DNA of 64,000 nucleotides from Candidatus Multivorans sp. (GCA_965247095.1 OZ251997.1:2944001-3008000), one strand, 5' to 3'; counted from the stretch's first letter, positions 1-64,000 are shown. Made by a program: numbers and translations. Notes: generated from the letters alone by a model not told the origin.

Positions 1-88
1 ACCGTTGGGAGCCCCGGTGGGCGGCACGTCGGGCGAACACGCTCTAGGGTCAGGAGTCGTTCCGGATGGCAGTGGCATCAGGTTTGGC

Positions 89-2158
89 ATGGTTGGGCTG
101 ACGAAGGAGGCCATAGGCGCGGCCGCGTGCCCTTCGTTCAGACCGCCGCACGGAGTCGATGGGATGATCGATGCGGCCAAGCGTTGCCTGCTGAAGCAGC
201 AGAACCCGGATGGCCACTGGTGCGGCGAACTGGAGGGCGACACGATCCTGGAGTCCGAGTACGTGCTGCTGCTGTACTTTCTGGGCCGGGGGACCGATCC
301 GCAGACATCCAAGTGCTGCCAGCGAATCCGCGGCCAACAACTGAAGAGCGGTGGCTGGTCGATCTACCCGGGCGGTGGGACGGATGTTAGTGCTTCGGTC
401 AAGGCGTATCTGTGCCTGAAGCTCGACGGGGACGATCCGGAAGCGGCCCACATGCTGGCCGCGCGACGCGCCATCTGCTGCGCGGGCGGACTTCAGGCCT
501 GTAACTCGTTCACGAAGCTCTATCTGTCGATCTTCGGCCTGTGGAGTTGGCGGCGGGCGCCATCGGTGCCGCCCGAGATCGTCCTGCTGCCGCGCTGGTT
601 CTACTTCAACCTGTACGAGATGTCTTCCTGGTCACGGGCGATCCTCGTGCCCCTGTCGGTGATCTGGGCGCTGAAGCCCAGCGCGCCGCTTGCAGTTGGC
701 CTGGACGAGTTGCACACCAGCGTGTTGCCCAGCCGTCGCCGGCTGACCGCTTTCGAGCGGGGCTGGTCTGTTGTTTTCCGCGCAGTGGACCTGCTGATCA
801 AGTCTGTCGAGGACGTCGGCCCAGTCGCTCCCTGGCGACGCCGCGCACTCAAAGCGGCCGAGCGGTGGTTGGCTGCACGGATCGGAGAATCCGGCGGCCT
901 TGGGGCTATCTTCCCGGCGGTCGTCAACGCGGTCATCGCCCTGCGATGCCTTGGCTACGACGAGGATCATCCCCTCGTGGCCAGTCAACTGCGCGAACTC
1001 GAGAGGTTTGGGATCGAAGAGGAAGGCGAACTCCGTATACAGCCTTGCTTCCCGCCGGTTTGGGACACGGCGCTGTCGGCGAACGCTCTTCTGGCAGCGG
1101 GCGAGGACGCCTACAGTGACCCGATGCAGGACAGCCTGTGTTGGCTGCTCGACCGAGAAGTGACGGTCGCCGGGGACTGGCAGCACAAGAGTCTGCAGAC
1201 AGCTCCCGGCGGCTGGTTCTTCGAGTACCGGAATGAATCCTACCCGGACTGCGACGATACGTCGGAGATCCTGTTCCTGCTCGCTCGCCTCCACGGTCGG
1301 GACGCGGAGACGGAGGCCAGGCGGCGGGCCGCGGCAGCCCGGGGGTTGCGCTGGCTGCTGGGCCTGCAAAACCCGGACGGCGGGTGGGCGGCCTTCGACC
1401 GCCGCTGCGACAAGAAGGTCCTCACCCTCATTCCGTTCGCCGACCACAACGCGATGATCGATCCCAGCACGTCGGATATCACCGCGCGCGCGATCGTGGC
1501 CCTGCTGGCGCACGGCCACCCGGTCTCGAATCCACCACTCCGGCGGGCGACGGCTTTCCTGCTCCGAGAGCAGGAGGCCGACAGCTGTTGGTACGGCCGC
1601 TGGGGGGCGAACTACATCTATGGCACGTGGCTGGCGTTGAGCGCTCTTCGGCGGATCGCCGACGGCCTCGAGGCGGACTTGGTTGGCGCCGGCGCAGACG
1701 GGAGCAAGAATGGCGCTTCCCGGTTGATGAGCCAGCGCTTCGTGAATCGGCTAGCCGGCGCCATTCAGCGCGGACGTGACTGGCTGCTCAGTGTGCAGAA
1801 CGGGGACGGAGGCTGGGGTGAGTCTCTGAACTCCTACGACGACCCGCGCACCCGCGGTCAAGGCTCAAGTACGGCCTCCCAGACGGCCTGGGCCATGCTC
1901 GGTGTCATGGCGGCTTCCGAGCCGCAGCTGGCGGGCGGCGGCGCCGGTCGCGTCCCTCGGGCGCTGGAACGAGGCGTGTCCTTCCTTTCGGAGAGGCAGC
2001 GGCAGGATGGTTCGTGGTATGACCGGGAATGGACCGGCACCGGCTTTCCCCGCGTCTTCTATCTCCGGTACCACCTCTACGCTCAGTACTTCCCCCTTGA
2101 GGCGTTGGCCGCCTACCGCCGCCTCGGCCTGGCGGATTGGTCGGGGCCGGTGAACTGA
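89..2158 (+). CDS. shc: Squalene-hopene cyclase
   Basis: ORF 5..2158; catalytic YPDCDDT (DxDD), several QW repeats (QNPDGHW, QNPDGGW, QNGDGGWGE, QRQDGSW), WYGRWGANYIYGT, TGTGFPRVFYLRYH. Start uncertain (ATG 89 or 164). Confidence 0.97.
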   Translation: MVGLTKEAIGAAACPSFRPPHGVDGMIDAAKRCLLKQQNPDGHWCGELEGDTILESEYVLLLYFLGRGTDPQTSKCCQRIRGQQLKSGGWSIYPGGGTDVSASVKAYLCLKLDGDDPEAAHMLAARRAICCAGGLQACNSFTKLYLSIFGLWSWRRAPSVPPEIVLLPRWFYFNLYEMSSWSRAILVPLSVIWALKPSAPLAVGLDELHTSVLPSRRRLTAFERGWSVVFRAVDLLIKSVEDVGPVAPWRRRALKAAERWLAARIGESGGLGAIFPAVVNAVIALRCLGYDEDHPLVASQLRELERFGIEEEGELRIQPCFPPVWDTALSANALLAAGEDAYSDPMQDSLCWLLDREVTVAGDWQHKSLQTAPGGWFFEYRNESYPDCDDTSEILFLLARLHGRDAETEARRRAAAARGLRWLLGLQNPDGGWAAFDRRCDKKVLTLIPFADHNAMIDPSTSDITARAIVALLAHGHPVSNPPLRRATAFLLREQEADSCWYGRWGANYIYGTWLALSALRRIADGLEADLVGAGADGSKNGASRLMSQRFVNRLAGAIQRGRDWLLSVQNGDGGWGESLNSYDDPRTRGQGSSTASQTAWAMLGVMAASEPQLAGGGAGRVPRALERGVSFLSERQRQDGSWYDREWTGTGFPRVFYLRYHLYAQYFPLEALAAYRRLGLADWSGPVN

Positions 2159-2173
2159 GAACGGCGCCGAACA

Positions 2174-3175
2174 ATGCGAACCCCACTCCATATGGTGACG
2201 GACAACGTCAAGCACCAGGTGCGCAACGCCCTGGCGGGCAACCGCCGCTATCCCTTCGTCCTCATGCTGGAGCCCCTGTATACCTGCAACCTGGCCTGTA
2301 TCGGCTGCGCGGTGGAACGCCATACCGGCAAGTTGAAGGATCGTCTGCCGGTGTCAGATTGTCTCGACGCGGTCGATGTGACCGCGGCTCCTGTGGTTTC
2401 GATCTGCGGCGGCGAGCCGACGGTCTACCCCGAACTTCCGGAGCTGATCGAGGGCATCATCGCCCGGCGTCGGCATATCTACCTTTGCACCAACGCGTTG
2501 CTCCTGGACACCAAGGTCTTCGACCGTGTCGCGCCGAACAAGCGGTTGACGCTGAACATCCATCTGGATGGCATGAGGGAGACCCACGACTACGTCTGCG
2601 CTCGCGAGGGCGTGTTCGACAAAGCGGTCGAAATGCTCAGGACGGCCAAGGAACTCGGTTACCACGTCACCACCAACACGACGGTGTTCAAGGAGACGAA
2701 GATCGATGAGGTCGAAGAGCTATGCCGGTTTCTGCGAGATCTCGGCGTCGACGGCATCCTGATCTCGCCGGGCTACCAGTACCAGTCAGTGGGCCGGGAC
2801 ATCTTCCTGAGTCGCCAGGATACCGAGCGGAAGTTCAAGCGCATCCTCGAGATCGCGGACGGTTACAAGCTGACCTCGACCCCGATGTTCCTGGAGTTTG
2901 CCGCCGGTCTCAGGGACTACTCCTGTTCACCGTGGAGCACCGTGACCCGCACGCCCATGGGTTGGAAGGGACCCTGCTACCTGATCGGCAAGCGCTACTA
3001 CCCGACGTATCAGGAGTTCTGGGAAGAGACGGATTGGAGCTACTGGGAGTCGCGTCAGGACCCGCTATGTCGTAACTGTGCGATGCACTCGGGCTTCGAA
3101 GCATCGGTCGTGCGCGAGATCCACAAGAGCCCACGCGACGCAGTGCGTTTGGCTGCATGGTACGTGACCGGCTGA
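2174..3175 (+). CDS. hpnH: Hopanoid radical SAM adenosyl-hopane synthase HpnH
   Basis: YPFVLMLEPLYTCNLACIGC (CxxxCxxC), SICGGEP, C-terminal CxPW...PCYL...CRNCAMH; adjacent to shc. Confidence 0.93.
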   Translation: MRTPLHMVTDNVKHQVRNALAGNRRYPFVLMLEPLYTCNLACIGCAVERHTGKLKDRLPVSDCLDAVDVTAAPVVSICGGEPTVYPELPELIEGIIARRRHIYLCTNALLLDTKVFDRVAPNKRLTLNIHLDGMRETHDYVCAREGVFDKAVEMLRTAKELGYHVTTNTTVFKETKIDEVEELCRFLRDLGVDGILISPGYQYQSVGRDIFLSRQDTERKFKRILEIADGYKLTSTPMFLEFAAGLRDYSCSPWSTVTRTPMGWKGPCYLIGKRYYPTYQEFWEETDWSYWESRQDPLCRNCAMHSGFEASVVREIHKSPRDAVRLAAWYVTG

Positions 3176-3227
3176 GCGATCGACTGCGCCGCCACTCGGG
3201 GTTTCCAGTCCGCGTCGTGCGCTCTCA

Positions 3228-4220
3228 GTGACGGTCCTGGTCACCGGCGGCACCGGCTTCGTCGGCGCGCACGTCGTCCGGGCGCTGCTCGCCCGCAGGG
3301 ACGACGTTCGTTGCTTGGTAAGAGCCGCCTCAGACTGCGCCAATCTCGAGGGCCTGGACGTGCAATTGGTCGAGGGCGATCTGCGGGCCAGGGCAAGCCT
3401 CGACGCGGCCTGCGGAGACTGCGAACAGGTGTACCACTGCGCTGCGGACTATCGGCTGTACGTCCGTGACCCCAACCAACTCTACGCCTCGAATGTCGAC
3501 GGAACACGGAACTTGCTGGCCGCCGCAGCGAAGTCCGGCGCCCGGCGCATTGTCTACACGAGCTCGGTCGGCGCCCTCGGGTTGGAACCCGGCGGCCAGC
3601 CGGCGACCGAGGCCACGCCAGCCACCGAGGCGTCCATGGTCGGGCATTACAAGCGAAGCAAGTACCTCGCCGAGCGCGTCGCCGAACGAGCCGCGAGGGA
3701 CGGTGTGCCCGTGGTCATCGTCAACCCCTCTACACCAGTCGGCGAGCTGGACATCAAACCGACGCCGACTGGACGGATCGTGGTCGACTTTCTGAACCGC
3801 CGCATGCCGGCCTACGTTGACACGGGACTGAATTTGATCGATGTCCGCGATGTCGCCCACGGTCACCTGCTGGCGGCCGAGCGTGGCCGCGTGGGTGAGA
3901 AGTACATCCTCGGGCACCGAAACTTCACCCTGCGGGAGTTGTTGCACCTCCTGGCCGAGATCACCGGCCTCAGGGCGCCGCGTTTGCGGCTGCCGCATTG
4001 GCTACCGCTCGTCTTCGCCGCTGCTGGTACCGGCTGGGCGGAGGTTACCGGAGGGGAACCGCGGGTTTCGCTCGAGAGCGCGCGCATGGCCCGGCGCCGG
4101 ATGTTCTTCGACGCCGCCAAGGCGGTTCGAGAGTTGGGGCTGCCCCAAACGCCAGTCGTCAACGCGCTGGAGCGGGCGGTCGGATGGTTCGAGGCGAACG
4201 GGTACGTGCGGAAGCCGTGA
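3228..4220 (+). CDS. hpnA: Hopanoid-associated NAD-dependent epimerase/dehydratase HpnA
   Basis: VTGGTGFVG, HCAADYRL, YKRSK, VNPSTPVG..DIKPTPTG; in hopanoid cluster. Confidence 0.92.
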   Translation: MTVLVTGGTGFVGAHVVRALLARRDDVRCLVRAASDCANLEGLDVQLVEGDLRARASLDAACGDCEQVYHCAADYRLYVRDPNQLYASNVDGTRNLLAAAAKSGARRIVYTSSVGALGLEPGGQPATEATPATEASMVGHYKRSKYLAERVAERAARDGVPVVIVNPSTPVGELDIKPTPTGRIVVDFLNRRMPAYVDTGLNLIDVRDVAHGHLLAAERGRVGEKYILGHRNFTLRELLHLLAEITGLRAPRLRLPHWLPLVFAAAGTGWAEVTGGEPRVSLESARMARRRMFFDAAKAVRELGLPQTPVVNALERAVGWFEANGYVRKP

Positions 4221-4272
4221 CGAGATCGGCGACTGGACTGGGGTCACATTGGGCGGCGTGCCCGGGGCGGCC

Positions 4273-5034
4273 ATGACGGCCATGGGACGTTCCGGTGCCG
4301 GCGCCCGAACCGTCTACCTCGCTGCGATGAGGTTCGAGGTTGCGGCCTTGCTCAGACGCCTCGAGGACGCGCGCCGCGTTCCCGGGCCGGGGGGATCGCC
4401 CGCTGTGGTGGGGCGTATTGGCGGCGCCGACGTGGTGATCGCCGTATCCGGCGTCGGCGCGCGCCGTGCCCGAGCGACGGCCGACTGGTGTGTCCGTCTG
4501 GCGGCGCGCGACACGTGTCGGCAGGCGGTGTGGATCGGTGTCGCCGGCGCCCTGTCGCCCGATCTTGCGGTCGGCGACCTGGTGGCGGCCGAGAGCGTCG
4601 TGGCAGAGGACGGCTCCACCGGTCTTGACCTGGATGCGGACTTGGCCGCCCAGCTTGCGACTCGGGGCTGCGTCCTCGGCCGGTTGGTCACCGTGCCCGG
4701 CCTCGTGGTCCGAGCCGAAGAGAAGGCGGCGCTTTGGCGTCGGACGGGAAGCGTGCCGCTGACCGCAGTGGATATGGAGACCTGGGAGGCGGCGCGGCTG
4801 TTTCAAGCTGCCGGTGTCCGTTTCGCTGCGGTGCGAGCGATCAGTGACACGGCGGCGGAGAATCTGCCAGCGGTGCTCGAAGCGGCGATGCGGTCCGATG
4901 GCAGGTTGAACCGGAGCTTGATCGCCCGCCGCGCATTGCTGCAGCCGGCAAGTTGGGCGGCGCTCGGCCGGCTGCGCCGTGCGGCGGCTGCTTGCGCCGA
5001 ACCGCTTGCCGCGGCCGCGGCTTCGCTCGCGTGA
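4273..5034 (+). CDS. hpnG: Hopanoid-associated nucleoside phosphorylase (MTA/SAH nucleosidase family)
   Basis: 3' part of ORF 3841..5034: SGVG, GVAGAL, AVDMET, VRAISD; follows hpnH/hpnA. Start set at ATG 4273. Confidence 0.8.
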   Translation: MTAMGRSGAGARTVYLAAMRFEVAALLRRLEDARRVPGPGGSPAVVGRIGGADVVIAVSGVGARRARATADWCVRLAARDTCRQAVWIGVAGALSPDLAVGDLVAAESVVAEDGSTGLDLDADLAAQLATRGCVLGRLVTVPGLVVRAEEKAALWRRTGSVPLTAVDMETWEAARLFQAAGVRFAAVRAISDTAAENLPAVLEAAMRSDGRLNRSLIARRALLQPASWAALGRLRRAAAACAEPLAAAAASLA

Positions 5035-5147
5035 TGCCATCCACTCCCTCCTCTGGCGTCGATCGCCGGCGACGCTGGCAGCCCACCAAGGAGAGGTACC
5101 TAAGGTCGTTGCGCTCAAGGTGTTGCGGTAGACTGACCGGATGATCT

Positions 5148-6209
5148 TTGGCCTCCCCTCGTAGCGTGAGCACCCGGCCCCTGTTGGCAGCCGCGGAGGG
5201 AGAGCGCGACCGCAAGGCTGAGCACATCCGGCTGGCGCTTGATCGGCGCATGCAGGTCGAGCGGAGCTACTTCGACGACTACCGGTTCGAGCATCGGGCG
5301 CTGCCCGAGATCGACTTCGATGATGTGAGGATCGGCGCCGAGTTCCTGGGGCGGGAGCTGAAGGCGCCGCTGCTCATTTCGTGCATGACCGGGGGCACGG
5401 GGGTTGCGGAGCAGATCAACCGGCGTCTGGCGGAGGCGGCCGAGGCGGGGCGCGTTGCTCTGGGAGTCGGGTCGCAGCGCAAGGCGATCGACGATCCGGA
5501 GACGGCGGCGACGTTCCGGGTTCGGGAGTTCGCGCCGAACGTGCCGATCCTGGCCAACCTGGGCGCGGTGCAACTGAACTACGGCTACGGCATCGACGAG
5601 TGCCGGGCGGCGGTCGACATGGTCGAAGCGGACGCCCTGGTGCTGCACTTGAACGCGCTGCAGGAGGCGTTGCAGCCGGAGGGGCAGTTGAACTTCCGGG
5701 GCCTGCTGCCGAAGATTGCGCGTGTGGTCGAGGCGATGGAGGTGCCGGTGATCGTCAAGGAGATCGGTAGCGGCATCTCCGGGACGGTCGGCCGGGAGTT
5801 GGCGAACGTTGGCGTCCGGATCCTGGATACGGCGGGTGTGGGCGGTACGAGCTGGGCGCGGATCGAGGCGGCGCGGGCCGACGAGATCGTGCTCGGCGAG
5901 CGCTTCGCCGACTGGGGGCTGCCGACGCCGGAGTCGATCCGCCAGTTGGCCCAGGTGCCCGGTGTGCAGGTGATCGGCAGCGGCGGCCTCCGGTCGGGCA
6001 TCGACGCCGCGAAGGCGCTGGCGCTCGGCGCCGACATCGCCGGCATGGCCTTCCCGTTCCTGGAGGCTGCGAACGCGTCGACCGCCGCGGTGATCGATCG
6101 GATCGATCGCACAGCCTTTGAGCTGCGCATCTCCATGTTCTGCACCGGGGCTGTGGATGTCGCGGCATTGCGCCGGGCGCCCTTGCTGCGCGGGAGTGGC
6201 GATGGCTGA
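5148..6209 (+). CDS. fni: Type 2 (FMN-dependent) isopentenyl-diphosphate isomerase
   Basis: RKAEHI, MTGG, GVGSQR, NLGAVQL, HLNALQE..QPEG, VKEIGSG, GGTSW, SGGLR. Start TTG 5148 or GTG 5166. Confidence 0.96.
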   Translation: MASPRSVSTRPLLAAAEGERDRKAEHIRLALDRRMQVERSYFDDYRFEHRALPEIDFDDVRIGAEFLGRELKAPLLISCMTGGTGVAEQINRRLAEAAEAGRVALGVGSQRKAIDDPETAATFRVREFAPNVPILANLGAVQLNYGYGIDECRAAVDMVEADALVLHLNALQEALQPEGQLNFRGLLPKIARVVEAMEVPVIVKEIGSGISGTVGRELANVGVRILDTAGVGGTSWARIEAARADEIVLGERFADWGLPTPESIRQLAQVPGVQVIGSGGLRSGIDAAKALALGADIAGMAFPFLEAANASTAAVIDRIDRTAFELRISMFCTGAVDVAALRRAPLLRGSGDG

Positions 6210-7461
6210 TCGACTGAGTCCTGAGCTCGAGACGGCGGCGGCCGAGATGGCCGGCGCAGAACGCGGATTCCACCGGTTGCCGCAGGATCTCGACGCGACG
6301 GCAAAAGCCGCGGTTCGGCGTCGGGCCCTGGACCTCGCGAGCGGCAGCGGGCCGCTCAGCGCCATCGGCAGCTACACCCTGGACGACGAACGAGCGTCCA
6401 GTCAGCACTGCGAGAACTTCATCGGCGCCGCCCAGGTGCCGATGGGCGTGGCCGGCCCGGTCCTGGTGCGGGGCAGCGAGATCGACGGCACGGTCTTTGT
6501 ACCGATGGCGACCACCGAGGGCGCCCTGCTCGCGAGCGTGAACCGCGGCTGCCGCGCGATCACCGCGGCCGGCGGCGTCACCGTGTTCGTCGAGGACATC
6601 GGCATGACCCGGGCGCCGGTCTTCCGTACCAGCGGGATCAAGGAGAGCCGGCGCCTGCTCGACTGGCTGCAGGCGAACGAGGAGACGGTCCGCGCCAAGG
6701 CCCAGGAGACGAGCCGCTATCTGAAGCTGCTCGAGATCCGCCCTTCGGTGGTCGGCAGCACGGTCTTCTTGCGGTTCCGCTTCGCCACCGGCGACGCGAT
6801 GGGCATGAACATGGTGACGATCGCCGTCGACCGCGTCGTGTCCGAACTCATCGAACCGGAGACCGGCGTCGAGTGCGTCGCTCTCTCCGGCAACTACTGC
6901 GTCGACAAGAAGCCCTCCGCGGTCAACTACCAGCTCGGACGCGGTAAGCGCATCCACGCCGAAGTCGTACTCGACGAGTTGACCGTGCGCAAGGTGCTCA
7001 AGTCGGAGGCGAAGGCGCTCCAGGATGTCGCCTACCGCAAGAACCTTCTCGGTTCGGTGGCGGCCGGCGCGCTCGCCTTCAACGCCCAGTTCGCCAACGT
7101 GCTCGCGGCGGTGTTCGTGGCCTGCGGCCAGGACGTCGCCCACGTGGTCGAGGGTGCGATGGGCGTTGCGTCGTTCGAGGCTCGGGACAACGGATCGGTC
7201 TACGCTTCGGTCTACATGCCGGACGTGCCGTTGGCCGCGATCGGCGGCGGCACGGGTCTGGACACGCAGCGCGAGGCGCTCGAGGTGATGGGCGTGAGGC
7301 CCGACCGGGATCGGCCCGGTGCGGCGGTGCGGCGCCTGGCCGAAATCGTCGGCGCGGTCGTCCTGGCCGGCGAACTCTCGCTGACCGCGGCGTTCACCTC
7401 GCGCGATCTGGCGCGGGCGCACGAGCGGCTGGCCCGCTCTGGCCCGGCGAACGAGGACTGA
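6202..7461 (+). CDS. hmgA: HMG-CoA reductase, class I (NADPH) type
   Basis: CENFIG, PMATTEGALLAS, TGDAMGMNM, SGNYCVDKKP, GQDVAHVVE, GGGT, C-terminal catalytic His (LARAHERL). ATG 6202 overlaps the fni end. Confidence 0.96.
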   Translation: MADRLSPELETAAAEMAGAERGFHRLPQDLDATAKAAVRRRALDLASGSGPLSAIGSYTLDDERASSQHCENFIGAAQVPMGVAGPVLVRGSEIDGTVFVPMATTEGALLASVNRGCRAITAAGGVTVFVEDIGMTRAPVFRTSGIKESRRLLDWLQANEETVRAKAQETSRYLKLLEIRPSVVGSTVFLRFRFATGDAMGMNMVTIAVDRVVSELIEPETGVECVALSGNYCVDKKPSAVNYQLGRGKRIHAEVVLDELTVRKVLKSEAKALQDVAYRKNLLGSVAAGALAFNAQFANVLAAVFVACGQDVAHVVEGAMGVASFEARDNGSVYASVYMPDVPLAAIGGGTGLDTQREALEVMGVRPDRDRPGAAVRRLAEIVGAVVLAGELSLTAAFTSRDLARAHERLARSGPANED

Positions 7462-7470
7462 TCGCCGGCC

Positions 7471-8571
7471 ATGGCCGACGCCACATCGGTGCGGCTGAGC
7501 GTGCCCGGGAAGGTGATCCTGATGGGCGAGCACGCCGCCGTCTACGGGCGACCGGCGGTGGTGGCTGCTGTTGATCGTCGGCTTGAGGTGGAAGCGTGTC
7601 TGGGGCCGGTCAGCCGCGGGTTGGTGCGCGGCCGGGTTCGTCTCGACCTGCCGGACATCGATGTCCTGGAGGAGCATTCCTGGTCGGAAGTGGAGGAGTT
7701 CGCGAACCGGGCACGCCGGCGCTGGCGCGCGTTCCAGGCCGGGGAAGAGTCCTTCCGGGCGGATCGTGATCGCAACGCCCTGGTCCGCATCGCGGTCGGT
7801 GAGGCGCTGGCATCGTTGGCGCCGCCGGCGTTGGCCAGCTTGCAGAAGCGGTCGCTCGAACTGCGGCTGCGGTCGGCGATCCCGGTCGGCGCCGGGCTGG
7901 GCAGTTCGGCGGCGGCCGCGGTTGGCGTGGTCGCTGCGGTGCGGGCAGTGGCGGGTGGCTTCGACGGAGACGAACTCGCGGCGATCGAGGGCGCTGCGCT
8001 CGAAGTCGAACGGCGTCAGCACGGGTTTCCGTCGGGGATCGACAGCGGTACGGTCCTGCGTGGCGGCGTCCTCCTCGTGCGACGCGAGGGCGAAGAGCTG
8101 CGCTGCGATGACCTGCCGCAGCGGGATTGGCTGCGATGCGGCACCCTGATCGTCGATAGCGGAACGCCCGGTCAGACGACGGGCGCCGTGGTCACGACCG
8201 TTCGCATGCGCTACGAACGGGATCCCGATGGGGTTGCCGAGGTGCTCGACCGCATCGGCGCGGCGGCGGAGGCCTTTCGCGAGGCCCTCGTCGCGGACAG
8301 GGAGCCTCAGGCGGCGGCTGCGATCGCGGCGGGGCACCGCGGCCTGGTTGATCTCGGCGTCGTACCGCCGGCGATCGCGACGCGGATCGGCCGGGTCGAG
8401 GCTGCGGGCGGCGCCGCGAAGGTCTCGGGCGCCGGCGCGTTCGAGGGCGAGTCGGCGGGAGCGCTGGTCTGCATGCTCGGGGGACGGGACGTGGGTACGG
8501 TCGAAGGCCTGTCGGATCTCGCGCCGGTCGATGCGGCCATAGGCGCCGAGGGTCTGCGGTTCGAGGACTGA
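7471..8571 (+). CDS. mvk: Mevalonate kinase (GHMP family)
   Basis: PGKVILMGEHAAVYG, PVGAGLGSSAA, HGFPSGID, KVSGAG. Confidence 0.9.
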   Translation: MADATSVRLSVPGKVILMGEHAAVYGRPAVVAAVDRRLEVEACLGPVSRGLVRGRVRLDLPDIDVLEEHSWSEVEEFANRARRRWRAFQAGEESFRADRDRNALVRIAVGEALASLAPPALASLQKRSLELRLRSAIPVGAGLGSSAAAAVGVVAAVRAVAGGFDGDELAAIEGAALEVERRQHGFPSGIDSGTVLRGGVLLVRREGEELRCDDLPQRDWLRCGTLIVDSGTPGQTTGAVVTTVRMRYERDPDGVAEVLDRIGAAAEAFREALVADREPQAAAAIAAGHRGLVDLGVVPPAIATRIGRVEAAGGAAKVSGAGAFEGESAGALVCMLGGRDVGTVEGLSDLAPVDAAIGAEGLRFED

Positions 8572-8648
8572 CCTTGGGAGCCGAATGCGGCCGACCTGCC
8601 GGCGTTTCCAAGGCGGCTGTGCGGCGGCTGTAGGCTCGGCAGCGAATC

Positions 8649-9713
8649 ATGAGTTCCACCTTCGAACCGGCGCGCGAGCCGGGCCCGGTGACCGCGGAGG
8701 CGCCGTCGAACATCGCCTTCATCAAGTACTGGGGCGCCCGCGATCTCGAAGGCGATTCTGAGGGTCCGGTGCCGTTCAACCGATCCCTGTCGATGACCCT
8801 CGACGCGTGCCGTTCCATCTGTTCGGCGTCGCCGCTCCCGGACGGCAGGGACGACGAGATCTCGTGGCTGGACAAGCCGGCCGGCGACCGGCCGGGCGCC
8901 CCGGTCGAGCCGCCCCCGGCCTTCGTCGAGCGCACGAAGCGGCACCTCGACCGGCTGCGCGAGTGGTCGCGTCAGACCGCGGCGCCGTACGCAGGCGGGT
9001 TCCGGATCGCGACGTACAACACCTTCCCGACGGCTGCCGGCATCGCCTCGTCGGCTTCCGGTTTCACGGCCTTGACGCTTGCCGTCGCGACCTGCATGGG
9101 CTTCGACCTCGCGCCGCGAACGCTCTCCGGGCTGTCGCGGAGCAGCGGGTCGGGTTCGGCCGCGCGTTCCGCCTGGGGCGGCTACGTGGAGTGGCCGGAC
9201 GCGGACAGCAAGGCGGCAGTTCAGATCCTGGACGAGCGGGCCTGGGTGCTGTGCGATCTGGTCGCCGTCGTCGAGACCGGGGCGAAGAAGGTGTCGTCGC
9301 GGGACGGCCACCGGCGGGCCGAGAGCAGTCCATACTTCGCGCCGCGTCTGGCCGCGCTCGACGGAAGGCTGGAGCGGGTGCGCGCCGCGTTGTGTGGCCG
9401 CGACTTCGAGGCGCTCGGCGACGCGGTCGAGGAGGAGGGGATCGAGCTGCACCTGATCGCGATGTCCTCCCGGCCGCCGGTCTACTACTGGTCGCCGGGG
9501 ACGATCGAGGTGCTGGCGGCGGTCCGCGGCTTGCGGGCCGACGGCGTTGCCGCCTACGCCACGATGGACGCCGGCGCGAACGTCCACGTGATCTGCCAAC
9601 CGGCCGATGCGCCGCAGGTGGCGGACCGGTTGGAGGCGCTCGACAGCGTCCAGTACGTCCTGCGCGACCGCACCGGGGGCCCGCCGGTGTGGCGGAGCGG
9701 CGCCGAACTCTGA
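8649..9713 (+). CDS. mvaD: MvaD-family decarboxylase, probably mevalonate-5-phosphate decarboxylase
   Basis: APSNIAFIKYWG, FPTAAGIASSASG, SGSGSAARS, TMDAGANVH. Substrate inferred from the adjacent IPK and absence of PMK. Confidence 0.9.
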   Translation: MSSTFEPAREPGPVTAEAPSNIAFIKYWGARDLEGDSEGPVPFNRSLSMTLDACRSICSASPLPDGRDDEISWLDKPAGDRPGAPVEPPPAFVERTKRHLDRLREWSRQTAAPYAGGFRIATYNTFPTAAGIASSASGFTALTLAVATCMGFDLAPRTLSGLSRSSGSGSAARSAWGGYVEWPDADSKAAVQILDERAWVLCDLVAVVETGAKKVSSRDGHRRAESSPYFAPRLAALDGRLERVRAALCGRDFEALGDAVEEEGIELHLIAMSSRPPVYYWSPGTIEVLAAVRGLRADGVAAYATMDAGANVHVICQPADAPQVADRLEALDSVQYVLRDRTGGPPVWRSGAEL

Positions 9714-9715
9714 TC

Positions 9716-10603
9716 ATGGCCGCCGGCTCGAGGCAGGAAGAGACCGATGCGCGCGGTCGGTTGAGCGTGACCCTGGTCAAGCTCGGCGGCAGCCTGATCA
9801 CCGACAAGACGAAACCGCGCACCGTCGAGAGGGAGCATTTGGGTCGCCTAGCGGCCGAGATCGCCGCCGGGTGGTCGGGCGGCGGCCTGATCGTCGGCCA
9901 CGGCAGCGGCTCCTTCGGTCACCCGGAGGCGCGGGCGGCCGGCCTGGTCGGAGGCGCTGGCGGTCGGCGGCTCGACTCGCCGGCGGACCGCATGGGCATC
10001 GCCCGCACGCAGTCCGCTGCACAGGCTCTGCACCGGACGATCGTCTCCAGTCTGATCGATGCCGGGGTGCCGGCGTACTCCCAGCCGCCGTCCGGATTCC
10101 TGGTCGCGGAGGACGGCAAGCCGCACGGTGATCCCCCCGCGCCCCTGGCCGAAGCTCTGCGGTCGGGCCTGGTGCCGGTAACCATGGGTGACGTGGCGAT
10201 CGACCGCCGGCGCGGGGCGGCGATCGTCTCGACCGAGACGGTGTTCGAGTTCCTGGCCGGCGCGCTGCCTGCGCTCGGGATCGAGGTGCGGCGCGCCTTG
10301 TGGCTGGGTGTTGTGGCGGGCGTCCTGGATGACGCGGGACGGCTGATTCCGCGCATCGACGAGACGAACATCGAGGCCGCTTCGGCGGCCGCCGGCGGTT
10401 CGGCGGCGGTCGACGTGACCGGCGGCATGGAGCACCGCCTGGTCACCGCATGGCGTTTGGCCCGGGGCGGCGTGGAGTCGCTGATTCTCGACGGCCGCGA
10501 GCCGGGCCTGCTGGAATCCGTGCTTCGGCATCCGGGACGGGCGGCGGAAGTCGCCGGTACACTCGTCCGTTCCAGCGAACGACCCTGGAGATCGCCTACG
10601 TAG
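9716..10603 (+). CDS. ipk: Isopentenyl phosphate kinase (amino-acid-kinase superfamily)
   Basis: 3' part of ORF 8807..10603: VKLGGSLITDK, HGSGSFGH, GLVPVTMGD, STE, DVTGGM; ATG 2 nt after the mvaD stop. Confidence 0.9.
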   Translation: MAAGSRQEETDARGRLSVTLVKLGGSLITDKTKPRTVEREHLGRLAAEIAAGWSGGGLIVGHGSGSFGHPEARAAGLVGGAGGRRLDSPADRMGIARTQSAAQALHRTIVSSLIDAGVPAYSQPPSGFLVAEDGKPHGDPPAPLAEALRSGLVPVTMGDVAIDRRRGAAIVSTETVFEFLAGALPALGIEVRRALWLGVVAGVLDDAGRLIPRIDETNIEAASAAAGGSAAVDVTGGMEHRLVTAWRLARGGVESLILDGREPGLLESVLRHPGRAAEVAGTLVRSSERPWRSPT

Positions 10604-10641
10604 GCACGCGCGGCCGCCACGCCACGTGCCGTTCCGACATC

Positions 10642-11322
10642 ATGAACATGCGCGCGAGCAGCACAGTCGAGGACTACCTGAAGTGCATCTTCCGGGCCGA
10701 GCAGGAGGCGCGGCAGAGCGGGCAGGACCTCGTGCCCATGGGCCGGATCGCGGCTCTCCTGGAGGTGGCGCCGGCTTCGGTCACCGCGATGATGAAGACC
10801 CTGGCCGAGTCCGGTCTGGTCGCCTACGAGCCCTACAGCGGTGTGCGGCTGGCGCCCGCGGGCCGCAAGCTGGCGGCGCACGTCCTCAGGCGGCACCGGC
10901 TGGTCGAGCTGTTTCTGGTCAACAAGATGGGGTTCGACTGGAGCGAGGTTCACTCCGAAGCCGAACTGCTCGAGCACGCGGTTTCCGAACGGATGATCGA
11001 GCGGATGGACGAGATGCTGGGCCATCCGTCAGTCGACCCGCACGGCGATCCGATCCCCAGGGCAGACGGCCACATCGAGATCGTGGATCATCCCAGCCTT
11101 CTGAAGTGCGCGCTGAACTGCACGGTCGAGGTCGTGCGGGTCACCGATCAGGACGCCGAGTTCCTGCGCTTCGCCGAGCGCGAGGGTCTGACGCCGGGGA
11201 AGTCGGTCGAGGTGGCGGCGCGGGACGAGACCGCGGGCAGCGTCGCGGTGATCTCCGGGACGCGACAGCTCAGCCTGGGCTTCCCGGCCGCCTCCAAGGT
11301 GCTGGTGCGAGAGGCGCCGTGA
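10642..11322 (+). CDS. DtxR/MntR family metal-dependent regulator with C-terminal FeoA-like domain
   Basis: TVEDYLK, RRHRLVELFL, HSEAELLEHA, DPHGDPIP. Confidence 0.92.
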   Translation: MNMRASSTVEDYLKCIFRAEQEARQSGQDLVPMGRIAALLEVAPASVTAMMKTLAESGLVAYEPYSGVRLAPAGRKLAAHVLRRHRLVELFLVNKMGFDWSEVHSEAELLEHAVSERMIERMDEMLGHPSVDPHGDPIPRADGHIEIVDHPSLLKCALNCTVEVVRVTDQDAEFLRFAEREGLTPGKSVEVAARDETAGSVAVISGTRQLSLGFPAASKVLVREAP

Positions 11323-11323
11323 G

Positions 11324-11414
11324 CTAGCGCGGCAGAACTCCCAGAGGCCGGCGCTCCGCGCCGGATGCGGGCAAGATGCCCGCGTTCCCAGGTCGGATCG
11401 TTCTGCCGCGCTAG
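11324..11414. repeat. CTAG-bounded palindromic repeat (REP/MITE-like), copy with perfect 15-bp terminal inverted repeats
   Basis: ctagcgcggcagaac...gttctgccgcgctag, internal hairpins; homologous to 47908-48073, 51676-51766 and 40214-40267. Confidence 0.85.
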
Positions 11415-11929
11415 GCCGCCGTCTCGCCGCCGGTCGGGGTGACCACGAACAGCGGATCGCCCCGGTCGACGGTCTGACCGACCTCGACCAGGAGCTTGTC
11501 CAGGCGGCCATCGATCTCCGACTGGATCTCGTTCTCCATCTTCATCGCCTCGAGCACGAGGACACCCTGGCCGGAGGCCACTTCCTCGCCTTCGCCGGCG
11601 AGCACCGCGGTCACGCGGCCGGGCATGTAGGCCGTGGCCTCGAACACGCCGTCCTCGGGCTGCTGTGCGGCGGCGGCGAAGTCCCGCGACCGGGGGTCGA
11701 TCACCCGCAGTTCGGATCCGTCGACGACGTAGACGCCCTTGCCGAGGGCGCGCACACTCGCGGTCGCCTGGCGTCCGTTAACGATCACGCTCAGCATGTC
11801 CGGCCGGCCCACCGTCGCGGCGTCGACCCGGTACTCGCGGCCGTCGACGGCAATGGTCCAGTTGCCGTCCGCTTCGGCCTGGGCCTCGACCAGAACTTCA
11901 CGGTCGGCGCTGGCGACGATCAGTTCCAA
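11411..11929 (-). CDS. Biotin carboxyl carrier protein
   Basis: LEAMKMENEI biotinylation motif; overlaps the biotin carboxylase end. Confidence 0.92.
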   Translation of the reverse strand: MELIVASADREVLVEAQAEADGNWTIAVDGREYRVDAATVGRPDMLSVIVNGRQATASVRALGKGVYVVDGSELRVIDPRSRDFAAAAQQPEDGVFEATAYMPGRVTAVLAGEGEEVASGQGVLVLEAMKMENEIQSEIDGRLDKLLVEVGQTVDRGDPLFVVTPTGGETAA

Positions 11930-13464
11930 GTCGTTCCCCGCCTGCTGTCGCGGCGCGCGGCGAGCTGCCAGTTGGAGCGCGTCGCGTCGCTCTTGGACGT
12001 CGCCGCGGCGCCGTTCGCGTGGTTGCGCCCGAGGTGGGCTAGGACCGCTGCCAGCACCGGCAGGTCGCCTTCAAGCGTGTCGCCGTTCGCGGTGGGCGCC
12101 CGGAGGTCGCCGTTCTCCAGCTTGCGGTCGAGCATAGAGATGTCCATGTTGCCGGCGAGGAAGTCCTCGTCTTCGAGCAGCAACTCGAACAGGGCCAGGT
12201 TGGTGCGGATGCCCTCGACCCGGGTTTCGGCCAGGGCCCGCCGCAACCGCGCCAGGGCGTGGGCGCGGTCGCGGCCCCAGACGATCAGCTTGGCGAGCAG
12301 GGGGTCGTAGTGGATCGTGACCTCGGCGCCCTCGTAGACGCCGCAGTCGTTGCGGACCCCCGGACCTTCGGGCAGGCGGAGCAGCTCGATCCTCCCGGGC
12401 GACGGAGCGAAGCCCCGGAACGGATCCTCCGCGTAGAGGCGGACCTCGACCGCATGGCCGCGGGGTTCGATGCCGCTGCGTAGCGCTTCCGGCAGCGCCT
12501 CGCCGGCGGCAATGTCCAGTTGCGCGTCCACGATGTCGATGCCCGTGACCGCTTCGGTCACCGGGTGCTCGACCTGGATTCTGGTGTTCATCTCGAGAAA
12601 GTAGAACTCGCCGTCGGGGTCGAGAAGGAACTCGACCGTGCCGGCGCCGACGTAGTTCACGGTTTCGGCGGCGCGCACCGCGGCCGCGCCCATGCGCCGG
12701 CGCAGGTCCGGGTCCACCGCCGGCGACGGCGCTTCCTCGACGACTTTCTGGTGGCGTCGTTGAAGCGAGCACTCCCGTTCCCCGAGAGAGACGACCCGCC
12801 CGTGCCGGTCGCCCAGGATCTGGATCTCGACGTGCCGGGGACGCTCGACGAAGCGCTCGATGTAGACGGACGCGTCGTTGAAGCTGGCGCCGGCTTCGGA
12901 GGAGGCGCCCCGGAACGCGGCCGCGAGTTCCTCCTCTGCGCGCACCAGGCGCATGCCCTTGCCGCCGCCTCCGGCCGAGGCCTTGAGCATCACCGGATAG
13001 CCGATCTCCCTGGCGGCGGCTCGGGCTGCGGCGGCGTCGGCCAGGGGCTCGGTACCGCCCGGCACGATCGGAACTCCGGCCGCCGTCATCAGGCGCCGGC
13101 TCTCGATCTTCGACCCCATGGCCGCGATCGCCTGCGAGGACGGGCCGATGAAGGTCACGCCGCGCTCCTCGCAGCGGCGGGCGAAGTCGGCGTTCTCGGA
13201 CAGGAAGCCGTAGCCGGGGTGAATCGCGTCGGCACCGATGTCTGTGGCCAGGTCGACGATCTTCCCGGCCAGCAGATAGCTCTCGATGGACGGCGCCGGA
13301 CCGATGCAGTGGGCCTCGTCGGCCATCTGGGTCGCCAGGCCGTCTCGATCCGCCTCGGAGTAGATGGCGACGGAGACGATGCCGCGCTCCCGCAGCGCCC
13401 TGATGATGCGCACCGCGATCTCGCCGCGGTTCGCGACCAACACCTTCTGCAACCTGTTCGTCAT
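11920..13464 (-). CDS. accC: Acyl-CoA carboxylase biotin carboxylase subunit
   Basis: LVANRGEIA, HPGYGFLSEN, GGGGKGMR, RECSLQRRHQK, EMNTRIQVEH. Confidence 0.95.
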   Translation of the reverse strand: MTNRLQKVLVANRGEIAVRIIRALRERGIVSVAIYSEADRDGLATQMADEAHCIGPAPSIESYLLAGKIVDLATDIGADAIHPGYGFLSENADFARRCEERGVTFIGPSSQAIAAMGSKIESRRLMTAAGVPIVPGGTEPLADAAAARAAAREIGYPVMLKASAGGGGKGMRLVRAEEELAAAFRGASSEAGASFNDASVYIERFVERPRHVEIQILGDRHGRVVSLGERECSLQRRHQKVVEEAPSPAVDPDLRRRMGAAAVRAAETVNYVGAGTVEFLLDPDGEFYFLEMNTRIQVEHPVTEAVTGIDIVDAQLDIAAGEALPEALRSGIEPRGHAVEVRLYAEDPFRGFAPSPGRIELLRLPEGPGVRNDCGVYEGAEVTIHYDPLLAKLIVWGRDRAHALARLRRALAETRVEGIRTNLALFELLLEDEDFLAGNMDISMLDRKLENGDLRAPTANGDTLEGDLPVLAAVLAHLGRNHANGAAATSKSDATRSNWQLAARRDSRRGTTWN

Positions 13465-13620
13465 GCCAGGAGGCGAATCCTAGCGCCGCGCAAGCTCCTG
13501 GGCCCGAAAGCCCGGCCCGCACGGGAGTTATAGTGTTTGTTCCTACTTGCAGGAGAGACGATGAACGTGGAAGGAAGCCTCGGACATGACGGCGGCGGCG
13601 GCGAGAAGTGGGGTCCTCCG

Positions 13621-14552
13621 GTGACCAGGAAATCCCTGATGCGAGGCGGTCTGGCGGCGCTGCTGGTGGCGCCGTGGACGGCATCGTCTCTCGGCGCTGG
13701 AGGCGGTCAGGAATCGGACGATTCCGATGCCGAGGCGTCGGGCCGGACCCAGGGTTCTGGCGCCACCGACGACGAGATCGTCCTCGGTGTGTCCGCCGCC
13801 TTTTCGGGCCCGTCGAGGGGTTTGGGCGCCGAGCTCTACCGGGGCGCCATCGCCTACTTCAACCAGGTGAACGACAACGGCGGCATCGAAGGCCGCAGGA
13901 TCAGCATGAAGCTGTACGACGACGGGTATCAGCCCGACCCGTGCGTCCAGAACACGATGAGGCTCATGCTGGAGGACAAGGTGTTCCTTCTGTTCGGCTA
14001 TGTGGGAACGCCGACCGTGACCCGCGTGCTGCCGATCCTCAAGAAGTTCCAGAACGAGAGCATCTTCCTGTTCTTCCCCTTCACGGGCGCCCAGCCGCAG
14101 CGTGAGCCGCCCTACGGCGATTTCGCCTTCAACCTGCGGGCTTCCTACAACCAGGAGACGGCCGGGCTCGTCGACAACCTGGTGGGCATCGGCAAGCGGC
14201 GGATCGCGGTCTTCTACCAGATCGACGCCTACGGGCGGAGCGGCTGGGCGGGCGTCCGGGCGGCGCTGGCGAAGCACGGAGAGAAGCTCGCCGGCGAAGC
14301 CACCTACAGCCGGGGCGAAAGTTCACGGGCAGCATGAGGAAGCAGGTGGAGATCCTCCGGCGGCTCGGTCCGAGCCCTGGCCGGGCGGGACTGGAGGAAG
14401 CCGTGTTCTCCGTCCGCGACTTCGATCTCGGGATCAGCGAGCGGGTGTCGTTCGGACCCGATCGGCGCCAGGGGCTTCAGAGCGTGTACCACGCCGTCGT
14501 GGAAGACGGTCGATTCGTGCCCTTGGACGACTGGGGAGCCAGGTTCGCCTGA
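13621..14552 (+). pseudogene. Branched-chain-type ABC substrate-binding protein, frameshifted and apparently internally deleted
   Basis: ORF 13537..14337 (LGVSAAFSGP, YDDGYQP, GYVGTPT) continues in another frame as ORF 14334..14552; 1-nt loss near 14317-14318 (cgg ggc ga aag ttc acg ggc agc atg). Could be an assembly error. Confidence 0.7.
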
Positions 14553-14569
14553 GATCGGTTTCTCCTGAG

Positions 14570-15000
14570 ATGAGAATCCACAGGCTGTTTCAGAAGACGA
14601 GGTGCGGCATTTTCGCCGTCTTCGGCCTGATCGTCCTGTCGACTTCGATTCTCTGCATCTACACCGTCGACACGGAACTGTTGGCAGAGTACGAGACCAA
14701 CACCCAGAACATTGCCAAGACGATCGCGGACTCGAGCGTCGGCATTCTCCTGGATGTCGTGGCGCTCAAGATTCAACGGGCGATCGGGCAGCAGGTCTAC
14801 CTGATCTGCGTCATCCTGGTCCTCGGCGTGCTGGCCTCGATCTGGCTGATCAACCTGGCGGCGAAGCCGCTTGGAGAACTCCTCGCCTACGCGGTGGAAC
14901 TGGCCAAGGACGGCGAGAAGGAGGAACTTGCCGAGCGCGACATTCTCGGGCGCGACGACGAAGTGGGGCACTTGGCGCGTCTGTTTCTTCACGTAAGGCG
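14570..15000 (+). pseudogene. Two-TM HAMP-domain membrane protein, truncated
   Basis: Within ORF 14102..15292: TM1, short loop, TM2, KPLGEL...RDDEVGHLARLF (HAMP), then low-complexity read-through over the next gene. End approximate. Confidence 0.55.
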
Positions 15001-15066
15001 GCAGGGGGCCGAAGGGGGACGCAGACAGCGGCTTCGGGCGTTCCGGGGCAGGAGTAGGCGGTCGGC

Positions 15067-16329
15067 GTGCGGGTACCGAGGACCGTCATCGCCCTGCTGT
15101 GCACGACGCTGCAGTTGTGCTTCGGGACGGTCTACGCCTGGAGCTTCTTCCAGACGATGCTCGTCCGGCAGGTTGGGTGGACGTTCTCGCAGACGGCATG
15201 GGCCTTCAGCATCACGATCTTCTCGCTCGGCGTATCGGCGGCGTGGGCCGGACAGATGCTGCCGCGGCTCGGGCCGAGGAAGCTGGCGGTGATCGGCAGC
15301 GTGATGTTCTCGGGCGGTTACGTCATCGCGGCCGGCTCCCTGACACTGGGCATGCTGCCCCTCTTCTACCTCGGCTACGGGGTGATCGGCGGCGCCGGCA
15401 TCGGGCTGGGTTACGTGACTCCGGTGGCGACGGTCGCGAAGTGGTTTCCGGACCACAAGGGGCTGGTCACCGGGATCGTCGTCATGGACCTGGCTCAGGT
15501 CTTTCTCTGGCTCGGCATCATCTTCGCCTGCGTTCTGATCCCCTGCAGTCTGTTGTTGAGCGATCCGCCGGCGCCGTCGACGCTCCCGACCCAGGTTGCC
15601 GGGCCGTCGGGGGCGGCCGGGCTTCCAGGAGCGGAAGCGCTGCCGGAGGAGTCCCTGGCGGTCAAGACCTATCTCGGGTCTCAGCAGTTCGTGTTCATGT
15701 GGATCGTGTTCTTCTTCAACATCGCGGCTGGCATCACGGTGATCAGTTTCCAGTCCGAGCTGCTGCAGGAGGTCTGGGGACTCTCCGACCCGTCCCTCGA
15801 GCCGGCGACGCTCGCCGAGTACGGAGCGACGCTCATCGCGATCAGTTCCCTTTGCAATGGAGTCGGGCGGCTGTTCTGGGGTCTTCTATCCGATCGCCTC
15901 GGGCGGGTCAGAGTCTTCCGCATCCTGCTCGCGAGCCAGATGGTGGTCTTCGGCTTTCTGATGACGGAGACGAACCCCTGGGTCTTCTCGGCCCTCGTGT
16001 GCTATGTCCTGCTCTGTTTTGGAGGCGGATTCGCCACGATGCCTCCCTTCGTCCTCGACGTGTTCGGGTCGAAGAAGATGTCCTCCATCTACGGCGCGGT
16101 GTTGACTGCCTGGGCGGCGGCTGGGCTCGTCGGGCCCGTGTACCTGGGCTACCTGAAGGACGTGTACCCGGATCGGGCCGTCATGTACTGCTTCCTGGTC
16201 GGAATCCTGATGCTTGGCGGCGGCTACCTGTTCTCCTACCTGCTGACCGACAACCGGATTCGGCTGGGGCGCCCGACTCTCGAAGGGACGCTTCGCGAGT
16301 ACGGGATTCCGGTTCCCGGCAAGGGGTAG
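15067..16329 (+). CDS. OFA-family MFS transporter (possible in-frame deletion)
   Basis: GTVYAWS, GIGLGYVTPVATVAKWFPDHKG, NGVGRLFWG..SDRLGR, FGGGF. Confidence 0.85.
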   Translation: MRVPRTVIALLCTTLQLCFGTVYAWSFFQTMLVRQVGWTFSQTAWAFSITIFSLGVSAAWAGQMLPRLGPRKLAVIGSVMFSGGYVIAAGSLTLGMLPLFYLGYGVIGGAGIGLGYVTPVATVAKWFPDHKGLVTGIVVMDLAQVFLWLGIIFACVLIPCSLLLSDPPAPSTLPTQVAGPSGAAGLPGAEALPEESLAVKTYLGSQQFVFMWIVFFFNIAAGITVISFQSELLQEVWGLSDPSLEPATLAEYGATLIAISSLCNGVGRLFWGLLSDRLGRVRVFRILLASQMVVFGFLMTETNPWVFSALVCYVLLCFGGGFATMPPFVLDVFGSKKMSSIYGAVLTAWAAAGLVGPVYLGYLKDVYPDRAVMYCFLVGILMLGGGYLFSYLLTDNRIRLGRPTLEGTLREYGIPVPGKG

Positions 16330-16360
16330 CTGCCGGAAGCCGTTGGGCTCCGCGCCTGCT

Positions 16361-17248
16361 ATGTTCGCGACTCTCTTTCGATCGTTCCGACCCGCCCAAT
16401 GGAGCAAGAACGTCTTCGTTCTGGCGCCGGCGGCGTTCGCCGGCGGCCTGACGGATCCGGGCACGATCGCGGCGGCGGTGCTGGCGCTGGCCGCGTTCTG
16501 TGCCGCGGCGAGCGCCGTGTACCTGTTCAACGATCTGCGGGACCGCGAACTGGACCGGCGCCATCCAAGGAAGAGGCTGAGGCCCGTGGCGTCAGGCGCC
16601 TTGGGCCCGGCGCCGGCTCTGGCGGCCAGTGCGGTGCTCGCCGCCCTTGCCCTGGGCGCGGCGTGGAGCCTGAACGGCCGGACGGCGCAGCTCGTGGCCG
16701 CTTACCTTGTGGTCAACGTCTGCTACAGCCTGTGGTTGAAGCGGATCGTGATCGTCGACGTGATGGTGCTGTCGAGCGGCTTCGTGATCCGGGTGCTGGC
16801 CGGCGCCGCCGCGGTCGGGGTCGCGGTCTCCGCCTGGCTGGTGCTCTGCACCGTCTTTCTGGCGCTCTTCCTGGGTTTCTCCAAGCGCCGGCACGAACTG
16901 GTGCTTCTCGTCGGTGAGGCGGGCGAGCAGCGGTCGGTGCTGAATCACTACAGCCCGACGTTCCTCGATCAGATGATGAACGTGGTGACCGCCTCGACGC
17001 TGCTCTCCTACGCCCTCTACACCACGGCCGACGAGACGGTCGCCCGTTTCGGCGCCTACAGCCTGGTCTGGACGGTTCCCTTCGTGCTGTTCGGCATCTT
17101 CCGCTACCTGTACCTGATCCACCAGGCCGAGAACCCGAAACAGCGCAATCCGACGGAGCTACTGCTGTTCGATCCCCCGTTCCTGGTCAACATGGGGCTC
17201 TACGGCCTGACCGTGATCCTCATCGTCTACCTTCCGCCGGCGCAGTAG
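16361..17248 (+). CDS. UbiA-family polyprenyl-phosphate phosphoribosyltransferase (DPPR synthase-like)
   Basis: RPAQWSKN, YLFNDLRDRELDRRHPRKRLRPVASG, FSKRRHEL, YSPTFLD, GIFRYLYL. Confidence 0.88.
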   Translation: MFATLFRSFRPAQWSKNVFVLAPAAFAGGLTDPGTIAAAVLALAAFCAAASAVYLFNDLRDRELDRRHPRKRLRPVASGALGPAPALAASAVLAALALGAAWSLNGRTAQLVAAYLVVNVCYSLWLKRIVIVDVMVLSSGFVIRVLAGAAAVGVAVSAWLVLCTVFLALFLGFSKRRHELVLLVGEAGEQRSVLNHYSPTFLDQMMNVVTASTLLSYALYTTADETVARFGAYSLVWTVPFVLFGIFRYLYLIHQAENPKQRNPTELLLFDPPFLVNMGLYGLTVILIVYLPPAQ

Positions 17249-17258
17249 CGCCAGCACC
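17141..17258 (+). repeat. Left copy of a 118-bp direct repeat bounding a 6.5-kb islet
   Basis: Aligns without gaps to 23681-23798 with 15 mismatches by manual count (about 87%). Confidence 0.92.
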
Positions 17259-18791
17259 ACGGCCCGCGCACGAGAACAGCGTTACCTCGTCGGAGATCGG
17301 TTCGTCGCTGCAGGTGAGCTGTGCCGGGGCGAAGAAGCTGAGCGCCATCAGCCTGTGCTTGGTCTTGACCAGGAAGCGGGCCCGGCCGTCGCATCGATCG
17401 AGCAGCTCACCTAGATCCTCTGCCAGAGCGAGAGGGGCTTCGAAGTAGGGGTAGGGCTCCGGCCAGATCGTGTGCCAGCTCGAGCGCTCGAAGCCGTAGA
17501 AGCCGAGACCGTGAGCCTTGACGCCAAGCGCGTCGACACACTCGCTCGCCGTCACGCCGGCGCCACCCAATGCCTGCGCGAGCTCGCGGGCGTCCCGCTT
17601 GCTGGGAACGTAGGCGGCAGCACCCTTCAGCAGGATCAGGACCATTGCCGCGATCAGCACCCGGCGGCCCCAGCGCGCAGGCGCGCTCGAGCGAGCCTGC
17701 GAGATGGTGAGCATCACCAGATAGGGCGCTATCGGCAGGATGTAGAGCGAGAGCTTCGACTTGGCCAGACCGAAGACCACGAGGGGCAGTACGGTCGACA
17801 GAATCAGGTAGCGGTGCAGAGGGTCGCGCCACAGAGTGCTGAGCCGGGTTCGCTCTTCCTTCGATCGCCACCGACCCAACCAGGTCAAGGACCACGGCAG
17901 GCCGCCGAAGACCAGGACCGGGCCGTAGATCCGGATGCCTGCCCACCATCCGGAATTGCGGTCGTAGGTGTCCTTCCACAGCCGGCCGGCGACCTGATTG
18001 TCGAGGAAGTACGCGGCGGCGCCCGGTAGATCTCTCGATACGCCGGCGTACCACGAGAGGCCGACCGCCGTGCCGACCAGCGCCGCCGCCCACAGCTCCG
18101 GCCGCGAAAGGAACCGGCGGGGCCCGGGATCCCAAAGCCCAAACGCGACCATCGGCGCCACGAACACCAGTGCGGAAGTGCCCTTGGTGAGCAGCGCCAA
18201 ACCAATCGAGACACCCAGCAGCAGAGCCCAACGCCATCGCTCGCCCAGTGGCTGAGACTCGCGCCACCGCCAGTACGAGAAGGAGGCCGCGGTGGTCCAG
18301 AGAACCAGCAGAGTGTCCGGGGTCAGCACGTTCGCCGCGAGACCGGGGAGGAGAGTCGTCACATACGCAGCGCCCGTGAGCCTGCCGACCCGTTTCCCCC
18401 AGGCGGCGCCCGACCAGGCTGCCACCAGGCAGGCCGTAGCGGAAAGAGCCAGCGACTGCCCGATGCGAGCGCCCCACTCGTTGACGCCAAGGAGCTTGAA
18501 GCCCGCCGCGATGGTCCAGTAGATGGCCGGGGGCTTGTCGAGATAGACGAGTCCCTGCAGACGGGGCACGAACCAGTCGCCGCTCCGGAACATGGCGAGG
18601 GCCGCGTCGGCGTAGCGCCCTTCGTCAGGTTCAAAGAGTCCTCGCGAGCCCTGAAACGCGAGAGCGATCCCGAAGATGACGAGCCCGTACAGGAACACGT
18701 CAAGGGGAGGGCTCGGTTCGCGCCCAGACGCCAGTGGGGTGGTCCCGGTTTCCAGGACGGTTGGGCGGTTCAGTTCAGACAGCCGGATCAC
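17220..18791 (-). CDS. ArnT/PMT-like GT-C glycosyltransferase, copy 1
   Basis: FEPDEGRY, YLDKPP, LTPD, LTKG, SKLSLYILP, many TM segments. Start uncertain (GTG 18791). Confidence 0.88.
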   Translation of the reverse strand: MIRLSELNRPTVLETGTTPLASGREPSPPLDVFLYGLVIFGIALAFQGSRGLFEPDEGRYADAALAMFRSGDWFVPRLQGLVYLDKPPAIYWTIAAGFKLLGVNEWGARIGQSLALSATACLVAAWSGAAWGKRVGRLTGAAYVTTLLPGLAANVLTPDTLLVLWTTAASFSYWRWRESQPLGERWRWALLLGVSIGLALLTKGTSALVFVAPMVAFGLWDPGPRRFLSRPELWAAALVGTAVGLSWYAGVSRDLPGAAAYFLDNQVAGRLWKDTYDRNSGWWAGIRIYGPVLVFGGLPWSLTWLGRWRSKEERTRLSTLWRDPLHRYLILSTVLPLVVFGLAKSKLSLYILPIAPYLVMLTISQARSSAPARWGRRVLIAAMVLILLKGAAAYVPSKRDARELAQALGGAGVTASECVDALGVKAHGLGFYGFERSSWHTIWPEPYPYFEAPLALAEDLGELLDRCDGRARFLVKTKHRLMALSFFAPAQLTCSDEPISDEVTLFSCAGRGAGATAPAEGRR

Positions 18792-18997
18792 CGACGCTGG
18801 ACCGCCTGCTCGACCAGGTCCATGGTGCGTACGATGCGCTGGCGTATCTCGTCGAATCGACGCCCACGGTGTTCTTTGCCTTCCATTCCGGCTACGGGAC
18901 GGGGCGAACGCGCCGTAGAGACTAGCAGTCCCCGCCCGGCGCCGCACCGCCCCCTCTGACGCGCGTCCCGCCCCGGGCGGCAGGGGACTCCGCGGCC

Positions 18998-19029
18998 CTC
19001 AGCTTCCTCTCAGACTCGCCATCTACAGT
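18998..19029 (+). promoter_or_regulatory. Putative OmpR-family response-regulator box plus -10 element
   Basis: ctcag-cttcct-ctcag (11-bp period), 10 nt, tacagt, 6 nt, ATG 19036; same layout upstream of the response regulator. Confidence 0.6.
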
Positions 19030-19035
19030 AGCGGC

Positions 19036-19896
19036 ATGATCGATAGCTTGAGCTACACTGCTCCCGCTCAACCCGAGCTCGGACCTTGTCAATCGTCAAT
19101 GGCTGTCTCGTTGGTCATTCCCGCTTACGACGAGGAAGAGTCCATCGTCAAGGCCGTCCACGAGGCCTTGGCTGCGCTGTCACGTTTGGCGGACCAGTTC
19201 GAGGTCCTGCTGGTCGACGACGGAAGTCGGGACGCGACTGCCTCGCGGGTGACGGAAGAGTTCGGCGGTCTCGACTCCGTACGCTTGCTGCGTCATCGAC
19301 GCAACAGCGGCTACGGAGCGGCGCTTCGCACAGGGTTCTCCGCAGCCCGCTTCCCACTCTTCGCCTTTACCGACGCAGATCGGCAGTTTCACCTGGATGA
19401 CCTGGGCCTGCTGCTCGGGGCCCTCGGCGGCCGCGATGCCGCCTGTGGCTACCGCTTGAACCGCAAGGACGACTGGCTCCGACTGCTGTACTCGAAGATC
19501 TACAACCAGCTCGTTCGCGGCCTCCTGGGGCTGGATGTCCGCGATTGCGACTGTGCCCTCAAGGTGTTCAGGCGCTCGGCTCTCGAGGGCATCCCGATTC
19601 GAACCAACGGGTTCGTCTTCAACGCCGAGCTCCTGGCCAGGCTGTCGAACCGGGGCGCCTCGATCGTCGAGGTCGGCGTTCGGCACCGCCCTCGACGCGA
19701 TGGTCAGAGCACCGTGTCGCCGCTACATGCTCTACCGGTTGTTGCCGAGCTCCTGAGATTCTGGTGGTCGGATCATCTGTTTCCCCAAGGCGGCCCGCGG
19801 CGCTCGCGCGCCTCTACGGCGCCGGAGTCGGCGCTTCCCGCGCACGAGAACAGCGTCAGTTCAGAGGAGATCGGCTCGTCGCGGCAGGCGAGCTGA
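19036..19896 (+). CDS. GT2 polyprenyl-phosphate glycosyltransferase (ArnC/DPM1-like)
   Basis: SLVIPAYDEE, VDDGSRD, GYGAALRTG, FTDADRQF, DCDCALKVF; 3' end overlaps ArnT copy 2. Confidence 0.9.
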   Translation: MIDSLSYTAPAQPELGPCQSSMAVSLVIPAYDEEESIVKAVHEALAALSRLADQFEVLLVDDGSRDATASRVTEEFGGLDSVRLLRHRRNSGYGAALRTGFSAARFPLFAFTDADRQFHLDDLGLLLGALGGRDAACGYRLNRKDDWLRLLYSKIYNQLVRGLLGLDVRDCDCALKVFRRSALEGIPIRTNGFVFNAELLARLSNRGASIVEVGVRHRPRRDGQSTVSPLHALPVVAELLRFWWSDHLFPQGGPRRSRASTAPESALPAHENSVSSEEIGSSRQAS

Positions 19897-21317
19897 GCCG
19901 AAGCGAAGAAGCTCACAGCCACTTGCTTGTGCTTGATGTCGACCAGAAAGCGGGCTCGGCCCTCGCATCGATGCAGCAGCCCACGCAGGTCGTCTGCCAG
20001 AGCGCGAGGCGCTTCAAAGTAAGGGTATGGCTCCGGCCAGAGCGTGTGCCAAGTGGATCGCGGGTAGCCGTACAGGCTCAGGCCGTGAACCTTCGTTCCA
20101 AGCACGTCGATGCACTCATTCGCCGTCACGCCGGTGCGATGCAGCGACTGCGCGAGTGCACGGGTATCCCGCTTGTTGGGAACGTAGGCAATCACACCTT
20201 TTACGACGGCCAGGACCATGGTCGCGATCAACACCCGGGCGCCCCACCGAATGTGCGCTCTTGAGCGTGCCTGCGAGATGGTGAGCATGACGAGATAGGG
20301 CACTACCGGAAGGATGTAGAGGGGTAGCTTCGACTTCGCCACGCTGAAGACCACCAAGGGCAGAACGGTAGACAACACCAGGTAGCGATGCAAAGGGTCG
20401 CGCCACAGGCTGCTGAGTTGTTGCCGTCCCGCCTTCGATCGCCACAGCCCTAGCCAGGTCAAGCACCACGGGAGGCTGCCGAAGACCAGAACCGGGCCGT
20501 AGACAGTGAGGCCTGCCCACCAGTGAGGGTTGCGACCGTAGCTGTCCTTCCACAGCCGACCGGCCACCTGATTGTCGAAGAAGTAGGCTGCGGCGCCCTG
20601 GACATCTCTCGACATGCCGGCGTACCAGGAGAGACCGATCGTCGTGCCGATCAGCGCCGCCGCCCACAGCTCCGGCCGCGACAGGAACCGGCGAAGTCCC
20701 GGCTGCCAGAACCCGTAGGCGACCATCGGAGCCACGAGCACCAAGGCGGCGGCGCCCTTGCTGAGTAACGCAAGACCAATCGAGAAACCCAGCAGAAGGG
20801 CCCAGCGCCATCGCTCGGCCGAGCGCTGAGACTCGTGCCACCTCCAGTACGACCAGGAGACTGCGGTGGTCCAAAGGACCAGAAGCGTGTCGGGAGTCAG
20901 CGCATTCGCCGCGACGCCAGGAAGGATAGTTGTCACATACGCAGCGCCCGCGAGTCTGCCGACCCGTTTCCCCCAGGCTGCACCGGACCAGGCCGCCACC
21001 AGGAAGGCAGTGGCCGTGAGAGCCAGCGACTGCCCGATTCGAGCGCCCAACTCATTGACGCCGAGGAGCTTGAATCCTGCCGCGATGGTCCAGTAGATGG
21101 CCGGCGGCTTGTCGAGATAGACGAGGTCTTGCAGGCGGGGCACGAGCCAGTCGCCGGTACGAAACATGGCGAGAGCCACGTCGGCATAGCGCCCGTCGTC
21201 GGCTTCGAAGAGTCCCCGTGAGCCCTGAAACGCGAGGGAGATCCCGAAAATGACGAGCCCGTAGAGCAGGAGGTCGAGTCGAGCGCGCGGTTCGTGTCCG
21301 GGCCCCGGAGTGCTCAC
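19773..21317 (-). CDS. ArnT/PMT-like GT-C glycosyltransferase, copy 2
   Basis: Co-linear paralog of copy 1; FEADDGRY, YLDKPP, SKLPLYILP. Confidence 0.88.
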   Translation of the reverse strand: MSTPGPGHEPRARLDLLLYGLVIFGISLAFQGSRGLFEADDGRYADVALAMFRTGDWLVPRLQDLVYLDKPPAIYWTIAAGFKLLGVNELGARIGQSLALTATAFLVAAWSGAAWGKRVGRLAGAAYVTTILPGVAANALTPDTLLVLWTTAVSWSYWRWHESQRSAERWRWALLLGFSIGLALLSKGAAALVLVAPMVAYGFWQPGLRRFLSRPELWAAALIGTTIGLSWYAGMSRDVQGAAAYFFDNQVAGRLWKDSYGRNPHWWAGLTVYGPVLVFGSLPWCLTWLGLWRSKAGRQQLSSLWRDPLHRYLVLSTVLPLVVFSVAKSKLPLYILPVVPYLVMLTISQARSRAHIRWGARVLIATMVLAVVKGVIAYVPNKRDTRALAQSLHRTGVTANECIDVLGTKVHGLSLYGYPRSTWHTLWPEPYPYFEAPRALADDLRGLLHRCEGRARFLVDIKHKQVAVSFFASAQLACRDEPISSELTLFSCAGSADSGAVEARERRGPPWGNR

Positions 21318-21408
21318 GGAGCGCCACCATGCTCGGCACCCCGGGTACGATCGCAGCAGTGGCGCAATCCGTGCGCGAAACTACGGACCCGATCTTCCAA
21401 TGACGACG

Positions 21409-22878
21409 TCAGCGCAGTTTGGACAGTGTGATCTGGACCAGACTATCGGCCTGGAGGCGAGTCTCGATCTCGAATCCGAGAAGATCGGAGAAAGCCTGCA
21501 CGATGGCGAGCCCCAAGCCGACATTGCGGTCGCCGGCGCGCGCCGAATCCTTGCGCCAGAAGCGATCGAACATGACCGCCAGGTCGTCGTGATCGAGGCC
21601 GGCTGCGTAGTTCGAAACGGTCAGGGACAAGCGTCGGTCGGATTCGTCGAGACGGACAGCAACTGCCGTTCCCGGCCGGCTATGGTCGACGGCGTTCGAG
21701 AGCAGGTTCGAGAGCACTAGTCGGAACATCTCTCGATCGGTTTCGATAACCGCGCCGGGCTGAACCCTGTTTTCGAACGTCAGCCCCTTCTCTTGAGCCC
21801 GTTCTTCGAGAGGTCTCCAACTCTCGGAAACGATGTTCGAGACAACGACCCGGCCTGCGCGCACCTTCTCGCCTCCCTCATCGTAGCGGGCCAATGCCAG
21901 AAGCTGGACCACGATGCTCTCCATCTGAAGACCGATTGCCAGGGCGTTGTCGAAGAACCTCCGCGTCGCTGCCGAGTCCTCCGGCCACCGGGATCCAACC
22001 TCGCACAAGTTCTGGAGTTCGGCAATCGGCGTCTTCAGCTCGTGGGCAATATCGCTCGTTAGCTGTCGCTCACGGTCAAAGGCGTTCTCTAGACGCGTCA
22101 AGAGTTGGTTGAGTTGCTCCACAACAGGTGCAAGCTCTCGCGACGGCAACGCCAAGTTCACCCGCCGGTCGAGCGACTTCGCGTCGAGGTCTTGAACCTG
22201 ACCAGCCAGGTCGTCGAGCGGACGCAGCCCAACCTTCAAGGAACCCACGATGAGCGCCGCGACTGTAGAGAGAAGCAGTCCCGTGAAGCCAACGAGAGAC
22301 CAACGGATCCGGGAGGTCTGCCCGTCGAGAGTTCCACGCTCACGGGCCACGAGAACGGTCGCCGTGTGCCGCTCTCTTCCCAGGTTCCCCTCGGTGGAGT
22401 CGAGGATGGGCTCGTCGTCGGGAGGTAGTTCTTCATCGGATTCGTCATCGATCTGTGGAACAAAGTCGATCCGGACCAGACGACCCCGTCTTCCGTCGGG
22501 TAGGCGTGTATCGGCGAACCGCGTGGGTACGGCCCGCTCGGGATCTCGGAGCAGGGAAGTACCGGATTGTTCTTCATCGATGTCGAACGAGGCCGATCGT
22601 GCCAGGAGCGTCTCGCCATCGAGCCACAGTTCGAAGTAGTAGGGGTCCGTACGGGACTTGAACTCGGGCATGAACTCGTCTGCGAACTCGAACTCGACCT
22701 CGCCCTGATCCTCCTCCGTCAGGGTCGCGAGGGCCCGCGCCTTCGACTCGAGGGCGCGGTCGAACTCCCGCTCCAGCCAACGCCCGACTGTGACTTCGAG
22801 GACAAGTCCCGCGGAAAGGATGAGCGAGCCGACGCCGCCGAGGAGCCAGACCGCTAGATGAGTGCGAATCGAGCGCAC
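21409..22878 (-). CDS. Sensor histidine kinase (2 TM, HAMP, HisKA, HATPase)
   Basis: DIAHELKTP, NLLSNA, FDRFWR, GLGLAIV; acidic extracytoplasmic domain. Confidence 0.93.
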   Translation of the reverse strand: MRSIRTHLAVWLLGGVGSLILSAGLVLEVTVGRWLEREFDRALESKARALATLTEEDQGEVEFEFADEFMPEFKSRTDPYYFELWLDGETLLARSASFDIDEEQSGTSLLRDPERAVPTRFADTRLPDGRRGRLVRIDFVPQIDDESDEELPPDDEPILDSTEGNLGRERHTATVLVARERGTLDGQTSRIRWSLVGFTGLLLSTVAALIVGSLKVGLRPLDDLAGQVQDLDAKSLDRRVNLALPSRELAPVVEQLNQLLTRLENAFDRERQLTSDIAHELKTPIAELQNLCEVGSRWPEDSAATRRFFDNALAIGLQMESIVVQLLALARYDEGGEKVRAGRVVVSNIVSESWRPLEERAQEKGLTFENRVQPGAVIETDREMFRLVLSNLLSNAVDHSRPGTAVAVRLDESDRRLSLTVSNYAAGLDHDDLAVMFDRFWRKDSARAGDRNVGLGLAIVQAFSDLLGFEIETRLQADSLVQITLSKLR

Positions 22879-23564
22879 TACGCCATGGCTCCTCGTTCGG
22901 TCTCGATCACATAGCCGAATCCACGCCGGGTCTCGATGATCGACGGTTCGTCGCCGCGACGGATCTTCCTTCTCAGGCTGGAGACGAGAACCTCGACTGC
23001 GTTGTGCGATACATCCTTGTCGCTGTGGTAGAGATGTTCGAGTAGCTGATCGCAGGAGAACACTCGGCCGCGCCGATACGCAAGAAGCTCGAGCAGCGCG
23101 TACTCACTGGGCGTCAGGGGAATGGACTCGCCTTCGCGACGAACGCGCCGGCCGGCTGTATCGATCTCCAGAGGGCCGACGCGAAGTCTTGGATTCTTGG
23201 CCCGGTAGCGTCTCCGCACCAGGGCCTGGAGGCGCGCACAGAGCTCGTCGAACGAGAAGGGCTTGACGAGATAGTCGTCCGCTCCCATCTCCAAGCCGGT
23301 GACGCGATCTTCCACCCTGTCCTTGGCGGACAGGATCAGGATGTGGGTGTCCTGGCCGCCCTTTCGAAGACGGCACAGGACTTCCAGTCCTGACAGGAAG
23401 GGAAGCATCAGGTCGAGCACGATCGCGTCGTAGGCGTACGTCTCGGCGAAGGCAACGCCCGTCTTGCCGTCGGTCGCCAGGTCGACGGCGTAGCCGGCCT
23501 TCGTGAGGCCGCGACCCAGGGAATAGAGGAGCCTCTCAGAGTCCTCAATTATCAGAACCTTCAT
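22878..23564 (-). CDS. OmpR-family response regulator
   Basis: MKVLIIED, LDLMLP, GADDYLVKPF, LTPSEY, IETRRGFGY. Confidence 0.95.
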   Translation of the reverse strand: MKVLIIEDSERLLYSLGRGLTKAGYAVDLATDGKTGVAFAETYAYDAIVLDLMLPFLSGLEVLCRLRKGGQDTHILILSAKDRVEDRVTGLEMGADDYLVKPFSFDELCARLQALVRRRYRAKNPRLRVGPLEIDTAGRRVRREGESIPLTPSEYALLELLAYRRGRVFSCDQLLEHLYHSDKDVSHNAVEVLVSSLRRKIRRGDEPSIIETRRGFGYVIETERGAMA

Positions 23565-23622
23565 GACTGCGCCCCTACCTGGTCGAGAGTAGCCCAGCAA
23601 AGGTGGACTTCACGCTCTCTCG

Positions 23623-23654
23623 ACTGTGCCGCATCAACCTGAGTGAAGGCTGAG
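23623..23654 (-). promoter_or_regulatory. Putative autoregulatory box plus -10 element of the response regulator
   Basis: Minus strand: ctcag-ccttca-ctcag, 10 nt, cacagt. Confidence 0.6.
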
Positions 23655-23680
23655 GACTGGTGTCGGAGTCAGAGTTCGAC

Positions 23681-23798
23681 CAGCGCAATCCGACCGAGCT
23701 ACTGCTGTTCGATGTCCCGTTCCTGGTCAACATGGGGTTCTACAGCCAGGCCGTGGTCCTGATCGTCTACCTGCGACCGGCGTAGCAACGCCAGCACC
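23681..23798 (+). repeat. Right copy of the 118-bp direct repeat
   Basis: Copy of 17141-17258 at an offset of 6540 bp. Confidence 0.92.
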
Positions 23799-24748
23799 CA
23801 GGGCAGCGCCAGCAGGCCAACGAGGACCGCGAACCAGAGAGTCGCGGCGCGGACGATGACGGTCGAGGCCATGGCAGCGTCGAGAGCGACCCCCTGACGC
23901 TCCAGCAGGAGGACCAGCGAGCCCTCGGCGGCCAGCAGGCCTCCGGGGAGCATGGAGAGGGCGCCGGCCACGGTGGAAGCCGCGTAGTCGAACACCGAGG
24001 CGAGCATCGGGACGGCCGGTTCGTAGTGCCGGACCACCAGCGCGCAACCGACTCCCTCGGCCGCCCAGGCAGTGGTGGAGAGCGCCAGTCCGGCGAGCAG
24101 CGTCCGTGGCTCGACGAGCCGGTTGAACGCTTGGTGGATGTCGATCAGCACGGCCGCGCGTCCGGCGCCCAGCCGGGTCTTCGCCAGCATCGGCATGAGG
24201 CGGTCGACAAGTGGCCGGTAAATCACCGCGACCACGGCGGCGGCCGCGACGAGAACGATCGCTGCTGTGAACGAACGTTGACCGGTGAAGACCAGTACCG
24301 ACGACGACAGGAGCAGCAGGACGGCGAGCACGTCCAGCAGCCGTTCGGTGACCACCACGGCGACGACGGGGCGAGCCCGGCCGCCGCCGAACTGATGGAC
24401 CAGCCACGCCTTCGCCAGGTCCCCGGCCTTTCCCGGCGTGAGCGCCAGCAGGAAGCCGGTCAGGAAGATCGCCAGGCTGCGACCCAGCGGGAGACGGACC
24501 TCGAGCCGGCGGAGGTAGTAGTGCCAGCGCAGGAAGCGCAGACCGTAGTTGACGGCGGACAGCAGCAGCACCAGGGTCAGTACGCCGACGTCGAAGTCTC
24601 CGATGAGATCGCGGATCTGGTCGAAGTCGCCCACGAATCCGAGCACCGCGAAGGTCACGGCGCCGAGCAGGAGGAGGACGAGGAGACCCCTCCCGATGCT
24701 GCGGAACGGGTGGGTCGGGTCGGCGGCGCGGTAGCGGGGGAGCGGCAC
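23699..24748 (-). CDS. Flippase-like membrane protein (LPG synthase TM / UPF0104 family)
   Basis: NYGLRFLRW, TPGKAGD, ERLLD, LPGGLLAAEG, R..TLWF. Start uncertain. Confidence 0.82.
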   Translation of the reverse strand: MPLPRYRAADPTHPFRSIGRGLLVLLLLGAVTFAVLGFVGDFDQIRDLIGDFDVGVLTLVLLLSAVNYGLRFLRWHYYLRRLEVRLPLGRSLAIFLTGFLLALTPGKAGDLAKAWLVHQFGGGRARPVVAVVVTERLLDVLAVLLLLSSSVLVFTGQRSFTAAIVLVAAAAVVAVIYRPLVDRLMPMLAKTRLGAGRAAVLIDIHQAFNRLVEPRTLLAGLALSTTAWAAEGVGCALVVRHYEPAVPMLASVFDYAASTVAGALSMLPGGLLAAEGSLVLLLERQGVALDAAMASTVIVRAATLWFAVLVGLLALPWVLALLRRSQVDDQDHGLAVEPHVDQERDIEQQ

Positions 24749-24838
24749 GGGAGGCGGTACCGGGGCGGCATGGACGGTAGCAGCTTCACAGCCGTACAGC
24801 TCTACGGGCCGCGGTGGGCGCGGTCCGGCACGGCGCCA

Positions 24839-24907
24839 TGCCATCCGTGCGCCCGATGACGGTCGCACGGACTGGGTCGCTTGTGGCGCGAAACGCGCCA
24901 CAAGGGT
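24839..24907. repeat. Internal modules of the palindromic repeat family
   Basis: tgccatccgtgcgcccgatgacggtcgcacggactgg...gtggcgcgaaacgcgcca matches the middle of 47908-48073. Confidence 0.8.
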
Positions 24908-24926
24908 TGCTAAGCTGATCCCATTG

Positions 24927-26423
24927 ATGTCGAGCAGCGCGAAACTGCACGCGCGGCGCCCCGTGGCGTTCAGGATCGCGCTCTATGGAGCACTGCTCGT
25001 CGTGGCGGTCGTTGGCGCCGTGTTCCTGCCGCGTACGCCGGCGCCGGTCTTCGACACGGCTTGGTCCGGGGTCGACTACGAGGCGAACGAGGATGTCCGG
25101 CGGCTGCAGGCCCTGGTCCGGATCGACACGACGCCCGAGGGGGGCCGGGAGATCGACGCCGCTCGCTACCTGGCGGGGATCCTGGAGGACGCCGGCCTGC
25201 CGGTCGAGATCGAAGAGCATCCGGGCGCGAAGGCGAACCTGTGGGCGATCCTCGAGGGGGCAACCGAGGAGGCGCTGGTCCTCCACAACCACCTCGATGT
25301 CGATCCGATACGCCGTCCCGAGGAGTGGGTCGTGCCGCCTTTCGAGGGCCGGATCGATCCGCCCTGGATCATCGGGCGGGGCGTCTTCGACATGAAGAGC
25401 GTCACCGTCGCCCAGCTCGCCGCGGTGCTGGCGGCGAAGGAGCGGATGGACGAGACCGGCCTGCGTCCAAAGTACTCGCTGATCTTTCTCGCGACCAGCA
25501 GCGAGGAAACCGGCAGCGATCTGGGTACCCGCCACATCCTCGCCACCCGGCCGGAGCTGACCCGCCGGTTTTGGGCCGTGCTCACGGAGGGCGGGGTGCT
25601 GGAGGCGCCCTGGCCCGGTGAGGTCAAGTACTGGGGCACGTCATTCGCTCAGAAGCAGTTCCTGGAGGTAACCGCGACCAGTGCGTCGGCGGAACGGCTG
25701 GAGCGGCTCCGCGCGGCTTTGCTCGAGGCGCTGCGCACGGCGCCGCCGACCGCCCTGGTGCCGGAGGCGAAGGCGTTCGCCGCCGCCTACGGACCGTCGC
25801 GTCATCATCCGGACTACCGTGCCGCCCTGGCCGAGCCCGAGCGTGTGCTGAGCGAGCCCGAGTTGTTCGAGCGCCTGCCGGATCTGCTCAAGGCGTTGTT
25901 CCGCAACGAGGCGCACCCGTTCGCGGTCGAAGTGTCTTCCGCGGGCGGCTACCGGTTGCGGATCGTGCTCCACGTGCTGCCCGGTCTCGACGCCGACGTA
26001 GCGGCGGCCGAACTGCTGCCCGGCCGGCGCCTGGACGGCATCGACATCCGGATTCACGAGCGCCGCGGGGCGGTACGCGGAAGTCCCCTCGACCACCCCG
26101 CGTACGTGCGGTTGATCGATTCGCTGCTTGGGCGGACCGGCGTCGAGCCGGGCCGGGTCGGTCCCTACCTGCTGACCCGGTATGCCAACGACGCCCGGTT
26201 CTTCCGTCGGCACGGCATTGCCGCCTACGGGTTCACTCCATTCCTGCTTCTCTCCGTCGACACGATGACCGTGGCGGGTCCGAACGAGAAGATCGCCTTG
26301 CCAGCCTTCGTCGAGGGCGTTGAGTTGTATCGCCAGGTTGTGCTCGACCTGCTCGATGCTGCGCCATGGCCGGACAGTTCCGCCGCTGCGGCCGCGAACT
26401 CCTTTCGGGAGGCTGCCCGGTGA
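24927..26423 (+). CDS. M20 family metallopeptidase/amidohydrolase with N-terminal membrane anchor
   Basis: HNHLDVDP, GRGVFDMK, SSEETG, TEGG, NDARFF. Confidence 0.85.
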   Translation: MSSSAKLHARRPVAFRIALYGALLVVAVVGAVFLPRTPAPVFDTAWSGVDYEANEDVRRLQALVRIDTTPEGGREIDAARYLAGILEDAGLPVEIEEHPGAKANLWAILEGATEEALVLHNHLDVDPIRRPEEWVVPPFEGRIDPPWIIGRGVFDMKSVTVAQLAAVLAAKERMDETGLRPKYSLIFLATSSEETGSDLGTRHILATRPELTRRFWAVLTEGGVLEAPWPGEVKYWGTSFAQKQFLEVTATSASAERLERLRAALLEALRTAPPTALVPEAKAFAAAYGPSRHHPDYRAALAEPERVLSEPELFERLPDLLKALFRNEAHPFAVEVSSAGGYRLRIVLHVLPGLDADVAAAELLPGRRLDGIDIRIHERRGAVRGSPLDHPAYVRLIDSLLGRTGVEPGRVGPYLLTRYANDARFFRRHGIAAYGFTPFLLLSVDTMTVAGPNEKIALPAFVEGVELYRQVVLDLLDAAPWPDSSAAAAANSFREAAR

Positions 26424-27883
26424 TGGTGGGGAGCGTACGGCGAGGGTTGCGGTCCGGCCTGGCGGCAGCCGCGCTGTTCGCGGCGGCGCCGGTGCTGGCC
26501 GGCACCGGCCCCGTCGCCTGGCTTCAGCAGTACCTTTCCTTCGATACGAGCAATCCGCCCGGCGGCGAGCGTCCGGCCGCCCTGTACCTGGCTTCGCTGA
26601 TCGAAGAGGGCGATCCCGGCGGAGAGATCGAGGTCCGGGTTCTCCTGAGCCCCGACGGACGCGCAAACCTGTACGCGCGATTGCCGGCGAACGCGGTGGA
26701 AGCGACTGGCGGCAGCCTAGTTCTGCTGCACCACCTCGATGTCGTGCCGGCGGGCGAGGGTTGGAACCGACCGCCGTTCGGCGGTGAGCTGCACCGCGGG
26801 CGGATCTGGGGCCGCGGCGCGCTGGATGCGAAGAGCCTCGGCGTTGCTCATCTGAACGCCATGCTCGATCTCCTCGAGAGCGATCGTCCCCGGCGCCGGG
26901 ATCTGGTCCTTGTGGCCAGCGCCGACGAGGAAGCGGGCGGCGAAGACGGCGTCGGCTGGCTGCTGGAAGAGCACCCGGAACTGTTCGGCGACGCCGAGGC
27001 GGTGCTGAACGAGGCGGGCGTCAACCGGATGGCCGGCGCCCGGCTGCTGTGGTGGGGAATCGAGACGGCGCAGAAACAGGTGCTCTGGCTGCGGGTCACT
27101 GCCGCCGGCAGGGGCGGCCACGGCTCGGGATTCAACCCCGCGAGCCCCACTCATCGGCTGCTGCGGGCCCTGAACCGGGTCCTGGACCTGGAGCATCCCT
27201 GGCGGGTTACCGCCGCGTCCCACCAGGCGTACCGTGCGCTGGCCGGGTTCCGTCCGGGCGAGTTCGCCGAGGTCTTCGATCAGCCGATCGAGGTCGTTCA
27301 GGCCGAACTCGACCGCCGGGTCCGGGACGGCGGGTTGGACCGGATTCTCCTGCCGGGCATGTCGGCGAGCTTCCGCGACACGGTTCAGATCACCCGGATC
27401 GACAACGGCGCCGGGCCGGTGAACGTGGCGCCCGGTGCGGCGGGCGCGCTGATCGACGCGCGCCTGCTGCCGGACACCGATGTCGAGGGGTTCCGCCGCC
27501 GGGTGGAGACGGTGCTTGGCAGCGGCATCCATGTCGAGGAGCTGCTGCGCTCCGGCGGCAGTCCGGTGTCGAGTACGAGCAGCGACGTCTACCGGACGTT
27601 GGAGCGGGTTCTCGGCGTGCGCGCCCCGGTGGCGCCGACGATGATTGCCGGCGCCACCGACTCCCGCTTCTTCCGCCGCCGCGGCGTGGACGCCTACGGC
27701 TTCTCGCCCTTCACGCTCTCCGCCGACGATGCGGGCGGCATCCACGGCGCCGACGAGCGGATACCGGTCGAGGGCTTCCTCCGCGGCTGCGAGATGATGA
27801 AGCGGGTCGTCGCCGCCCTCGTCCTTGCGGAGGACGACTCCGCGCCGCCTGCCGCCGGCGGCGCCGGCCGCAGGAAGCCATGA
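26423..27883 (+). CDS. M20 family metallopeptidase/amidohydrolase, secreted
   Basis: Signal peptide, HHLDVVP, GRGALDAK, ADEEAGG, NEAG, TDSRFF, IHGADE. Confidence 0.88.
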   Translation: MVGSVRRGLRSGLAAAALFAAAPVLAGTGPVAWLQQYLSFDTSNPPGGERPAALYLASLIEEGDPGGEIEVRVLLSPDGRANLYARLPANAVEATGGSLVLLHHLDVVPAGEGWNRPPFGGELHRGRIWGRGALDAKSLGVAHLNAMLDLLESDRPRRRDLVLVASADEEAGGEDGVGWLLEEHPELFGDAEAVLNEAGVNRMAGARLLWWGIETAQKQVLWLRVTAAGRGGHGSGFNPASPTHRLLRALNRVLDLEHPWRVTAASHQAYRALAGFRPGEFAEVFDQPIEVVQAELDRRVRDGGLDRILLPGMSASFRDTVQITRIDNGAGPVNVAPGAAGALIDARLLPDTDVEGFRRRVETVLGSGIHVEELLRSGGSPVSSTSSDVYRTLERVLGVRAPVAPTMIAGATDSRFFRRRGVDAYGFSPFTLSADDAGGIHGADERIPVEGFLRGCEMMKRVVAALVLAEDDSAPPAAGGAGRRKP

Positions 27884-28671
27884 TGCTCGAAGAGGCGCCG
27901 GCGATGGCCATCTTCGGCGCGACATACGCGGCGGTGATCGGCCTGTGTGTCGGCAGTTTTCTGAATGTCGTCGCCCACCGCCTGCCGCGCGGGGAGTCGG
28001 TGGTCCGGCCGCGTTCCCGCTGCCTGAGCTGCAGCGGCAGGATTGCCGGCCGGGACAACCTGCCGGTTCTGAGCTTCGTGCTGCTCCGTGGCCGCTGCCG
28101 GATGTGCGGCGGGCGGATCTCGTGGCGCTACCCGGCAGTCGAGGCCACCGCCGGTCTCCTCTGGCTCATCACCTGGCTCACCTTCGGACCGACCGTGGAC
28201 GGTCTGGCGGCGGCCGTCTTCTCGAGCCTCCTGCTGGCCCTCGCGGTGATCGACGCGGCCCACTTCCTGCTCCCGGATCGACTGACGTACCTGACTCTGG
28301 GCCTCGGTCTGGCGGCGTCCTTCGGAGTCAGTTGGACGACGCCGCTCGCGTCGGTGCTTGGCGCCGCCGCCGGCGCCGCGGTGCTGCTCCTCATGATCGG
28401 CGCCTGGTACCTGCTCCGCCGCGTCCGCGGCATGGGCCTGGGTGATGTGAAGATGCTCGCCGGTGTGGGCGCCTTCCTCGGTCCTTACGGGATGTTGCTC
28501 ACGCTCTTCCTGGCCTGCCTGTTCGGCGCGGTCTTCGGGCTTCTGCTCATGGTCCGCGGGCGTCTGGGCTGGGGTTCACGCTTGCCCTTCGGAGTCTTCC
28601 TGTCGATCGGCGCGGCCGGGTCGCTGTTCTTCGGGCCGCGCCTGATCGCCGCCTACGCTTCCCTGCTGTAG
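27880..28671 (+). CDS. pilD: Prepilin peptidase
   Basis: GSFLNVV.HRLP, SRCLSC, RGRCRMC, MGLGDVKM, LPFGVFL. Confidence 0.93.
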   Translation: MMLEEAPAMAIFGATYAAVIGLCVGSFLNVVAHRLPRGESVVRPRSRCLSCSGRIAGRDNLPVLSFVLLRGRCRMCGGRISWRYPAVEATAGLLWLITWLTFGPTVDGLAAAVFSSLLLALAVIDAAHFLLPDRLTYLTLGLGLAASFGVSWTTPLASVLGAAAGAAVLLLMIGAWYLLRRVRGMGLGDVKMLAGVGAFLGPYGMLLTLFLACLFGAVFGLLLMVRGRLGWGSRLPFGVFLSIGAAGSLFFGPRLIAAYASLL

Positions 28672-28690
28672 CTGGCTGCGAGAGCCGCCC

Positions 28691-28733
28691 CTGGGAACCC
28701 GGGTGGCGCGATTCGCGGGCGTCCCGCCCGCAC
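28691..28733. repeat. Partial inverted copy of the palindromic repeat family
   Basis: ctgggaacccgggtggcgcgat is the reverse complement of 48022-48043; followed by the gcgggcgtcccgcccgc hairpin. Confidence 0.75.
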
Positions 28734-28776
28734 TTCCGCGTGCGAGATCACGGGCCCCGATTCCGTCTTGATCGGT

Positions 28777-29223
28777 ATGGAGAGTTCCCGCCGTCCCGTT
28801 ACCAGCCGGCAGAGGTGCGGCGGCTTCACCCTGGTCGAAGTGCTGGTCTCCTGCGCCTTGCTGGGCCTAGCCGCCGCGACGCTGATGTCGCTTCTGGTTC
28901 GATCCGGCCTGAACAACCTGGAAGCGCGTCGAGCCGATGCCCTGGCCGCCATGGCGCGCTCTTCCCTGGACGACCTCGGGAACGCGGACAACGTCGAGCA
29001 GGTCTGGTGTCCCTCGATCTCGGCCTGGCGAGATGACTGCGGTGCGGAGGCGCCGCAGTTCCGGCGCTCGGTGCATGCGGTACCGGTCACAGTGCCGGCC
29101 CTTGCCGGAGAGTCCGTGGAAGTGGAGGAGGTGACGGTCGAAGTGACCGCCCTGCAGGTGGGCCGCGCCGCCGGGGAGAGGACGATCCGCCTCGTCACGT
29201 TCCGCACGGCGGGGGTCCGGTGA
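28777..29223 (+). CDS. PilV-like minor pilin
   Basis: Prepilin motif G|FTLVEVLV. Confidence 0.78.
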   Translation: MESSRRPVTSRQRCGGFTLVEVLVSCALLGLAAATLMSLLVRSGLNNLEARRADALAAMARSSLDDLGNADNVEQVWCPSISAWRDDCGAEAPQFRRSVHAVPVTVPALAGESVEVEEVTVEVTALQVGRAAGERTIRLVTFRTAGVR

Positions 29224-30248
29224 AGGTCGACCGGCGCCGCTGTTTGCCCGTCGGGCGACCGGACTCCGGCGCCAGCCTGATCGAGACACTGGTCGCGTTC
29301 GGTCTGACCGTGGCGGTTTCGGCGGCCGCCCTCTCTTTGTTCGTTCTTCATCAGCGACTGGCCCGGGCTCAACTCGAGGCGGCGTCGCTCCAGCAGGCGC
29401 AGCAGGCAGTCCACCGCGAAGTGCGGCGAACACTGCGCGCCGCCGGCCGTGGCGGCCTGATCCACCAGTTGCCCGGGCAGGCGCCGCGTCCCGAACTCGC
29501 GGTCGAGGTCGAGAAGCACGTGAGCGCGGGTCACGCCGTCGGCGCCAGGACGGCGGCCGAGGCAACCGACGTTCTGGTGGTCCGCGGCGTGATCAACGGT
29601 CCGCTCTACTGGGTCGACGAGTACCGATTCGACCCGGCCGCGAGGCGCGGCTGGGTTCAGGTGCGCGCGCAGACCGCATACGGCTCCGACCACTCCCTCG
29701 AGATGCTCCGAGAGGCCGGCGATGCCGGTGACGACGCCCTGCTCCTGGTCTCCGGTGACGCGACTGGGGTTCACGCCGTGGTCCCGATCGTCGACGTGGT
29801 CTTGAGCAACCCGGGCCGGGACCGCACGTTGCGGGTCGAGTTCCATGCCGATGCCTCGCGGGGTCCGTTCGCGGCCGGCTACCTTTCGATGTCGAGCGGC
29901 GGGAGCTGGCCGGCCGGCTACATGGGCAGGGTCGACCGGGTCGGCGTGCTCGAAGAGTGGCGGTTCTACATCTCACCGCCGGACCCGGATTCGCTGCCGG
30001 GATCACAACTGGCGATGGCCCGCCTCTATCCCGGTACGGGGATTGCCTGGCGCCGTCGCAGCGTGAACCTGGCCCAGGTGATCGCGGACGACATCGCCGA
30101 CCTGGAGGTCGCGGTCGACGAGATGGGAGAAGGTCGTGGATGGAGCATCACCGTAGTCAGTACCGCCCGGGTTGGAGAACCGGCCGCGGCGGCGTTGCGG
30201 GTGCAACGGACGGCTGCCACCGTGGTTCGGATGAGGAACCTGCAGTGA
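29220..30248 (+). CDS. PilW-like minor pilin
   Basis: G|ASLIETLVAF plus hydrophobic helix; overlaps both neighbours. Confidence 0.72.
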   Translation: MKVDRRRCLPVGRPDSGASLIETLVAFGLTVAVSAAALSLFVLHQRLARAQLEAASLQQAQQAVHREVRRTLRAAGRGGLIHQLPGQAPRPELAVEVEKHVSAGHAVGARTAAEATDVLVVRGVINGPLYWVDEYRFDPAARRGWVQVRAQTAYGSDHSLEMLREAGDAGDDALLLVSGDATGVHAVVPIVDVVLSNPGRDRTLRVEFHADASRGPFAAGYLSMSSGGSWPAGYMGRVDRVGVLEEWRFYISPPDPDSLPGSQLAMARLYPGTGIAWRRRSVNLAQVIADDIADLEVAVDEMGEGRGWSITVVSTARVGEPAAAALRVQRTAATVVRMRNLQ

Positions 30249-32107
30249 GCTTGGATCCCGGGAAGCCGCCGGCTGGGGTGCGGGGCAGCTCCACAATGCG
30301 GGTGAACATGGATCCTGGCAGGCTGCCGGCTGGGGTGCGGGGCAGTTCCACCCTGCTGGTCACCTTGATCCTCCTGCTCCTGAGCGGTTCCTGCCTGGCC
30401 CTGCTGATGGCAACCCAGACGCAGATGCTGATCTCTTCCGGGCAGAAGTTGCAGGCTCGTCTGCTCGCTGCAGCGGAAGGCGGCCTGCAGCTCGCCGTGG
30501 CGCGCGGGGTCGCCGGCGCCGCCGACCCTTACACGCGTAGCCTGGGCGCCGGAGCGCCGGGCGCCGAGATCACGGTCGAAGTCACGGGCTTCGTTCCGAT
30601 GGCGGACGGCGCATGCCACCTGTGCATGGCCAACCTGGACGGCTCGTTGGGCTCGCTTGGCGGTCTGCGCCGGGTCAGCCACGTCGCCGGAGCGGCCGCC
30701 ACGGCGCCGAGCCGCTTGGATGGTCTTCCGCCTCCCAGACGGGAGCTGACCGCGGTGGTCGACCTGATGCCGTGGCCGGTCGGTGCGAGCGATGAATGGG
30801 ACCTCGCCGGAACTGCAACGGCGGCGCGAGGCCGGATCCGGGATGCCGCCCTGAGCGAGATCGGCGCCTACGATGACGATGCCCCGCTGACGGTGACGAG
30901 GATCGCCGATCCGGACACCGGCACGCCGCGGACGGTGGCGGTCGGAGGACTTGGCCGGGCCGGCCGCCTTCTCTACGCCTTTGAACTGTCGCCGGAGGTC
31001 CGACCGCTGTGGCGCTTTGCCGATAGCGCGGACGCGGATGGCAACGGCGCGCCCGACCTCGGCTACACAGTGTCGAAGCCGGCGATTGTGCCGCTGCGGC
31101 TCGGCGCCCGTGTCCGCGCGGTCGCGGTGTTCGGAGGCGGCTTCGACCCCGAGCGGTCGAGCGAGGTGGGCAACTGGCTGTACTTCGTGGGGATCGACAG
31201 CGGGCAGGTGCTGTACAAGCGGTCGCTTGATGCGCCGGTCACCGCCGCGCCTGCGGCGGTGGACACCAGGGGCGATGGACTGGCCGATCGGCTCTACGTG
31301 GGAACGACCGCGGGCAGCCTGTACCGCGTCGACCTGTCGGCCCCGGTCGAACTCGAGGCGGGCCGCGTTCCGGCCGGCGCCTGGAATCCGCGGCGGGTGT
31401 TCGACACCGGCGGCCTGCCGATTCACCATCCACCTGCGGCGATCCCGCTGCCGGCGCTTGGCGCTTACGCTCTCGCCTTGGGCGCCGGCGGCGCCGCCGA
31501 CCCTGAGGCCGGCGCCGAAGAAGCAGTGGCCGGCCGGTTCTACCTGTTCGTGGAGCGCGGCGCCGGCGGTCCCGGTTCAGCGGACCGACTTCCTCACCTC
31601 GATCTGGAGAGTCCGCCCCGGGGCGTCGATCGGTTGGCCCCGGCGCTGGCGCCGCGGGAGCAGGGATGGTCGCTGGCCCTGGGCGTGGGGGAGCGTCCGG
31701 TCTCCGCGCCGCTGGCCGCCGGCGGGCTCCTCACCTTCTTCACCCTGCGCCCGACCGGGCCGGACGGCGGAGAGATCCGCAGGTACGCGCTGCGGCTTCG
31801 CTCGGGCGACGCCGCGGGCGCCGGACCCCGTTCGCAGCTTACAGATCGCAACGCGTCGTGGCCGTCACCCGCCCTCGGGGCGCCGACCCGGATCGAGGTC
31901 GACCATCCGGGGAGTCTGGCCGCTCCGCTGCTTCAGCCTGACGAAATCGCGATTCTCGAGGGGCTCCGGGATCAGATGCCGCAGCGTTGCCGGTTCGACG
32001 GCAGCCGCATCCGGCTGACCGGGTCCGGTCCGGACGGCTCAGAGGTACGGCTGGCGGTCCTTCCGGTATGCCGGATCGACGTGGACTGGGCCGAAGGCAG
32101 GCTCTAG
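30245..32107 (+). CDS. PilX-like N-terminus fused to a PilY1-like beta-propeller
   Basis: RG|SSTLLVTLILLLL...AAEGG; then LGYTVSKP, FGGGFD, DTRGDGLADRLYVG, GW.LAL..GER. Start GTG 30245 or ATG 30308. Confidence 0.68.
   Translation: MSLDPGKPPAGVRGSSTMRVNMDPGRLPAGVRGSSTLLVTLILLLLSGSCLALLMATQTQMLISSGQKLQARLLAAAEGGLQLAVARGVAGAADPYTRSLGAGAPGAEITVEVTGFVPMADGACHLCMANLDGSLGSLGGLRRVSHVAGAAATAPSRLDGLPPPRRELTAVVDLMPWPVGASDEWDLAGTATAARGRIRDAALSEIGAYDDDAPLTVTRIADPDTGTPRTVAVGGLGRAGRLLYAFELSPEVRPLWRFADSADADGNGAPDLGYTVSKPAIVPLRLGARVRAVAVFGGGFDPERSSEVGNWLYFVGIDSGQVLYKRSLDAPVTAAPAAVDTRGDGLADRLYVGTTAGSLYRVDLSAPVELEAGRVPAGAWNPRRVFDTGGLPIHHPPAAIPLPALGAYALALGAGGAADPEAGAEEAVAGRFYLFVERGAGGPGSADRLPHLDLESPPRGVDRLAPALAPREQGWSLALGVGERPVSAPLAAGGLLTFFTLRPTGPDGGEIRRYALRLRSGDAAGAGPRSQLTDRNASWPSPALGAPTRIEVDHPGSLAAPLLQPDEIAILEGLRDQMPQRCRFDGSRIRLTGSGPDGSEVRLAVLPVCRIDVDWAEGRL
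30251..30364 (+). repeat. Imperfect tandem duplication (2 x 57 bp) of the PilX leader
   Basis: Encodes LDPGKPPAGVRGSSTMRVN / MDPGRLPAGVRGSSTLLVT. Confidence 0.85.
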
Positions 32108-32114
32108 GTGACTC

Positions 32115-33461
32115 CTACGGCTGCCGCCCCAGAACCCGTTCGACCGCCCCGGCCAGCGCCTCGTCGTCGGCTGGATCCACGGTCCGCAGATCGAGGATGA
32201 GGCGTCCTCGGCGCTGGTATCCGACCACAGGCGGCTCGCCGGTCCGAAGCCGACCGGCGGTCTCCGCGGGGGCGTCCAGCGCCAGCACCCAACCTTCGAT
32301 CGCCTCATCCGGCGCGGCGCCGCCGCCCAGGTAGGCGTCACCCCGGACAGCCTGGCCGCCCAGTCTGGCCGCCATCTGTTCGACCCGCCGGCGCGATTCC
32401 CCGGTCTCGTCCCAGAGCGCCTCGATCGGCATCCGCTGCGCCGCCAGGCGGCGCCGGAGCACTGCGTCCAGGGCGGTCAGGACCAGCCGTCCCGGTCGGA
32501 GCGCGCGGTAGAGCGGCGACTTCCGGAGTTGGTCGACGAACGATCTCCGCCCCACGATCAGTCCGGCCTGCGGTCCCCCGAGGACCTTGTCGCCGCTGCC
32601 GCAGACCAGATCGCAGCCGGCTTCGACCAGATCCCGAAAGCTCTCGTGCCGTCGCAGCGCCGGCGCCGTGTGCGACCCGATGACGCCGCTGCCCTCGTCG
32701 ACCAGGAGGGGAAGATCGTGACGGCGCGCGAAGGCGGCGAGGTCGGCTGCCGGAACCTCCTCCGCAAAGCCCCGGATACGGAAGTTGCTTGAGAACACCT
32801 TGAGGACCAGGGACGTGGCCGGACGCACGGCCCGCTCGTAGTCGGCGAGCCGGGTGCGGTTCGTGGTGCCGACCTCGACGAGCCGGGCGCCGCTCGCCTC
32901 GAGGATGTCGGGAATCCGGAACGAACCTCCGATCTCGACGAGTTCGCTCCGGGACAGAAGGACTTCGCGGCCGGAAGCCAGGGTCGTGAGCGCCAACACC
33001 AGCGCCGCCGCGTTGTTGTTGACGACCAGGGCCGCCTCGGCGCCGGTCAGGGTTTGGAGGAGGCTGTCTGTGCGGAGACTGCGGTCCGTGCGATGTCCGG
33101 TCGCGAGGTCCATCTCCAGGTCGCAGTAGGCGTCGAGCCGAGTCTTCAGGCCGTCCACGACAGGTCGGGGAAGGGGCGCCCGGCCCAGATTCGTATGAAG
33201 GAAGATGCCCGTTGCGTTCAGCACCCGGCGAAGCGGAGGCGCTTCCGCTTCAAGGGCGGCGCGGACGAGTTCGGGGATTTTGCGGATCCGGTCCTTCAGG
33301 TCGTCATCGCCGATGCCCATTCGGATTTCGCTGCGAAGCGCGTCGAGAACCCTGGCTGCTTGGACCCTCGTCGCTTGCCTTCCGTATAATCCTGTGAGTT
33401 CGGCAAGCGGGCTTTCCTGCAGTAAATGTCCCACTGCAGGTAGTCGTCGCAGTTGACTCAC
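32115..33461 (-). CDS. selA: L-seryl-tRNA(Sec) selenium transferase
   Basis: LNATGIFLHTNLGRA, VNNNAAA, ELVEIGGSFRIP, EVGTTNRT, SGDKVLGGPQAG. Confidence 0.94.
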   Translation of the reverse strand: MSQLRRLPAVGHLLQESPLAELTGLYGRQATRVQAARVLDALRSEIRMGIGDDDLKDRIRKIPELVRAALEAEAPPLRRVLNATGIFLHTNLGRAPLPRPVVDGLKTRLDAYCDLEMDLATGHRTDRSLRTDSLLQTLTGAEAALVVNNNAAALVLALTTLASGREVLLSRSELVEIGGSFRIPDILEASGARLVEVGTTNRTRLADYERAVRPATSLVLKVFSSNFRIRGFAEEVPAADLAAFARRHDLPLLVDEGSGVIGSHTAPALRRHESFRDLVEAGCDLVCGSGDKVLGGPQAGLIVGRRSFVDQLRKSPLYRALRPGRLVLTALDAVLRRRLAAQRMPIEALWDETGESRRRVEQMAARLGGQAVRGDAYLGGGAAPDEAIEGWVLALDAPAETAGRLRTGEPPVVGYQRRGRLILDLRTVDPADDEALAGAVERVLGRQP

Positions 33462-33503
33462 GTCCCGCTGATCCTATTCCTCGCAGCCACCGCCCGGAGA
33501 GCC

Positions 33504-34685
33504 ATGAACGCCAAGCAATCACTCTTCAGAACACTCTCGAGAGCGATGGCGCTCGCCCCCTGCCTGCTTCTGCTTGGCGCGGCGGCGCCGTTCGGCGTCG
33601 ATGCCGCAATCGGGGCCCAGGTCGTCGGCGCCGCGGCGCACGCGGATCCGAACCTGAAGCGGGCGATTGCCGAGCAGCGCAGGGTGGTGGAGAGTCAGAA
33701 CCGCCCGGGCGATCGCGCGACGGCCCTGAACGATCTCGCCAATCTGCTAGAGCTCCGGGGCGATGTCGCGGCGGCTTTCGAGCACTACCGGGCCGCGATC
33801 GACGCGGACGGGAACTGGGCGCCCGCGCACTACAACCTGGCCCTGCTGGCCTACACCACCGGCGACACGGAGTTGGCGTCGAGCCATCTTCAAACGGCGA
33901 TTGAGCTGGAGCCGGGAAACGCCTGGGCGCAATACCAGCTCGGCCGGGTCTTGGACGATTCGGGTGAAGCCGAGAAGGCGGTGCGGCACTATGTACGCGC
34001 CGTGAGCCTGGACTCGCACCTGGCCTTCGGCAACGTCAATCCCCACTTCGCGGTGAACCGGTACGCCACCGAGATTCTGCTGCGGGCGGACCGCAAGCGC
34101 GCCAGGGCTCTGCCGCCGAGGACCTACTCGGAGCCGGGCCGGATCAGCGGCCTGCTCGTGCCGGCGCCGACGGTGCCGGATGCGGAGTCGGCGGCAGATG
34201 AGGCAACCGAGGCAACGGAGACGGCTGAGTCGGATCACCGCCGACCCGACCGGGTGAGCGGATCCCGCGTTCCCGCGGGAACGGAGACAACAGGGTTCGA
34301 GGCTGCGGCGCCCGCCCCTGCCCCTCGCCCGCTGTCTTCGCTGGAGAATAAGAGGGCGAGTGGCCCGGCCGACCTGCCCCGCACAGCCGACAACGCCGCC
34401 GAGCAGGAGTCGCGGGTCTTCACCCGGGACGACCTTCGCCGCCGCACGCTTTCCGGCGGCGGTGTGGCCAGAGTGCCGGCGGGCAATCGGCCGCCGTCGT
34501 CGAGCCCTGCATCGGGGAGGCGCGGTGCAATTCAGGTGGGGACACCGGTTGGACCGGGCGGCAGGCAGCCGGAGCCCCAGCCTTCGTCCTTCGGCGGCTC
34601 CAGCGGCGGGCGCTTCGAGCCGAATTCCCGCAGCAGCGCTCAGCTCGAGGTGACGATTCGCCGCATCCCGGTCCCGGCGCCCTAG
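33504..34685 (+). CDS. Exported TPR protein with low-complexity C-terminal tail
   Basis: Signal peptide, TPR helices (ALNDLANLL, AHYNLALL, AQYQLGRV), Pro/Ser/Gly-rich tail. Confidence 0.75.
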   Translation: MNAKQSLFRTLSRAMALAPCLLLLGAAAPFGVDAAIGAQVVGAAAHADPNLKRAIAEQRRVVESQNRPGDRATALNDLANLLELRGDVAAAFEHYRAAIDADGNWAPAHYNLALLAYTTGDTELASSHLQTAIELEPGNAWAQYQLGRVLDDSGEAEKAVRHYVRAVSLDSHLAFGNVNPHFAVNRYATEILLRADRKRARALPPRTYSEPGRISGLLVPAPTVPDAESAADEATEATETAESDHRRPDRVSGSRVPAGTETTGFEAAAPAPAPRPLSSLENKRASGPADLPRTADNAAEQESRVFTRDDLRRRTLSGGGVARVPAGNRPPSSSPASGRRGAIQVGTPVGPGGRQPEPQPSSFGGSSGGRFEPNSRSSAQLEVTIRRIPVPAP

Positions 34686-34738
34686 CAGCGTGCGCGGCAG
34701 GAAGAATCGGCGTACCCCATGTTCTGAGGTGCACGCTC

Positions 34739-36148
34739 CTAGACGACAGGGTCGAGTTGCAGCCCGGTCAGCAGCAGGGTCGGCGCGCCCACCGCTCCGG
34801 GCACCGGCAGGAACCGGAGATCGTCGCCGACGGCCCGGATTCCCCGGAACAACTGCCGGATCGAGCCTCTGAGCCGCGCCTTCGGGATGGCGCCGAGAAT
34901 GCGGTCGTATTCCACCACGAAGCCGGTCGCATCGATCTCGAAGCTCGCTTCCCGGTGGTTGTCGGAGAGTCCGAAGGTGGCGTGGCGACGGCCGCCCGGA
35001 GCGCAGTCCAGCAAATAGCAGCCGCGTCGGATTCCACTCCGGATCGCATCCGCGGACTCCGGGCCGCGCGCGATGTAGAGATGGGAGTGGCTGATCTCGG
35101 GCGGCGACCGCCAGCCGGACCGGCGTCGACAGCCGGCGGCGGAGAAACCCGACCAACCATCGTCTTCCCAGGTCAGCAGCGGCTCACCGGGTTCCCCGTC
35201 CTTCACCAGCGCCACCGCCCGTGTGGGCACGCCCTCGTCATCGATCGTGGTCCTGATCCAGCCGGTTTCGAGGGCGCCGTCGTCCAGGATCTGCAGGTCC
35301 GGCGGTCCCAGCGAGTGCCCTGAAGTCAGGCGCTGAAGCGTCTCCCAGCCGCCGCGGTCCCTGAACAGAGGGCCGAGGAGAGCCAGCAGGCTGGAGGCGA
35401 GGGCGGGCGACACCGCGATCTCGCCGGAAGGCAGGACCGGTGCGGGTGCGGCGGTCGCGAGTGTCAGCCGGTCGGCGACCTCCGCGGCGATGGTGCGGGT
35501 ATCGAAGCTCGTCAGATCGCCGGCCGCGCGATAGAGACTGCAGGATCCGCGAGTACCGATTCGTTCGACGGCGAACTCCATCTCGAGCGTCGCGAGACGC
35601 AGCGAGGTCCGCCCGGTGACGCCGGCGCTGTTTGCGAGCACGGACGCGCTGGCGCCGTCGTCCAGTCTCGCCCGGATCAGGCGGCTGCCCGGAAGCTCGT
35701 TGCGGGTTCGCTCCAGGATGCCGCGGATGAGGTCTCGGCCGAGAGCTTCCGAGTCGTTGCCCGGCACATCCTTCTTGCCGGGGTTGGGCAGCGACGCCTT
35801 TGGCCTGTTTGGTGGCGGCAGTCTGAGCGAACCCGGCCTCAGGGAATGACTATTCAATCGGCGCCAGCCGCCGGGAGCGGGTAGCGAACCGGACTCGGCA
35901 ATGAAGAGCGCCCCGCTCGCGCCCCCGGCACGCAGGGCCCACCCTCTCTCTTCTACGTTGCCCACGTGAGAGCGCCAGTCCTCGGGAGCAGACGGCGATG
36001 CGATACTGGGCCGCCAGGGGTCGATCTCGATCCGGAGGCTGCCACCGGCCTTGACGTAGAACTCGGCGCTCGATGCGCCGGTGCGATCCGTCACCGCGGT
36101 CAGCGCGGTCCTGAGGGCCTGAATGGTCGGCAGCCGGAGTGGCTTCAA
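34739..36148 (-). CDS. TldE/PmbA family protein (divergent)
   Basis: 3' part of ORF 34739..36946: ILDDG, DDEGVPT, VGDDLRF...GAPTLL; TTG overlaps the tldD stop. Confidence 0.75.
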   Translation of the reverse strand: MKPLRLPTIQALRTALTAVTDRTGASSAEFYVKAGGSLRIEIDPWRPSIASPSAPEDWRSHVGNVEERGWALRAGGASGALFIAESGSLPAPGGWRRLNSHSLRPGSLRLPPPNRPKASLPNPGKKDVPGNDSEALGRDLIRGILERTRNELPGSRLIRARLDDGASASVLANSAGVTGRTSLRLATLEMEFAVERIGTRGSCSLYRAAGDLTSFDTRTIAAEVADRLTLATAAPAPVLPSGEIAVSPALASSLLALLGPLFRDRGGWETLQRLTSGHSLGPPDLQILDDGALETGWIRTTIDDEGVPTRAVALVKDGEPGEPLLTWEDDGWSGFSAAGCRRRSGWRSPPEISHSHLYIARGPESADAIRSGIRRGCYLLDCAPGGRRHATFGLSDNHREASFEIDATGFVVEYDRILGAIPKARLRGSIRQLFRGIRAVGDDLRFLPVPGAVGAPTLLLTGLQLDPVV

Positions 36149-37473
36149 GCCAGCCCCTCCAGGCGCACGGACGGGCTGCGGGCCCATACCGGCAGGAGAG
36201 CTCTGTCCTTCACACACCATCCGGCGCCTGCCGCCAGCGGGCGGTCTCCGACGGCTGTCACAGCGGCGAGGAGGTCGACCGTGTGCGACCGGATCTCCAC
36301 TGGTCCCACGAAGTCGACGGGACCGCTGGCGCCGATCCGCCGGGCGCCGGGCGCCCGCAGTACACAGCCGCCATCGAACGGGTTCAACGTGCCGCTCTCG
36401 AACTCGCCGATGTAGAGGCCGCCGGCGGCTTCGCGGAACAGCTCCGCTTCGGGCAGATCGCTCGGAAGCAACTCCAGGTGCGTCGTGCGCGGGCCCGGCA
36501 ACAGGTGGCGGCTGGCGCGTCGTGCGGCGCCGGGAATCAGTCGCTGGTAGCGGCCGGCCCAGGAGAGGTCGGCCAACGGCTGCCGTACACGGCCACGGCG
36601 GAGCAGCCACCGGGCGATGACGGCCGTGCCTTCGTCGTCGCTGAAACGTCCGCAACCATCCGGCGCCAAGCGGGGATCGTCGACCACGTCGAGATGGACC
36701 TCGCCCAGCTTCAGGCCGACGATGCTTTCCGGGGCGCCGGTCAGGGCCAGGGTGTCCGCTTCCAGCGCGTGGGCGACGACCTCGTGCAGCATCACCGCGG
36801 CGGCGCAGGGTCCGAGGACGATGACGCGCGGCGTACTCGGATGCTCCGGCAGGTTGCGCGACCTGAGGCGATCGACCAGGCACGTGGCGACCGGATCGAG
36901 ATCCTCGTCGGCGAGCGATGGCAGCAGACCGCCCCAGATGCCCCACGGCGTTACCACGCGCAGGCTGAAGTACTCCTCGAATTGGCTGGGAGCTGACATG
37001 TGGCCGTGAATCACCTGAACCTGCCGGCGGTGGCGTCGGACGGTGACCTCCATCGGGAAGCCCACCCGGCGCCGATTGACCGCCCGTTCGAGTTGGCGCT
37101 CAGCCCGCTCGATCTCGGCAAGACGGAGTGGCAGCCAGCGACTGACCTTGATTCTCGGAGGTGGCCCGATCGAACCGGCCGTGCCGGATACGCGGTCGCA
37201 GCAGGAGGCGAAGGCGGGCCCTGAGATCGCGTCGGCAGAGGCCAGACGACTGCTGCCCGCCTCGATTCTGCGCACGGAGAGGCCCTGCTCCCGCCGCAGG
37301 CGGAGGCGGTCGTGTTTGCCTCCGGGAAGCAACTCGACCGTCTCCAGACGTTCGAAGAACGCCTCCGTGCGTTGACCCCGGTGCTCGATCAGCTTGGCCA
37401 GGGCATCGGTCAGTGCGGGGACGTCCGAAGCCAGCAGCTCGTTCGGCCGTTGGGCGGTGGCCGTCGTCTCCAT
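36145..37473 (-). CDS. tldD: TldD family metalloprotease
   Basis: HEVVAHALEAD (HExxxH), DDEG, GWCVKD..LPV..RSP. Confidence 0.82.
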   Translation of the reverse strand: METTATAQRPNELLASDVPALTDALAKLIEHRGQRTEAFFERLETVELLPGGKHDRLRLRREQGLSVRRIEAGSSRLASADAISGPAFASCCDRVSGTAGSIGPPPRIKVSRWLPLRLAEIERAERQLERAVNRRRVGFPMEVTVRRHRRQVQVIHGHMSAPSQFEEYFSLRVVTPWGIWGGLLPSLADEDLDPVATCLVDRLRSRNLPEHPSTPRVIVLGPCAAAVMLHEVVAHALEADTLALTGAPESIVGLKLGEVHLDVVDDPRLAPDGCGRFSDDEGTAVIARWLLRRGRVRQPLADLSWAGRYQRLIPGAARRASRHLLPGPRTTHLELLPSDLPEAELFREAAGGLYIGEFESGTLNPFDGGCVLRAPGARRIGASGPVDFVGPVEIRSHTVDLLAAVTAVGDRPLAAGAGWCVKDRALLPVWARSPSVRLEGLA

Positions 37474-37602
37474 GGATGTGATTCTAGAGGGGGAAAACAC
37501 CGGGTGCGCCGGCGTCCCCGCCCGCTGCCGTCGTAGGCGGCTGGAAGACGCCTGCCGCAGGCCGGCGCGTTCTCCTCGGCCTGTGGTAAGAAAGCTGCTC
37601 GC

Positions 37603-39189
37603 ATGACCAGGGTGCAGGAGCCAGTCGGAGCGGACGGCTCGGTCCGCGGCCAGCAAGCGAGCGAGCTGGAGCAGCGGCTTGAACAGTCGCGGTTGGGCGG
37701 CGGCGCCGAGCGCATCGAACGTCAGCACGCGAGCGGCAAGCTGACCGCGCGGGAGCGGATCGATCTGCTGCTCGATCCGGGGTCGTTTGTCGAGATCGAT
37801 GCGCTGGTGACGCACCGCTGCACCGACTTCGGCATGGCCGAGCAGCGCATCCCGGGTGACGGCGTGGTGTGCGGGCATGGTCGGGTGGACCAGCGTCCGG
37901 TGTACGTCTTTGCCCAGGACTTCACCGTCTTCGGCGGTTCGCTGTCCGAGACTAACGCCCGCAAGATCTGCAAGGTGATGGACTTGGCGGTCGAGAACGG
38001 CGCCCCGGTCGTGGGTTTGAACGACTCGGGCGGCGCCCGCATCCAGGAGGGTGTCGCCTCACTGGGCGGCTACGCCGACATCTTTCTCCGCAACACGCTG
38101 GCATCGGGGGTGGTGCCCCAGATCAGCGCGATCATGGGGCCCTGTGCGGGCGGCGCGGTCTACTCGCCGGCGATCACGGATTTCGTGCTGATGGTCGAGG
38201 GCACGAGCTACATGTTCGTGACCGGGCCGGACGTGATCAGGACGGTGACCCACGAGGATGTCTCGATGGAGGAGTTGGGCGGAGCGAAGACGCACGCGAG
38301 GCGGAGCGGCGTGGCGCACTTCACCGCCCCCGACGACACGGCTTGCCTGCTGGCCGTCCGCGAGCTCCTCGGCTACCTGCCCGGCAACAACCTGGACGAT
38401 TCGCCGCGGCGGCCGACCGACGATCCGGACGACCGCGAGGCGCCTGAACTCGACGAGTTGGTGCCGGTCGACCCGAACAAGCCGTACGACATCGGCGAGC
38501 TGATCCGAGCCGTCGTCGACGACGGTCGCTTCCTCGAAGTCCACCGCAACTTCGCCCAGAACATCGTGGTCGGCTTCGCGCACTTCGGCGGCCGCAGCGT
38601 GGGCATCGTCGCCAACCAGCCGAACTACCTCGCCGGCGTCCTCGACATCGACGCGGCGGTCAAGGGCGCTCGGTTCGTGCGCTTCTGCGACGCCTTCAAC
38701 ATCCCGCTCGTCACCTTCGAGGACGTGCCGGGTTTCCTGCCGGGCGTTCAGCAAGAGCACGGCGGGATCATCCGCAACGGCGCCAAGCTGCTGTACGCGT
38801 TCGCCGAAGCGACGGTGCCGAAGATTACCGTGATCACCCGCAAGGCCTACGGCGGCGCCTATTGCGTGATGGCCAGCAAGCACCTGCGCACGGACGTCAA
38901 TCTGGCCTATCCGACCGCGGAGATCGCGGTCATGGGGCCGAGCGGGGCGGTCAACATCCTGTACCGCCAGCAGATCCGGAACGCCGAGGACCCCGAGGCG
39001 CTGCGCGAGAAGCTGGCCGCCGAGTACCGGGAGAAGTTCTCCAACCCATACGTGGCGGCGGAGCGCGGCTTCGTCGACGCGGTGATCGCGCCGCGCACGA
39101 CACGCCACAAGATCGTGTGCGCACTGCGCCAGCTCAAGGGCAAGCGGAGCGGCGTGCCGGCCAAGAAGCATGGCAGCGTGCCGCTCTAG
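37603..39189 (+). CDS. pccB: Acyl-CoA carboxylase carboxyltransferase subunit (PccB-like)
   Basis: [61 protein letters not shown]. Confidence 0.93.
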
Positions 39190-39264
39190 CAGGACAGGCC
39201 GGCGCAACGGTTCACCTGAGACACGAAGACCAAAACGAGCACGGAACGCGGAGCGAACGAACGA

Positions 39265-39777
39265 ATGAGCGACATCAGGGTGGGGATCGTCATGGGCAGC
39301 GACTCGGACTGGCCGACGATGAAGGCCGCGGCGAAGGTCTGCGCCGACTTCGGCGTCGGCTGCGAGTCGCGGGTGCTCTCGGCCCACCGGACGCCGCGGG
39401 AGACCGCCGAGTGGGCCGAAGGCGCGGCTGAACGAGGCATCGGCGTACTGATCGCCGGCGCCGGCGGCGCCGCCGCTCTCCCGGGCGTGGTGGCGGCGGC
39501 GACCACCCTGCCGGTGGTCGGCGTCCCGGTCGCGAATGGTCCGCTCAACGGCGTCGATGCCCTGCTGGCGATCGTGCAGATGCCGCCGGGCATTCCGGTC
39601 GCCACGGTGGGCGTGAACCGGGCCGACAACGCGGCGCTGCTGGCGCTTCAGATCCTGGGGCTCGGCGACGCCGATCTGGCCGCCGCGCTGACCGACTACC
39701 GGCGCCGGATGGGCGAGCGCGTGGCGGCCGCCGACGAGCGCGTCCGGCGGGCCTCCGAAGCCTTGGAGAGTGCATGA
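39265..39777 (+). CDS. purE: N5-CAIR mutase
   Basis: MGSDSD, SAHRTP, AGAGGAAALPG, QMPPGIPVATV. Confidence 0.96.
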   Translation: MSDIRVGIVMGSDSDWPTMKAAAKVCADFGVGCESRVLSAHRTPRETAEWAEGAAERGIGVLIAGAGGAAALPGVVAAATTLPVVGVPVANGPLNGVDALLAIVQMPPGIPVATVGVNRADNAALLALQILGLGDADLAAALTDYRRRMGERVAAADERVRRASEALESA

Positions 39778-40217
39778 AGTTCGCGCTCGGCGCCGACCAC
39801 GCCGGAGTCGAGTTGAAGGACGAGTTGCGCGAGGTTCTGCGCGCCCGGGGGATCGAAGTCGTCGACTTCGGGGCCGACGGCTCGGCGCCCGTCGACTACC
39901 CCGACAAGGCAGCGGCGGTGGCGCGGGCCGTGGCGTCGGGAGCGGTCGACCGCGGCCTGCTGGTGTGCGGCACTGGAGTCGGCATGGCGATGTCGGCGAA
40001 CCGTTTCGCCGGGGTCCGGGCGGTCAATCCGAGCGACAGCTACACGACGCGGATGTCCCGGGCCCACAACGACGCCAACGTGCTGGCCCTCGGCGCCCGC
40101 GCGCTCGGCGCCGGTCAGGCGTCCGAACTGCTCGAGATGTTCCTCGACACGCCCTTCGACGGCGACCGCCACGTCGGGCGGGTGGCCAAGATCGACAGCG
40201 CCGCGGAGCGCGGCTAG
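39774..40217 (+). CDS. rpiB: Ribose-5-phosphate isomerase B
   Basis: GADHAG, DYPD, CGTGVG, HNDANVL. Confidence 0.95.
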   Translation: MKFALGADHAGVELKDELREVLRARGIEVVDFGADGSAPVDYPDKAAAVARAVASGAVDRGLLVCGTGVGMAMSANRFAGVRAVNPSDSYTTRMSRAHNDANVLALGARALGAGQASELLEMFLDTPFDGDRHVGRVAKIDSAAERG

Positions 40218-40267
40218 CGCGCCACACGGGTTCCCAGGTCAGATCGTTCTGCCGCGCAAGCCCCTAG
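40214..40267. repeat. Short copy (right half) of the palindromic repeat family
   Basis: cgcgccacacgggttcccaggtcagatcgttctgccgcgcaagcccctag nearly identical to 48024-48073. Confidence 0.85.
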
Positions 40268-41679
40268 CGGCGCCGGCCCTGGTGGTAGCCGGTTACGAGG
40301 TCGCGGGCGGGGGGCGGAGTGCCGTAACGGGCGCGGAGGGCCGTTCGGACTTCGCCGACCAGGTAGAGCGAGCCGGTGACGACCAGGGCCCGGTGTTGGT
40401 CGGTCGGCGCGGCGAGGGAGCGTTCCAGCGCATGCGCCGAATCGGCGTCGACGACGGCGCTACGGGCCGGCAGAAGCGGCAGTAGCGCCTCGGGCGAGGT
40501 CGCGCGCCGATGGTCCGGAGCCGTGAGCACGATCCGGCCCGCCCGTTCCGCAAGCAAGGGCAGGCACTGCTCCGGTTGCTTGTCGGCCAGGGCGCCGTAC
40601 AGGAGGTCGTACGCGAGGCCGGTCTCGTCCAGGTACGAGCGCAGCGCGGCGGCGCCGGCGGGATTGTGCGCCGCGTCGAAGAGAACGCGGCGCCGGTCGC
40701 TGTGGGCTTCGATCTCGACCCACTCCAGCCGGCCCGGCCAGCACATGCCTTCGATGCCGCGCCGGACGGCTGCGGGAGCAAGCTCCCGATCCGCGAGAGC
40801 GCAGAACTCCTCCGCCGCCCTCACCGCCAGGGCGAGATTGGCGAGCTGGTGGCCGCCGGCGAGGGGCGCGTGGAACCGGTACTCCGCCTGTGGCGTGGAA
40901 AGCGTCGAGAGCCGTTGTGAAGGTGTGTCGCAGGCGGCGGTTGAATCCAGGAACTCGACGTCGTCGGCCGCGTTGACAAGTGGCGCGCCGCAGACCGCGG
41001 CGCAGCGGTTCAACTCGCACTCGACTTCCGGCCGGGAGCGCCAGGTCAGGCAGGTACACCCGGGTCGCATGACGCCGGCCTTCTCGCCGGCGATCGAGGT
41101 CAGGGTCCAGCCGAGTTGCTGCGCGTGGTCGCGCGCGACCTGGGTGATCACGGAGAGCACGGGTTCCGACACGTTGGTTGCGTCGAGACGCCCGCCCAGG
41201 CCGACCTCGAACACGGCGGCGTTGACCCGATGCGCCGCGAAGTGCAGCCAGGCTGCCGCGGTCAGGCTCTCGAAGTAGGTCGGCGGCGCCGACCCGGCGG
41301 CGTCGAGCACGCGCCGGAGGTGGGCGCCGAGTTCGGCCTCGGTGATCGCCTCGCCGTCGATCCGGAGCCGCTCCTCGACGTGTTCGAGGTGGGGCGAGGT
41401 GTAGAGGCCGCACCGGAAGCCGGCGGCTGTCAGGAGCGATGCGAGCGCCGCGCTGGTCGAGCCCTTGCCGTTGGTGCCCGCGACCAGGATCGTGGGCACC
41501 GCCCGCTGGGGATTGCCGAGGGCGCCGAGCAGGTGGCGGATCGCATCGAGGCCGAACTTCTGCCCCCAGACCTCGAGCCGGTCCAGGATCTCTTTGGCCG
41601 ACAAAGCAGTAGACCCGATCCCACGAACACCGCCAGGGACGACTGCGGCAGCAGGAGAGGGTTTGTTCTCAGCGTTCAT
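40264..41679 (-). CDS. folC: Folylpolyglutamate synthase/dihydrofolate synthase
   Basis: VAGTNGKGS, YTSPHL, EVGLGGRLDATN, WPGRLE, DAAHNP, TGSLYLVG. Confidence 0.95.
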   Translation of the reverse strand: MNAENKPSPAAAVVPGGVRGIGSTALSAKEILDRLEVWGQKFGLDAIRHLLGALGNPQRAVPTILVAGTNGKGSTSAALASLLTAAGFRCGLYTSPHLEHVEERLRIDGEAITEAELGAHLRRVLDAAGSAPPTYFESLTAAAWLHFAAHRVNAAVFEVGLGGRLDATNVSEPVLSVITQVARDHAQQLGWTLTSIAGEKAGVMRPGCTCLTWRSRPEVECELNRCAAVCGAPLVNAADDVEFLDSTAACDTPSQRLSTLSTPQAEYRFHAPLAGGHQLANLALAVRAAEEFCALADRELAPAAVRRGIEGMCWPGRLEWVEIEAHSDRRRVLFDAAHNPAGAAALRSYLDETGLAYDLLYGALADKQPEQCLPLLAERAGRIVLTAPDHRRATSPEALLPLLPARSAVVDADSAHALERSLAAPTDQHRALVVTGSLYLVGEVRTALRARYGTPPPARDLVTGYHQGRRR

Positions 41680-41744
41680 CGGGCCGCGCAGCATAGACTA
41701 GGGAGCAGTACGGCCCGTCTGCGCGAACCACGAAGGGTGAGGGG

Positions 41745-42509
41745 ATGTCCGGTCACAGCAAGTGGAGCACGATCAAGCACAAGAAGGCGGCGCAGGACGC
41801 CCGTCGCAGCAAGGTGTTCACCCGCATCCTGAAGGAGGTTGTGGTCGCGGCCCGGCTCGGTGGCGGCGACCCCGCCGGCAATCCCAGGCTGCGCCAAGCG
41901 CTCTCGGAGGCGAAGGCGCACAACGTGCCTGGAGACACCATCGACCGGGCGATCAAGAAGGGCACGGGGGAACTCGAGGGCGTGTCCTATGAGGAGGTCA
42001 CCTACGAAGGCTACGGTCCCGGCGGTGTCGCGGTCCTGGTCGAGACGCTGACCGACAGCCGGAACCGAACCGTGGCCGACGTGCGGCACCTGTTCACCAA
42101 GCACGGCGGAAACCTCGGCGAGAACGGCTGTGTCGCCTGGATGTTCCACCGGCGAGGTTTCTTCGCGTTCGACCGCGCCGCTATGGAGGAGTCCGGGGTC
42201 GACGAGGAGGCACTGGTCGAGCTGGCGCTGGACCTCGAGGCCGAGGACTTCTCGGTCGAGGAGGACAGCTACCACGTCTACACTTCGGTCGAGGCCTTCC
42301 ATGCCACAAAGGACGAGGTCGAGGAGCGGGGACTGAAGACCGGGATAGCGCAACTGACGATGGAACCGCAAAACCTGGTCCGGGTCGAAGAGGCGGTCGC
42401 GGGTCAGCTCGTGCGGCTGATCGACGCGCTGGAGGACCAGGACGACGTGCAGCACGTCTGGGCCAACTTCGACCTCGACGACGAGTTGCTGGAGCGGCTG
42501 GCGTCCTGA
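41745..42509 (+). CDS. yebC: YebC/PmpR family protein
   Basis: MSGHSKWSTIKHKK, YEGYGPGG, DDVQHVW. Confidence 0.96.
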   Translation: MSGHSKWSTIKHKKAAQDARRSKVFTRILKEVVVAARLGGGDPAGNPRLRQALSEAKAHNVPGDTIDRAIKKGTGELEGVSYEEVTYEGYGPGGVAVLVETLTDSRNRTVADVRHLFTKHGGNLGENGCVAWMFHRRGFFAFDRAAMEESGVDEEALVELALDLEAEDFSVEEDSYHVYTSVEAFHATKDEVEERGLKTGIAQLTMEPQNLVRVEEAVAGQLVRLIDALEDQDDVQHVWANFDLDDELLERLAS

Positions 42510-42534
42510 TCGTCGCAGTGGCGGGACGGCGGCC

Positions 42535-43041
42535 TTGATCATCCTCGGTCTGGATCCGGGCAGCCGGTACACCGGCTACGGCGTGGTGGAGCAGGAAGGG
42601 TCGCGGCTGAGGGAGTTGGACTCGGGTCGGATCGTGCTGGTGTCCGAGCCGAGTCCGGCGGCGCGCATGGCTCTCCTCGCCGAGGGCGTGGAGCAGGCCC
42701 TCGACCGTTGGCAGCCGGCCGCCGCCGCTCTGGAGACCCTGTTTCATGGGCGCAACAGCCGCTCCCTGATCGCGCTCGCCCAGGCCCGGGGCGTCATTCT
42801 CTCGGTGTTGGGCCGGCGCGGCCTGGACGTGGAGGAGGTGTCTCCCGCCGAGGTCAAGAAGGCGGTGTGCGGCAACGGCCGGGCCGACAAGACCCAGGTG
42901 GCGCGCATGGTCGAGGTCCTGCTGGGAGCTTCGGCGGGCCGGCGAAGCGCGGACGCGTCGGATGCGCTGGCCGTGGCCATCTACTACGTGCAGCAGCGTC
43001 CGCTGCGGAGGGTCGTGGAGGCGGCGCGGAGCGCCCGTTGA
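42535..43041 (+). CDS. ruvC: Holliday junction resolvase
   Basis: ILGLDPG, AQARG, VKKAV.GNGRADK, DASDALAVA. Confidence 0.95.
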   Translation: MIILGLDPGSRYTGYGVVEQEGSRLRELDSGRIVLVSEPSPAARMALLAEGVEQALDRWQPAAAALETLFHGRNSRSLIALAQARGVILSVLGRRGLDVEEVSPAEVKKAVCGNGRADKTQVARMVEVLLGASAGRRSADASDALAVAIYYVQQRPLRRVVEAARSAR

Positions 43042-43225
43042 TCCGGGTCGGATTGGCGGTTCCAATGCAGGGTCCGTGTGCTATATTCCTTCACCGTTCC
43101 AAGGTGAGCCAGTCACCCCTTTCGGTGTAGGGGTCACCGTCCGTTCAGAATCGCGTCCACTGTCGGTGGGCGGTTCAACTCGTCCCGTCGCTGGCGGGTA
43201 CACAGGTTTTGAGGAGGTAGCATAG

Positions 43226-43888
43226 GTGAACATTGGTGGCACGTTCTGGAAGTTGATGAACGAGGGCGGACCCGTCATGTGGCCGCTGCTCGCATTCTCC
43301 GTTGTCGCTCTTACGGTGGTCGCCGAGCGCTTGTACGCGCTGTGGCGCGCCCGGATCAACGTTCACGAGTTCCTCCCCAAGGTGAGGAAGGCGCTGGTGG
43401 TCAACCGGTCGATCCGCGACGCGGTGAAGGTCTGCGAGGAGTACCGGGGGCCGGTCGCCTCGATCCTCAAGGCCGGTCTGATGAAGTACGGCCAGCCCAA
43501 GGAAGAGATCGAGAAGACGATCGAGAACGCGGCGCTGTTCGAGATGGGGCGCCTGGAGCGCGGTCTTGCGGTGCTGGCGACGACCGCCAACGTCGCGCCG
43601 CTGCTCGGCTTCTTCGGCACGGTGACCGGCATGATGGCCGGTTTCGACGCCCTCGCGGCGCAGGGCCTCTCCAACCCGGGCGCGGTCGCCACGGGTATCA
43701 AGGAGGCCCTGACGACGACGGCCGGCGGTCTCGCGGTCGCCATTCCGACGCAGCTCGCCTACAACTACTTCATGAGCCGGATCAACAAGTTCGTGCGCGA
43801 CATCGAGACCGCGGCGAACATGCTGCTCGAGACGTTCAGCGAGATGGAGCGCAGCGGCGTTTCGCCCGAGAGCGGCGAAGGCAGCTAG
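43226..43888 (+). CDS. MotA/TolQ/ExbB proton channel protein
   Basis: GGPVMWPL, APLLGFFGTVTGM, EAL.TTA.GL.VAIP; GAGGAGG RBS. Confidence 0.94.
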   Translation: MNIGGTFWKLMNEGGPVMWPLLAFSVVALTVVAERLYALWRARINVHEFLPKVRKALVVNRSIRDAVKVCEEYRGPVASILKAGLMKYGQPKEEIEKTIENAALFEMGRLERGLAVLATTANVAPLLGFFGTVTGMMAGFDALAAQGLSNPGAVATGIKEALTTTAGGLAVAIPTQLAYNYFMSRINKFVRDIETAANMLLETFSEMERSGVSPESGEGS

Positions 43889-43921
43889 AGTTCCTACGGG
43901 TCCCAAGGCGAGGACAGCGAC

Positions 43922-44350
43922 ATGAAACTCAAGGCATCCATCGAGCACAAGCCGAACATCCCCACGGCCTCGATGGCCGACATCGCCTTCCTGCTGATCA
44001 TCTTCTTCATGCTGACGATCACCTTCGAGGTCGACAAGACCCAGGTGCAGTTGCCGAAGACGACCCTCAGGTACGAGATCCCGAAGAAGGCCGCCTACGT
44101 GTCGATCGATCCGAACGGTCGCATCCGGGTGTCCGACGGCCAGTCTCAGAGTTCGCTGGTCAGTGCGGCGGACGAGGTGCTTTCGATGGCCGCAACCGTG
44201 ATCTCGACCGATCGGGACAAGACGTTCGTGGTCAAGGCCGACGGCGACGTGCCGTGGGAGAAGGTCGACGAGGTGCTGGATGCTCTGAAGCGGGCCAAGG
44301 TGCGCGATCTGCGCCTGCTGTCCGACCAGCGAACGGTCGACGACCTGTAG
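43922..44350 (+). CDS. ExbD/TolR family protein 1
   Basis: [19 protein letters not shown]. Confidence 0.92.
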   Translation: MKLKASIEHKPNIPTASMADIAFLLIIFFMLTITFEVDKTQVQLPKTTLRYEIPKKAAYVSIDPNGRIRVSDGQSQSSLVSAADEVLSMAATVISTDRDKTFVVKADGDVPWEKVDEVLDALKRAKVRDLRLLSDQRTVDDL

Positions 44351-44398
44351 AGGACGCAGCGGCATTCTGGTACTTGACGATACCGATGGAGGCTCAAG

Positions 44399-44836
44399 AT
44401 GAAGATCGAACGTGACCGCCCGGACGACGAGATTCCGACCTCGTCGATGGCGGATATCGCCTTCCTGCTGATCGTCTTCTTCATGGTGACGACCACGTTC
44501 ACGGCCACCCGCGGACTCGACTTCGCGCTTCCGGACGACGACGACAACCCGCCGGTCATCGAGAAGGAAGAGTCGGTGTTGATCGAGATCTTCCCGGGAG
44601 GGGTGCTGATGGTGGACCAGAACCCGATGCAGCTCGGCGAGATCATCGAGTACCTGAGGCCGAAGCTGGAGCGGAATCCGAAGAAGCCGGTGATCATCCG
44701 GCCGGATGTTGCGACGCAGTACAGGTTCATGGTCGAGGTATACGACGAGCTGCGCCAGGGCGAAGATCACGGACTGACGGCGCCGATCAACATCTCGGTG
44801 CCGACTCAGCGGGAAATCCAGAGCTTCTGGTACTAG
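44399..44836 (+). CDS. ExbD/TolR family protein 2
   Basis: [15 protein letters not shown]. Confidence 0.92.
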
Positions 44837-44915
44837 CCTTGCCGCTCCCGGAATAGGACCGAGCCCGAACGAAGTTGGAACTACACGTCGACCTGACAGA
44901 CAAGAGGTAACCCCG

Positions 44916-45674
44916 ATGAGTGATGAGAACCTCGAAGCGGCTGCATCTCCGGCCGCTGAATCCCCGGCCGGGGGGCCACAGGCGGAAGAAGCTGGTGCGC
45001 TGACGTCAGCGGAGCAGGGCCTTCTCACCTACGTTGAGGAAACCCGGGAGGACAACAAGACCTTCCGCTACTCGTTCGGGCTCGCGGTGCTGCTTCACGC
45101 GATCCTGCTGATCGTCAAGCTGCCCGATCTGTACGGCGATGTGGTGGCGCCGCCGCCGAAGCCCAAGGTCTTCGTGGTGCAGCAGGTGCGCTTCAAGCCG
45201 CCACCGCCGGAAATGGAGCAGCAGATTCCGAAGCCCAAGTCGAAGAAGGTTCCGATCCCCGATCCGACGCCCGATGAGCCGGAACCGATCCGCATCGACG
45301 AGCCCGATGAGATCGACATTCCGGAGGTCGACGACCTGGATCTGTTCAACCTGCCCGACGCTCCGCCTCCTCCGGAACCGACCGGACCGATCTACGTCAC
45401 CGGCGAGGTGGCGAAGCCGGTGAAGATCAACGAGGTCAGGCCCCAGTACACGGAGATTGCGCGCAAGGCGCGGATCCAGGGTGTCGTCATTCTTCAGGCA
45501 ACGATCGACAAGAACGGCGACATCACGGACGTCAAGGTGCTGAAGGGCCTGCACATGGGTCTGAGCGAGGCCGCTGTGACGGCGGTCAAGCAGTGGAAGT
45601 TCAAGCCGGCGACCCTCAACGGCAAGCCGGTCGCCGTCTACTACAACCTGACTGTCAACTTCCAGCTCCAGTAG
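44916..45674 (+). CDS. tonB: Energy transducer TonB, copy 1
   Basis: TM with His, Pro-rich linker, [14 protein letters not shown]...QWKFKPA. Confidence 0.92.
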
Positions 45675-45801
45675 GGGGTTGGGAACCTCAAGCCGGAGAG
45701 GCGCTTGCGCCGGCCCGGCCGTCGTCATCAACGAACCTGACCGTCAACTTCCGAATGAAGCAACCGGGAGTACCTGGCGCCCCATGAAGGAGGCCCCATA
45801 G

Positions 45802-46983
45802 ATGACCAATCGCCGATCTGTTCTTGCCCTCGCGACGGCCTGTGCGCTGCTCGGAGCTTCCGCCTCTTCCGCCGGATGGGAAGAGGGAGTCGCCGCATTC
45901 ACCGCCGGCAACTACGCCCAGGCGATCGCCGAGTTCCAGCAGTTCGTTGAGGAGCGGACCGACGAAGAGGCCCTGCAGAAGGGGTATCAGATGCTGGCCA
46001 TGTCCCTGCTCAGGGGCGGCAAGGCCAAGGAGTCGGTGGCGGCGTTCCAGAAGCACCTCGAGTTGAAGCCCGGCGATGTCGGAAGCCAGGTTGCGCTGGG
46101 GCAGGCGTACCACAAGAGCGGCATGCCCCGGGAATGCGTGGCGACACTGAACAGGCTGAACATCGGCAGCCTGCCGAAGGGCCACCAGATCCTGGTGTAC
46201 CAGATGCGCAGCGCGAGCCAGGCGCGGCTCGGAAACACCCCCGGCGCGGCCGCCGACCTAGGGAAGGTCGCGGACTTGAAGTCGGACGACGCGAAGACGC
46301 GCTTCGACTACGGCAAGCTGCTGCAGAACGACGCGCAGCTCGACCCCGCGATCACCGCCTACGAACGGGCGGTGTCGATGGACGGCAGCAAGGCGGAGTG
46401 GAAGGAGACGCTGGTCAACGCCCTGAAGATCAAGGGTCGGAGGACACAGGGCTCGGCCAAGACCGGAATCTACGCCAGGGCTGAGGATGTGGCCCGGAGC
46501 CTGGTCGCGAGCAGTCCCTCCTACAACTACCTGCTCCTCCTGGGCGAGGTTCAGTTGGGCGCCAAGAACTACGACTCGGCGGCTTCGACGTTCCAGCAGG
46601 CGGTCTCGAAGACGGGGAACGACTGGCACGCGCACTTCTACCTGGGGCAGGCCTACAGCTCGCTTGGCCGCTACAGCGACGCCGAAGCGCCGTTGAATAC
46701 AGCCCTGCCGCTTGCCTCGGGCGACGACGAGAAGCTGGTATGGAAACAACTCGGCTTCGTCTTCGAGAAGCAGAAGAAGTACGGCCTTTCCATCGATGCC
46801 TACGAGAGGGCGGGCGACCCGGCCGGCGTCTCCCGGGTCCGCGAGAACGAGCGGATCGCCAAGGAGAACATAGAAGCCGAGCAGCACAACAAGACCGTCG
46901 AAGACTTGCGACGTCAGCAGGAGATACTCCGCATTCAAATGGAGGAACTCCCGGGGGCGACGAACGATCCGCCGCGCCGCTAG
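45802..46983 (+). CDS. Periplasmic TPR protein
   Basis: Signal peptide and multiple TPR units. Confidence 0.85.
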   Translation: MTNRRSVLALATACALLGASASSAGWEEGVAAFTAGNYAQAIAEFQQFVEERTDEEALQKGYQMLAMSLLRGGKAKESVAAFQKHLELKPGDVGSQVALGQAYHKSGMPRECVATLNRLNIGSLPKGHQILVYQMRSASQARLGNTPGAAADLGKVADLKSDDAKTRFDYGKLLQNDAQLDPAITAYERAVSMDGSKAEWKETLVNALKIKGRRTQGSAKTGIYARAEDVARSLVASSPSYNYLLLLGEVQLGAKNYDSAASTFQQAVSKTGNDWHAHFYLGQAYSSLGRYSDAEAPLNTALPLASGDDEKLVWKQLGFVFEKQKKYGLSIDAYERAGDPAGVSRVRENERIAKENIEAEQHNKTVEDLRRQQEILRIQMEELPGATNDPPRR

Positions 46984-47032
46984 CGATTCCGCGTAGCGGA
47001 AGCTCCAACGAGCTCGTGCCAGTGCGCCGGCC

Positions 47033-47056
47033 GTAGCGCCGGCCTTCTGGCCGGCG
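47033..47056 (+). repeat. GTAG-headed REP-like palindrome
   Basis: gtag cgccggcc ttct ggccggcg, intergenic. Confidence 0.45.
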
Positions 47057-47159
47057 TATGCCGGTGAGGTTCGCGCACCGCACGGAATAGGTGCGGCCGG
47101 CAACAGGTTGGAACGGGGGCATCACCCTTTACACACCACCCGACAGAAGGGGGCCCCGG

Positions 47160-47900
47160 ATGAGCGACACGAGCCTTGAGGCGGCTGGATCCCCGGCCGA
47201 AGAGTCGGCGGCCGACGCTGTGCCCGCCACGTCAGCGGAGCATGGCCTGTTGACCTATGTGCAGGAGACGCGAAAAGACACCAGGACGTTCCGCTACTCA
47301 CTGGCACTGGCTTTGTTCTTCCACGCGATTCTCCTGCTCGTCAAGCTGCCCGATCTGTACGGCAAGGAGCAGGCGGCGCCACCGGCGCCGCCGAAAGTCT
47401 TCGTGGTGCAGCAGGTGCGTTTCAAGCCGCCGCCGCCGACGGAGGAGATTCGGATCCCGAAGCCGAAGTCGAAGAAGGTGCCGATCCCTGATCCGACGCC
47501 GGAGGAACCGGAGCCGATCCGGATTGACGAACCGAAGCTCTACCTTCCCGAGGTCGACGAGCTGAACTGGAAGATCGAGGTGCCCGCGCCTCCGCCTCTG
47601 GAGGAGCCCGGGCCGATCGAAGTGACCCGTGACGTCATCAAGCCGACGAAGACCCTCCACGTCGACCCGCAGTACACCGAGATCGCGCGCAAGGCGCGGA
47701 TTCAGGGCGCAGTCACTCTGCGGGCGACGATCGATCAGCAGGGTGACATCACCGATGTCGAGGTGCTGAGAGGTTTGCAGATGGGCCTCACCGAGGCCGC
47801 GGTGGCCGCGGTCAGGCAGTGGAAGTTCAAGCCGGCGACACTGAACGGAAGGCCGGTCGCTGTCTACTTCAACCTGACCGTCACCTTCCAGCTCCGGTAG
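47160..47900 (+). CDS. tonB: Energy transducer TonB, copy 2
   Basis: Co-linear paralog of 44916..45674. Confidence 0.92.
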   Translation: MSDTSLEAAGSPAEESAADAVPATSAEHGLLTYVQETRKDTRTFRYSLALALFFHAILLLVKLPDLYGKEQAAPPAPPKVFVVQQVRFKPPPPTEEIRIPKPKSKKVPIPDPTPEEPEPIRIDEPKLYLPEVDELNWKIEVPAPPPLEEPGPIEVTRDVIKPTKTLHVDPQYTEIARKARIQGAVTLRATIDQQGDITDVEVLRGLQMGLTEAAVAAVRQWKFKPATLNGRPVAVYFNLTVTFQLR

Positions 47901-47907
47901 GGGTCTG

Positions 47908-48073
47908 CTAGCGCGGCAGAACTCCCAGAGGCCGGCGCTTCGCGCCGGATGCGGGCAGGATGCCCGCGTGCCATCCGTGCGCCCGATGACGGGCGCACGG
48001 ACTGGTTCACGTGTGGCGCGGATCGCGCCACCCGGGTTCCCAGGTCAGATCGTTCTGCCGCGCAAGCCCCTAG
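47908..48073. repeat. Longest copy of the CTAG-bounded palindromic repeat family
   Basis: ctagcgcggcagaac, four internal hairpins, gttctgccgcgcaagcccctag. Confidence 0.88.
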
Positions 48074-49554
48074 CCCTGGCCCAGTTTCCGGCGCAGAATC
48101 TCCTGCGCCGCCCGGGGCTCAGCGCTACCTCGAGATGCCTTCATGACCTGGCCGACCAGGTAGCCCAGGGCCTGCTTGCGGCCGCCGCGGTACTCAAGGG
48201 CGGCCTTGCTGTTGGCCGCGATCGCGGCGTCGGCCCAGGCCTCGAGCCGATCGTCGTCCCGGACCTGGCGTAGCCCGAGACGATCGACGATCTGGTCGGG
48301 CGTCTCCTCCGAGTCCCAGGCTTCGGCGAGCACGTCCTTTGCGGCGGTAGCCGACAGCTCGCCGGTGTCGACCAGGGCGACAATGGCCGCCAGCCGCTCG
48401 GGCGGGATGAGTTGAACGTCCCGCTGCTTCAGCTCGCGCAGGATTTCGGTCATCACCCAATTGGCGATCGACCTGGCGCCGGCCGGATGGGCGGCCACGG
48501 CGCGCTCGTAGTACGTCGCCAGGGCGACGCTGCCGGAGAGCAGCGCGGCTTCCTCGGCGCGCAGCCCGTAGGCGTCGCGGAACCGCGCACTCTTGACCCA
48601 CGGCAACTCCGGGAGCACCACCGCTTGACGCTCGATGCGGCGCTCCGTCACCACCAGAGTGGAGAGGTCGGGCTCGGGAAAGTACCGGTAGTCGTGCGCT
48701 TCCTCCTTGGACCGGAGGGTGCGGGTGGCGCCGCTTGCCGGCTCGAAGCTGCGCGTCTCCTGTTCGACCTGGCCTCCAGCGGCCAGGATGTGCAACTGCC
48801 GCTCCCGTTCGTACTCGAGCGCCCTGGCGACGTGACGGAAGGAGTTCAGGTTCTTGACCTCCGTCTTCGTGCCGAGCTTGCCTGTGCCGGCCGGACGCAG
48901 GGAGAGATTGGCGTCGCAGCGCAGACTGCCCTCCTCCATGTTGCCGTCGCTGGCGCCGGTGTAGAGAAGGACCTGGTGGAGCGTCTGCAGATAGGCCTGC
49001 GCGTCCTCGGGTGAGCGAATCTCGGGCTCGGTCACGATCTCCACCAGGGGTACGCCGCAGCGGTTGAAGTCGACCAGGCTTCGCCCCGGCAGCGGACCGC
49101 CTCCCGGCACCTCGTGCAGGAGCTTGCCGGCGTCCTCCTCCAGGTGGATCCGATGGAGGCGGACCTCGCGGCCGGACGGCAGCGGCACCGACCCGCCCTC
49201 GGCCAGCGGCTCGTCGTACTGACTGATCTGATAGCCCTTCGGCAGGTCGGGGTAGAAGTAGTTCTTGCGCGCGAACACGGACCGCTGCCTGACCTCGCAC
49301 CCCAGCGCCAGCGCCAGCCGGATGGCGAGGTCGACGGCGTACTGGTTGGTCACCGGCAGGGTGCCCGGGTAACCGAGGCAGACCGGGCACACGAGTTCGT
49401 TCGGCTCGGCGCCGAAACGGTTCTCGCAGCGGCAGAACATCTTCGTTCTGGTACGCAACTGGACATGGACTTCCAGCCCGATGACCGTTTCCCACGCGGC
49501 ATCGATTGTTGCCGGAGAGACTCCCGGAGTGGCCGTGCTCTGCGCTACGCTCAT
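48070..49554 (-). CDS. gatB: Asp/Glu-tRNA amidotransferase subunit B
   Basis: IGLEVHVQL, RKNYFYPDLPKGYQISQ, HLEEDAGK, EVKNLNS, YRYFPEPDL. Confidence 0.97.
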   Translation of the reverse strand: MSVAQSTATPGVSPATIDAAWETVIGLEVHVQLRTRTKMFCRCENRFGAEPNELVCPVCLGYPGTLPVTNQYAVDLAIRLALALGCEVRQRSVFARKNYFYPDLPKGYQISQYDEPLAEGGSVPLPSGREVRLHRIHLEEDAGKLLHEVPGGGPLPGRSLVDFNRCGVPLVEIVTEPEIRSPEDAQAYLQTLHQVLLYTGASDGNMEEGSLRCDANLSLRPAGTGKLGTKTEVKNLNSFRHVARALEYERERQLHILAAGGQVEQETRSFEPASGATRTLRSKEEAHDYRYFPEPDLSTLVVTERRIERQAVVLPELPWVKSARFRDAYGLRAEEAALLSGSVALATYYERAVAAHPAGARSIANWVMTEILRELKQRDVQLIPPERLAAIVALVDTGELSATAAKDVLAEAWDSEETPDQIVDRLGLRQVRDDDRLEAWADAAIAANSKAALEYRGGRKQALGYLVGQVMKASRGSAEPRAAQEILRRKLGQG

Positions 49555-49596
49555 GACCGTCACGATGGCCGCGGCATCCTACAGCAGCTACCTGGG

Positions 49597-50298
49597 GTGA
49601 CGGACCAGCGCCGGGCCGCGGTCACCATGGTCCACCGCCGCGGGCCGGTCCAGGCCGCCTTCCTGGGCGCGGTGCGGGGAGCGCAGGCGCTGGGGCCGGA
49701 GGATGCTTTCCGACTCCTGGCGCGCGATGTCTCTGCTGCGGAAACGGCCTCGCCCGCCTGGTTGAGGCAGCGGCACAGCGCCGAGGCGCTGCGGGTAGAC
49801 GAGCCTGGTTTGAGGGGGGAGGGAGACGCCCTGATCGTCTCTCGCTCCGGCGTCGCGGCGACCGTCTTTGTCGCCGACTGCGTACCGGTGCTGATCGCCG
49901 CGGGTGAGAGCGTGGCAGCCGTTCACGCCGGCTGGCGGGGGCTGGCGGGCGGCGTTCTCCCGTCGGCGATACGGGAGTTGAAACGTGCCGGCGCCACCAA
50001 TCCGGCGACGGCCGAGGCCTGGATCGGTCCGGCGATCGGCCCCTGTTGCTACGAAGTAGGCGAAGACGTGGCCGGCCAGGTGGAATCCGCGAGCGGCGCC
50101 GAAGTCGTCATTCGCCGGCCAGGGCGCAAGCCGCACCTCGACCTGGTCCTGGCGGCTTCGAAGCAGCTTACGGGGTTGGGTGTGGGCCGCATCTCAAGTA
50201 GCGGTTGCTGCGTTCGTTGCGATTCGGACTGGTGGAGCTACCGCCGCGACGGCGCGGGCGCCGGCCGGAACTACGCCTTCATCTGGCGCGCCCTATAG
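49597..50298 (+). CDS. pgeF: YfiH/PgeF (laccase-like) family protein
   Basis: Q.HS, VADCVPV, HAGWRG, IGPAIGPCCYEV, SYRR. Start approximate. Confidence 0.88.
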   Translation: MTDQRRAAVTMVHRRGPVQAAFLGAVRGAQALGPEDAFRLLARDVSAAETASPAWLRQRHSAEALRVDEPGLRGEGDALIVSRSGVAATVFVADCVPVLIAAGESVAAVHAGWRGLAGGVLPSAIRELKRAGATNPATAEAWIGPAIGPCCYEVGEDVAGQVESASGAEVVIRRPGRKPHLDLVLAASKQLTGLGVGRISSSGCCVRCDSDWWSYRRDGAGAGRNYAFIWRAL

Positions 50299-50304
50299 CG
50301 GGTG

Positions 50305-50622
50305 TCAGTCGCCGTCGGATGCCGCCCCGCGCGAACTGCGGCGCCGGGTCCTGCGGGTGGGATCGATTCCTACGGAGCGCAGGAAAGCGAGGTCGCGTCC
50401 ATTGATGCGGAACGTCGGCGGCGGAAGCGGCCGCCTGGTCGAAGAGCTCTCGTCGGCGTCGCTATCGTCATCGCTGCTTCTCTTGCAGTCGAGGAAGAGG
50501 TTGAGCGTGTAGCCTTCGCGCCGGATCGACTCGAGCCGATCGTGGACCTCGGGCGACTCGGCCATCGCCTCGCAGAGAGACCGGGTGAGTTCTTCGAGTA
50601 GTTGCTTGAGCCGGGGTTCCAT
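50305..50622 (-). CDS. Hypothetical protein
   Basis: MEPRLKQLLEEL...DLAFLRSVGID; protein-like composition; fills the gap between pgeF and the kinase. Confidence 0.65.
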   Translation of the reverse strand: MEPRLKQLLEELTRSLCEAMAESPEVHDRLESIRREGYTLNLFLDCKRSSDDDSDADESSSTRRPLPPPTFRINGRDLAFLRSVGIDPTRRTRRRSSRGAASDGD

Positions 50623-50704
50623 GGGCCGACGACCATTATCCCAGACCGCAGCCGGTAGCGACACTCCGGGTTCGCTACAGGGCGCTAAGGACACTTGGCG
50701 GCCG

Positions 50705-51679
50705 GTGCTCGACGCGCTGACCGGGGCGGGTTGGGCGCCGGTCTCGTTCCAGCCTGTGGCCGGCGACGTCTCCGCCCGGCGATACGGCCGGCTGCGTCTT
50801 GCGTCGGGCGAGCAGCGGGTCGTCTGCAGCTATCCCGACGACATGAAGGATGTGGCAGCGCGCTTTGTGGACGCTACCGAGCTGCTGGCTTCGGTCGCTG
50901 TGCCGACACCTAGGGTGGACCTGTACTCACTCGAGCATCCGGTCTGGGTTCTCCTGGAGGATCTCGGCCAGCGAACTCTGTTTGAGCACTGGAAGGGAGC
51001 GGGCAGCGACGCCGGGGTGAACCTGGACCGGCGACTGGCGGAAGCCAGGGAACTCATCGGGCGGATACAGCTCCTGCCGGCGGACAAGGTTCGGGCCCTG
51101 GGCTCTCCGCCGCTCGACCGGGCCCTCTTGATGGCTGAACTCGACCAGACCTGGGAACGTTTCCTCGAACCGCGAGGTCTGGTTGCGGACCTGGAGCTGG
51201 CCGAGCAGGTCCGTGCCGTATGCGCTGCCATCTGCGAACGGCTCGACTCGGCAACGAGCGTGCCGTGTCACCGCGACTTCATGGCCCGGAACCTGATGCT
51301 GCGCGCGCCGGCCGCGGTTTCGCCGGGAGGCGCCGATGAATTAGTCGTGATCGACCACCAGGATCTGCGCATGGGGCCGCCGTGCTATGACCTGGCCTCG
51401 CTCCTGAATGACACGTTGACGCTCTCGATCCGCAAGCGGCAGGAGCACCTGTCGGCCGTCCGGGAAGACGCTGACCGGATCGCTCAGTACCACGCGGCGA
51501 CGGCCCAGCGCACGCTCAAGATCGCGGGCACCTTCGCGTACTTCGCGACCGTCGGCAGCGGCCGCTATCTGCAGTTGATTCCACCGGCCCTGCGGAGGTT
51601 CCTGGATGCCCTGGATGCTCTTCCCGAAGGCCGCGAGCTGGCGCCCTGGTTGCGCAGGGCCTGGGCGTCGGTCACCTAG
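50705..51679 (+). CDS. APH-family phosphotransferase (AmgK-like anomeric MurNAc/GlcNAc kinase)
   Basis: AGDVSARRY, LEDLG, CHRDFMARNLM, IDHQD, YDLASLL, QRTLK..GTF. Start approximate. Confidence 0.82.
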   Translation: MLDALTGAGWAPVSFQPVAGDVSARRYGRLRLASGEQRVVCSYPDDMKDVAARFVDATELLASVAVPTPRVDLYSLEHPVWVLLEDLGQRTLFEHWKGAGSDAGVNLDRRLAEARELIGRIQLLPADKVRALGSPPLDRALLMAELDQTWERFLEPRGLVADLELAEQVRAVCAAICERLDSATSVPCHRDFMARNLMLRAPAAVSPGGADELVVIDHQDLRMGPPCYDLASLLNDTLTLSIRKRQEHLSAVREDADRIAQYHAATAQRTLKIAGTFAYFATVGSGRYLQLIPPALRRFLDALDALPEGRELAPWLRRAWASVT

Positions 51680-51766
51680 CGCGGCAGAACTCCCCGAGGC
51701 CGGCGCTTCGCGCCGGATGCCGGCGGGGACGCCGGCGCACCCGGTTTCTGCCGCGCAATCGCCTAG
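51676..51766. repeat. Copy of the CTAG-bounded palindromic repeat family
   Basis: ctagcgcggcagaactcccc...ttctgccgcgcaatcgcctag. Confidence 0.85.
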
Positions 51767-51804
51767 CTGATAGTGTCGGTGGCCGACTTCGACAGGAGAA
51801 CGCT

Positions 51805-51975
51805 ATGCCGTCCCTTGGCATCCAAGAGCTACTCATCATCTTCGCCATCCTGATGGTCATCTTCGGTGGCAGCAAGCTGCCTCTCCTTGGCCGCGGCATG
51901 GGTCAGGGCATCCGGAACTTCAAGAAGGGCCTGCGCAGCGACGACTCCTCCGAACTGGAGGAAAAGCAGCCCTAG
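51805..51975 (+). CDS. tatA: Twin-arginine translocase TatA (56 aa, absent from the ORF track)
   Basis: Hand translation MPSLGIQELLIIFAILMVIFGGSKLPLLGRGMGQGIRNFKKGL...; AGGAG RBS. Confidence 0.93.
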   Translation: MPSLGIQELLIIFAILMVIFGGSKLPLLGRGMGQGIRNFKKGLRSDDSSELEEKQP

Positions 51976-52727
51976 CCGCCGGCGAGGACGGCGAAGTCGA
52001 GGCCGTGCGGATTGACGGCTACCCACGCCGCCCGGTGGTGCTCGACGTAGAGGCGGAGCACGCTGTCCGTGAAGTTGCGGGTTTCGCGAAACGGCGGCAT
52101 GCCGTTGAAGCGATCGACCTTGCCGGGTCCAGCGTTGTACGCCGCGAGCGCCAGCACCAGATCGCCGTCGAAACGGCGCAACAGGGAGGCCAGATAGCTC
52201 GCCCCGGCATCCAGGTTCTGGCTGGGGTCGTAGACGTTGGCGACGCCGAACTGCTCGGCGGTTGCCGGCATCATCTGCATCAGGCCGAGAGCACCTTCGG
52301 GTGAAACGGCCAGCGTGTCGAAGGCGGACTCGGTCTGCGCCACGGCCGCCACCAGCAGCGGGTCGATCTCACGCCGCTCGGCGACGGCGGCAATCTGGGC
52401 GCCAAAGGGCACGCGCTGCAAGAGGTCCCGAACCGCGTTCCCGTCGGCGGCGCCGATGAAGAGCGCGAAGCTCTCCCCTTGCGACCGAATCGTCTCGTAC
52501 AGCGGGCGGCTATCCAGGGATGTACGGGCGGTGGTCGCACCCGATGCCGGGTCGAGCCAGGCCTGAATCTCCTCGAACAGAGCGACATCCGCGACATGCG
52601 GTGGCGCCGGTAGCGAGTCCGGCTGCCGCCCGGGCGCCGTGTCCCGCACCGAGACGGCCAAAATGGCGGCGGCGGCCACAACGACGGCCAGAGCCTTCTT
52701 GCGAGTGCTGGTGTTCGAGATGTACAT
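51972..52727 (-). CDS. Lytic transglycosylase (SLT domain)
   Basis: AQTESAF, GALGLMQMMP, ALAAYNAG; N-terminal TM/signal. Confidence 0.92.
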   Translation of the reverse strand: MYISNTSTRKKALAVVVAAAAILAVSVRDTAPGRQPDSLPAPPHVADVALFEEIQAWLDPASGATTARTSLDSRPLYETIRSQGESFALFIGAADGNAVRDLLQRVPFGAQIAAVAERREIDPLLVAAVAQTESAFDTLAVSPEGALGLMQMMPATAEQFGVANVYDPSQNLDAGASYLASLLRRFDGDLVLALAAYNAGPGKVDRFNGMPPFRETRNFTDSVLRLYVEHHRAAWVAVNPHGLDFAVLAGG

Positions 52728-52885
52728 GAGAAGAGTGGAGTCGAGGGTCCTGGCCGCTGAGGCCCAGGTGGCCGCTGTAAGGACGGTCGCTTTCGGCGTT
52801 GCACGATCCGGCCGGTATCGACGGCGCGGCTTCGTGCCTGGAGGCGTTCGCCGACCGTGGGAGGGAACGCCTGACTGCGCTTGGC

Positions 52886-52902
52886 AGCAAGCTCTATGCC
52901 AA
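52886..52902 (-). promoter_or_regulatory. Putative sigma-54 promoter of the lytic transglycosylase gene
   Basis: Minus strand TTGGCATAGAGCTTGCT fits YTGGCACGRNNNTTGCW with the correct -24/-12 spacing. Confidence 0.6.
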
Positions 52903-52943
52903 CCTGGTTCCTCGTTTCCCAGCCGACCATCTGGGGCGGAGTT

Positions 52944-53237
52944 CTATTTCGATTGGATCCTCTTGCTGGATGTACGGTATTCGGCCGACTGGATGCCAAG
53001 TGCGTCGACCTTGGTGCGCAGTGTGTTGCGGTGGATGCCGAGGTTCTTTGCGGAGCGGTTGAGGTTGCCTTGGTTGAGTCGTAGCGAAGCGAGGATGAAC
53101 TGCCGTTCGAAGATCCGGCGGGCTTGAGCCAGGGTGACGCCCCGGTTGACCAGATGCCTGACGAGGTGGTCAAGCCGCTCGTTGAGATCCTTCGTCGCGT
53201 CCTCGGGAACGCGGTCGTCTGCACTGATCTGCTTCAA
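52944..53237 (-). CDS. Small Fis-type HTH protein
   Basis: FERQFI..SL...QGNLNRSAKNLGIHRNTLRTK. Confidence 0.85.
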   Translation of the reverse strand: MKQISADDRVPEDATKDLNERLDHLVRHLVNRGVTLAQARRIFERQFILASLRLNQGNLNRSAKNLGIHRNTLRTKVDALGIQSAEYRTSSKRIQSK

Positions 53238-53275
53238 GGCGAGTCGCGTGCCGAAACAGCGATTCTAGCACAAAT

Positions 53276-53286
53276 GGGGGGGGGGG
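53276..53286. repeat. G11 homopolymer
   Basis: caaatgggggggggggatct, intergenic. Confidence 0.85.
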
Positions 53287-53333
53287 ATCTGGGCGGTTCA
53301 GGAGGCCGCGTTGCTGAACGCCGTGCGGCTCAG

Positions 53334-54236
53334 TCAGCCTTCTTCTTGTTGCAGCCGCGACAGCGACTCTGTGGCCAGACGGGCGGCTTCGGAGTTCGGG
53401 AAGCGTCTCGAGACTTCCCTGAAGCGGCGCTTGGCGCCCTCCGTGTCGCCGAGCCGCTCCAACGTTCGGCCTACCTTGACCAGGGCGTCGGGAACCTTGT
53501 TTCCGAGCGGGTACTCGTGGAGCATGGTCTGGAATGCGGCCATGGCGCCGCGGTCGTCGCCCCGGGCGAACCGGCATTCGCCGATCCAGTAGAGGGCGTT
53601 GTCCGACAGATCGGTGTCCGGAAAGTCGTCGAGGAAGCGCTGGAACCCCAGTTCAGCTTCCACGTAGTCGCGGTTCAGGTACTTGTCGCGAGAGCGGTCG
53701 TAGAGTTCCTGGCCCGTCTCCGCGACGGTCGCCGAGGCGCTGGCTTCGTCTCCGGCGGCGCTTGCGCCCGGTTCGGCCCTGGGTTCAGCCGCGGCGTCCG
53801 ACTCGACCGGCGGCGCATCCCTGGGCGCATCGTCGAGTTCCGTCACCTCGAGTACCTGCACCCGCGCCGGCGTCGGCGGTTCGAAGGGGACGGGTGGGGG
53901 AGGCGCGGTTGCCGCAGCCCTGACCTCCTCCAGCGCGCTCTCGAGTTCCGCGATGCGCTCACGCAGCAGGGAGCTCTCCGATCCGCTCTCCGTGATCTGC
54001 TGTTCGAGTTGACGCATCCTCTCTTCGAGTTGCTCGAGTTCCGCCCGCACGCCCTCATTCGGCGTCGTCAGCCGGTTCATGAACTCGCGCGGACTGTCGG
54101 TCGAGGCGCAGCCGATACCGAAGCCGGCGATGACCAGGAGCACGGGCGCGCCTGTTCGTATCGCTTGGCGCCCGGAAAGCCGGAGGCGCCGCGCCGAACC
54201 GTCAGCCTTCTTTGCTCTCTTCGACTGGTCGACCAT
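53334..54236 (-). CDS. cpoB: CpoB/YbgF-like TPR lipoprotein
   Basis: FGIGC lipobox, coiled coil, DNALYWIGEC, YPLGNKVPDAL.K.G. Start uncertain. Confidence 0.8.
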   Translation of the reverse strand: MVDQSKRAKKADGSARRLRLSGRQAIRTGAPVLLVIAGFGIGCASTDSPREFMNRLTTPNEGVRAELEQLEERMRQLEQQITESGSESSLLRERIAELESALEEVRAAATAPPPPVPFEPPTPARVQVLEVTELDDAPRDAPPVESDAAAEPRAEPGASAAGDEASASATVAETGQELYDRSRDKYLNRDYVEAELGFQRFLDDFPDTDLSDNALYWIGECRFARGDDRGAMAAFQTMLHEYPLGNKVPDALVKVGRTLERLGDTEGAKRRFREVSRRFPNSEAARLATESLSRLQQEEG

Positions 54237-55080
54237 CGTCACTCCGGCGGGGCGGGAACTTCGGGGCCTCCGGAACCTTGCTTCGAAGCGTGCGGAGCTT
54301 CTCCTCCGAAGGCACCTTCTTGAGCCACTTGCTTCCCGGGTGCTCGGTGTGCAGCCGGTCGCAGGCATCACGCAGGTAGTCGTAGGTGTCGAGCCCCCGT
54401 TGGCTCGGGATCTGCTTGAGCACCCGGACGTAGGTCAGGCACATGTAGGCCAAGACCTTGTCCGGTTCCGGGTACTCCGGATAGGCCTCGAGCATGTCCT
54501 TGAAGCGGTTGCCGGCGGCGCTGGGAGTGCGGTAGCGGAAGTAGAAGGAGCCGACGACGAACTCGTGCTCCGCCAGTTGGTTCCGCACCTCGACGATCTT
54601 CTGGGCGGCCTGGCCGGCGTGTTGGCTGGTCGGGTAGAGCCGGCGGACGTTCTCGAACTCGGTCAGCGCCTGACGGGCGGTCTGCTGGTCGCGGTCCGGT
54701 TTCTCGATCCGCTCGGCGAGCGCGTCGGCCAGACGGAACTGGGCGTAGGCGGCGCGCTCGGAGGTGGGAAACCGGTTCAGGAAGTCGCGATAGCGCTGCT
54801 CCGCTTCCACGTAGGACTGGTAGCCGCCGCGCAGGAACAGTGCGTCCGCGGCCAGCAGCAGACCCTCCCGACCGGTCTCCGAGTTCGGTTCGACCTCGAA
54901 GGCGTGGACGAGGTGCTGGAGCGCCTGGGTGAACTTCTCGTCCTCCAGGAGCTGCTTTCCGATTTCGAGCGCCTCGGAGGACGACAGCCGGAGGATCGGA
55001 TCGTCCTTGACGCCTCCGCACGCGACCACCAGAGTGAGCGCCGTCACAGCCAGCGCCGCTTTTGTGGCCGGCCGCTTCAT
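54202..55080 (-). CDS. bamD: Outer membrane protein assembly factor BamD
   Basis: Lipobox VVAC, FLNRFPTS..A.YAQF, PDRDQ, LAEHEF.VG.FY. Confidence 0.9.
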   Translation of the reverse strand: MKRPATKAALAVTALTLVVACGGVKDDPILRLSSSEALEIGKQLLEDEKFTQALQHLVHAFEVEPNSETGREGLLLAADALFLRGGYQSYVEAEQRYRDFLNRFPTSERAAYAQFRLADALAERIEKPDRDQQTARQALTEFENVRRLYPTSQHAGQAAQKIVEVRNQLAEHEFVVGSFYFRYRTPSAAGNRFKDMLEAYPEYPEPDKVLAYMCLTYVRVLKQIPSQRGLDTYDYLRDACDRLHTEHPGSKWLKKVPSEEKLRTLRSKVPEAPKFPPRRSDDGRPVEESKEG

Positions 55081-55730
55081 TCGTTCGCCTGCCGGCGCAG
55101 AGCCAAAAGCGCCTCGACCGGGCGCTCCGCGGCGAAGACGCCGGAGCCCACGACCGCCACGTCGACGCCGGCCGCCGCGACCTCGTCGAGGTTGCCCGGC
55201 TTGATTCCGCCGTCCATCTCGATACTGGTCGCGAGCCCACGGGCTTCGATCGTGGCGCCGAGCTGGCGCGCCTTGTCCAGTACGTCCGGCTGGAACGCCT
55301 GACCGGCGAATCCTGGCTGGACGGACATCAGAACCACGTAGTCCAGGTGCTCCACGTACGGCAGGAGCTCGTCCGGCGCCGTCCCCGGGTTGATTGCCAC
55401 GCCGGCGCCGACGCCCCGGCCGCGAATGTGCGCCGCCAGGCGGGCCGGCTCCGACGTCGCCTCATGGTGGAACGACACCCAGACCGGCTCACTGTCGAGG
55501 TAGCGGTCCATGAGTGCCTCCGGATTCGAGACCATCAGATGGATGTCGAAGCCCACCCGGCTGCGTTTCGCGAGGTCGGCGATCACCGGCGGACCGAAGG
55601 TGAGGTTGGGCACGAAGTGACCGTCCATCACGTCGACATGGATCAACTGCGCGCCGCCGTCCTCGCAGTACTTCACGGCGGAGGCGAGGTCGGCGAGGTC
55701 CGCCGCCAGGATCGAAGGCGCGATCTTCAT
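55077..55730 (-). CDS. rpe: Ribulose-phosphate 3-epimerase
   Basis: IAPSILAAD, HVDVMDGHFVPN, MSVQPGFAGQ, DGGI. Confidence 0.96.
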   Translation of the reverse strand: MKIAPSILAADLADLASAVKYCEDGGAQLIHVDVMDGHFVPNLTFGPPVIADLAKRSRVGFDIHLMVSNPEALMDRYLDSEPVWVSFHHEATSEPARLAAHIRGRGVGAGVAINPGTAPDELLPYVEHLDYVVLMSVQPGFAGQAFQPDVLDKARQLGATIEARGLATSIEMDGGIKPGNLDEVAAAGVDVAVVGSGVFAAERPVEALLALRRQANE

Positions 55731-55761
55731 CGTTCGGGTTCTCTGGGCGAACTGGGCGGTA

Positions 55762-56571
55762 TCAACGACTTTCCTGCGCGGCGACGACCAGGGCGATCGA
55801 ATCGCTTTGTCGCAGGGGATGGCCCGGAAGTGGAAACTGTCGCAGGATGATCCCGGCTTCGACGCCTTCGTAAGGCTCGTACTTTACCCTTCCGAGCCGG
55901 AATCCGCGCGTCTCGAAGTAAGTGCGGACGGGCGCTTCGGGCAGATCGATCAGATCCGGCATGACGAACGCCGCGCCCGGGTTGGCCAGGCTGACCATGA
56001 CGTCCACTTGGGAAGACGGCGCCACCCGGGCGCCGGGCGGTGGACTCTGACGGATGACCGTTCCTGGTGCGCCGAACTCGGCGTACACGCTCCGGCTCCT
56101 GCCGAACTGCAGGCCGGAGGCCGCGAGACTGACCTGAACCGTCTGCAGGACCTGACCGGTCAGATCCGGAGTCTCGACGAGTTGACGTCCCCGTGACAGG
56201 TGGATGACCACGTCGCTGTCCTGCTTGACGGCGCTGCCGGCCGGCGGCTCGTGCCGGAGCACATAGCCCGCGGGGACGGCCTCGTCGTAGCGGTCCTCTT
56301 CGACTCGCCGCACTGTCAGACCAGCGACGGCGAGAGTGGTCTCGGCATGATCCACATCCAGGCCGACCAGGTCGGGCACCGCGATCACGCCGCTGCGGAC
56401 GAAGTTGGAGAGGGCCAGATAGGACGAGACGCCGAGCAGCGCGGTGAGCAGGCCGGCGTACAACCCGCCCACGATGAGGCGCTTCAGCCAGCGCTTGCGC
56501 AGCGTGTTCATCGCGAACCGCGCGACCTTCCGTGCTGGCGCGGGGAAGGTCAGTTTCCGTTTGGCGGTCAT
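55762..56571 (-). CDS. Membrane protein with three PASTA domains
   Basis: TM then VPDLVG, TPDLTG, MPDLID repeats. Confidence 0.85.
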   Translation of the reverse strand: MTAKRKLTFPAPARKVARFAMNTLRKRWLKRLIVGGLYAGLLTALLGVSSYLALSNFVRSGVIAVPDLVGLDVDHAETTLAVAGLTVRRVEEDRYDEAVPAGYVLRHEPPAGSAVKQDSDVVIHLSRGRQLVETPDLTGQVLQTVQVSLAASGLQFGRSRSVYAEFGAPGTVIRQSPPPGARVAPSSQVDVMVSLANPGAAFVMPDLIDLPEAPVRTYFETRGFRLGRVKYEPYEGVEAGIILRQFPLPGHPLRQSDSIALVVAAQESR

Positions 56572-56594
56572 CGCGTTCAACGCCCCCAACGCCC

Positions 56595-57905
56595 TCAGCG
56601 CCCCAGGGCGGGCAGATTCTTCACCAGGTCGAAGTAGAGCGCGAACATCATGATTCCGACGATTACGACGAGGCCGAACTGGGTCACCAGATTCTTGAAC
56701 CGGATGGACAGATCGCGCCGCAGAACGCTCTCGAACAGCAGGATGACGAGCTGGCCGCCATCCAGGACCGGGATCGGCAGCAGGTTGAGAATGCAGATGT
56801 TGAGGCTGATCAGGGCGGTCAGGAAGACGAGATCGCTGAAGCTCCGCCGGGCCGCCTGACCGCTGATCCTGGCGATCTCGATGGGTCCGGCGAGGGCGCT
56901 CTGGGGCGAGACGCGACGCTCGGCCAGCCTGCCAAGGAAGCCGAAGATTTCGGCCGCGGTCTCCCAGTTGATCCGTACGCTCTCGATGAGGGCAGAGGCG
57001 GGGCCGGCGCGCCGGTACGAGAAGTGGCTGATCGCGATGCCGGCGCGGCCGACACCGCCTTCATCTGCCGGCACCAATCGGACCACGAGGCGCTCATCGC
57101 CGCGGCCGATCTCGACGCTCACCTCTTCGCCTGCGCGCGGTTCCACCAGCCGGCGGAAGTCGTCGGCGTCGGCGATGGGGTGACCGTCCACTGCGTAGAG
57201 CGTGTCGCCGTACCGGATGCCCGCCTGCTCGGCAGGTGTGCCTTCAAACACCTGGCGAACGCGCGGCAGCAGGCTGGCGTACATGCCAGCGTCTCCCAGT
57301 TCGTGGCGGGGAATCCGGCGTGGTACGAGCACCGTGCTCCGCGTCCTGCCGTCGCGTTCGAAGTCGACCGCGAGACGCCGTTCCGGTGAAGTGAGAACGA
57401 TGCTCGCGACCTCGCGCCAGTCGGACACGTCCTCGTCGTCCAGCCGCAGGATGGTGTCGCCGGCTTGCAGGCCGGCCTCGGAGGCGGCGGAGTCGGGCGC
57501 CACGGCGCCGATCTCGGTGCTCAGGTCGCGCGGCCCCGCCAGCTCGGTGCCGGCCACCAGCACGGCGGCGATCAGGACGATCGAGAGCACGACGTTGGCG
57601 GCGGGGCCAGCCAGGAGGACGACCATTCGCTGCCACCGGGGCTTGGTGATGAAGTCGCCTGCATCGCCCGTCGGATTCGAGGGGTCGATGCCTGAGAAGG
57701 CGACGTAGCCGCCCAACGGCACCATCGCCAGCCGGTACTCCGTGCCGCCGCGCTCGAATCCCCAGAGCCGTCGGCCGAAGCCGATCGAGAACACCCGGAC
57801 TTTGATCCGAAACAGCCGCGCCGCCAGGAAGTGACCCAGTTCGTGAACGAAGATGATCACGCCGATCACGACCAGCAGGGCCAGGATGTTGCTCAGGATG
57901 TTCAT
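56595..57905 (-). CDS. rseP: RIP metalloprotease RseP
   Basis: HELGH, PLGGYV, two PDZ domains, NLLPIPVLDGG. Confidence 0.96.
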   Translation of the reverse strand: MNILSNILALLVVIGVIIFVHELGHFLAARLFRIKVRVFSIGFGRRLWGFERGGTEYRLAMVPLGGYVAFSGIDPSNPTGDAGDFITKPRWQRMVVLLAGPAANVVLSIVLIAAVLVAGTELAGPRDLSTEIGAVAPDSAASEAGLQAGDTILRLDDEDVSDWREVASIVLTSPERRLAVDFERDGRTRSTVLVPRRIPRHELGDAGMYASLLPRVRQVFEGTPAEQAGIRYGDTLYAVDGHPIADADDFRRLVEPRAGEEVSVEIGRGDERLVVRLVPADEGGVGRAGIAISHFSYRRAGPASALIESVRINWETAAEIFGFLGRLAERRVSPQSALAGPIEIARISGQAARRSFSDLVFLTALISLNICILNLLPIPVLDGGQLVILLFESVLRRDLSIRFKNLVTQFGLVVIVGIMMFALYFDLVKNLPALGR

Positions 57906-57941
57906 CGCGCGAGGGGGCGCCGGCGCGGGCGCCCGCCGATG

Positions 57942-59138
57942 CTAACCGCCGAAACGCGCCAGGACTTCCCGGGCGTGGCGACGACCCCACGAATCCCAGG
58001 CCAGGGCTTCCTCGATGCTCTCCGGCTCGCCGTCGCCTGCCTGCCTGCCGTGGCGTTCGAGCACTCCGGCCACCACCGGCACGATCGCGGTGAAGGGGGC
58101 TCTGCGGCTGAGAAACGCGTCGACCCCGATCTCGTTCGCCGCGTTCAGCACCGCCGGCGCGCCGCCGCTCTGGGCCAGGGCATCGCGGGCCAGCGACGGC
58201 GCGGGGAAGAGCGCCGGATCGACTCGCCGGAACTCCAGACTCGAGGTCGCCAGCAGCAGGTCACTCAGATTGCCCGACGCCTCACCGCCGGACCGCGGCC
58301 AGCGTTCGGGATACGAGAGCGCGTACTGGATGGGGTACTGCATGTCGTTGGGCGAAATCTGTGCGATCCCGTTGCCACAGCAAAACTCGACGATCGAGTG
58401 AACGAGGGACTGCGGGTGGATCACGATGTCGATCCGTGAGCCGGCCACGTCGAACAGGTAGCTCGCTTCGATCAACTCCAGGCCCTTGTTCATCAGGGTC
58501 GCGGAATCGACGCTGATCTTGGCGCCCATGTCCCAGGTCGGATGTGCGGTCGCCTCGGCGGGCGTCACCGTCTCCAGGGTGGTGGGATCGCGGTCGAGGA
58601 ACGGACCGCCCGAAGCGGTCAGCACAAGGCGGCGAACTTCGTGGGGGTGGCCCGCCCGCAGCGCCTGGTGGATCGCGGCGTGCTCGCTGTCGATCGGCAG
58701 AATGGACGCGCCCGAGGCGGCCGCCAGCCGGCGCAGCACGGGGCCGGCCGCAACCATCGCCTCCTTGTTGGCGAGCGCCAGATCGGCGCCGGCTGCAAGC
58801 GCCGCTGCTGCGGGCCTGAGGCCGGCCGCGCCGACGATCGCCGTCACCACCAAGTCGATCTTGCCGGAACCGACCGTGTCCAGCAGCGCTTCTTCGCCGC
58901 TTGCCAGGCTGGTTCCTGCCGGCAGTTCGCCGCGGAGCGCGGCCGCCGCGTCGGCGCCGGCCACGACGACGCGATCGGGCCCGAACTCACGTGCCAATTC
59001 GACCAGACGCGCCGGTCGAGTTCCCTGCGCCGCGAGCACCGAGACCCGCAACCGGTCCGGGTGGCTGCGGGCCACGGCCAGGGTGGCTTCGCCGATCGAG
59101 CCGGTGGCCCCGAGTACGGCGACGCTGCGTCGGTTCAA
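57942..59138 (-). CDS. dxr: 1-deoxy-D-xylulose-5-phosphate reductoisomerase
   Basis: LGATGSIG, LANKE, PIDSEH, TASGGPF, HPTWDMGAKISVDSATLMNKGLE, NAANE. Confidence 0.96.
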   Translation of the reverse strand: MNRRSVAVLGATGSIGEATLAVARSHPDRLRVSVLAAQGTRPARLVELAREFGPDRVVVAGADAAAALRGELPAGTSLASGEEALLDTVGSGKIDLVVTAIVGAAGLRPAAAALAAGADLALANKEAMVAAGPVLRRLAAASGASILPIDSEHAAIHQALRAGHPHEVRRLVLTASGGPFLDRDPTTLETVTPAEATAHPTWDMGAKISVDSATLMNKGLELIEASYLFDVAGSRIDIVIHPQSLVHSIVEFCCGNGIAQISPNDMQYPIQYALSYPERWPRSGGEASGNLSDLLLATSSLEFRRVDPALFPAPSLARDALAQSGGAPAVLNAANEIGVDAFLSRRAPFTAIVPVVAGVLERHGRQAGDGEPESIEEALAWDSWGRRHAREVLARFGG

Positions 59139-60010
59139 GGCAGGGCTCCGGCCGCGCCGGTCACGGAAAGCACCGAGACAGCCGGCCCGAAGGCGCCGAT
59201 GTCGACAGCGAGGTACATCAGCGGCGTCGCCAGCATCACGCTGTCCAGCCGGTCGAGGAGGCCGCCGTGCCCGGGTAGCAGGTGGCTGGTGTCCTTAGCC
59301 TGGGCCGCGCGCTTCAGCAGGGACGCCACCAGGTCTCCGGCCTGACCCGCGCCGCCGCAGACAAGCGTCACAAACGGAACCCCCAGCTCGAAATCGTCCG
59401 GGCCGAGCCAGAGCAGGAACACCGCGACGCCGACGCCTGTGCTCGCGGCCAGGCCGCTCACGGCGCCCGCGATCGTCTTCTTCGGACTGATGGTGGGGGC
59501 CAGGGGCCGGCGACCGAACATCCGCCCACCGTAGTAGGCGCCGATGTCGCCCAGCGCGGCGACGGCCAGAACCCAGAGCAGAAGCACGGGATCGAGGCGG
59601 TGAAGGTGGATCGCGGCGACGAGGAACAACCCCAGCCAGAGCGCCCCGAAGGAGAACAGCGCCGAGGCTGCCAGCCGGTCGCGCACCTCGGCGCGGCCGC
59701 CCAGCCCGACCGCCACCGCCATGGCGAGAACGACCGTTGCCGCCGCGAACCAGAGGTCGAGGCCGGTGAGCCGGGGCAGGGGGACGATCTGGTTGTGGAC
59801 GGCGCCGGTAAACGCCAGGAGGGCCACGGCCAACCACAGCGCCAGGCGAAACTTCGGCGAGACGACGATCCGCTGCACCAGGGCGGCGTACTCCGCGGCC
59901 GCCAGCAGGACCACCGCGGTGGCGACCGCCACGAAGAACAGGGGCTTCAGGTACAGGACGATGGCTGTCGCCAGCGCTGCGGTCACGATCCCCGTGACAA
60001 CGCGTTTCAT
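59135..60010 (-). CDS. cdsA: Phosphatidate cytidylyltransferase
   Basis: DIGAYYGG, ISPKKT, GDLVAS.LKR, PGHGGLLDRLDS. Confidence 0.94.
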   Translation of the reverse strand: MKRVVTGIVTAALATAIVLYLKPLFFVAVATAVVLLAAAEYAALVQRIVVSPKFRLALWLAVALLAFTGAVHNQIVPLPRLTGLDLWFAAATVVLAMAVAVGLGGRAEVRDRLAASALFSFGALWLGLFLVAAIHLHRLDPVLLLWVLAVAALGDIGAYYGGRMFGRRPLAPTISPKKTIAGAVSGLAASTGVGVAVFLLWLGPDDFELGVPFVTLVCGGAGQAGDLVASLLKRAAQAKDTSHLLPGHGGLLDRLDSVMLATPLMYLAVDIGAFGPAVSVLSVTGAAGALP

Positions 60011-60762
60011 TGCCGCCGACTGTATTCCACCCGCTCCAGGCAAAGTCCGCGCGCGGGGGCGTTCGGTCCGGCGGCGGAGCGGCAGTCGCCTTCGAGCAGT
60101 GAGGCGAGATCGTCGAGCGACCGGCGACCGCGACCGACTTCGAGCGTGGTGCCGACGAGGGCGCGGACCATGCCGCGCAGAAACCCGTCGCCGGCGACGC
60201 AGAAGCTCACTTCGTCCCCGGCTTCGGTCCACGCGGCCTGGTGAATCGTCCGCTCCGGCCGGCTGTGGCTGCCGCCCGACTTGGCGAAGGCCGAAAAGTC
60301 GTGCCGTCCCAGGAGCAGCGAGGCGGCGGTCTTCATCGCCTCGAGGTCGAATCCGGCCGGCGCCGGGACGACGAAGGGCGCCCGGAACGGGTCGATCACC
60401 TGGGCGCGGCTGAGCCGGTAGCGGTAGACCTTGAAGGCAGCGCTCTTGCGGGCGTGGAAGGTGTCGTCCACCGGGTCGGCGTCCAGCACCCGGATCGCCG
60501 CCGGCAGATGACGGTTGGCGCCGTGGACCAGGGCACGGCGCGTCTCCTCGAGCGCCGACTTTGCCGCTACAGTCAGGTGAGCCGTCTGGCCGCGGGCGTG
60601 GACGCCGGCATCCGTGCGGCCGGCGCCGTGCACCCTCACGCTTCGGCCGAGGATCCGGGCCAGGGCTTCCTCGACGACCTGCTGGATGCCGAGCGCATTG
60701 TCCTGGCGCTGCCAGCCGGCGTAGTCCGTGCCGACATAGGCGATCCGCAGGCGGTACTTCAC
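60007..60762 (-). CDS. truA: tRNA pseudouridine(38-40) synthase
   Basis: IAYVGTDYAGWQ, AGRTDAGVHA, GRHDF, FLRGMVR. Confidence 0.96.
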   Translation of the reverse strand: MKYRLRIAYVGTDYAGWQRQDNALGIQQVVEEALARILGRSVRVHGAGRTDAGVHARGQTAHLTVAAKSALEETRRALVHGANRHLPAAIRVLDADPVDDTFHARKSAAFKVYRYRLSRAQVIDPFRAPFVVPAPAGFDLEAMKTAASLLLGRHDFSAFAKSGGSHSRPERTIHQAAWTEAGDEVSFCVAGDGFLRGMVRALVGTTLEVGRGRRSLDDLASLLEGDCRSAAGPNAPARGLCLERVEYSRRQ

Positions 60763-62183
60763 GGGCGTCCCGCCCGCATCCGGCCATCAACCACGAAGAC
60801 CACCAGCGGGGGCAGCCAGACTGCGCCGTAGACCCAGGGGAAATAGTCTATTCCCGCGAGCGCCGGCAGGTAGGCCAGGGGCAGGGTCGCCGACAGCAGC
60901 AGGACGCTGCGCACTCCGAGCAGCGCCGCCCAGGGCAGCACCCAGATCAGGTACCAGGGATAGAGCGTCGGACTTGCAAGCAGGACGATGCCGAAGGCGC
61001 CCAACGCCGCGCCGATCGCACCGGGACGCCGCCGCCAGAGGCGAAGCCACGCGGCGCCGCCCGCGGCCAGGAGCAGGGCGCGGGCGAGAAACTGGGGATA
61101 GGTGTAGGAGTAGAGAGTGTGCCATGGCGTTGCTGTGACCTCGCCGCCGAAGACCACCCGAAGGAGGTGGACGGCGCCCGCGGCCGCCCGGTCGAGTTGC
61201 AGCGCGTCGAGGAGACGCCAGAGCGGTTCGTAGAGCGGGCCGTTGTACTCCCAGCGCAGCGCGTAGACGGCGAGGCCCGGCGGAACGCCGCCCGTCCAGA
61301 CCAGAACGGCCGCCACAGCGGGGACGAGCAGGCAGGCGGCGCCGAGAGCGAACATGTGGCCGTGCTGCCCGTGGCGCTGCATCGTTCGCCACCAGAGGGG
61401 GATTGCGGCGAGGGGAACCAGCTTGGCCAGCACGCCGAGCGCGGCGACGGCCCCGGCAGCGAGCGAACGCGGGAGGGTGGACAGGGAACCGCGCCGGACC
61501 GGGATCAGATAGACGCAGGCGATGACCAGCGAAGCGCCCAGCACGTCGATGTGGCCCATGCCGGCGCCCTCGATCACGACCAGTGGATTCCAGACATAGG
61601 CGAGCGCGGCCACGACGGACCCGCGCCGCCGGGCAAGCGCGAGCAGCAGGGCGCAGCCGATCAGGTCGACCGCGGCCAGCGTCAGCTTGTAGCCGGGGAG
61701 CGGCCGCGGCAGGACGCTGGCGGCGGTGAAGAGGCTCAGGGCCAGGGGCGGGTAGACCGTGGCGACGTCGCGGTGAGCGGTCCGCTGCCACAGGTCGTCG
61801 CGCAACCCGGTCAAGTCGGGATCGTTCGGCGTGAGCCGGTAAGGATTGGCGCCGGCAGCGGCGACGCGGCCGTCCCAGAGGTAGCGATGGACGTCGTCGG
61901 ACAGGCTCGGCGCCAGCGGCAGGGCCAACAGGCGCAGCAGCAGGGCGACGGCGAGGACGCCGGCGACCGGCAGCTCGCCCGCCTCTTTCTGCCGTGCCCG
62001 TCCCAGCCGCCTCAGCGCCCGGAAGAGGGCGCCGAAGGCCAGCAGGACCACTGCCAGGAAGAGCACGCTCGCCCAGGGCGCGTCCGCCGCCGGCCGCAAG
62101 CCGGTCCGGTCCAGGAGCAGGAGCCCGCCGAAGCACGCGAGCAGGGGCCAGGCGGCCGACGCTAGTGGGAGTGCCCTTGCCAT
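60759..62183 (-). CDS. GT87/DUF2029-like GT-C membrane glycosyltransferase
   Basis: LSDDVHRYLWDG, ANPY, TVYPP, WNPLVVIE, GH.D, PTLYPWY. Confidence 0.8.
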   Translation of the reverse strand: MARALPLASAAWPLLACFGGLLLLDRTGLRPAADAPWASVLFLAVVLLAFGALFRALRRLGRARQKEAGELPVAGVLAVALLLRLLALPLAPSLSDDVHRYLWDGRVAAAGANPYRLTPNDPDLTGLRDDLWQRTAHRDVATVYPPLALSLFTAASVLPRPLPGYKLTLAAVDLIGCALLLALARRRGSVVAALAYVWNPLVVIEGAGMGHIDVLGASLVIACVYLIPVRRGSLSTLPRSLAAGAVAALGVLAKLVPLAAIPLWWRTMQRHGQHGHMFALGAACLLVPAVAAVLVWTGGVPPGLAVYALRWEYNGPLYEPLWRLLDALQLDRAAAGAVHLLRVVFGGEVTATPWHTLYSYTYPQFLARALLLAAGGAAWLRLWRRRPGAIGAALGAFGIVLLASPTLYPWYLIWVLPWAALLGVRSVLLLSATLPLAYLPALAGIDYFPWVYGAVWLPPLVVFVVDGRMRAGRP

Positions 62184-62196
62184 ATCGTCGGCGTCT

Positions 62197-63705
62197 GTGC
62201 TTCTTCCCGTGTACTACGCCGTTCTCGGCACGCTCGCACTCTTCGGACTTCATCGGCTGGTTCTGCTGCTGGTGCTGCGTCTGGTCCGGTCACCCGCCGA
62301 AGTGGGTGGCTCGGTCGCAGCCGGCGCGGAGGATGAAGCCCCCTTGCCCCGGGTGAATGTGCCCCGGGTCACTGTCCAACTGCCAATCTACAACGAGCGC
62401 TACGTGGCCCCGCGCCTGGTCGCGGCCGTGCTCGACTTCGACTACCCCACAGAGCGGCTGGAGATTCAGATCCTCGACGATTCGACCGACGACACAGGCG
62501 AGCGGATCGAGGCCGTGCTTGAGGAAGCGTCGAAGAGAGGGCGCCCACTGCCGGCCGTCCGCCACCTTCGCCGGCGCGGACGCGAGGGCTTCAAGGCAGG
62601 GGCTCTGGCGGCCGGTCTGAGCGAGGCGCGCGGCGAGCTGATCGCTATCTTCGACGCCGACTTCGTCCCCGGCCCGGACTTCCTGCGCCGCACGGTGCCG
62701 GCCTTCGCCGATCCCGGGCTCGGCATGGTCCAGGCGCGCTGGGACCACATGAACCGGAATGACTCCCTGCTCACCCGCGCCCAGGCGGTGCTGCTCGACG
62801 GACACTTCCTGGTCGAGCAGGAGGCGCGCTACCGGTCGGGCTGCTTCTTCAACTTCAACGGCACCGCGGGCGTCTGGCGGCGCCGGGCGATCGAAGAGGC
62901 CGGGGGCTGGAAGTTCGACACCCTGACCGAGGATCTCGACCTCTCCTACCGCGCGCAGCTCGCCGGCTGGCGCTTCGCGTTGATGACCGACCTCGCGGTG
63001 CCGGCGGATCTGCCGGCCCGCGTCAACGACTTCAAGAGCCAGCAGTACCGCTGGGCGCGCGGTACGGCCCAGGCCATGCGCAAGCTGCTGGGACCTATCC
63101 TGCGCAGCGCGGTCCGGCCGCGGGTCAAGCTCGCGGCGACGGCGCACCTGACCTCGGGCTTCTGCTATCCGTTGCTCGTCGCGCTGGGACTGCTGCTCTT
63201 GCCGGCCATCCTGCTGCGCCAGGAATCGCCGTACCTGCTGCTGTGGATCGACGCGCCTCTGTTCCTGCTCGGCACCGTCGGCGTGGCCGGTTGCTACGCC
63301 GCCGGCCAGCGCCGGGCCGGGCGACCGGGTTCCCGGGCGTGGTTGGAGGTGCCGCTTGCGATGTCCGTCGGCATCGGCCTGTCGCTTCACAACTCGGCCG
63401 CGGTGGCTACCGGTCTATTCCGCAGCGGCGGCGTGTTCGCCCGCACCCCCAAGATCCCGGCCAACGCGCGAAACCCTCCCACGCTGTACCGGTCGAACGC
63501 GGTCTGGAGCCTCTGGGGCGAAGCCGCGCTCGCGCTCTACTTCTGGGTCTGCATTGCCGCCGCCGGTCTCAACGGCCGTTGGTGGTCCCTGCCCTTCCTG
63601 TATCTGTTCGCGCACGGATATAGCCTGATGGTGCTCGGCGGCGCCCTGCCGCGGTGGAGACACAGCAGAAGGTTGCCGAGCGACGTGGGAAGGCATACTT
63701 CGTAG
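62197..63705 (+). CDS. Membrane GT2 glycosyltransferase (cellulose-synthase-like, D,D,D,QxxRW)
   Basis: [40 protein letters not shown]. Confidence 0.9.
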
Positions 63706-63715
63706 CCGGCCGTCG

Positions 63716-64000
63716 ATGATCCACCCCCTCAAGAGACAGTCGCCTCCCGCTGCTTCCCGACCGGCGGACGTGGTCGTGCGGCCTGCGTCGCCGGCCGACG
63801 CTCCCTTCCTCCGGCGCTGGCGCTCCGAGCCGGCCGTGCGCCGCTTTCAGCCGCTGCACAACGTGTCCGTGTCCCGACTGCGAGCGGATCTGGCGTCGCA
63901 GCGTCCCCGGGATATCTACCGCGGCCGGGGCGACCGCTACACCTGGCTGGTCGAGTCCGATGGCGAGCGCACGGGCTGGATCACGTTGGCGATCGTGAAC
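63716..64000 (+). CDS. GNAT (RimJ/RimL-like) acetyltransferase, runs off the window end
   Basis: Hand translation ...VVVRPASPADAPFLRRWRSEPAVRRFQP...WLVESDGERTGWITL; open to 64000. Confidence 0.6.
   Translation, partial: MIHPLKRQSPPAASRPADVVVRPASPADAPFLRRWRSEPAVRRFQPLHNVSVSRLRADLASQRPRDIYRGRGDRYTWLVESDGERTGWITLAIVN

What the first reader, a model, noticed from the sequence alone, without database searches (positions are those of the whole stretch)
89..10603. Hopanoid cluster joined to an archaeal-style (phosphomevalonate decarboxylase + IPK) mevalonate operon
Seen: shc-hpnH-hpnA-hpnG is followed on the same strand by fni-hmgA(class I)-mvk-mvaD-like-ipk, with no phosphomevalonate kinase. Established: MVK -> mevalonate-5-P decarboxylase -> IP kinase is the alternative mevalonate route characterised in Haloferax volcanii and Roseiflexus castenholzii, and bacterial hopanoid producers mostly use the MEP pathway. 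Inference: a probable acidobacterium feeds extended-hopanoid synthesis from a dedicated haloarchaeal/Chloroflexi-type mevalonate module. I do not recognise this arrangement as described. It would matter for reading hopanoid isotope signatures. This is the best candidate for a new system in the window.
Basis: partly seen in the sequence, partly recalled or inferred. Interest (0 to 1): 0.85.

Follow-up and report, generated by a model that had tools for sequence, protein, structure and literature searches.

The report
Hopanoid genes beside alternative mevalonate operon
An acidobacterium carries four hopanoid-lipid genes directly upstream of a five-gene operon that most likely makes isoprenoid building blocks by the "decarboxylate first, phosphorylate second" mevalonate route, so far described in bacteria only for Chloroflexi; the operon looks like the lineage's general precursor supply, not a line reserved for hopanoids.

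Summary
On the + strand at 89-10603 lie shc, hpnH, hpnA, an hpnG-like gene, a 113-nt spacer, then fni (IDI-2), class I hmgA, mvk, an MvaD homologue and ipk.

The complete 4.6-Mb genome has no recognisable phosphomevalonate kinase. MvaD is closest to the solved Anaerolinea phosphomevalonate decarboxylase. At the two positions mutated in 6n0z it has Ala and His, where classical enzymes have Lys and Met. So MVK -> PMD -> IPK is well supported in silico but has not been assayed.

"Dedicated to hopanoids" is not supported. MvaD and IPK lie side by side in 38 of 41 related genomes, but shc occurs in only 24.

In the 20 other shc-bearing genomes of the genus, shc is never next to the operon. Here the genus-type hpn block sits between moaA and fni, and contigs from two studies bridge that join. 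The same adjacency recurs in other families and in Gemmatimonadota, often with a polyprenyl synthase in between.

A 2017 paper already noted shc, hpnH and mevalonate genes in an SD22 acidobacterial genome.

Verdict: real, moderately interesting, a new member of a known kind.

The parts
89..2158 (+). shc, squalene-hopene cyclase
   Evidence: TIGR01507 612.4 bits (cut-off 431.1); Pfam SQHop_cyclase_N and _C. The HMM match is split in two stretches by an insert of about 35 residues.
2174..3175 (+). hpnH, radical-SAM adenosylhopane synthase
   Evidence: TIGR03470 377.1 bits (cut-off 225); Radical_SAM + DUF3463. Starts 15 nt after the shc stop.
3228..4220 (+). hpnA, hopanoid-associated NAD-dependent epimerase-family protein
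   Evidence: TIGR03466 473.4 bits (cut-off 367.65).
4273..5034 (+). hpnG-like nucleosidase/phosphorylase
   Evidence: TIGR03468 104.8 bits, below its cut-off of 187.1; Pfam PNP_UDP_1 81.3 bits. The ATG at 4273 was chosen from the sequence. A homologue holds the same position after hpnA in relatives.
5035..5147 (.). 113-nt spacer between the hopanoid block and the mevalonate operon
   Evidence: Sequence read. No promoter-like or terminator-like site, no Rfam match, and a fold no better than shuffles (z 0.25). The sequence of a co-occurring strain diverges from about window -38 to 5164 (X1 record 4).
5148..6209 (+). fni, type 2 IPP isomerase
   Evidence: TIGR02151 390.1 bits (cut-off 281.3). The TTG start is uncertain; the HMM match begins at residue 22.
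6202..7461 (+). hmgA, class I HMG-CoA reductase
   Evidence: Pfam PF00368 381.7 bits; TIGR00533 432.6 (cut-off 441.8); class II model 33.9 bits. Best PDB hit 6hr7 at 350.8 bits, followed by plant and human class I enzymes. Its ATG overlaps the fni stop by 8 nt.
7471..8571 (+). mvk, mevalonate kinase (divergent)
   Evidence: TIGR00549 142.3 bits (cut-off 163.05). All 11 of 11 PDB hits are mevalonate kinases. Starts 9 nt after the hmgA stop.
8649..9713 (+). mvaD, predicted phosphomevalonate (mevalonate-5-phosphate) decarboxylase
   Evidence: Best PDB hit 6n0x/6n0y at 190.8 bits, against 152.2 for the best classical MDD. Motifs YWGARD and DGH, where classical enzymes have YWGK and DGM. The same pattern holds across 80 homologues.
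9716..10603 (+). ipk, isopentenyl phosphate kinase
   Evidence: NF040647 134.5 bits (cut-off 120). The six best PDB hits are isopentenyl phosphate kinases, and the HGxGSFGH motif is kept. Its ATG lies 2 nt after the mvaD stop. IPK is adjacent to MvaD in 38 of 38 related genomes that have both.

Best explanation
Two functional modules lie head to tail on one strand.

(1) A hopanoid module. Shc cyclises squalene to hopene/diplopterol. HpnH adds the adenosyl side chain. The HpnG-like nucleosidase removes adenine to give ribosylhopane. HpnA has an unknown role.

(2) A tightly packed lower mevalonate operon with these steps:
- class I HMGR: HMG-CoA to mevalonate;
- MVK: to mevalonate-5-phosphate;
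- the MvaD homologue, acting as an ATP-dependent phosphomevalonate decarboxylase: to isopentenyl phosphate;
- IPK: to IPP;
- IDI-2: IPP to and from DMAPP.

HMG-CoA synthase is encoded elsewhere and no phosphomevalonate kinase exists.

Shown here: gene identities, order, spacing, absence of a recognisable PMK, the PMD-like residues, and conservation of the operon. Inferred: the substrate preference of MvaD and all fluxes.

The operon is the vertically inherited, general IPP supply of this Thermoanaerobaculia lineage. The hopanoid block is of the genus's own type. In this genome it sits in a variable slot between moaA and fni. That recreates an adjacency also found in other families of the order and in Gemmatimonadota. 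This suggests that co-localisation is favoured (co-regulation or co-inheritance of a major isoprenoid sink with its supply). It does not show a dedicated supply line.
For: Gene identities.

Tight spacing: an 8-nt fni/hmgA overlap, 9 nt before mvk, 2 nt between mvaD and ipk.

No PMK in a single-contig genome that is 98.96% complete:
- TIGR01220 best 16.7 bits, NF040957 best 17.1 bits (on mvk itself), PF04275 none.
- All 6 GHMP_kinases_N genes are accounted for: ispE, thrB, galK, an HddA-like kinase in a sugar-nucleotide context, mvk and mvaD.

MvaD:
- Nearest solved structure is 6n0x/6n0y, which PMC9254496 (passages read) identifies as the only solved PMD, from Anaerolinea thermophila.
- The engineered entry 6n0z differs from it at N->K and H->M. 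At those two positions the window has Ala and His, while E. faecalis and S. aureus MDDs have Lys and Met.
- PMC11052028 (passages read) describes the Chloroflexota type as lacking the conserved Lys of DMD and keeping the conserved His of PMD.
- Census of 80 homologues: His in 80 of 80; Lys in 2 of 80.

Conservation:
- All five genes are collinear within 8 kb in 54 of 80 loci.
- MvaD and IPK are adjacent in 38 of 41 related genomes, against 24 of 41 with shc.
- Genus relatives have moaA-fni with no hpn block between them; their hpn blocks lie elsewhere.
- The window's HpnH, Shc and HpnA fall inside the genus clade (SH-aLRT 100, 99, 97; quick trees).

The join is real: a 5368-nt contig with 0 differences spans both ends of the block in X1 and X3, and a 588-nt contig from another study spans hpnG|fni.

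Recurrent adjacency: hpnH lies upstream of fni in 8 of the 46 loci that have at least 3.5 kb of upstream sequence, and hpnG in 10 of 46. L025 and G028 show it as well. A polyprenyl synthase lies in between in L026, L061 and L035.
Against: - No enzyme was assayed.
- MvaD passes NCBIfam's classical MDD model (195.5 vs 171.35) and fails the haloarchaeal MvaD model (111 vs 475).
- It keeps the SSRDG stretch seen in E. faecalis MDD, where the Anaerolinea PMD has GSTQG. Of the six Dellas et al. Table 4 positions, only Lys21 is clearly changed.
- Divergent MVK and PMK were overlooked in Bacteroidetes until 2017 (PMC6107057, passages read), so a cryptic PMK cannot be excluded.
- The TIGR01220 control did not exceed its cut-off in any of the 14 control genomes, Lactococcus lactis included.
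- The genome also keeps dxr, ispDF, ispE, ispG and ispH. A second, DXS-less route may therefore be active, and the split of fluxes is unknown.
- L075 shows the same moaA-shc...fni order, which could mean the arrangement is ancestral rather than re-formed.
- The trees are quick or FastTree runs without bootstraps.
Confidence: 0.75

Rival explanations
1. One reading: the mevalonate operon is a dedicated supply line for extended hopanoids, and other isoprenoids come from the (DXS-less) MEP genes.
For: - Direct adjacency on one strand with only a 113-nt spacer.
- The same adjacency in other families and in Gemmatimonadota, often with a polyprenyl synthase in between.
- The genome keeps dxr, ispDF, ispE, ispG and ispH.
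- One relative (G029) has Dxr and IspG, with no DXS and no MvaD/IPK. That hints that a DXS-less MEP route can work on its own.
Against: - MvaD and IPK are present in 38 of 41 related genomes but shc in only 24 of 41. Four genus genomes have the operon and no shc match.
- Eleven operon-bearing genomes show neither Dxr nor IspG: G022, G025, G026, G027, G030, G031, G034, G037-G040. In those the operon must serve all isoprenoids.
- In the 20 other shc-bearing genus genomes, shc is not near mvaD: 6 have it on the same contig more than 190 kb away, and 14 on other contigs.
Confidence: 0.12
2. The pathway is the classical one. MvaD is a diphosphomevalonate decarboxylase, an unrecognised kinase makes mevalonate-5-diphosphate, and IPK only salvages isopentenyl phosphate.
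For: - MvaD exceeds the cut-off of the classical MDD model TIGR01240.
- It keeps Ser-Ser-Arg-Asp-Gly as in E. faecalis MDD.
- Cryptic PMKs have a precedent in Bacteroidetes (PMC6107057, passages read).
- PMC11052028 speaks of dual specificity in Chloroflexota enzymes.
Against: - No PMK of any of the three known types, and no unassigned GHMP kinase outside a sugar context, in a complete genome.
- The Lys that classical enzymes have in YWGK is Ala here, and non-Lys in 77 of 80 homologues (1 has a gap there).
- ipk starts 2 nt after the mvaD stop and is adjacent to mvaD in 38 of 38 genomes that have both.
Confidence: 0.08
3. The hpn-mevalonate join is an assembly artefact, because no other genome of the genus shows it.
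For: - It is unique within the 25 genus genomes searched.
- The slot between moaA and fni varies between strains.
Against: - Short-read contigs of X1 and X3 (one sample, possibly the source) cover L116 1376-6743 with no differences, spanning both ends of the block.
- A 588-nt contig from a different study (X8, depth 2) spans hpnG|fni with no differences.
- L075 and G028 have the same order.
Confidence: 0.02

Closest known systems
MPD/PMD + IPK mevalonate route of Chloroflexi (Roseiflexus castenholzii, Dellas et al. 2013, PMC3857490; Anaerolinea thermophila PMD structure 6n0x)
   Same: - MVK, an MDD homologue without the diphosphate-binding Lys, and an IPK; no PMK.
- The window's MvaD has its best PDB match to 6n0x and keeps the His that the 6n0z mutant replaces.
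   Different: - The genes here form one operon with fni and class I hmgA. PMC6107057 states that Chloroflexi are the exception that does not cluster its mevalonate genes.
- The window's clade is separated from the Chloroflexota sequences by a fully supported branch.
- Ala replaces the Asn/Leu of the Chloroflexi enzymes, and the Ser-Arg-Asp stretch is as in classical MDDs.
- No biochemical data exist for this clade.
Haloarchaeal PMD + IPK route (Haloferax volcanii, VanNice et al. 2014, known to me only from the reference lists of PMC9254496 and PMC11052028)
   Same: The same order of reactions and the same enzyme families; class I HMGR and IDI-2 as in archaea.
   Different: The window's MvaD scores only 111 bits on the haloarchaeal MvaD model NF040704, whose cut-off is 475. 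It is therefore not a member of that subfamily.
SD22 acidobacterial genome Mor1 in Sinninghe Damste et al. 2017 (PMC5462960, passages read)
   Same: - An acidobacterium with shc and hpnH, most mevalonate genes, no hpnCDE, and a squalene-synthase-like gene instead.
- The window's genome likewise has a single SQS-like gene and no hpnC/hpnD pair.
   Different: - That paper says Mor1 lacks MEP genes; this genome keeps all of them except dxs.
- The paper does not discuss PMD, IPK or the missing PMK in the passages I read.
- I could not see Figure 7 or the supplements, so I do not know whether it draws the same adjacency.
Hopanoid gene clusters that include precursor-supply genes of the MEP pathway (recalled from memory for Streptomyces and some Proteobacteria; no call)
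   Same: A hopanoid cyclase and side-chain genes placed next to genes that make C5 units or prenyl diphosphates.
   Different: Here the supply genes belong to the mevalonate route in its PMD/IPK form.

Membership tests
PMD/IPK (haloarchaea/Chloroflexi-type) mevalonate pathway | Mevalonate kinase present | tested here: met
   TIGR00549 gives 142.3 bits, below its cut-off of 163, but 11 of 11 PDB hits are mevalonate kinases.
PMD/IPK (haloarchaea/Chloroflexi-type) mevalonate pathway | MDD homologue that lacks the conserved Lys of DMD and keeps the conserved His of PMD (criterion as worded in PMC11052028) | tested here: met
   YWGARD and DGHRR, against YWGK and DGM in E. faecalis and S. aureus MDD. 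His in 80 of 80 and Lys in 2 of 80 homologues.
PMD/IPK (haloarchaea/Chloroflexi-type) mevalonate pathway | The decarboxylase prefers mevalonate-5-phosphate over the diphosphate | not testable with these tools
   Needs enzyme kinetics.
PMD/IPK (haloarchaea/Chloroflexi-type) mevalonate pathway | Isopentenyl phosphate kinase with the IPK-specific active-site His | tested here: met
   NF040647 134.5 bits, above its cut-off of 120. The six best PDB hits are IPKs, and hgsgsfgh aligns with hgggsfgh. That this His is the catalytic one follows from PMC3857490 and from recall of its position.
PMD/IPK (haloarchaea/Chloroflexi-type) mevalonate pathway | No phosphomevalonate kinase in the genome | tested here: met
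   (no match over 17.1 bits) and the census of all 6 GHMP kinases, in a single-contig genome 98.96% complete. Caveat: the control for TIGR01220 was weak.
Haloarchaeal MvaD subfamily (NF040704) | Score over the model's cut-off | tested here: not met
   111 bits against a cut-off of 475.
Classical mevalonate pathway | PMK present, and MDD with the Lys and Met of the diphosphate pocket | tested here: not met
   No PMK; Ala and His at the two positions. MvaD nevertheless passes TIGR01240 (195.5 vs 171.35).
Bacteriohopanepolyol biosynthesis cluster | Squalene-hopene cyclase and HpnH | tested here: met
   TIGR01507 612.4 bits and TIGR03470 377.1 bits, both over their cut-offs.
Bacteriohopanepolyol biosynthesis cluster | HpnG nucleosidase | tested here: inconclusive
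   TIGR03468 104.8 bits, below its cut-off of 187.1. The position after hpnA is conserved in relatives.
Bacteriohopanepolyol biosynthesis cluster | A route to squalene (hpnCDE or squalene synthase) | tested here: inconclusive
   One SQS_PSY gene in the genome (97.3 bits). Its best model is squalene synthase TIGR01559 at 95.7 bits, against a cut-off of 286.75.

The most novel reading that the evidence does not exclude
The hopanoid block, a polyprenyl synthase (in relatives) and the PMD/IPK mevalonate operon form a self-contained, repeatedly re-assembled 'acetyl-CoA to bacteriohopanepolyol' unit in Acidobacteriota and Gemmatimonadota. In genomes such as this one it runs in parallel with a DXS-less MEP pathway fed by an unknown source of deoxyxylulose phosphate. 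Hopanoids and the other isoprenoids of one cell would then come from different C5 routes and carry different isotope signatures.
Probability: 0.12. Interest if true: 0.7.

Novelty: new member of a known kind. Interest (0 to 1): 0.45.

Why it matters
Texts from 2018 to 2024 that I read in passages (PMC6107057, PMC9254496, PMC11052028) name Chloroflexi as the only bacteria with the PMD/IPK route.

Here the same logic appears as a conserved five-gene operon:
- in a Thermoanaerobaculia order, where MvaD and IPK occur in 38 of 41 genomes;
- in about 8% of an even draw of Acidobacteriota, by IPK alone (34 of 401);
- in loci titled Gemmatimonadota, Rhodothermota and Planctomycetota.

If the enzymes behave as predicted, three things follow. 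Database names ('diphosphomevalonate decarboxylase') are wrong for this clade. The distribution of the route in bacteria is wider than stated. Hopanoids from these lineages would carry a mevalonate-type rather than an MEP-type isotope pattern, which matters for compound-specific isotope work on hopanes.

It does not open a new kind of biology. Both the pathway and the hopanoid genes are known, and the link between them rests on position only.

Tried and rejected
- Earlier findings of this scan were not open.
- Thomas et al. 2019, the paper behind 6n0x/6n0z, is not held. The meaning of the two mutated positions therefore rests on the PDB sequences and one sentence of PMC11052028.
- Paper searches that found nothing: 'Candidatus Multivorans' and Thermoanaerobaculia + mevalonate. 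The search mevalonate pathway + Acidobacteria + isopentenyl phosphate kinase gave one unrelated review.
- One search was badly framed. It returned 6,126 community-ecology papers, and none of the 25 listed holds a PMD term, so it says nothing either way.
- Supplements and figures were closed. Figure 7 and Tables S1-S7 of PMC5462960, and the supplementary distribution tables of PMC6107057 (which lists 20 bacterial phyla with some mevalonate enzymes), may already show this operon or this adjacency.
- The promoter/terminator scan of 1-12000 found 0 promoter-like sites and 1 terminator-like site, inside the mntR-like gene. That is fewer than in shuffles.
- No Rfam family matched anywhere in the window.
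- The hpnG-fni spacer folds no better than shuffles.
- Run X5, from another study, covers the flanks (L116 1-1400 and 6708-8500, 0-3 differences) but not the hpn block, and no contig joins across. This cannot be used as evidence of a strain without the block.
Co-transcription is untested.
- I considered a phylogeny of MvaD with characterised anchors (R. castenholzii, H. volcanii, classical MDDs). I could not build it, because no tool returned those sequences as stored proteins. Bit scores against PDB and residue checks stand in for it.
- I considered whether the window's hpn block came by transfer from the lineages that have the adjacency. The trees reject this and place it inside the genus clade.

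Full report
**What is there**

The window is part of a single-contig genome of 4,617,209 bases, 98.96% complete. On the + strand between 89 and 10603 lie nine genes.

| Gene | Coordinates | Main evidence |
|---|---|---|
| shc | 89-2158 | TIGR01507 612.4 bits (cut-off 431.1) |
| hpnH | 2174-3175 | TIGR03470 377.1 |
| hpnA | 3228-4220 | TIGR03466 473.4 |
| hpnG-like | 4273-5034 | TIGR03468 104.8, below cut-off 187.1; Pfam PNP_UDP_1 |
| fni | 5148-6209 | type 2 IPP isomerase, TIGR02151 390.1 |
| hmgA | 6202-7461 | Pfam 381.7; class I model 432.6 vs 441.8; class II model 33.9 |
| mvk | 7471-8571 | TIGR00549 142.3, below cut-off 163 |
| mvaD homologue | 8649-9713 | TIGR01240 195.5, over cut-off 171.35 |
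| ipk | 9716-10603 | NF040647 134.5, over cut-off 120 |

I set the starts from the sequence:
- the hmgA ATG overlaps the fni stop by 8 nt;
- mvk follows hmgA after 9 nt;
- ipk follows mvaD after 2 nt;
- 113 nt separate the hpnG-like gene from fni.

PDB searches agree with the names. All 11 of 11 hits of mvk are mevalonate kinases. hmgA is closest to 6hr7 and then to plant and human class I reductases. The six best hits of ipk are isopentenyl phosphate kinases, with the HGxGSFGH motif kept.

The block is bounded upstream by a gdh-like gene, nudC and moaA. Downstream lie an mntR/dtxR-like regulator and then accB/accC on the other strand.

**Whose genome**

A search with MvaD in named genome records gave best hits at 92% identity to records titled Candidatus Multivorans sp. 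Next came Thermoanaerobaculia and other Acidobacteriota. At 48-56% came Gemmatimonadota, Rhodothermota (Longimonas, Salinivenus) and one Isosphaeraceae record. Chloroflexota followed at 42-47%.

**Is there a phosphomevalonate kinase?**

- The Gram-positive/ERG8 model gave at best 16.7 bits.
- The archaeal model gave 17.1 bits, on mvk itself.
- The animal-type model found nothing.

I therefore listed every gene with a GHMP-kinase N domain. There are six: ispE, thrB, galK, an HddA-like kinase, and the cluster's mvk and mvaD. The HddA-like gene sits beside a dTDP-sugar-isomerase-like gene and an NAD-epimerase gene, which is a sugar context.

So no recognisable PMK exists in a complete genome. A caveat remains: divergent MVK and PMK of Bacteroidetes went unrecognised until 2017 (PMC6107057, passages read).

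**Is MvaD a phosphomevalonate decarboxylase?**

Its best solved relative is 6n0x/6n0y at 190.8 bits. The best classical enzyme, 5v2l, scores 152.2 bits. PMC9254496 (passages read) states that the only solved PMD is that of Anaerolinea thermophila.

The entry 6n0z differs from 6n0x at two residues: YWGN to YWGK and GH to GM. The four enzymes compare as follows.

| Enzyme | First position | Second position |
|---|---|---|
| Window MvaD | YWGA (Ala) | DGH (His) |
| A. thermophila PMD | YWGN (Asn) | GH (His) |
| E. faecalis MDD | YWGK (Lys) | DGM (Met) |
| S. aureus MDD | YWGK (Lys) | YGM (Met) |

PMC11052028 (passages read) words the Chloroflexota signature as lacking the conserved Lys of DMD and keeping the conserved His of PMD. 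Table 4 of PMC3857490 lists Lys21 as conserved in classical enzymes of bacteria, Sulfolobales and eukaryotes.

In an alignment of the window's protein with 79 homologues, the His is present in 80 of 80. The Lys position is Ala in 62, Asn in 5, Val in 4, Thr in 2, Ile in 2, Ser in 1, Gly in 1, Lys in 2 and a gap in 1.

Evidence against:
- The protein passes the classical MDD model and fails the haloarchaeal MvaD model (111 vs 475).
- It keeps Ser-Ser-Arg-Asp-Gly as in E. faecalis MDD, where the Anaerolinea enzyme has Gly-Ser-Thr-Gln-Gly.

Taken with the missing PMK and the ipk gene 2 nt downstream, the PMD reading is the best supported. It remains an inference from sequence.

**The rest of the pathway**

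An HMG-CoA synthase homologue lies about 200 kb away (TIGR01835 253 bits, below its cut-off of 360).

For squalene there is a single SQS_PSY-family gene. Its best model is squalene synthase, at 95.7 bits against a cut-off of 286.75. There is no hpnC/hpnD pair.

**Is the operon a hopanoid-specific supply?**

In 80 loci fetched with MvaD, all five mevalonate genes are collinear within 8 kb in 54. Most of the other 26 are truncated contigs, or Chloroflexota and gammaproteobacterial loci with other contexts.

In 41 genomes (25 of the genus, 16 of other families of the order):
- MvaD and IPK are both present in 38, and always side by side;
- shc is present in 24: 21 of 25 in the genus and 3 of 16 outside it.

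Four genus genomes have the operon and no shc match. Eleven operon-bearing genomes have neither Dxr nor IspG, so there the operon must feed all isoprenoids. This makes it the lineage's general route to IPP.

In an even draw of the phylum, IPK was found in 34 of 401 genomes and 17 of 228 genera. These are concentrated in the window's order and a few families of other classes.

**How did the hopanoid block come to lie here?**

Genus relatives have gdh-nudC-moaA, then 0.1-3 kb of varying content, then fni...ipk-mntR, with no hpn genes (L016-L022, L108-L111). Their shc-hpnH-hpnA-hpnG blocks lie elsewhere:
- on the same contig 190 kb to about 3.6 Mb away in 6 genomes;
- on other contigs in 14.

Quick trees place the window's HpnH, Shc and HpnA inside the genus clade (SH-aLRT 100, 99 and 97). 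They sit apart from the blocks of other lineages that do adjoin the operon. So the block is the genus's own, placed in a variable slot.

The same adjacency occurs outside the genus:
- In L025, L026, L031, L050, L061 and L075 (Acidobacteriota).
- In L035, L036 and L069 (Gemmatimonadota, without hpnA).
- In G028.
- Of the 46 loci with at least 3.5 kb upstream of fni, 8 have hpnH there and 10 have hpnG.
- In L026, L061 and L035 a polyprenyl synthase lies between hpnG and fni.
- L075 even shares moaA upstream of shc, so an ancestral arrangement kept here and lost elsewhere in the genus is not excluded.

**Is the join real?**

Logan contigs of two runs of one sample (X1 and X3, which hold 0.99 of the sampled words and may be the source) include a 5368-nt contig with no differences. 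It covers L116 1376-6743 and spans both moaA|shc and hpnG|fni.

In X1 a second, lower-depth contig joins the same flanks across 2688 other letters. That is a co-occurring strain with different content in the slot.

A run from another study (X8) has a 588-nt contig, with no differences at depth 2, across hpnG|fni.

**The MEP genes**

dxr lies in the window at 57942-59138 on the - strand. An ispDF fusion, ispE, ispG and ispH are also present. DXS is not:
- the best TIGR00204 match is the transketolase;
- DXP_synthase_N finds nothing.

No genome of the genus (0 of 25) and only 3 of 16 others have DXS. Yet Dxr is in 24 of 25 and IspG in 21 of 25 (one of them partial). Two complete genus genomes have lost such genes: G022 lacks both and G003 lacks ispG. 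G029 has Dxr and IspG but neither DXS nor MvaD/IPK.

PMC5462960 (passages read) had already noted missing dxs in six cultured acidobacteria and proposed aceE as a substitute. Whether the DXS-less pathway runs here is open. It is the main reason I cannot fully dismiss separate supply lines.

**Comparison with what is known**

The route works like the Chloroflexi/haloarchaeal PMD + IPK pathway, and the membership features I could test are met. The protein is not a member of the haloarchaeal MvaD subfamily.

Its clade is separated from Chloroflexota sequences by a fully supported branch in a FastTree of 80 sequences. That tree has no classical outgroup.

PMC6107057 (2018), PMC9254496 (2022) and PMC11052028 (2024), read in passages, name Chloroflexi as the only bacteria with this route. 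My searches found no paper describing it in Acidobacteriota.

PMC5462960 (2017) did report an SD22 acidobacterial genome with shc, hpnH, an SQS-like gene and most mevalonate genes. Its Figure 7 legend includes a colour for mevalonate genes. I could not see the figure or any supplement, so part of the arrangement may already be in print.

**Verdict**

The finding is real and correctly read at the level of genes and route. It overreaches on 'dedicated' and on novelty. It is a new member of a known kind of pathway, in a recurrent but not obligatory neighbourhood with hopanoid genes. Interest 0.45.

Noticed in passing
window 57942-59138 (-) and genome-wide: An MEP pathway without its first enzyme. 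dxr (in the window), ispDF, ispE, ispG and ispH are present. DXS is absent here and in all 25 genus genomes searched, while Dxr is kept in 24 and IspG in 21. One relative (G029) has Dxr and IspG but neither DXS nor MvaD/IPK. PMC5462960 noted missing dxs in six cultured acidobacteria. The source of DXP is unexplained.
   Followed up: partly
window -38 to 5164 (L116 1462-6664): The space between moaA and fni is a variable slot. Genus relatives hold 0.1-3 kb of other content there. A co-occurring strain in run X1 has 2688 other letters in place of the 5.2-kb hpn block.
   Followed up: partly
L026:3879-5291 and L061:4111-5484: A conserved ORF of 457-470 residues with no Pfam family lies between hpnG and a polyprenyl synthase in hopanoid-mevalonate clusters of relatives.
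   Followed up: no
L076:5638-6390 and L082 (hpnG-like hit starting at 5695): In two Acidobacteriota loci an hpnG-like nucleosidase gene lies directly upstream of fni, with no shc, hpnH or hpnA in the 5.7 kb before it.
   Followed up: partly
G000:C1:2399988-2400611 (L112:1240-2151, -): This is the only SQS_PSY-family gene of the genome. It is a divergent squalene-synthase-like protein (TIGR01559 95.7 bits, cut-off 286.75). There is no hpnC/hpnD pair.
   Followed up: partly
window 10657-11322 (+): An mntR/dtxR-like regulator follows ipk here, in all genus loci examined, and 1-3 kb downstream in L025, L031, L075 and others.
   Followed up: partly
L090 and L094: Gammaproteobacterial MvaD homologues carry both the Lys of classical enzymes and the His of PMDs. 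L094 has an IPK-like hit next to it.
   Followed up: no
G036 (same order, 94% complete): No match for DXS, Dxr, IspG, MvaD or IPK. Its route to isoprenoid precursors is not apparent.
   Followed up: no
window 89-2158: The Shc match to TIGR01507 is split into two stretches (residues 44-550 and 588-706 of the open frame) by an insert of about 35 residues rich in Gly and Ala.
   Followed up: no
G000:C1 about 3300145-3302139 (L006:985-2979, -): Homoserine kinase forms only the C-terminal half (residues 332-651) of a 664-residue open frame. The N-terminal half was not examined, and the frame may simply be over-extended.
   Followed up: no
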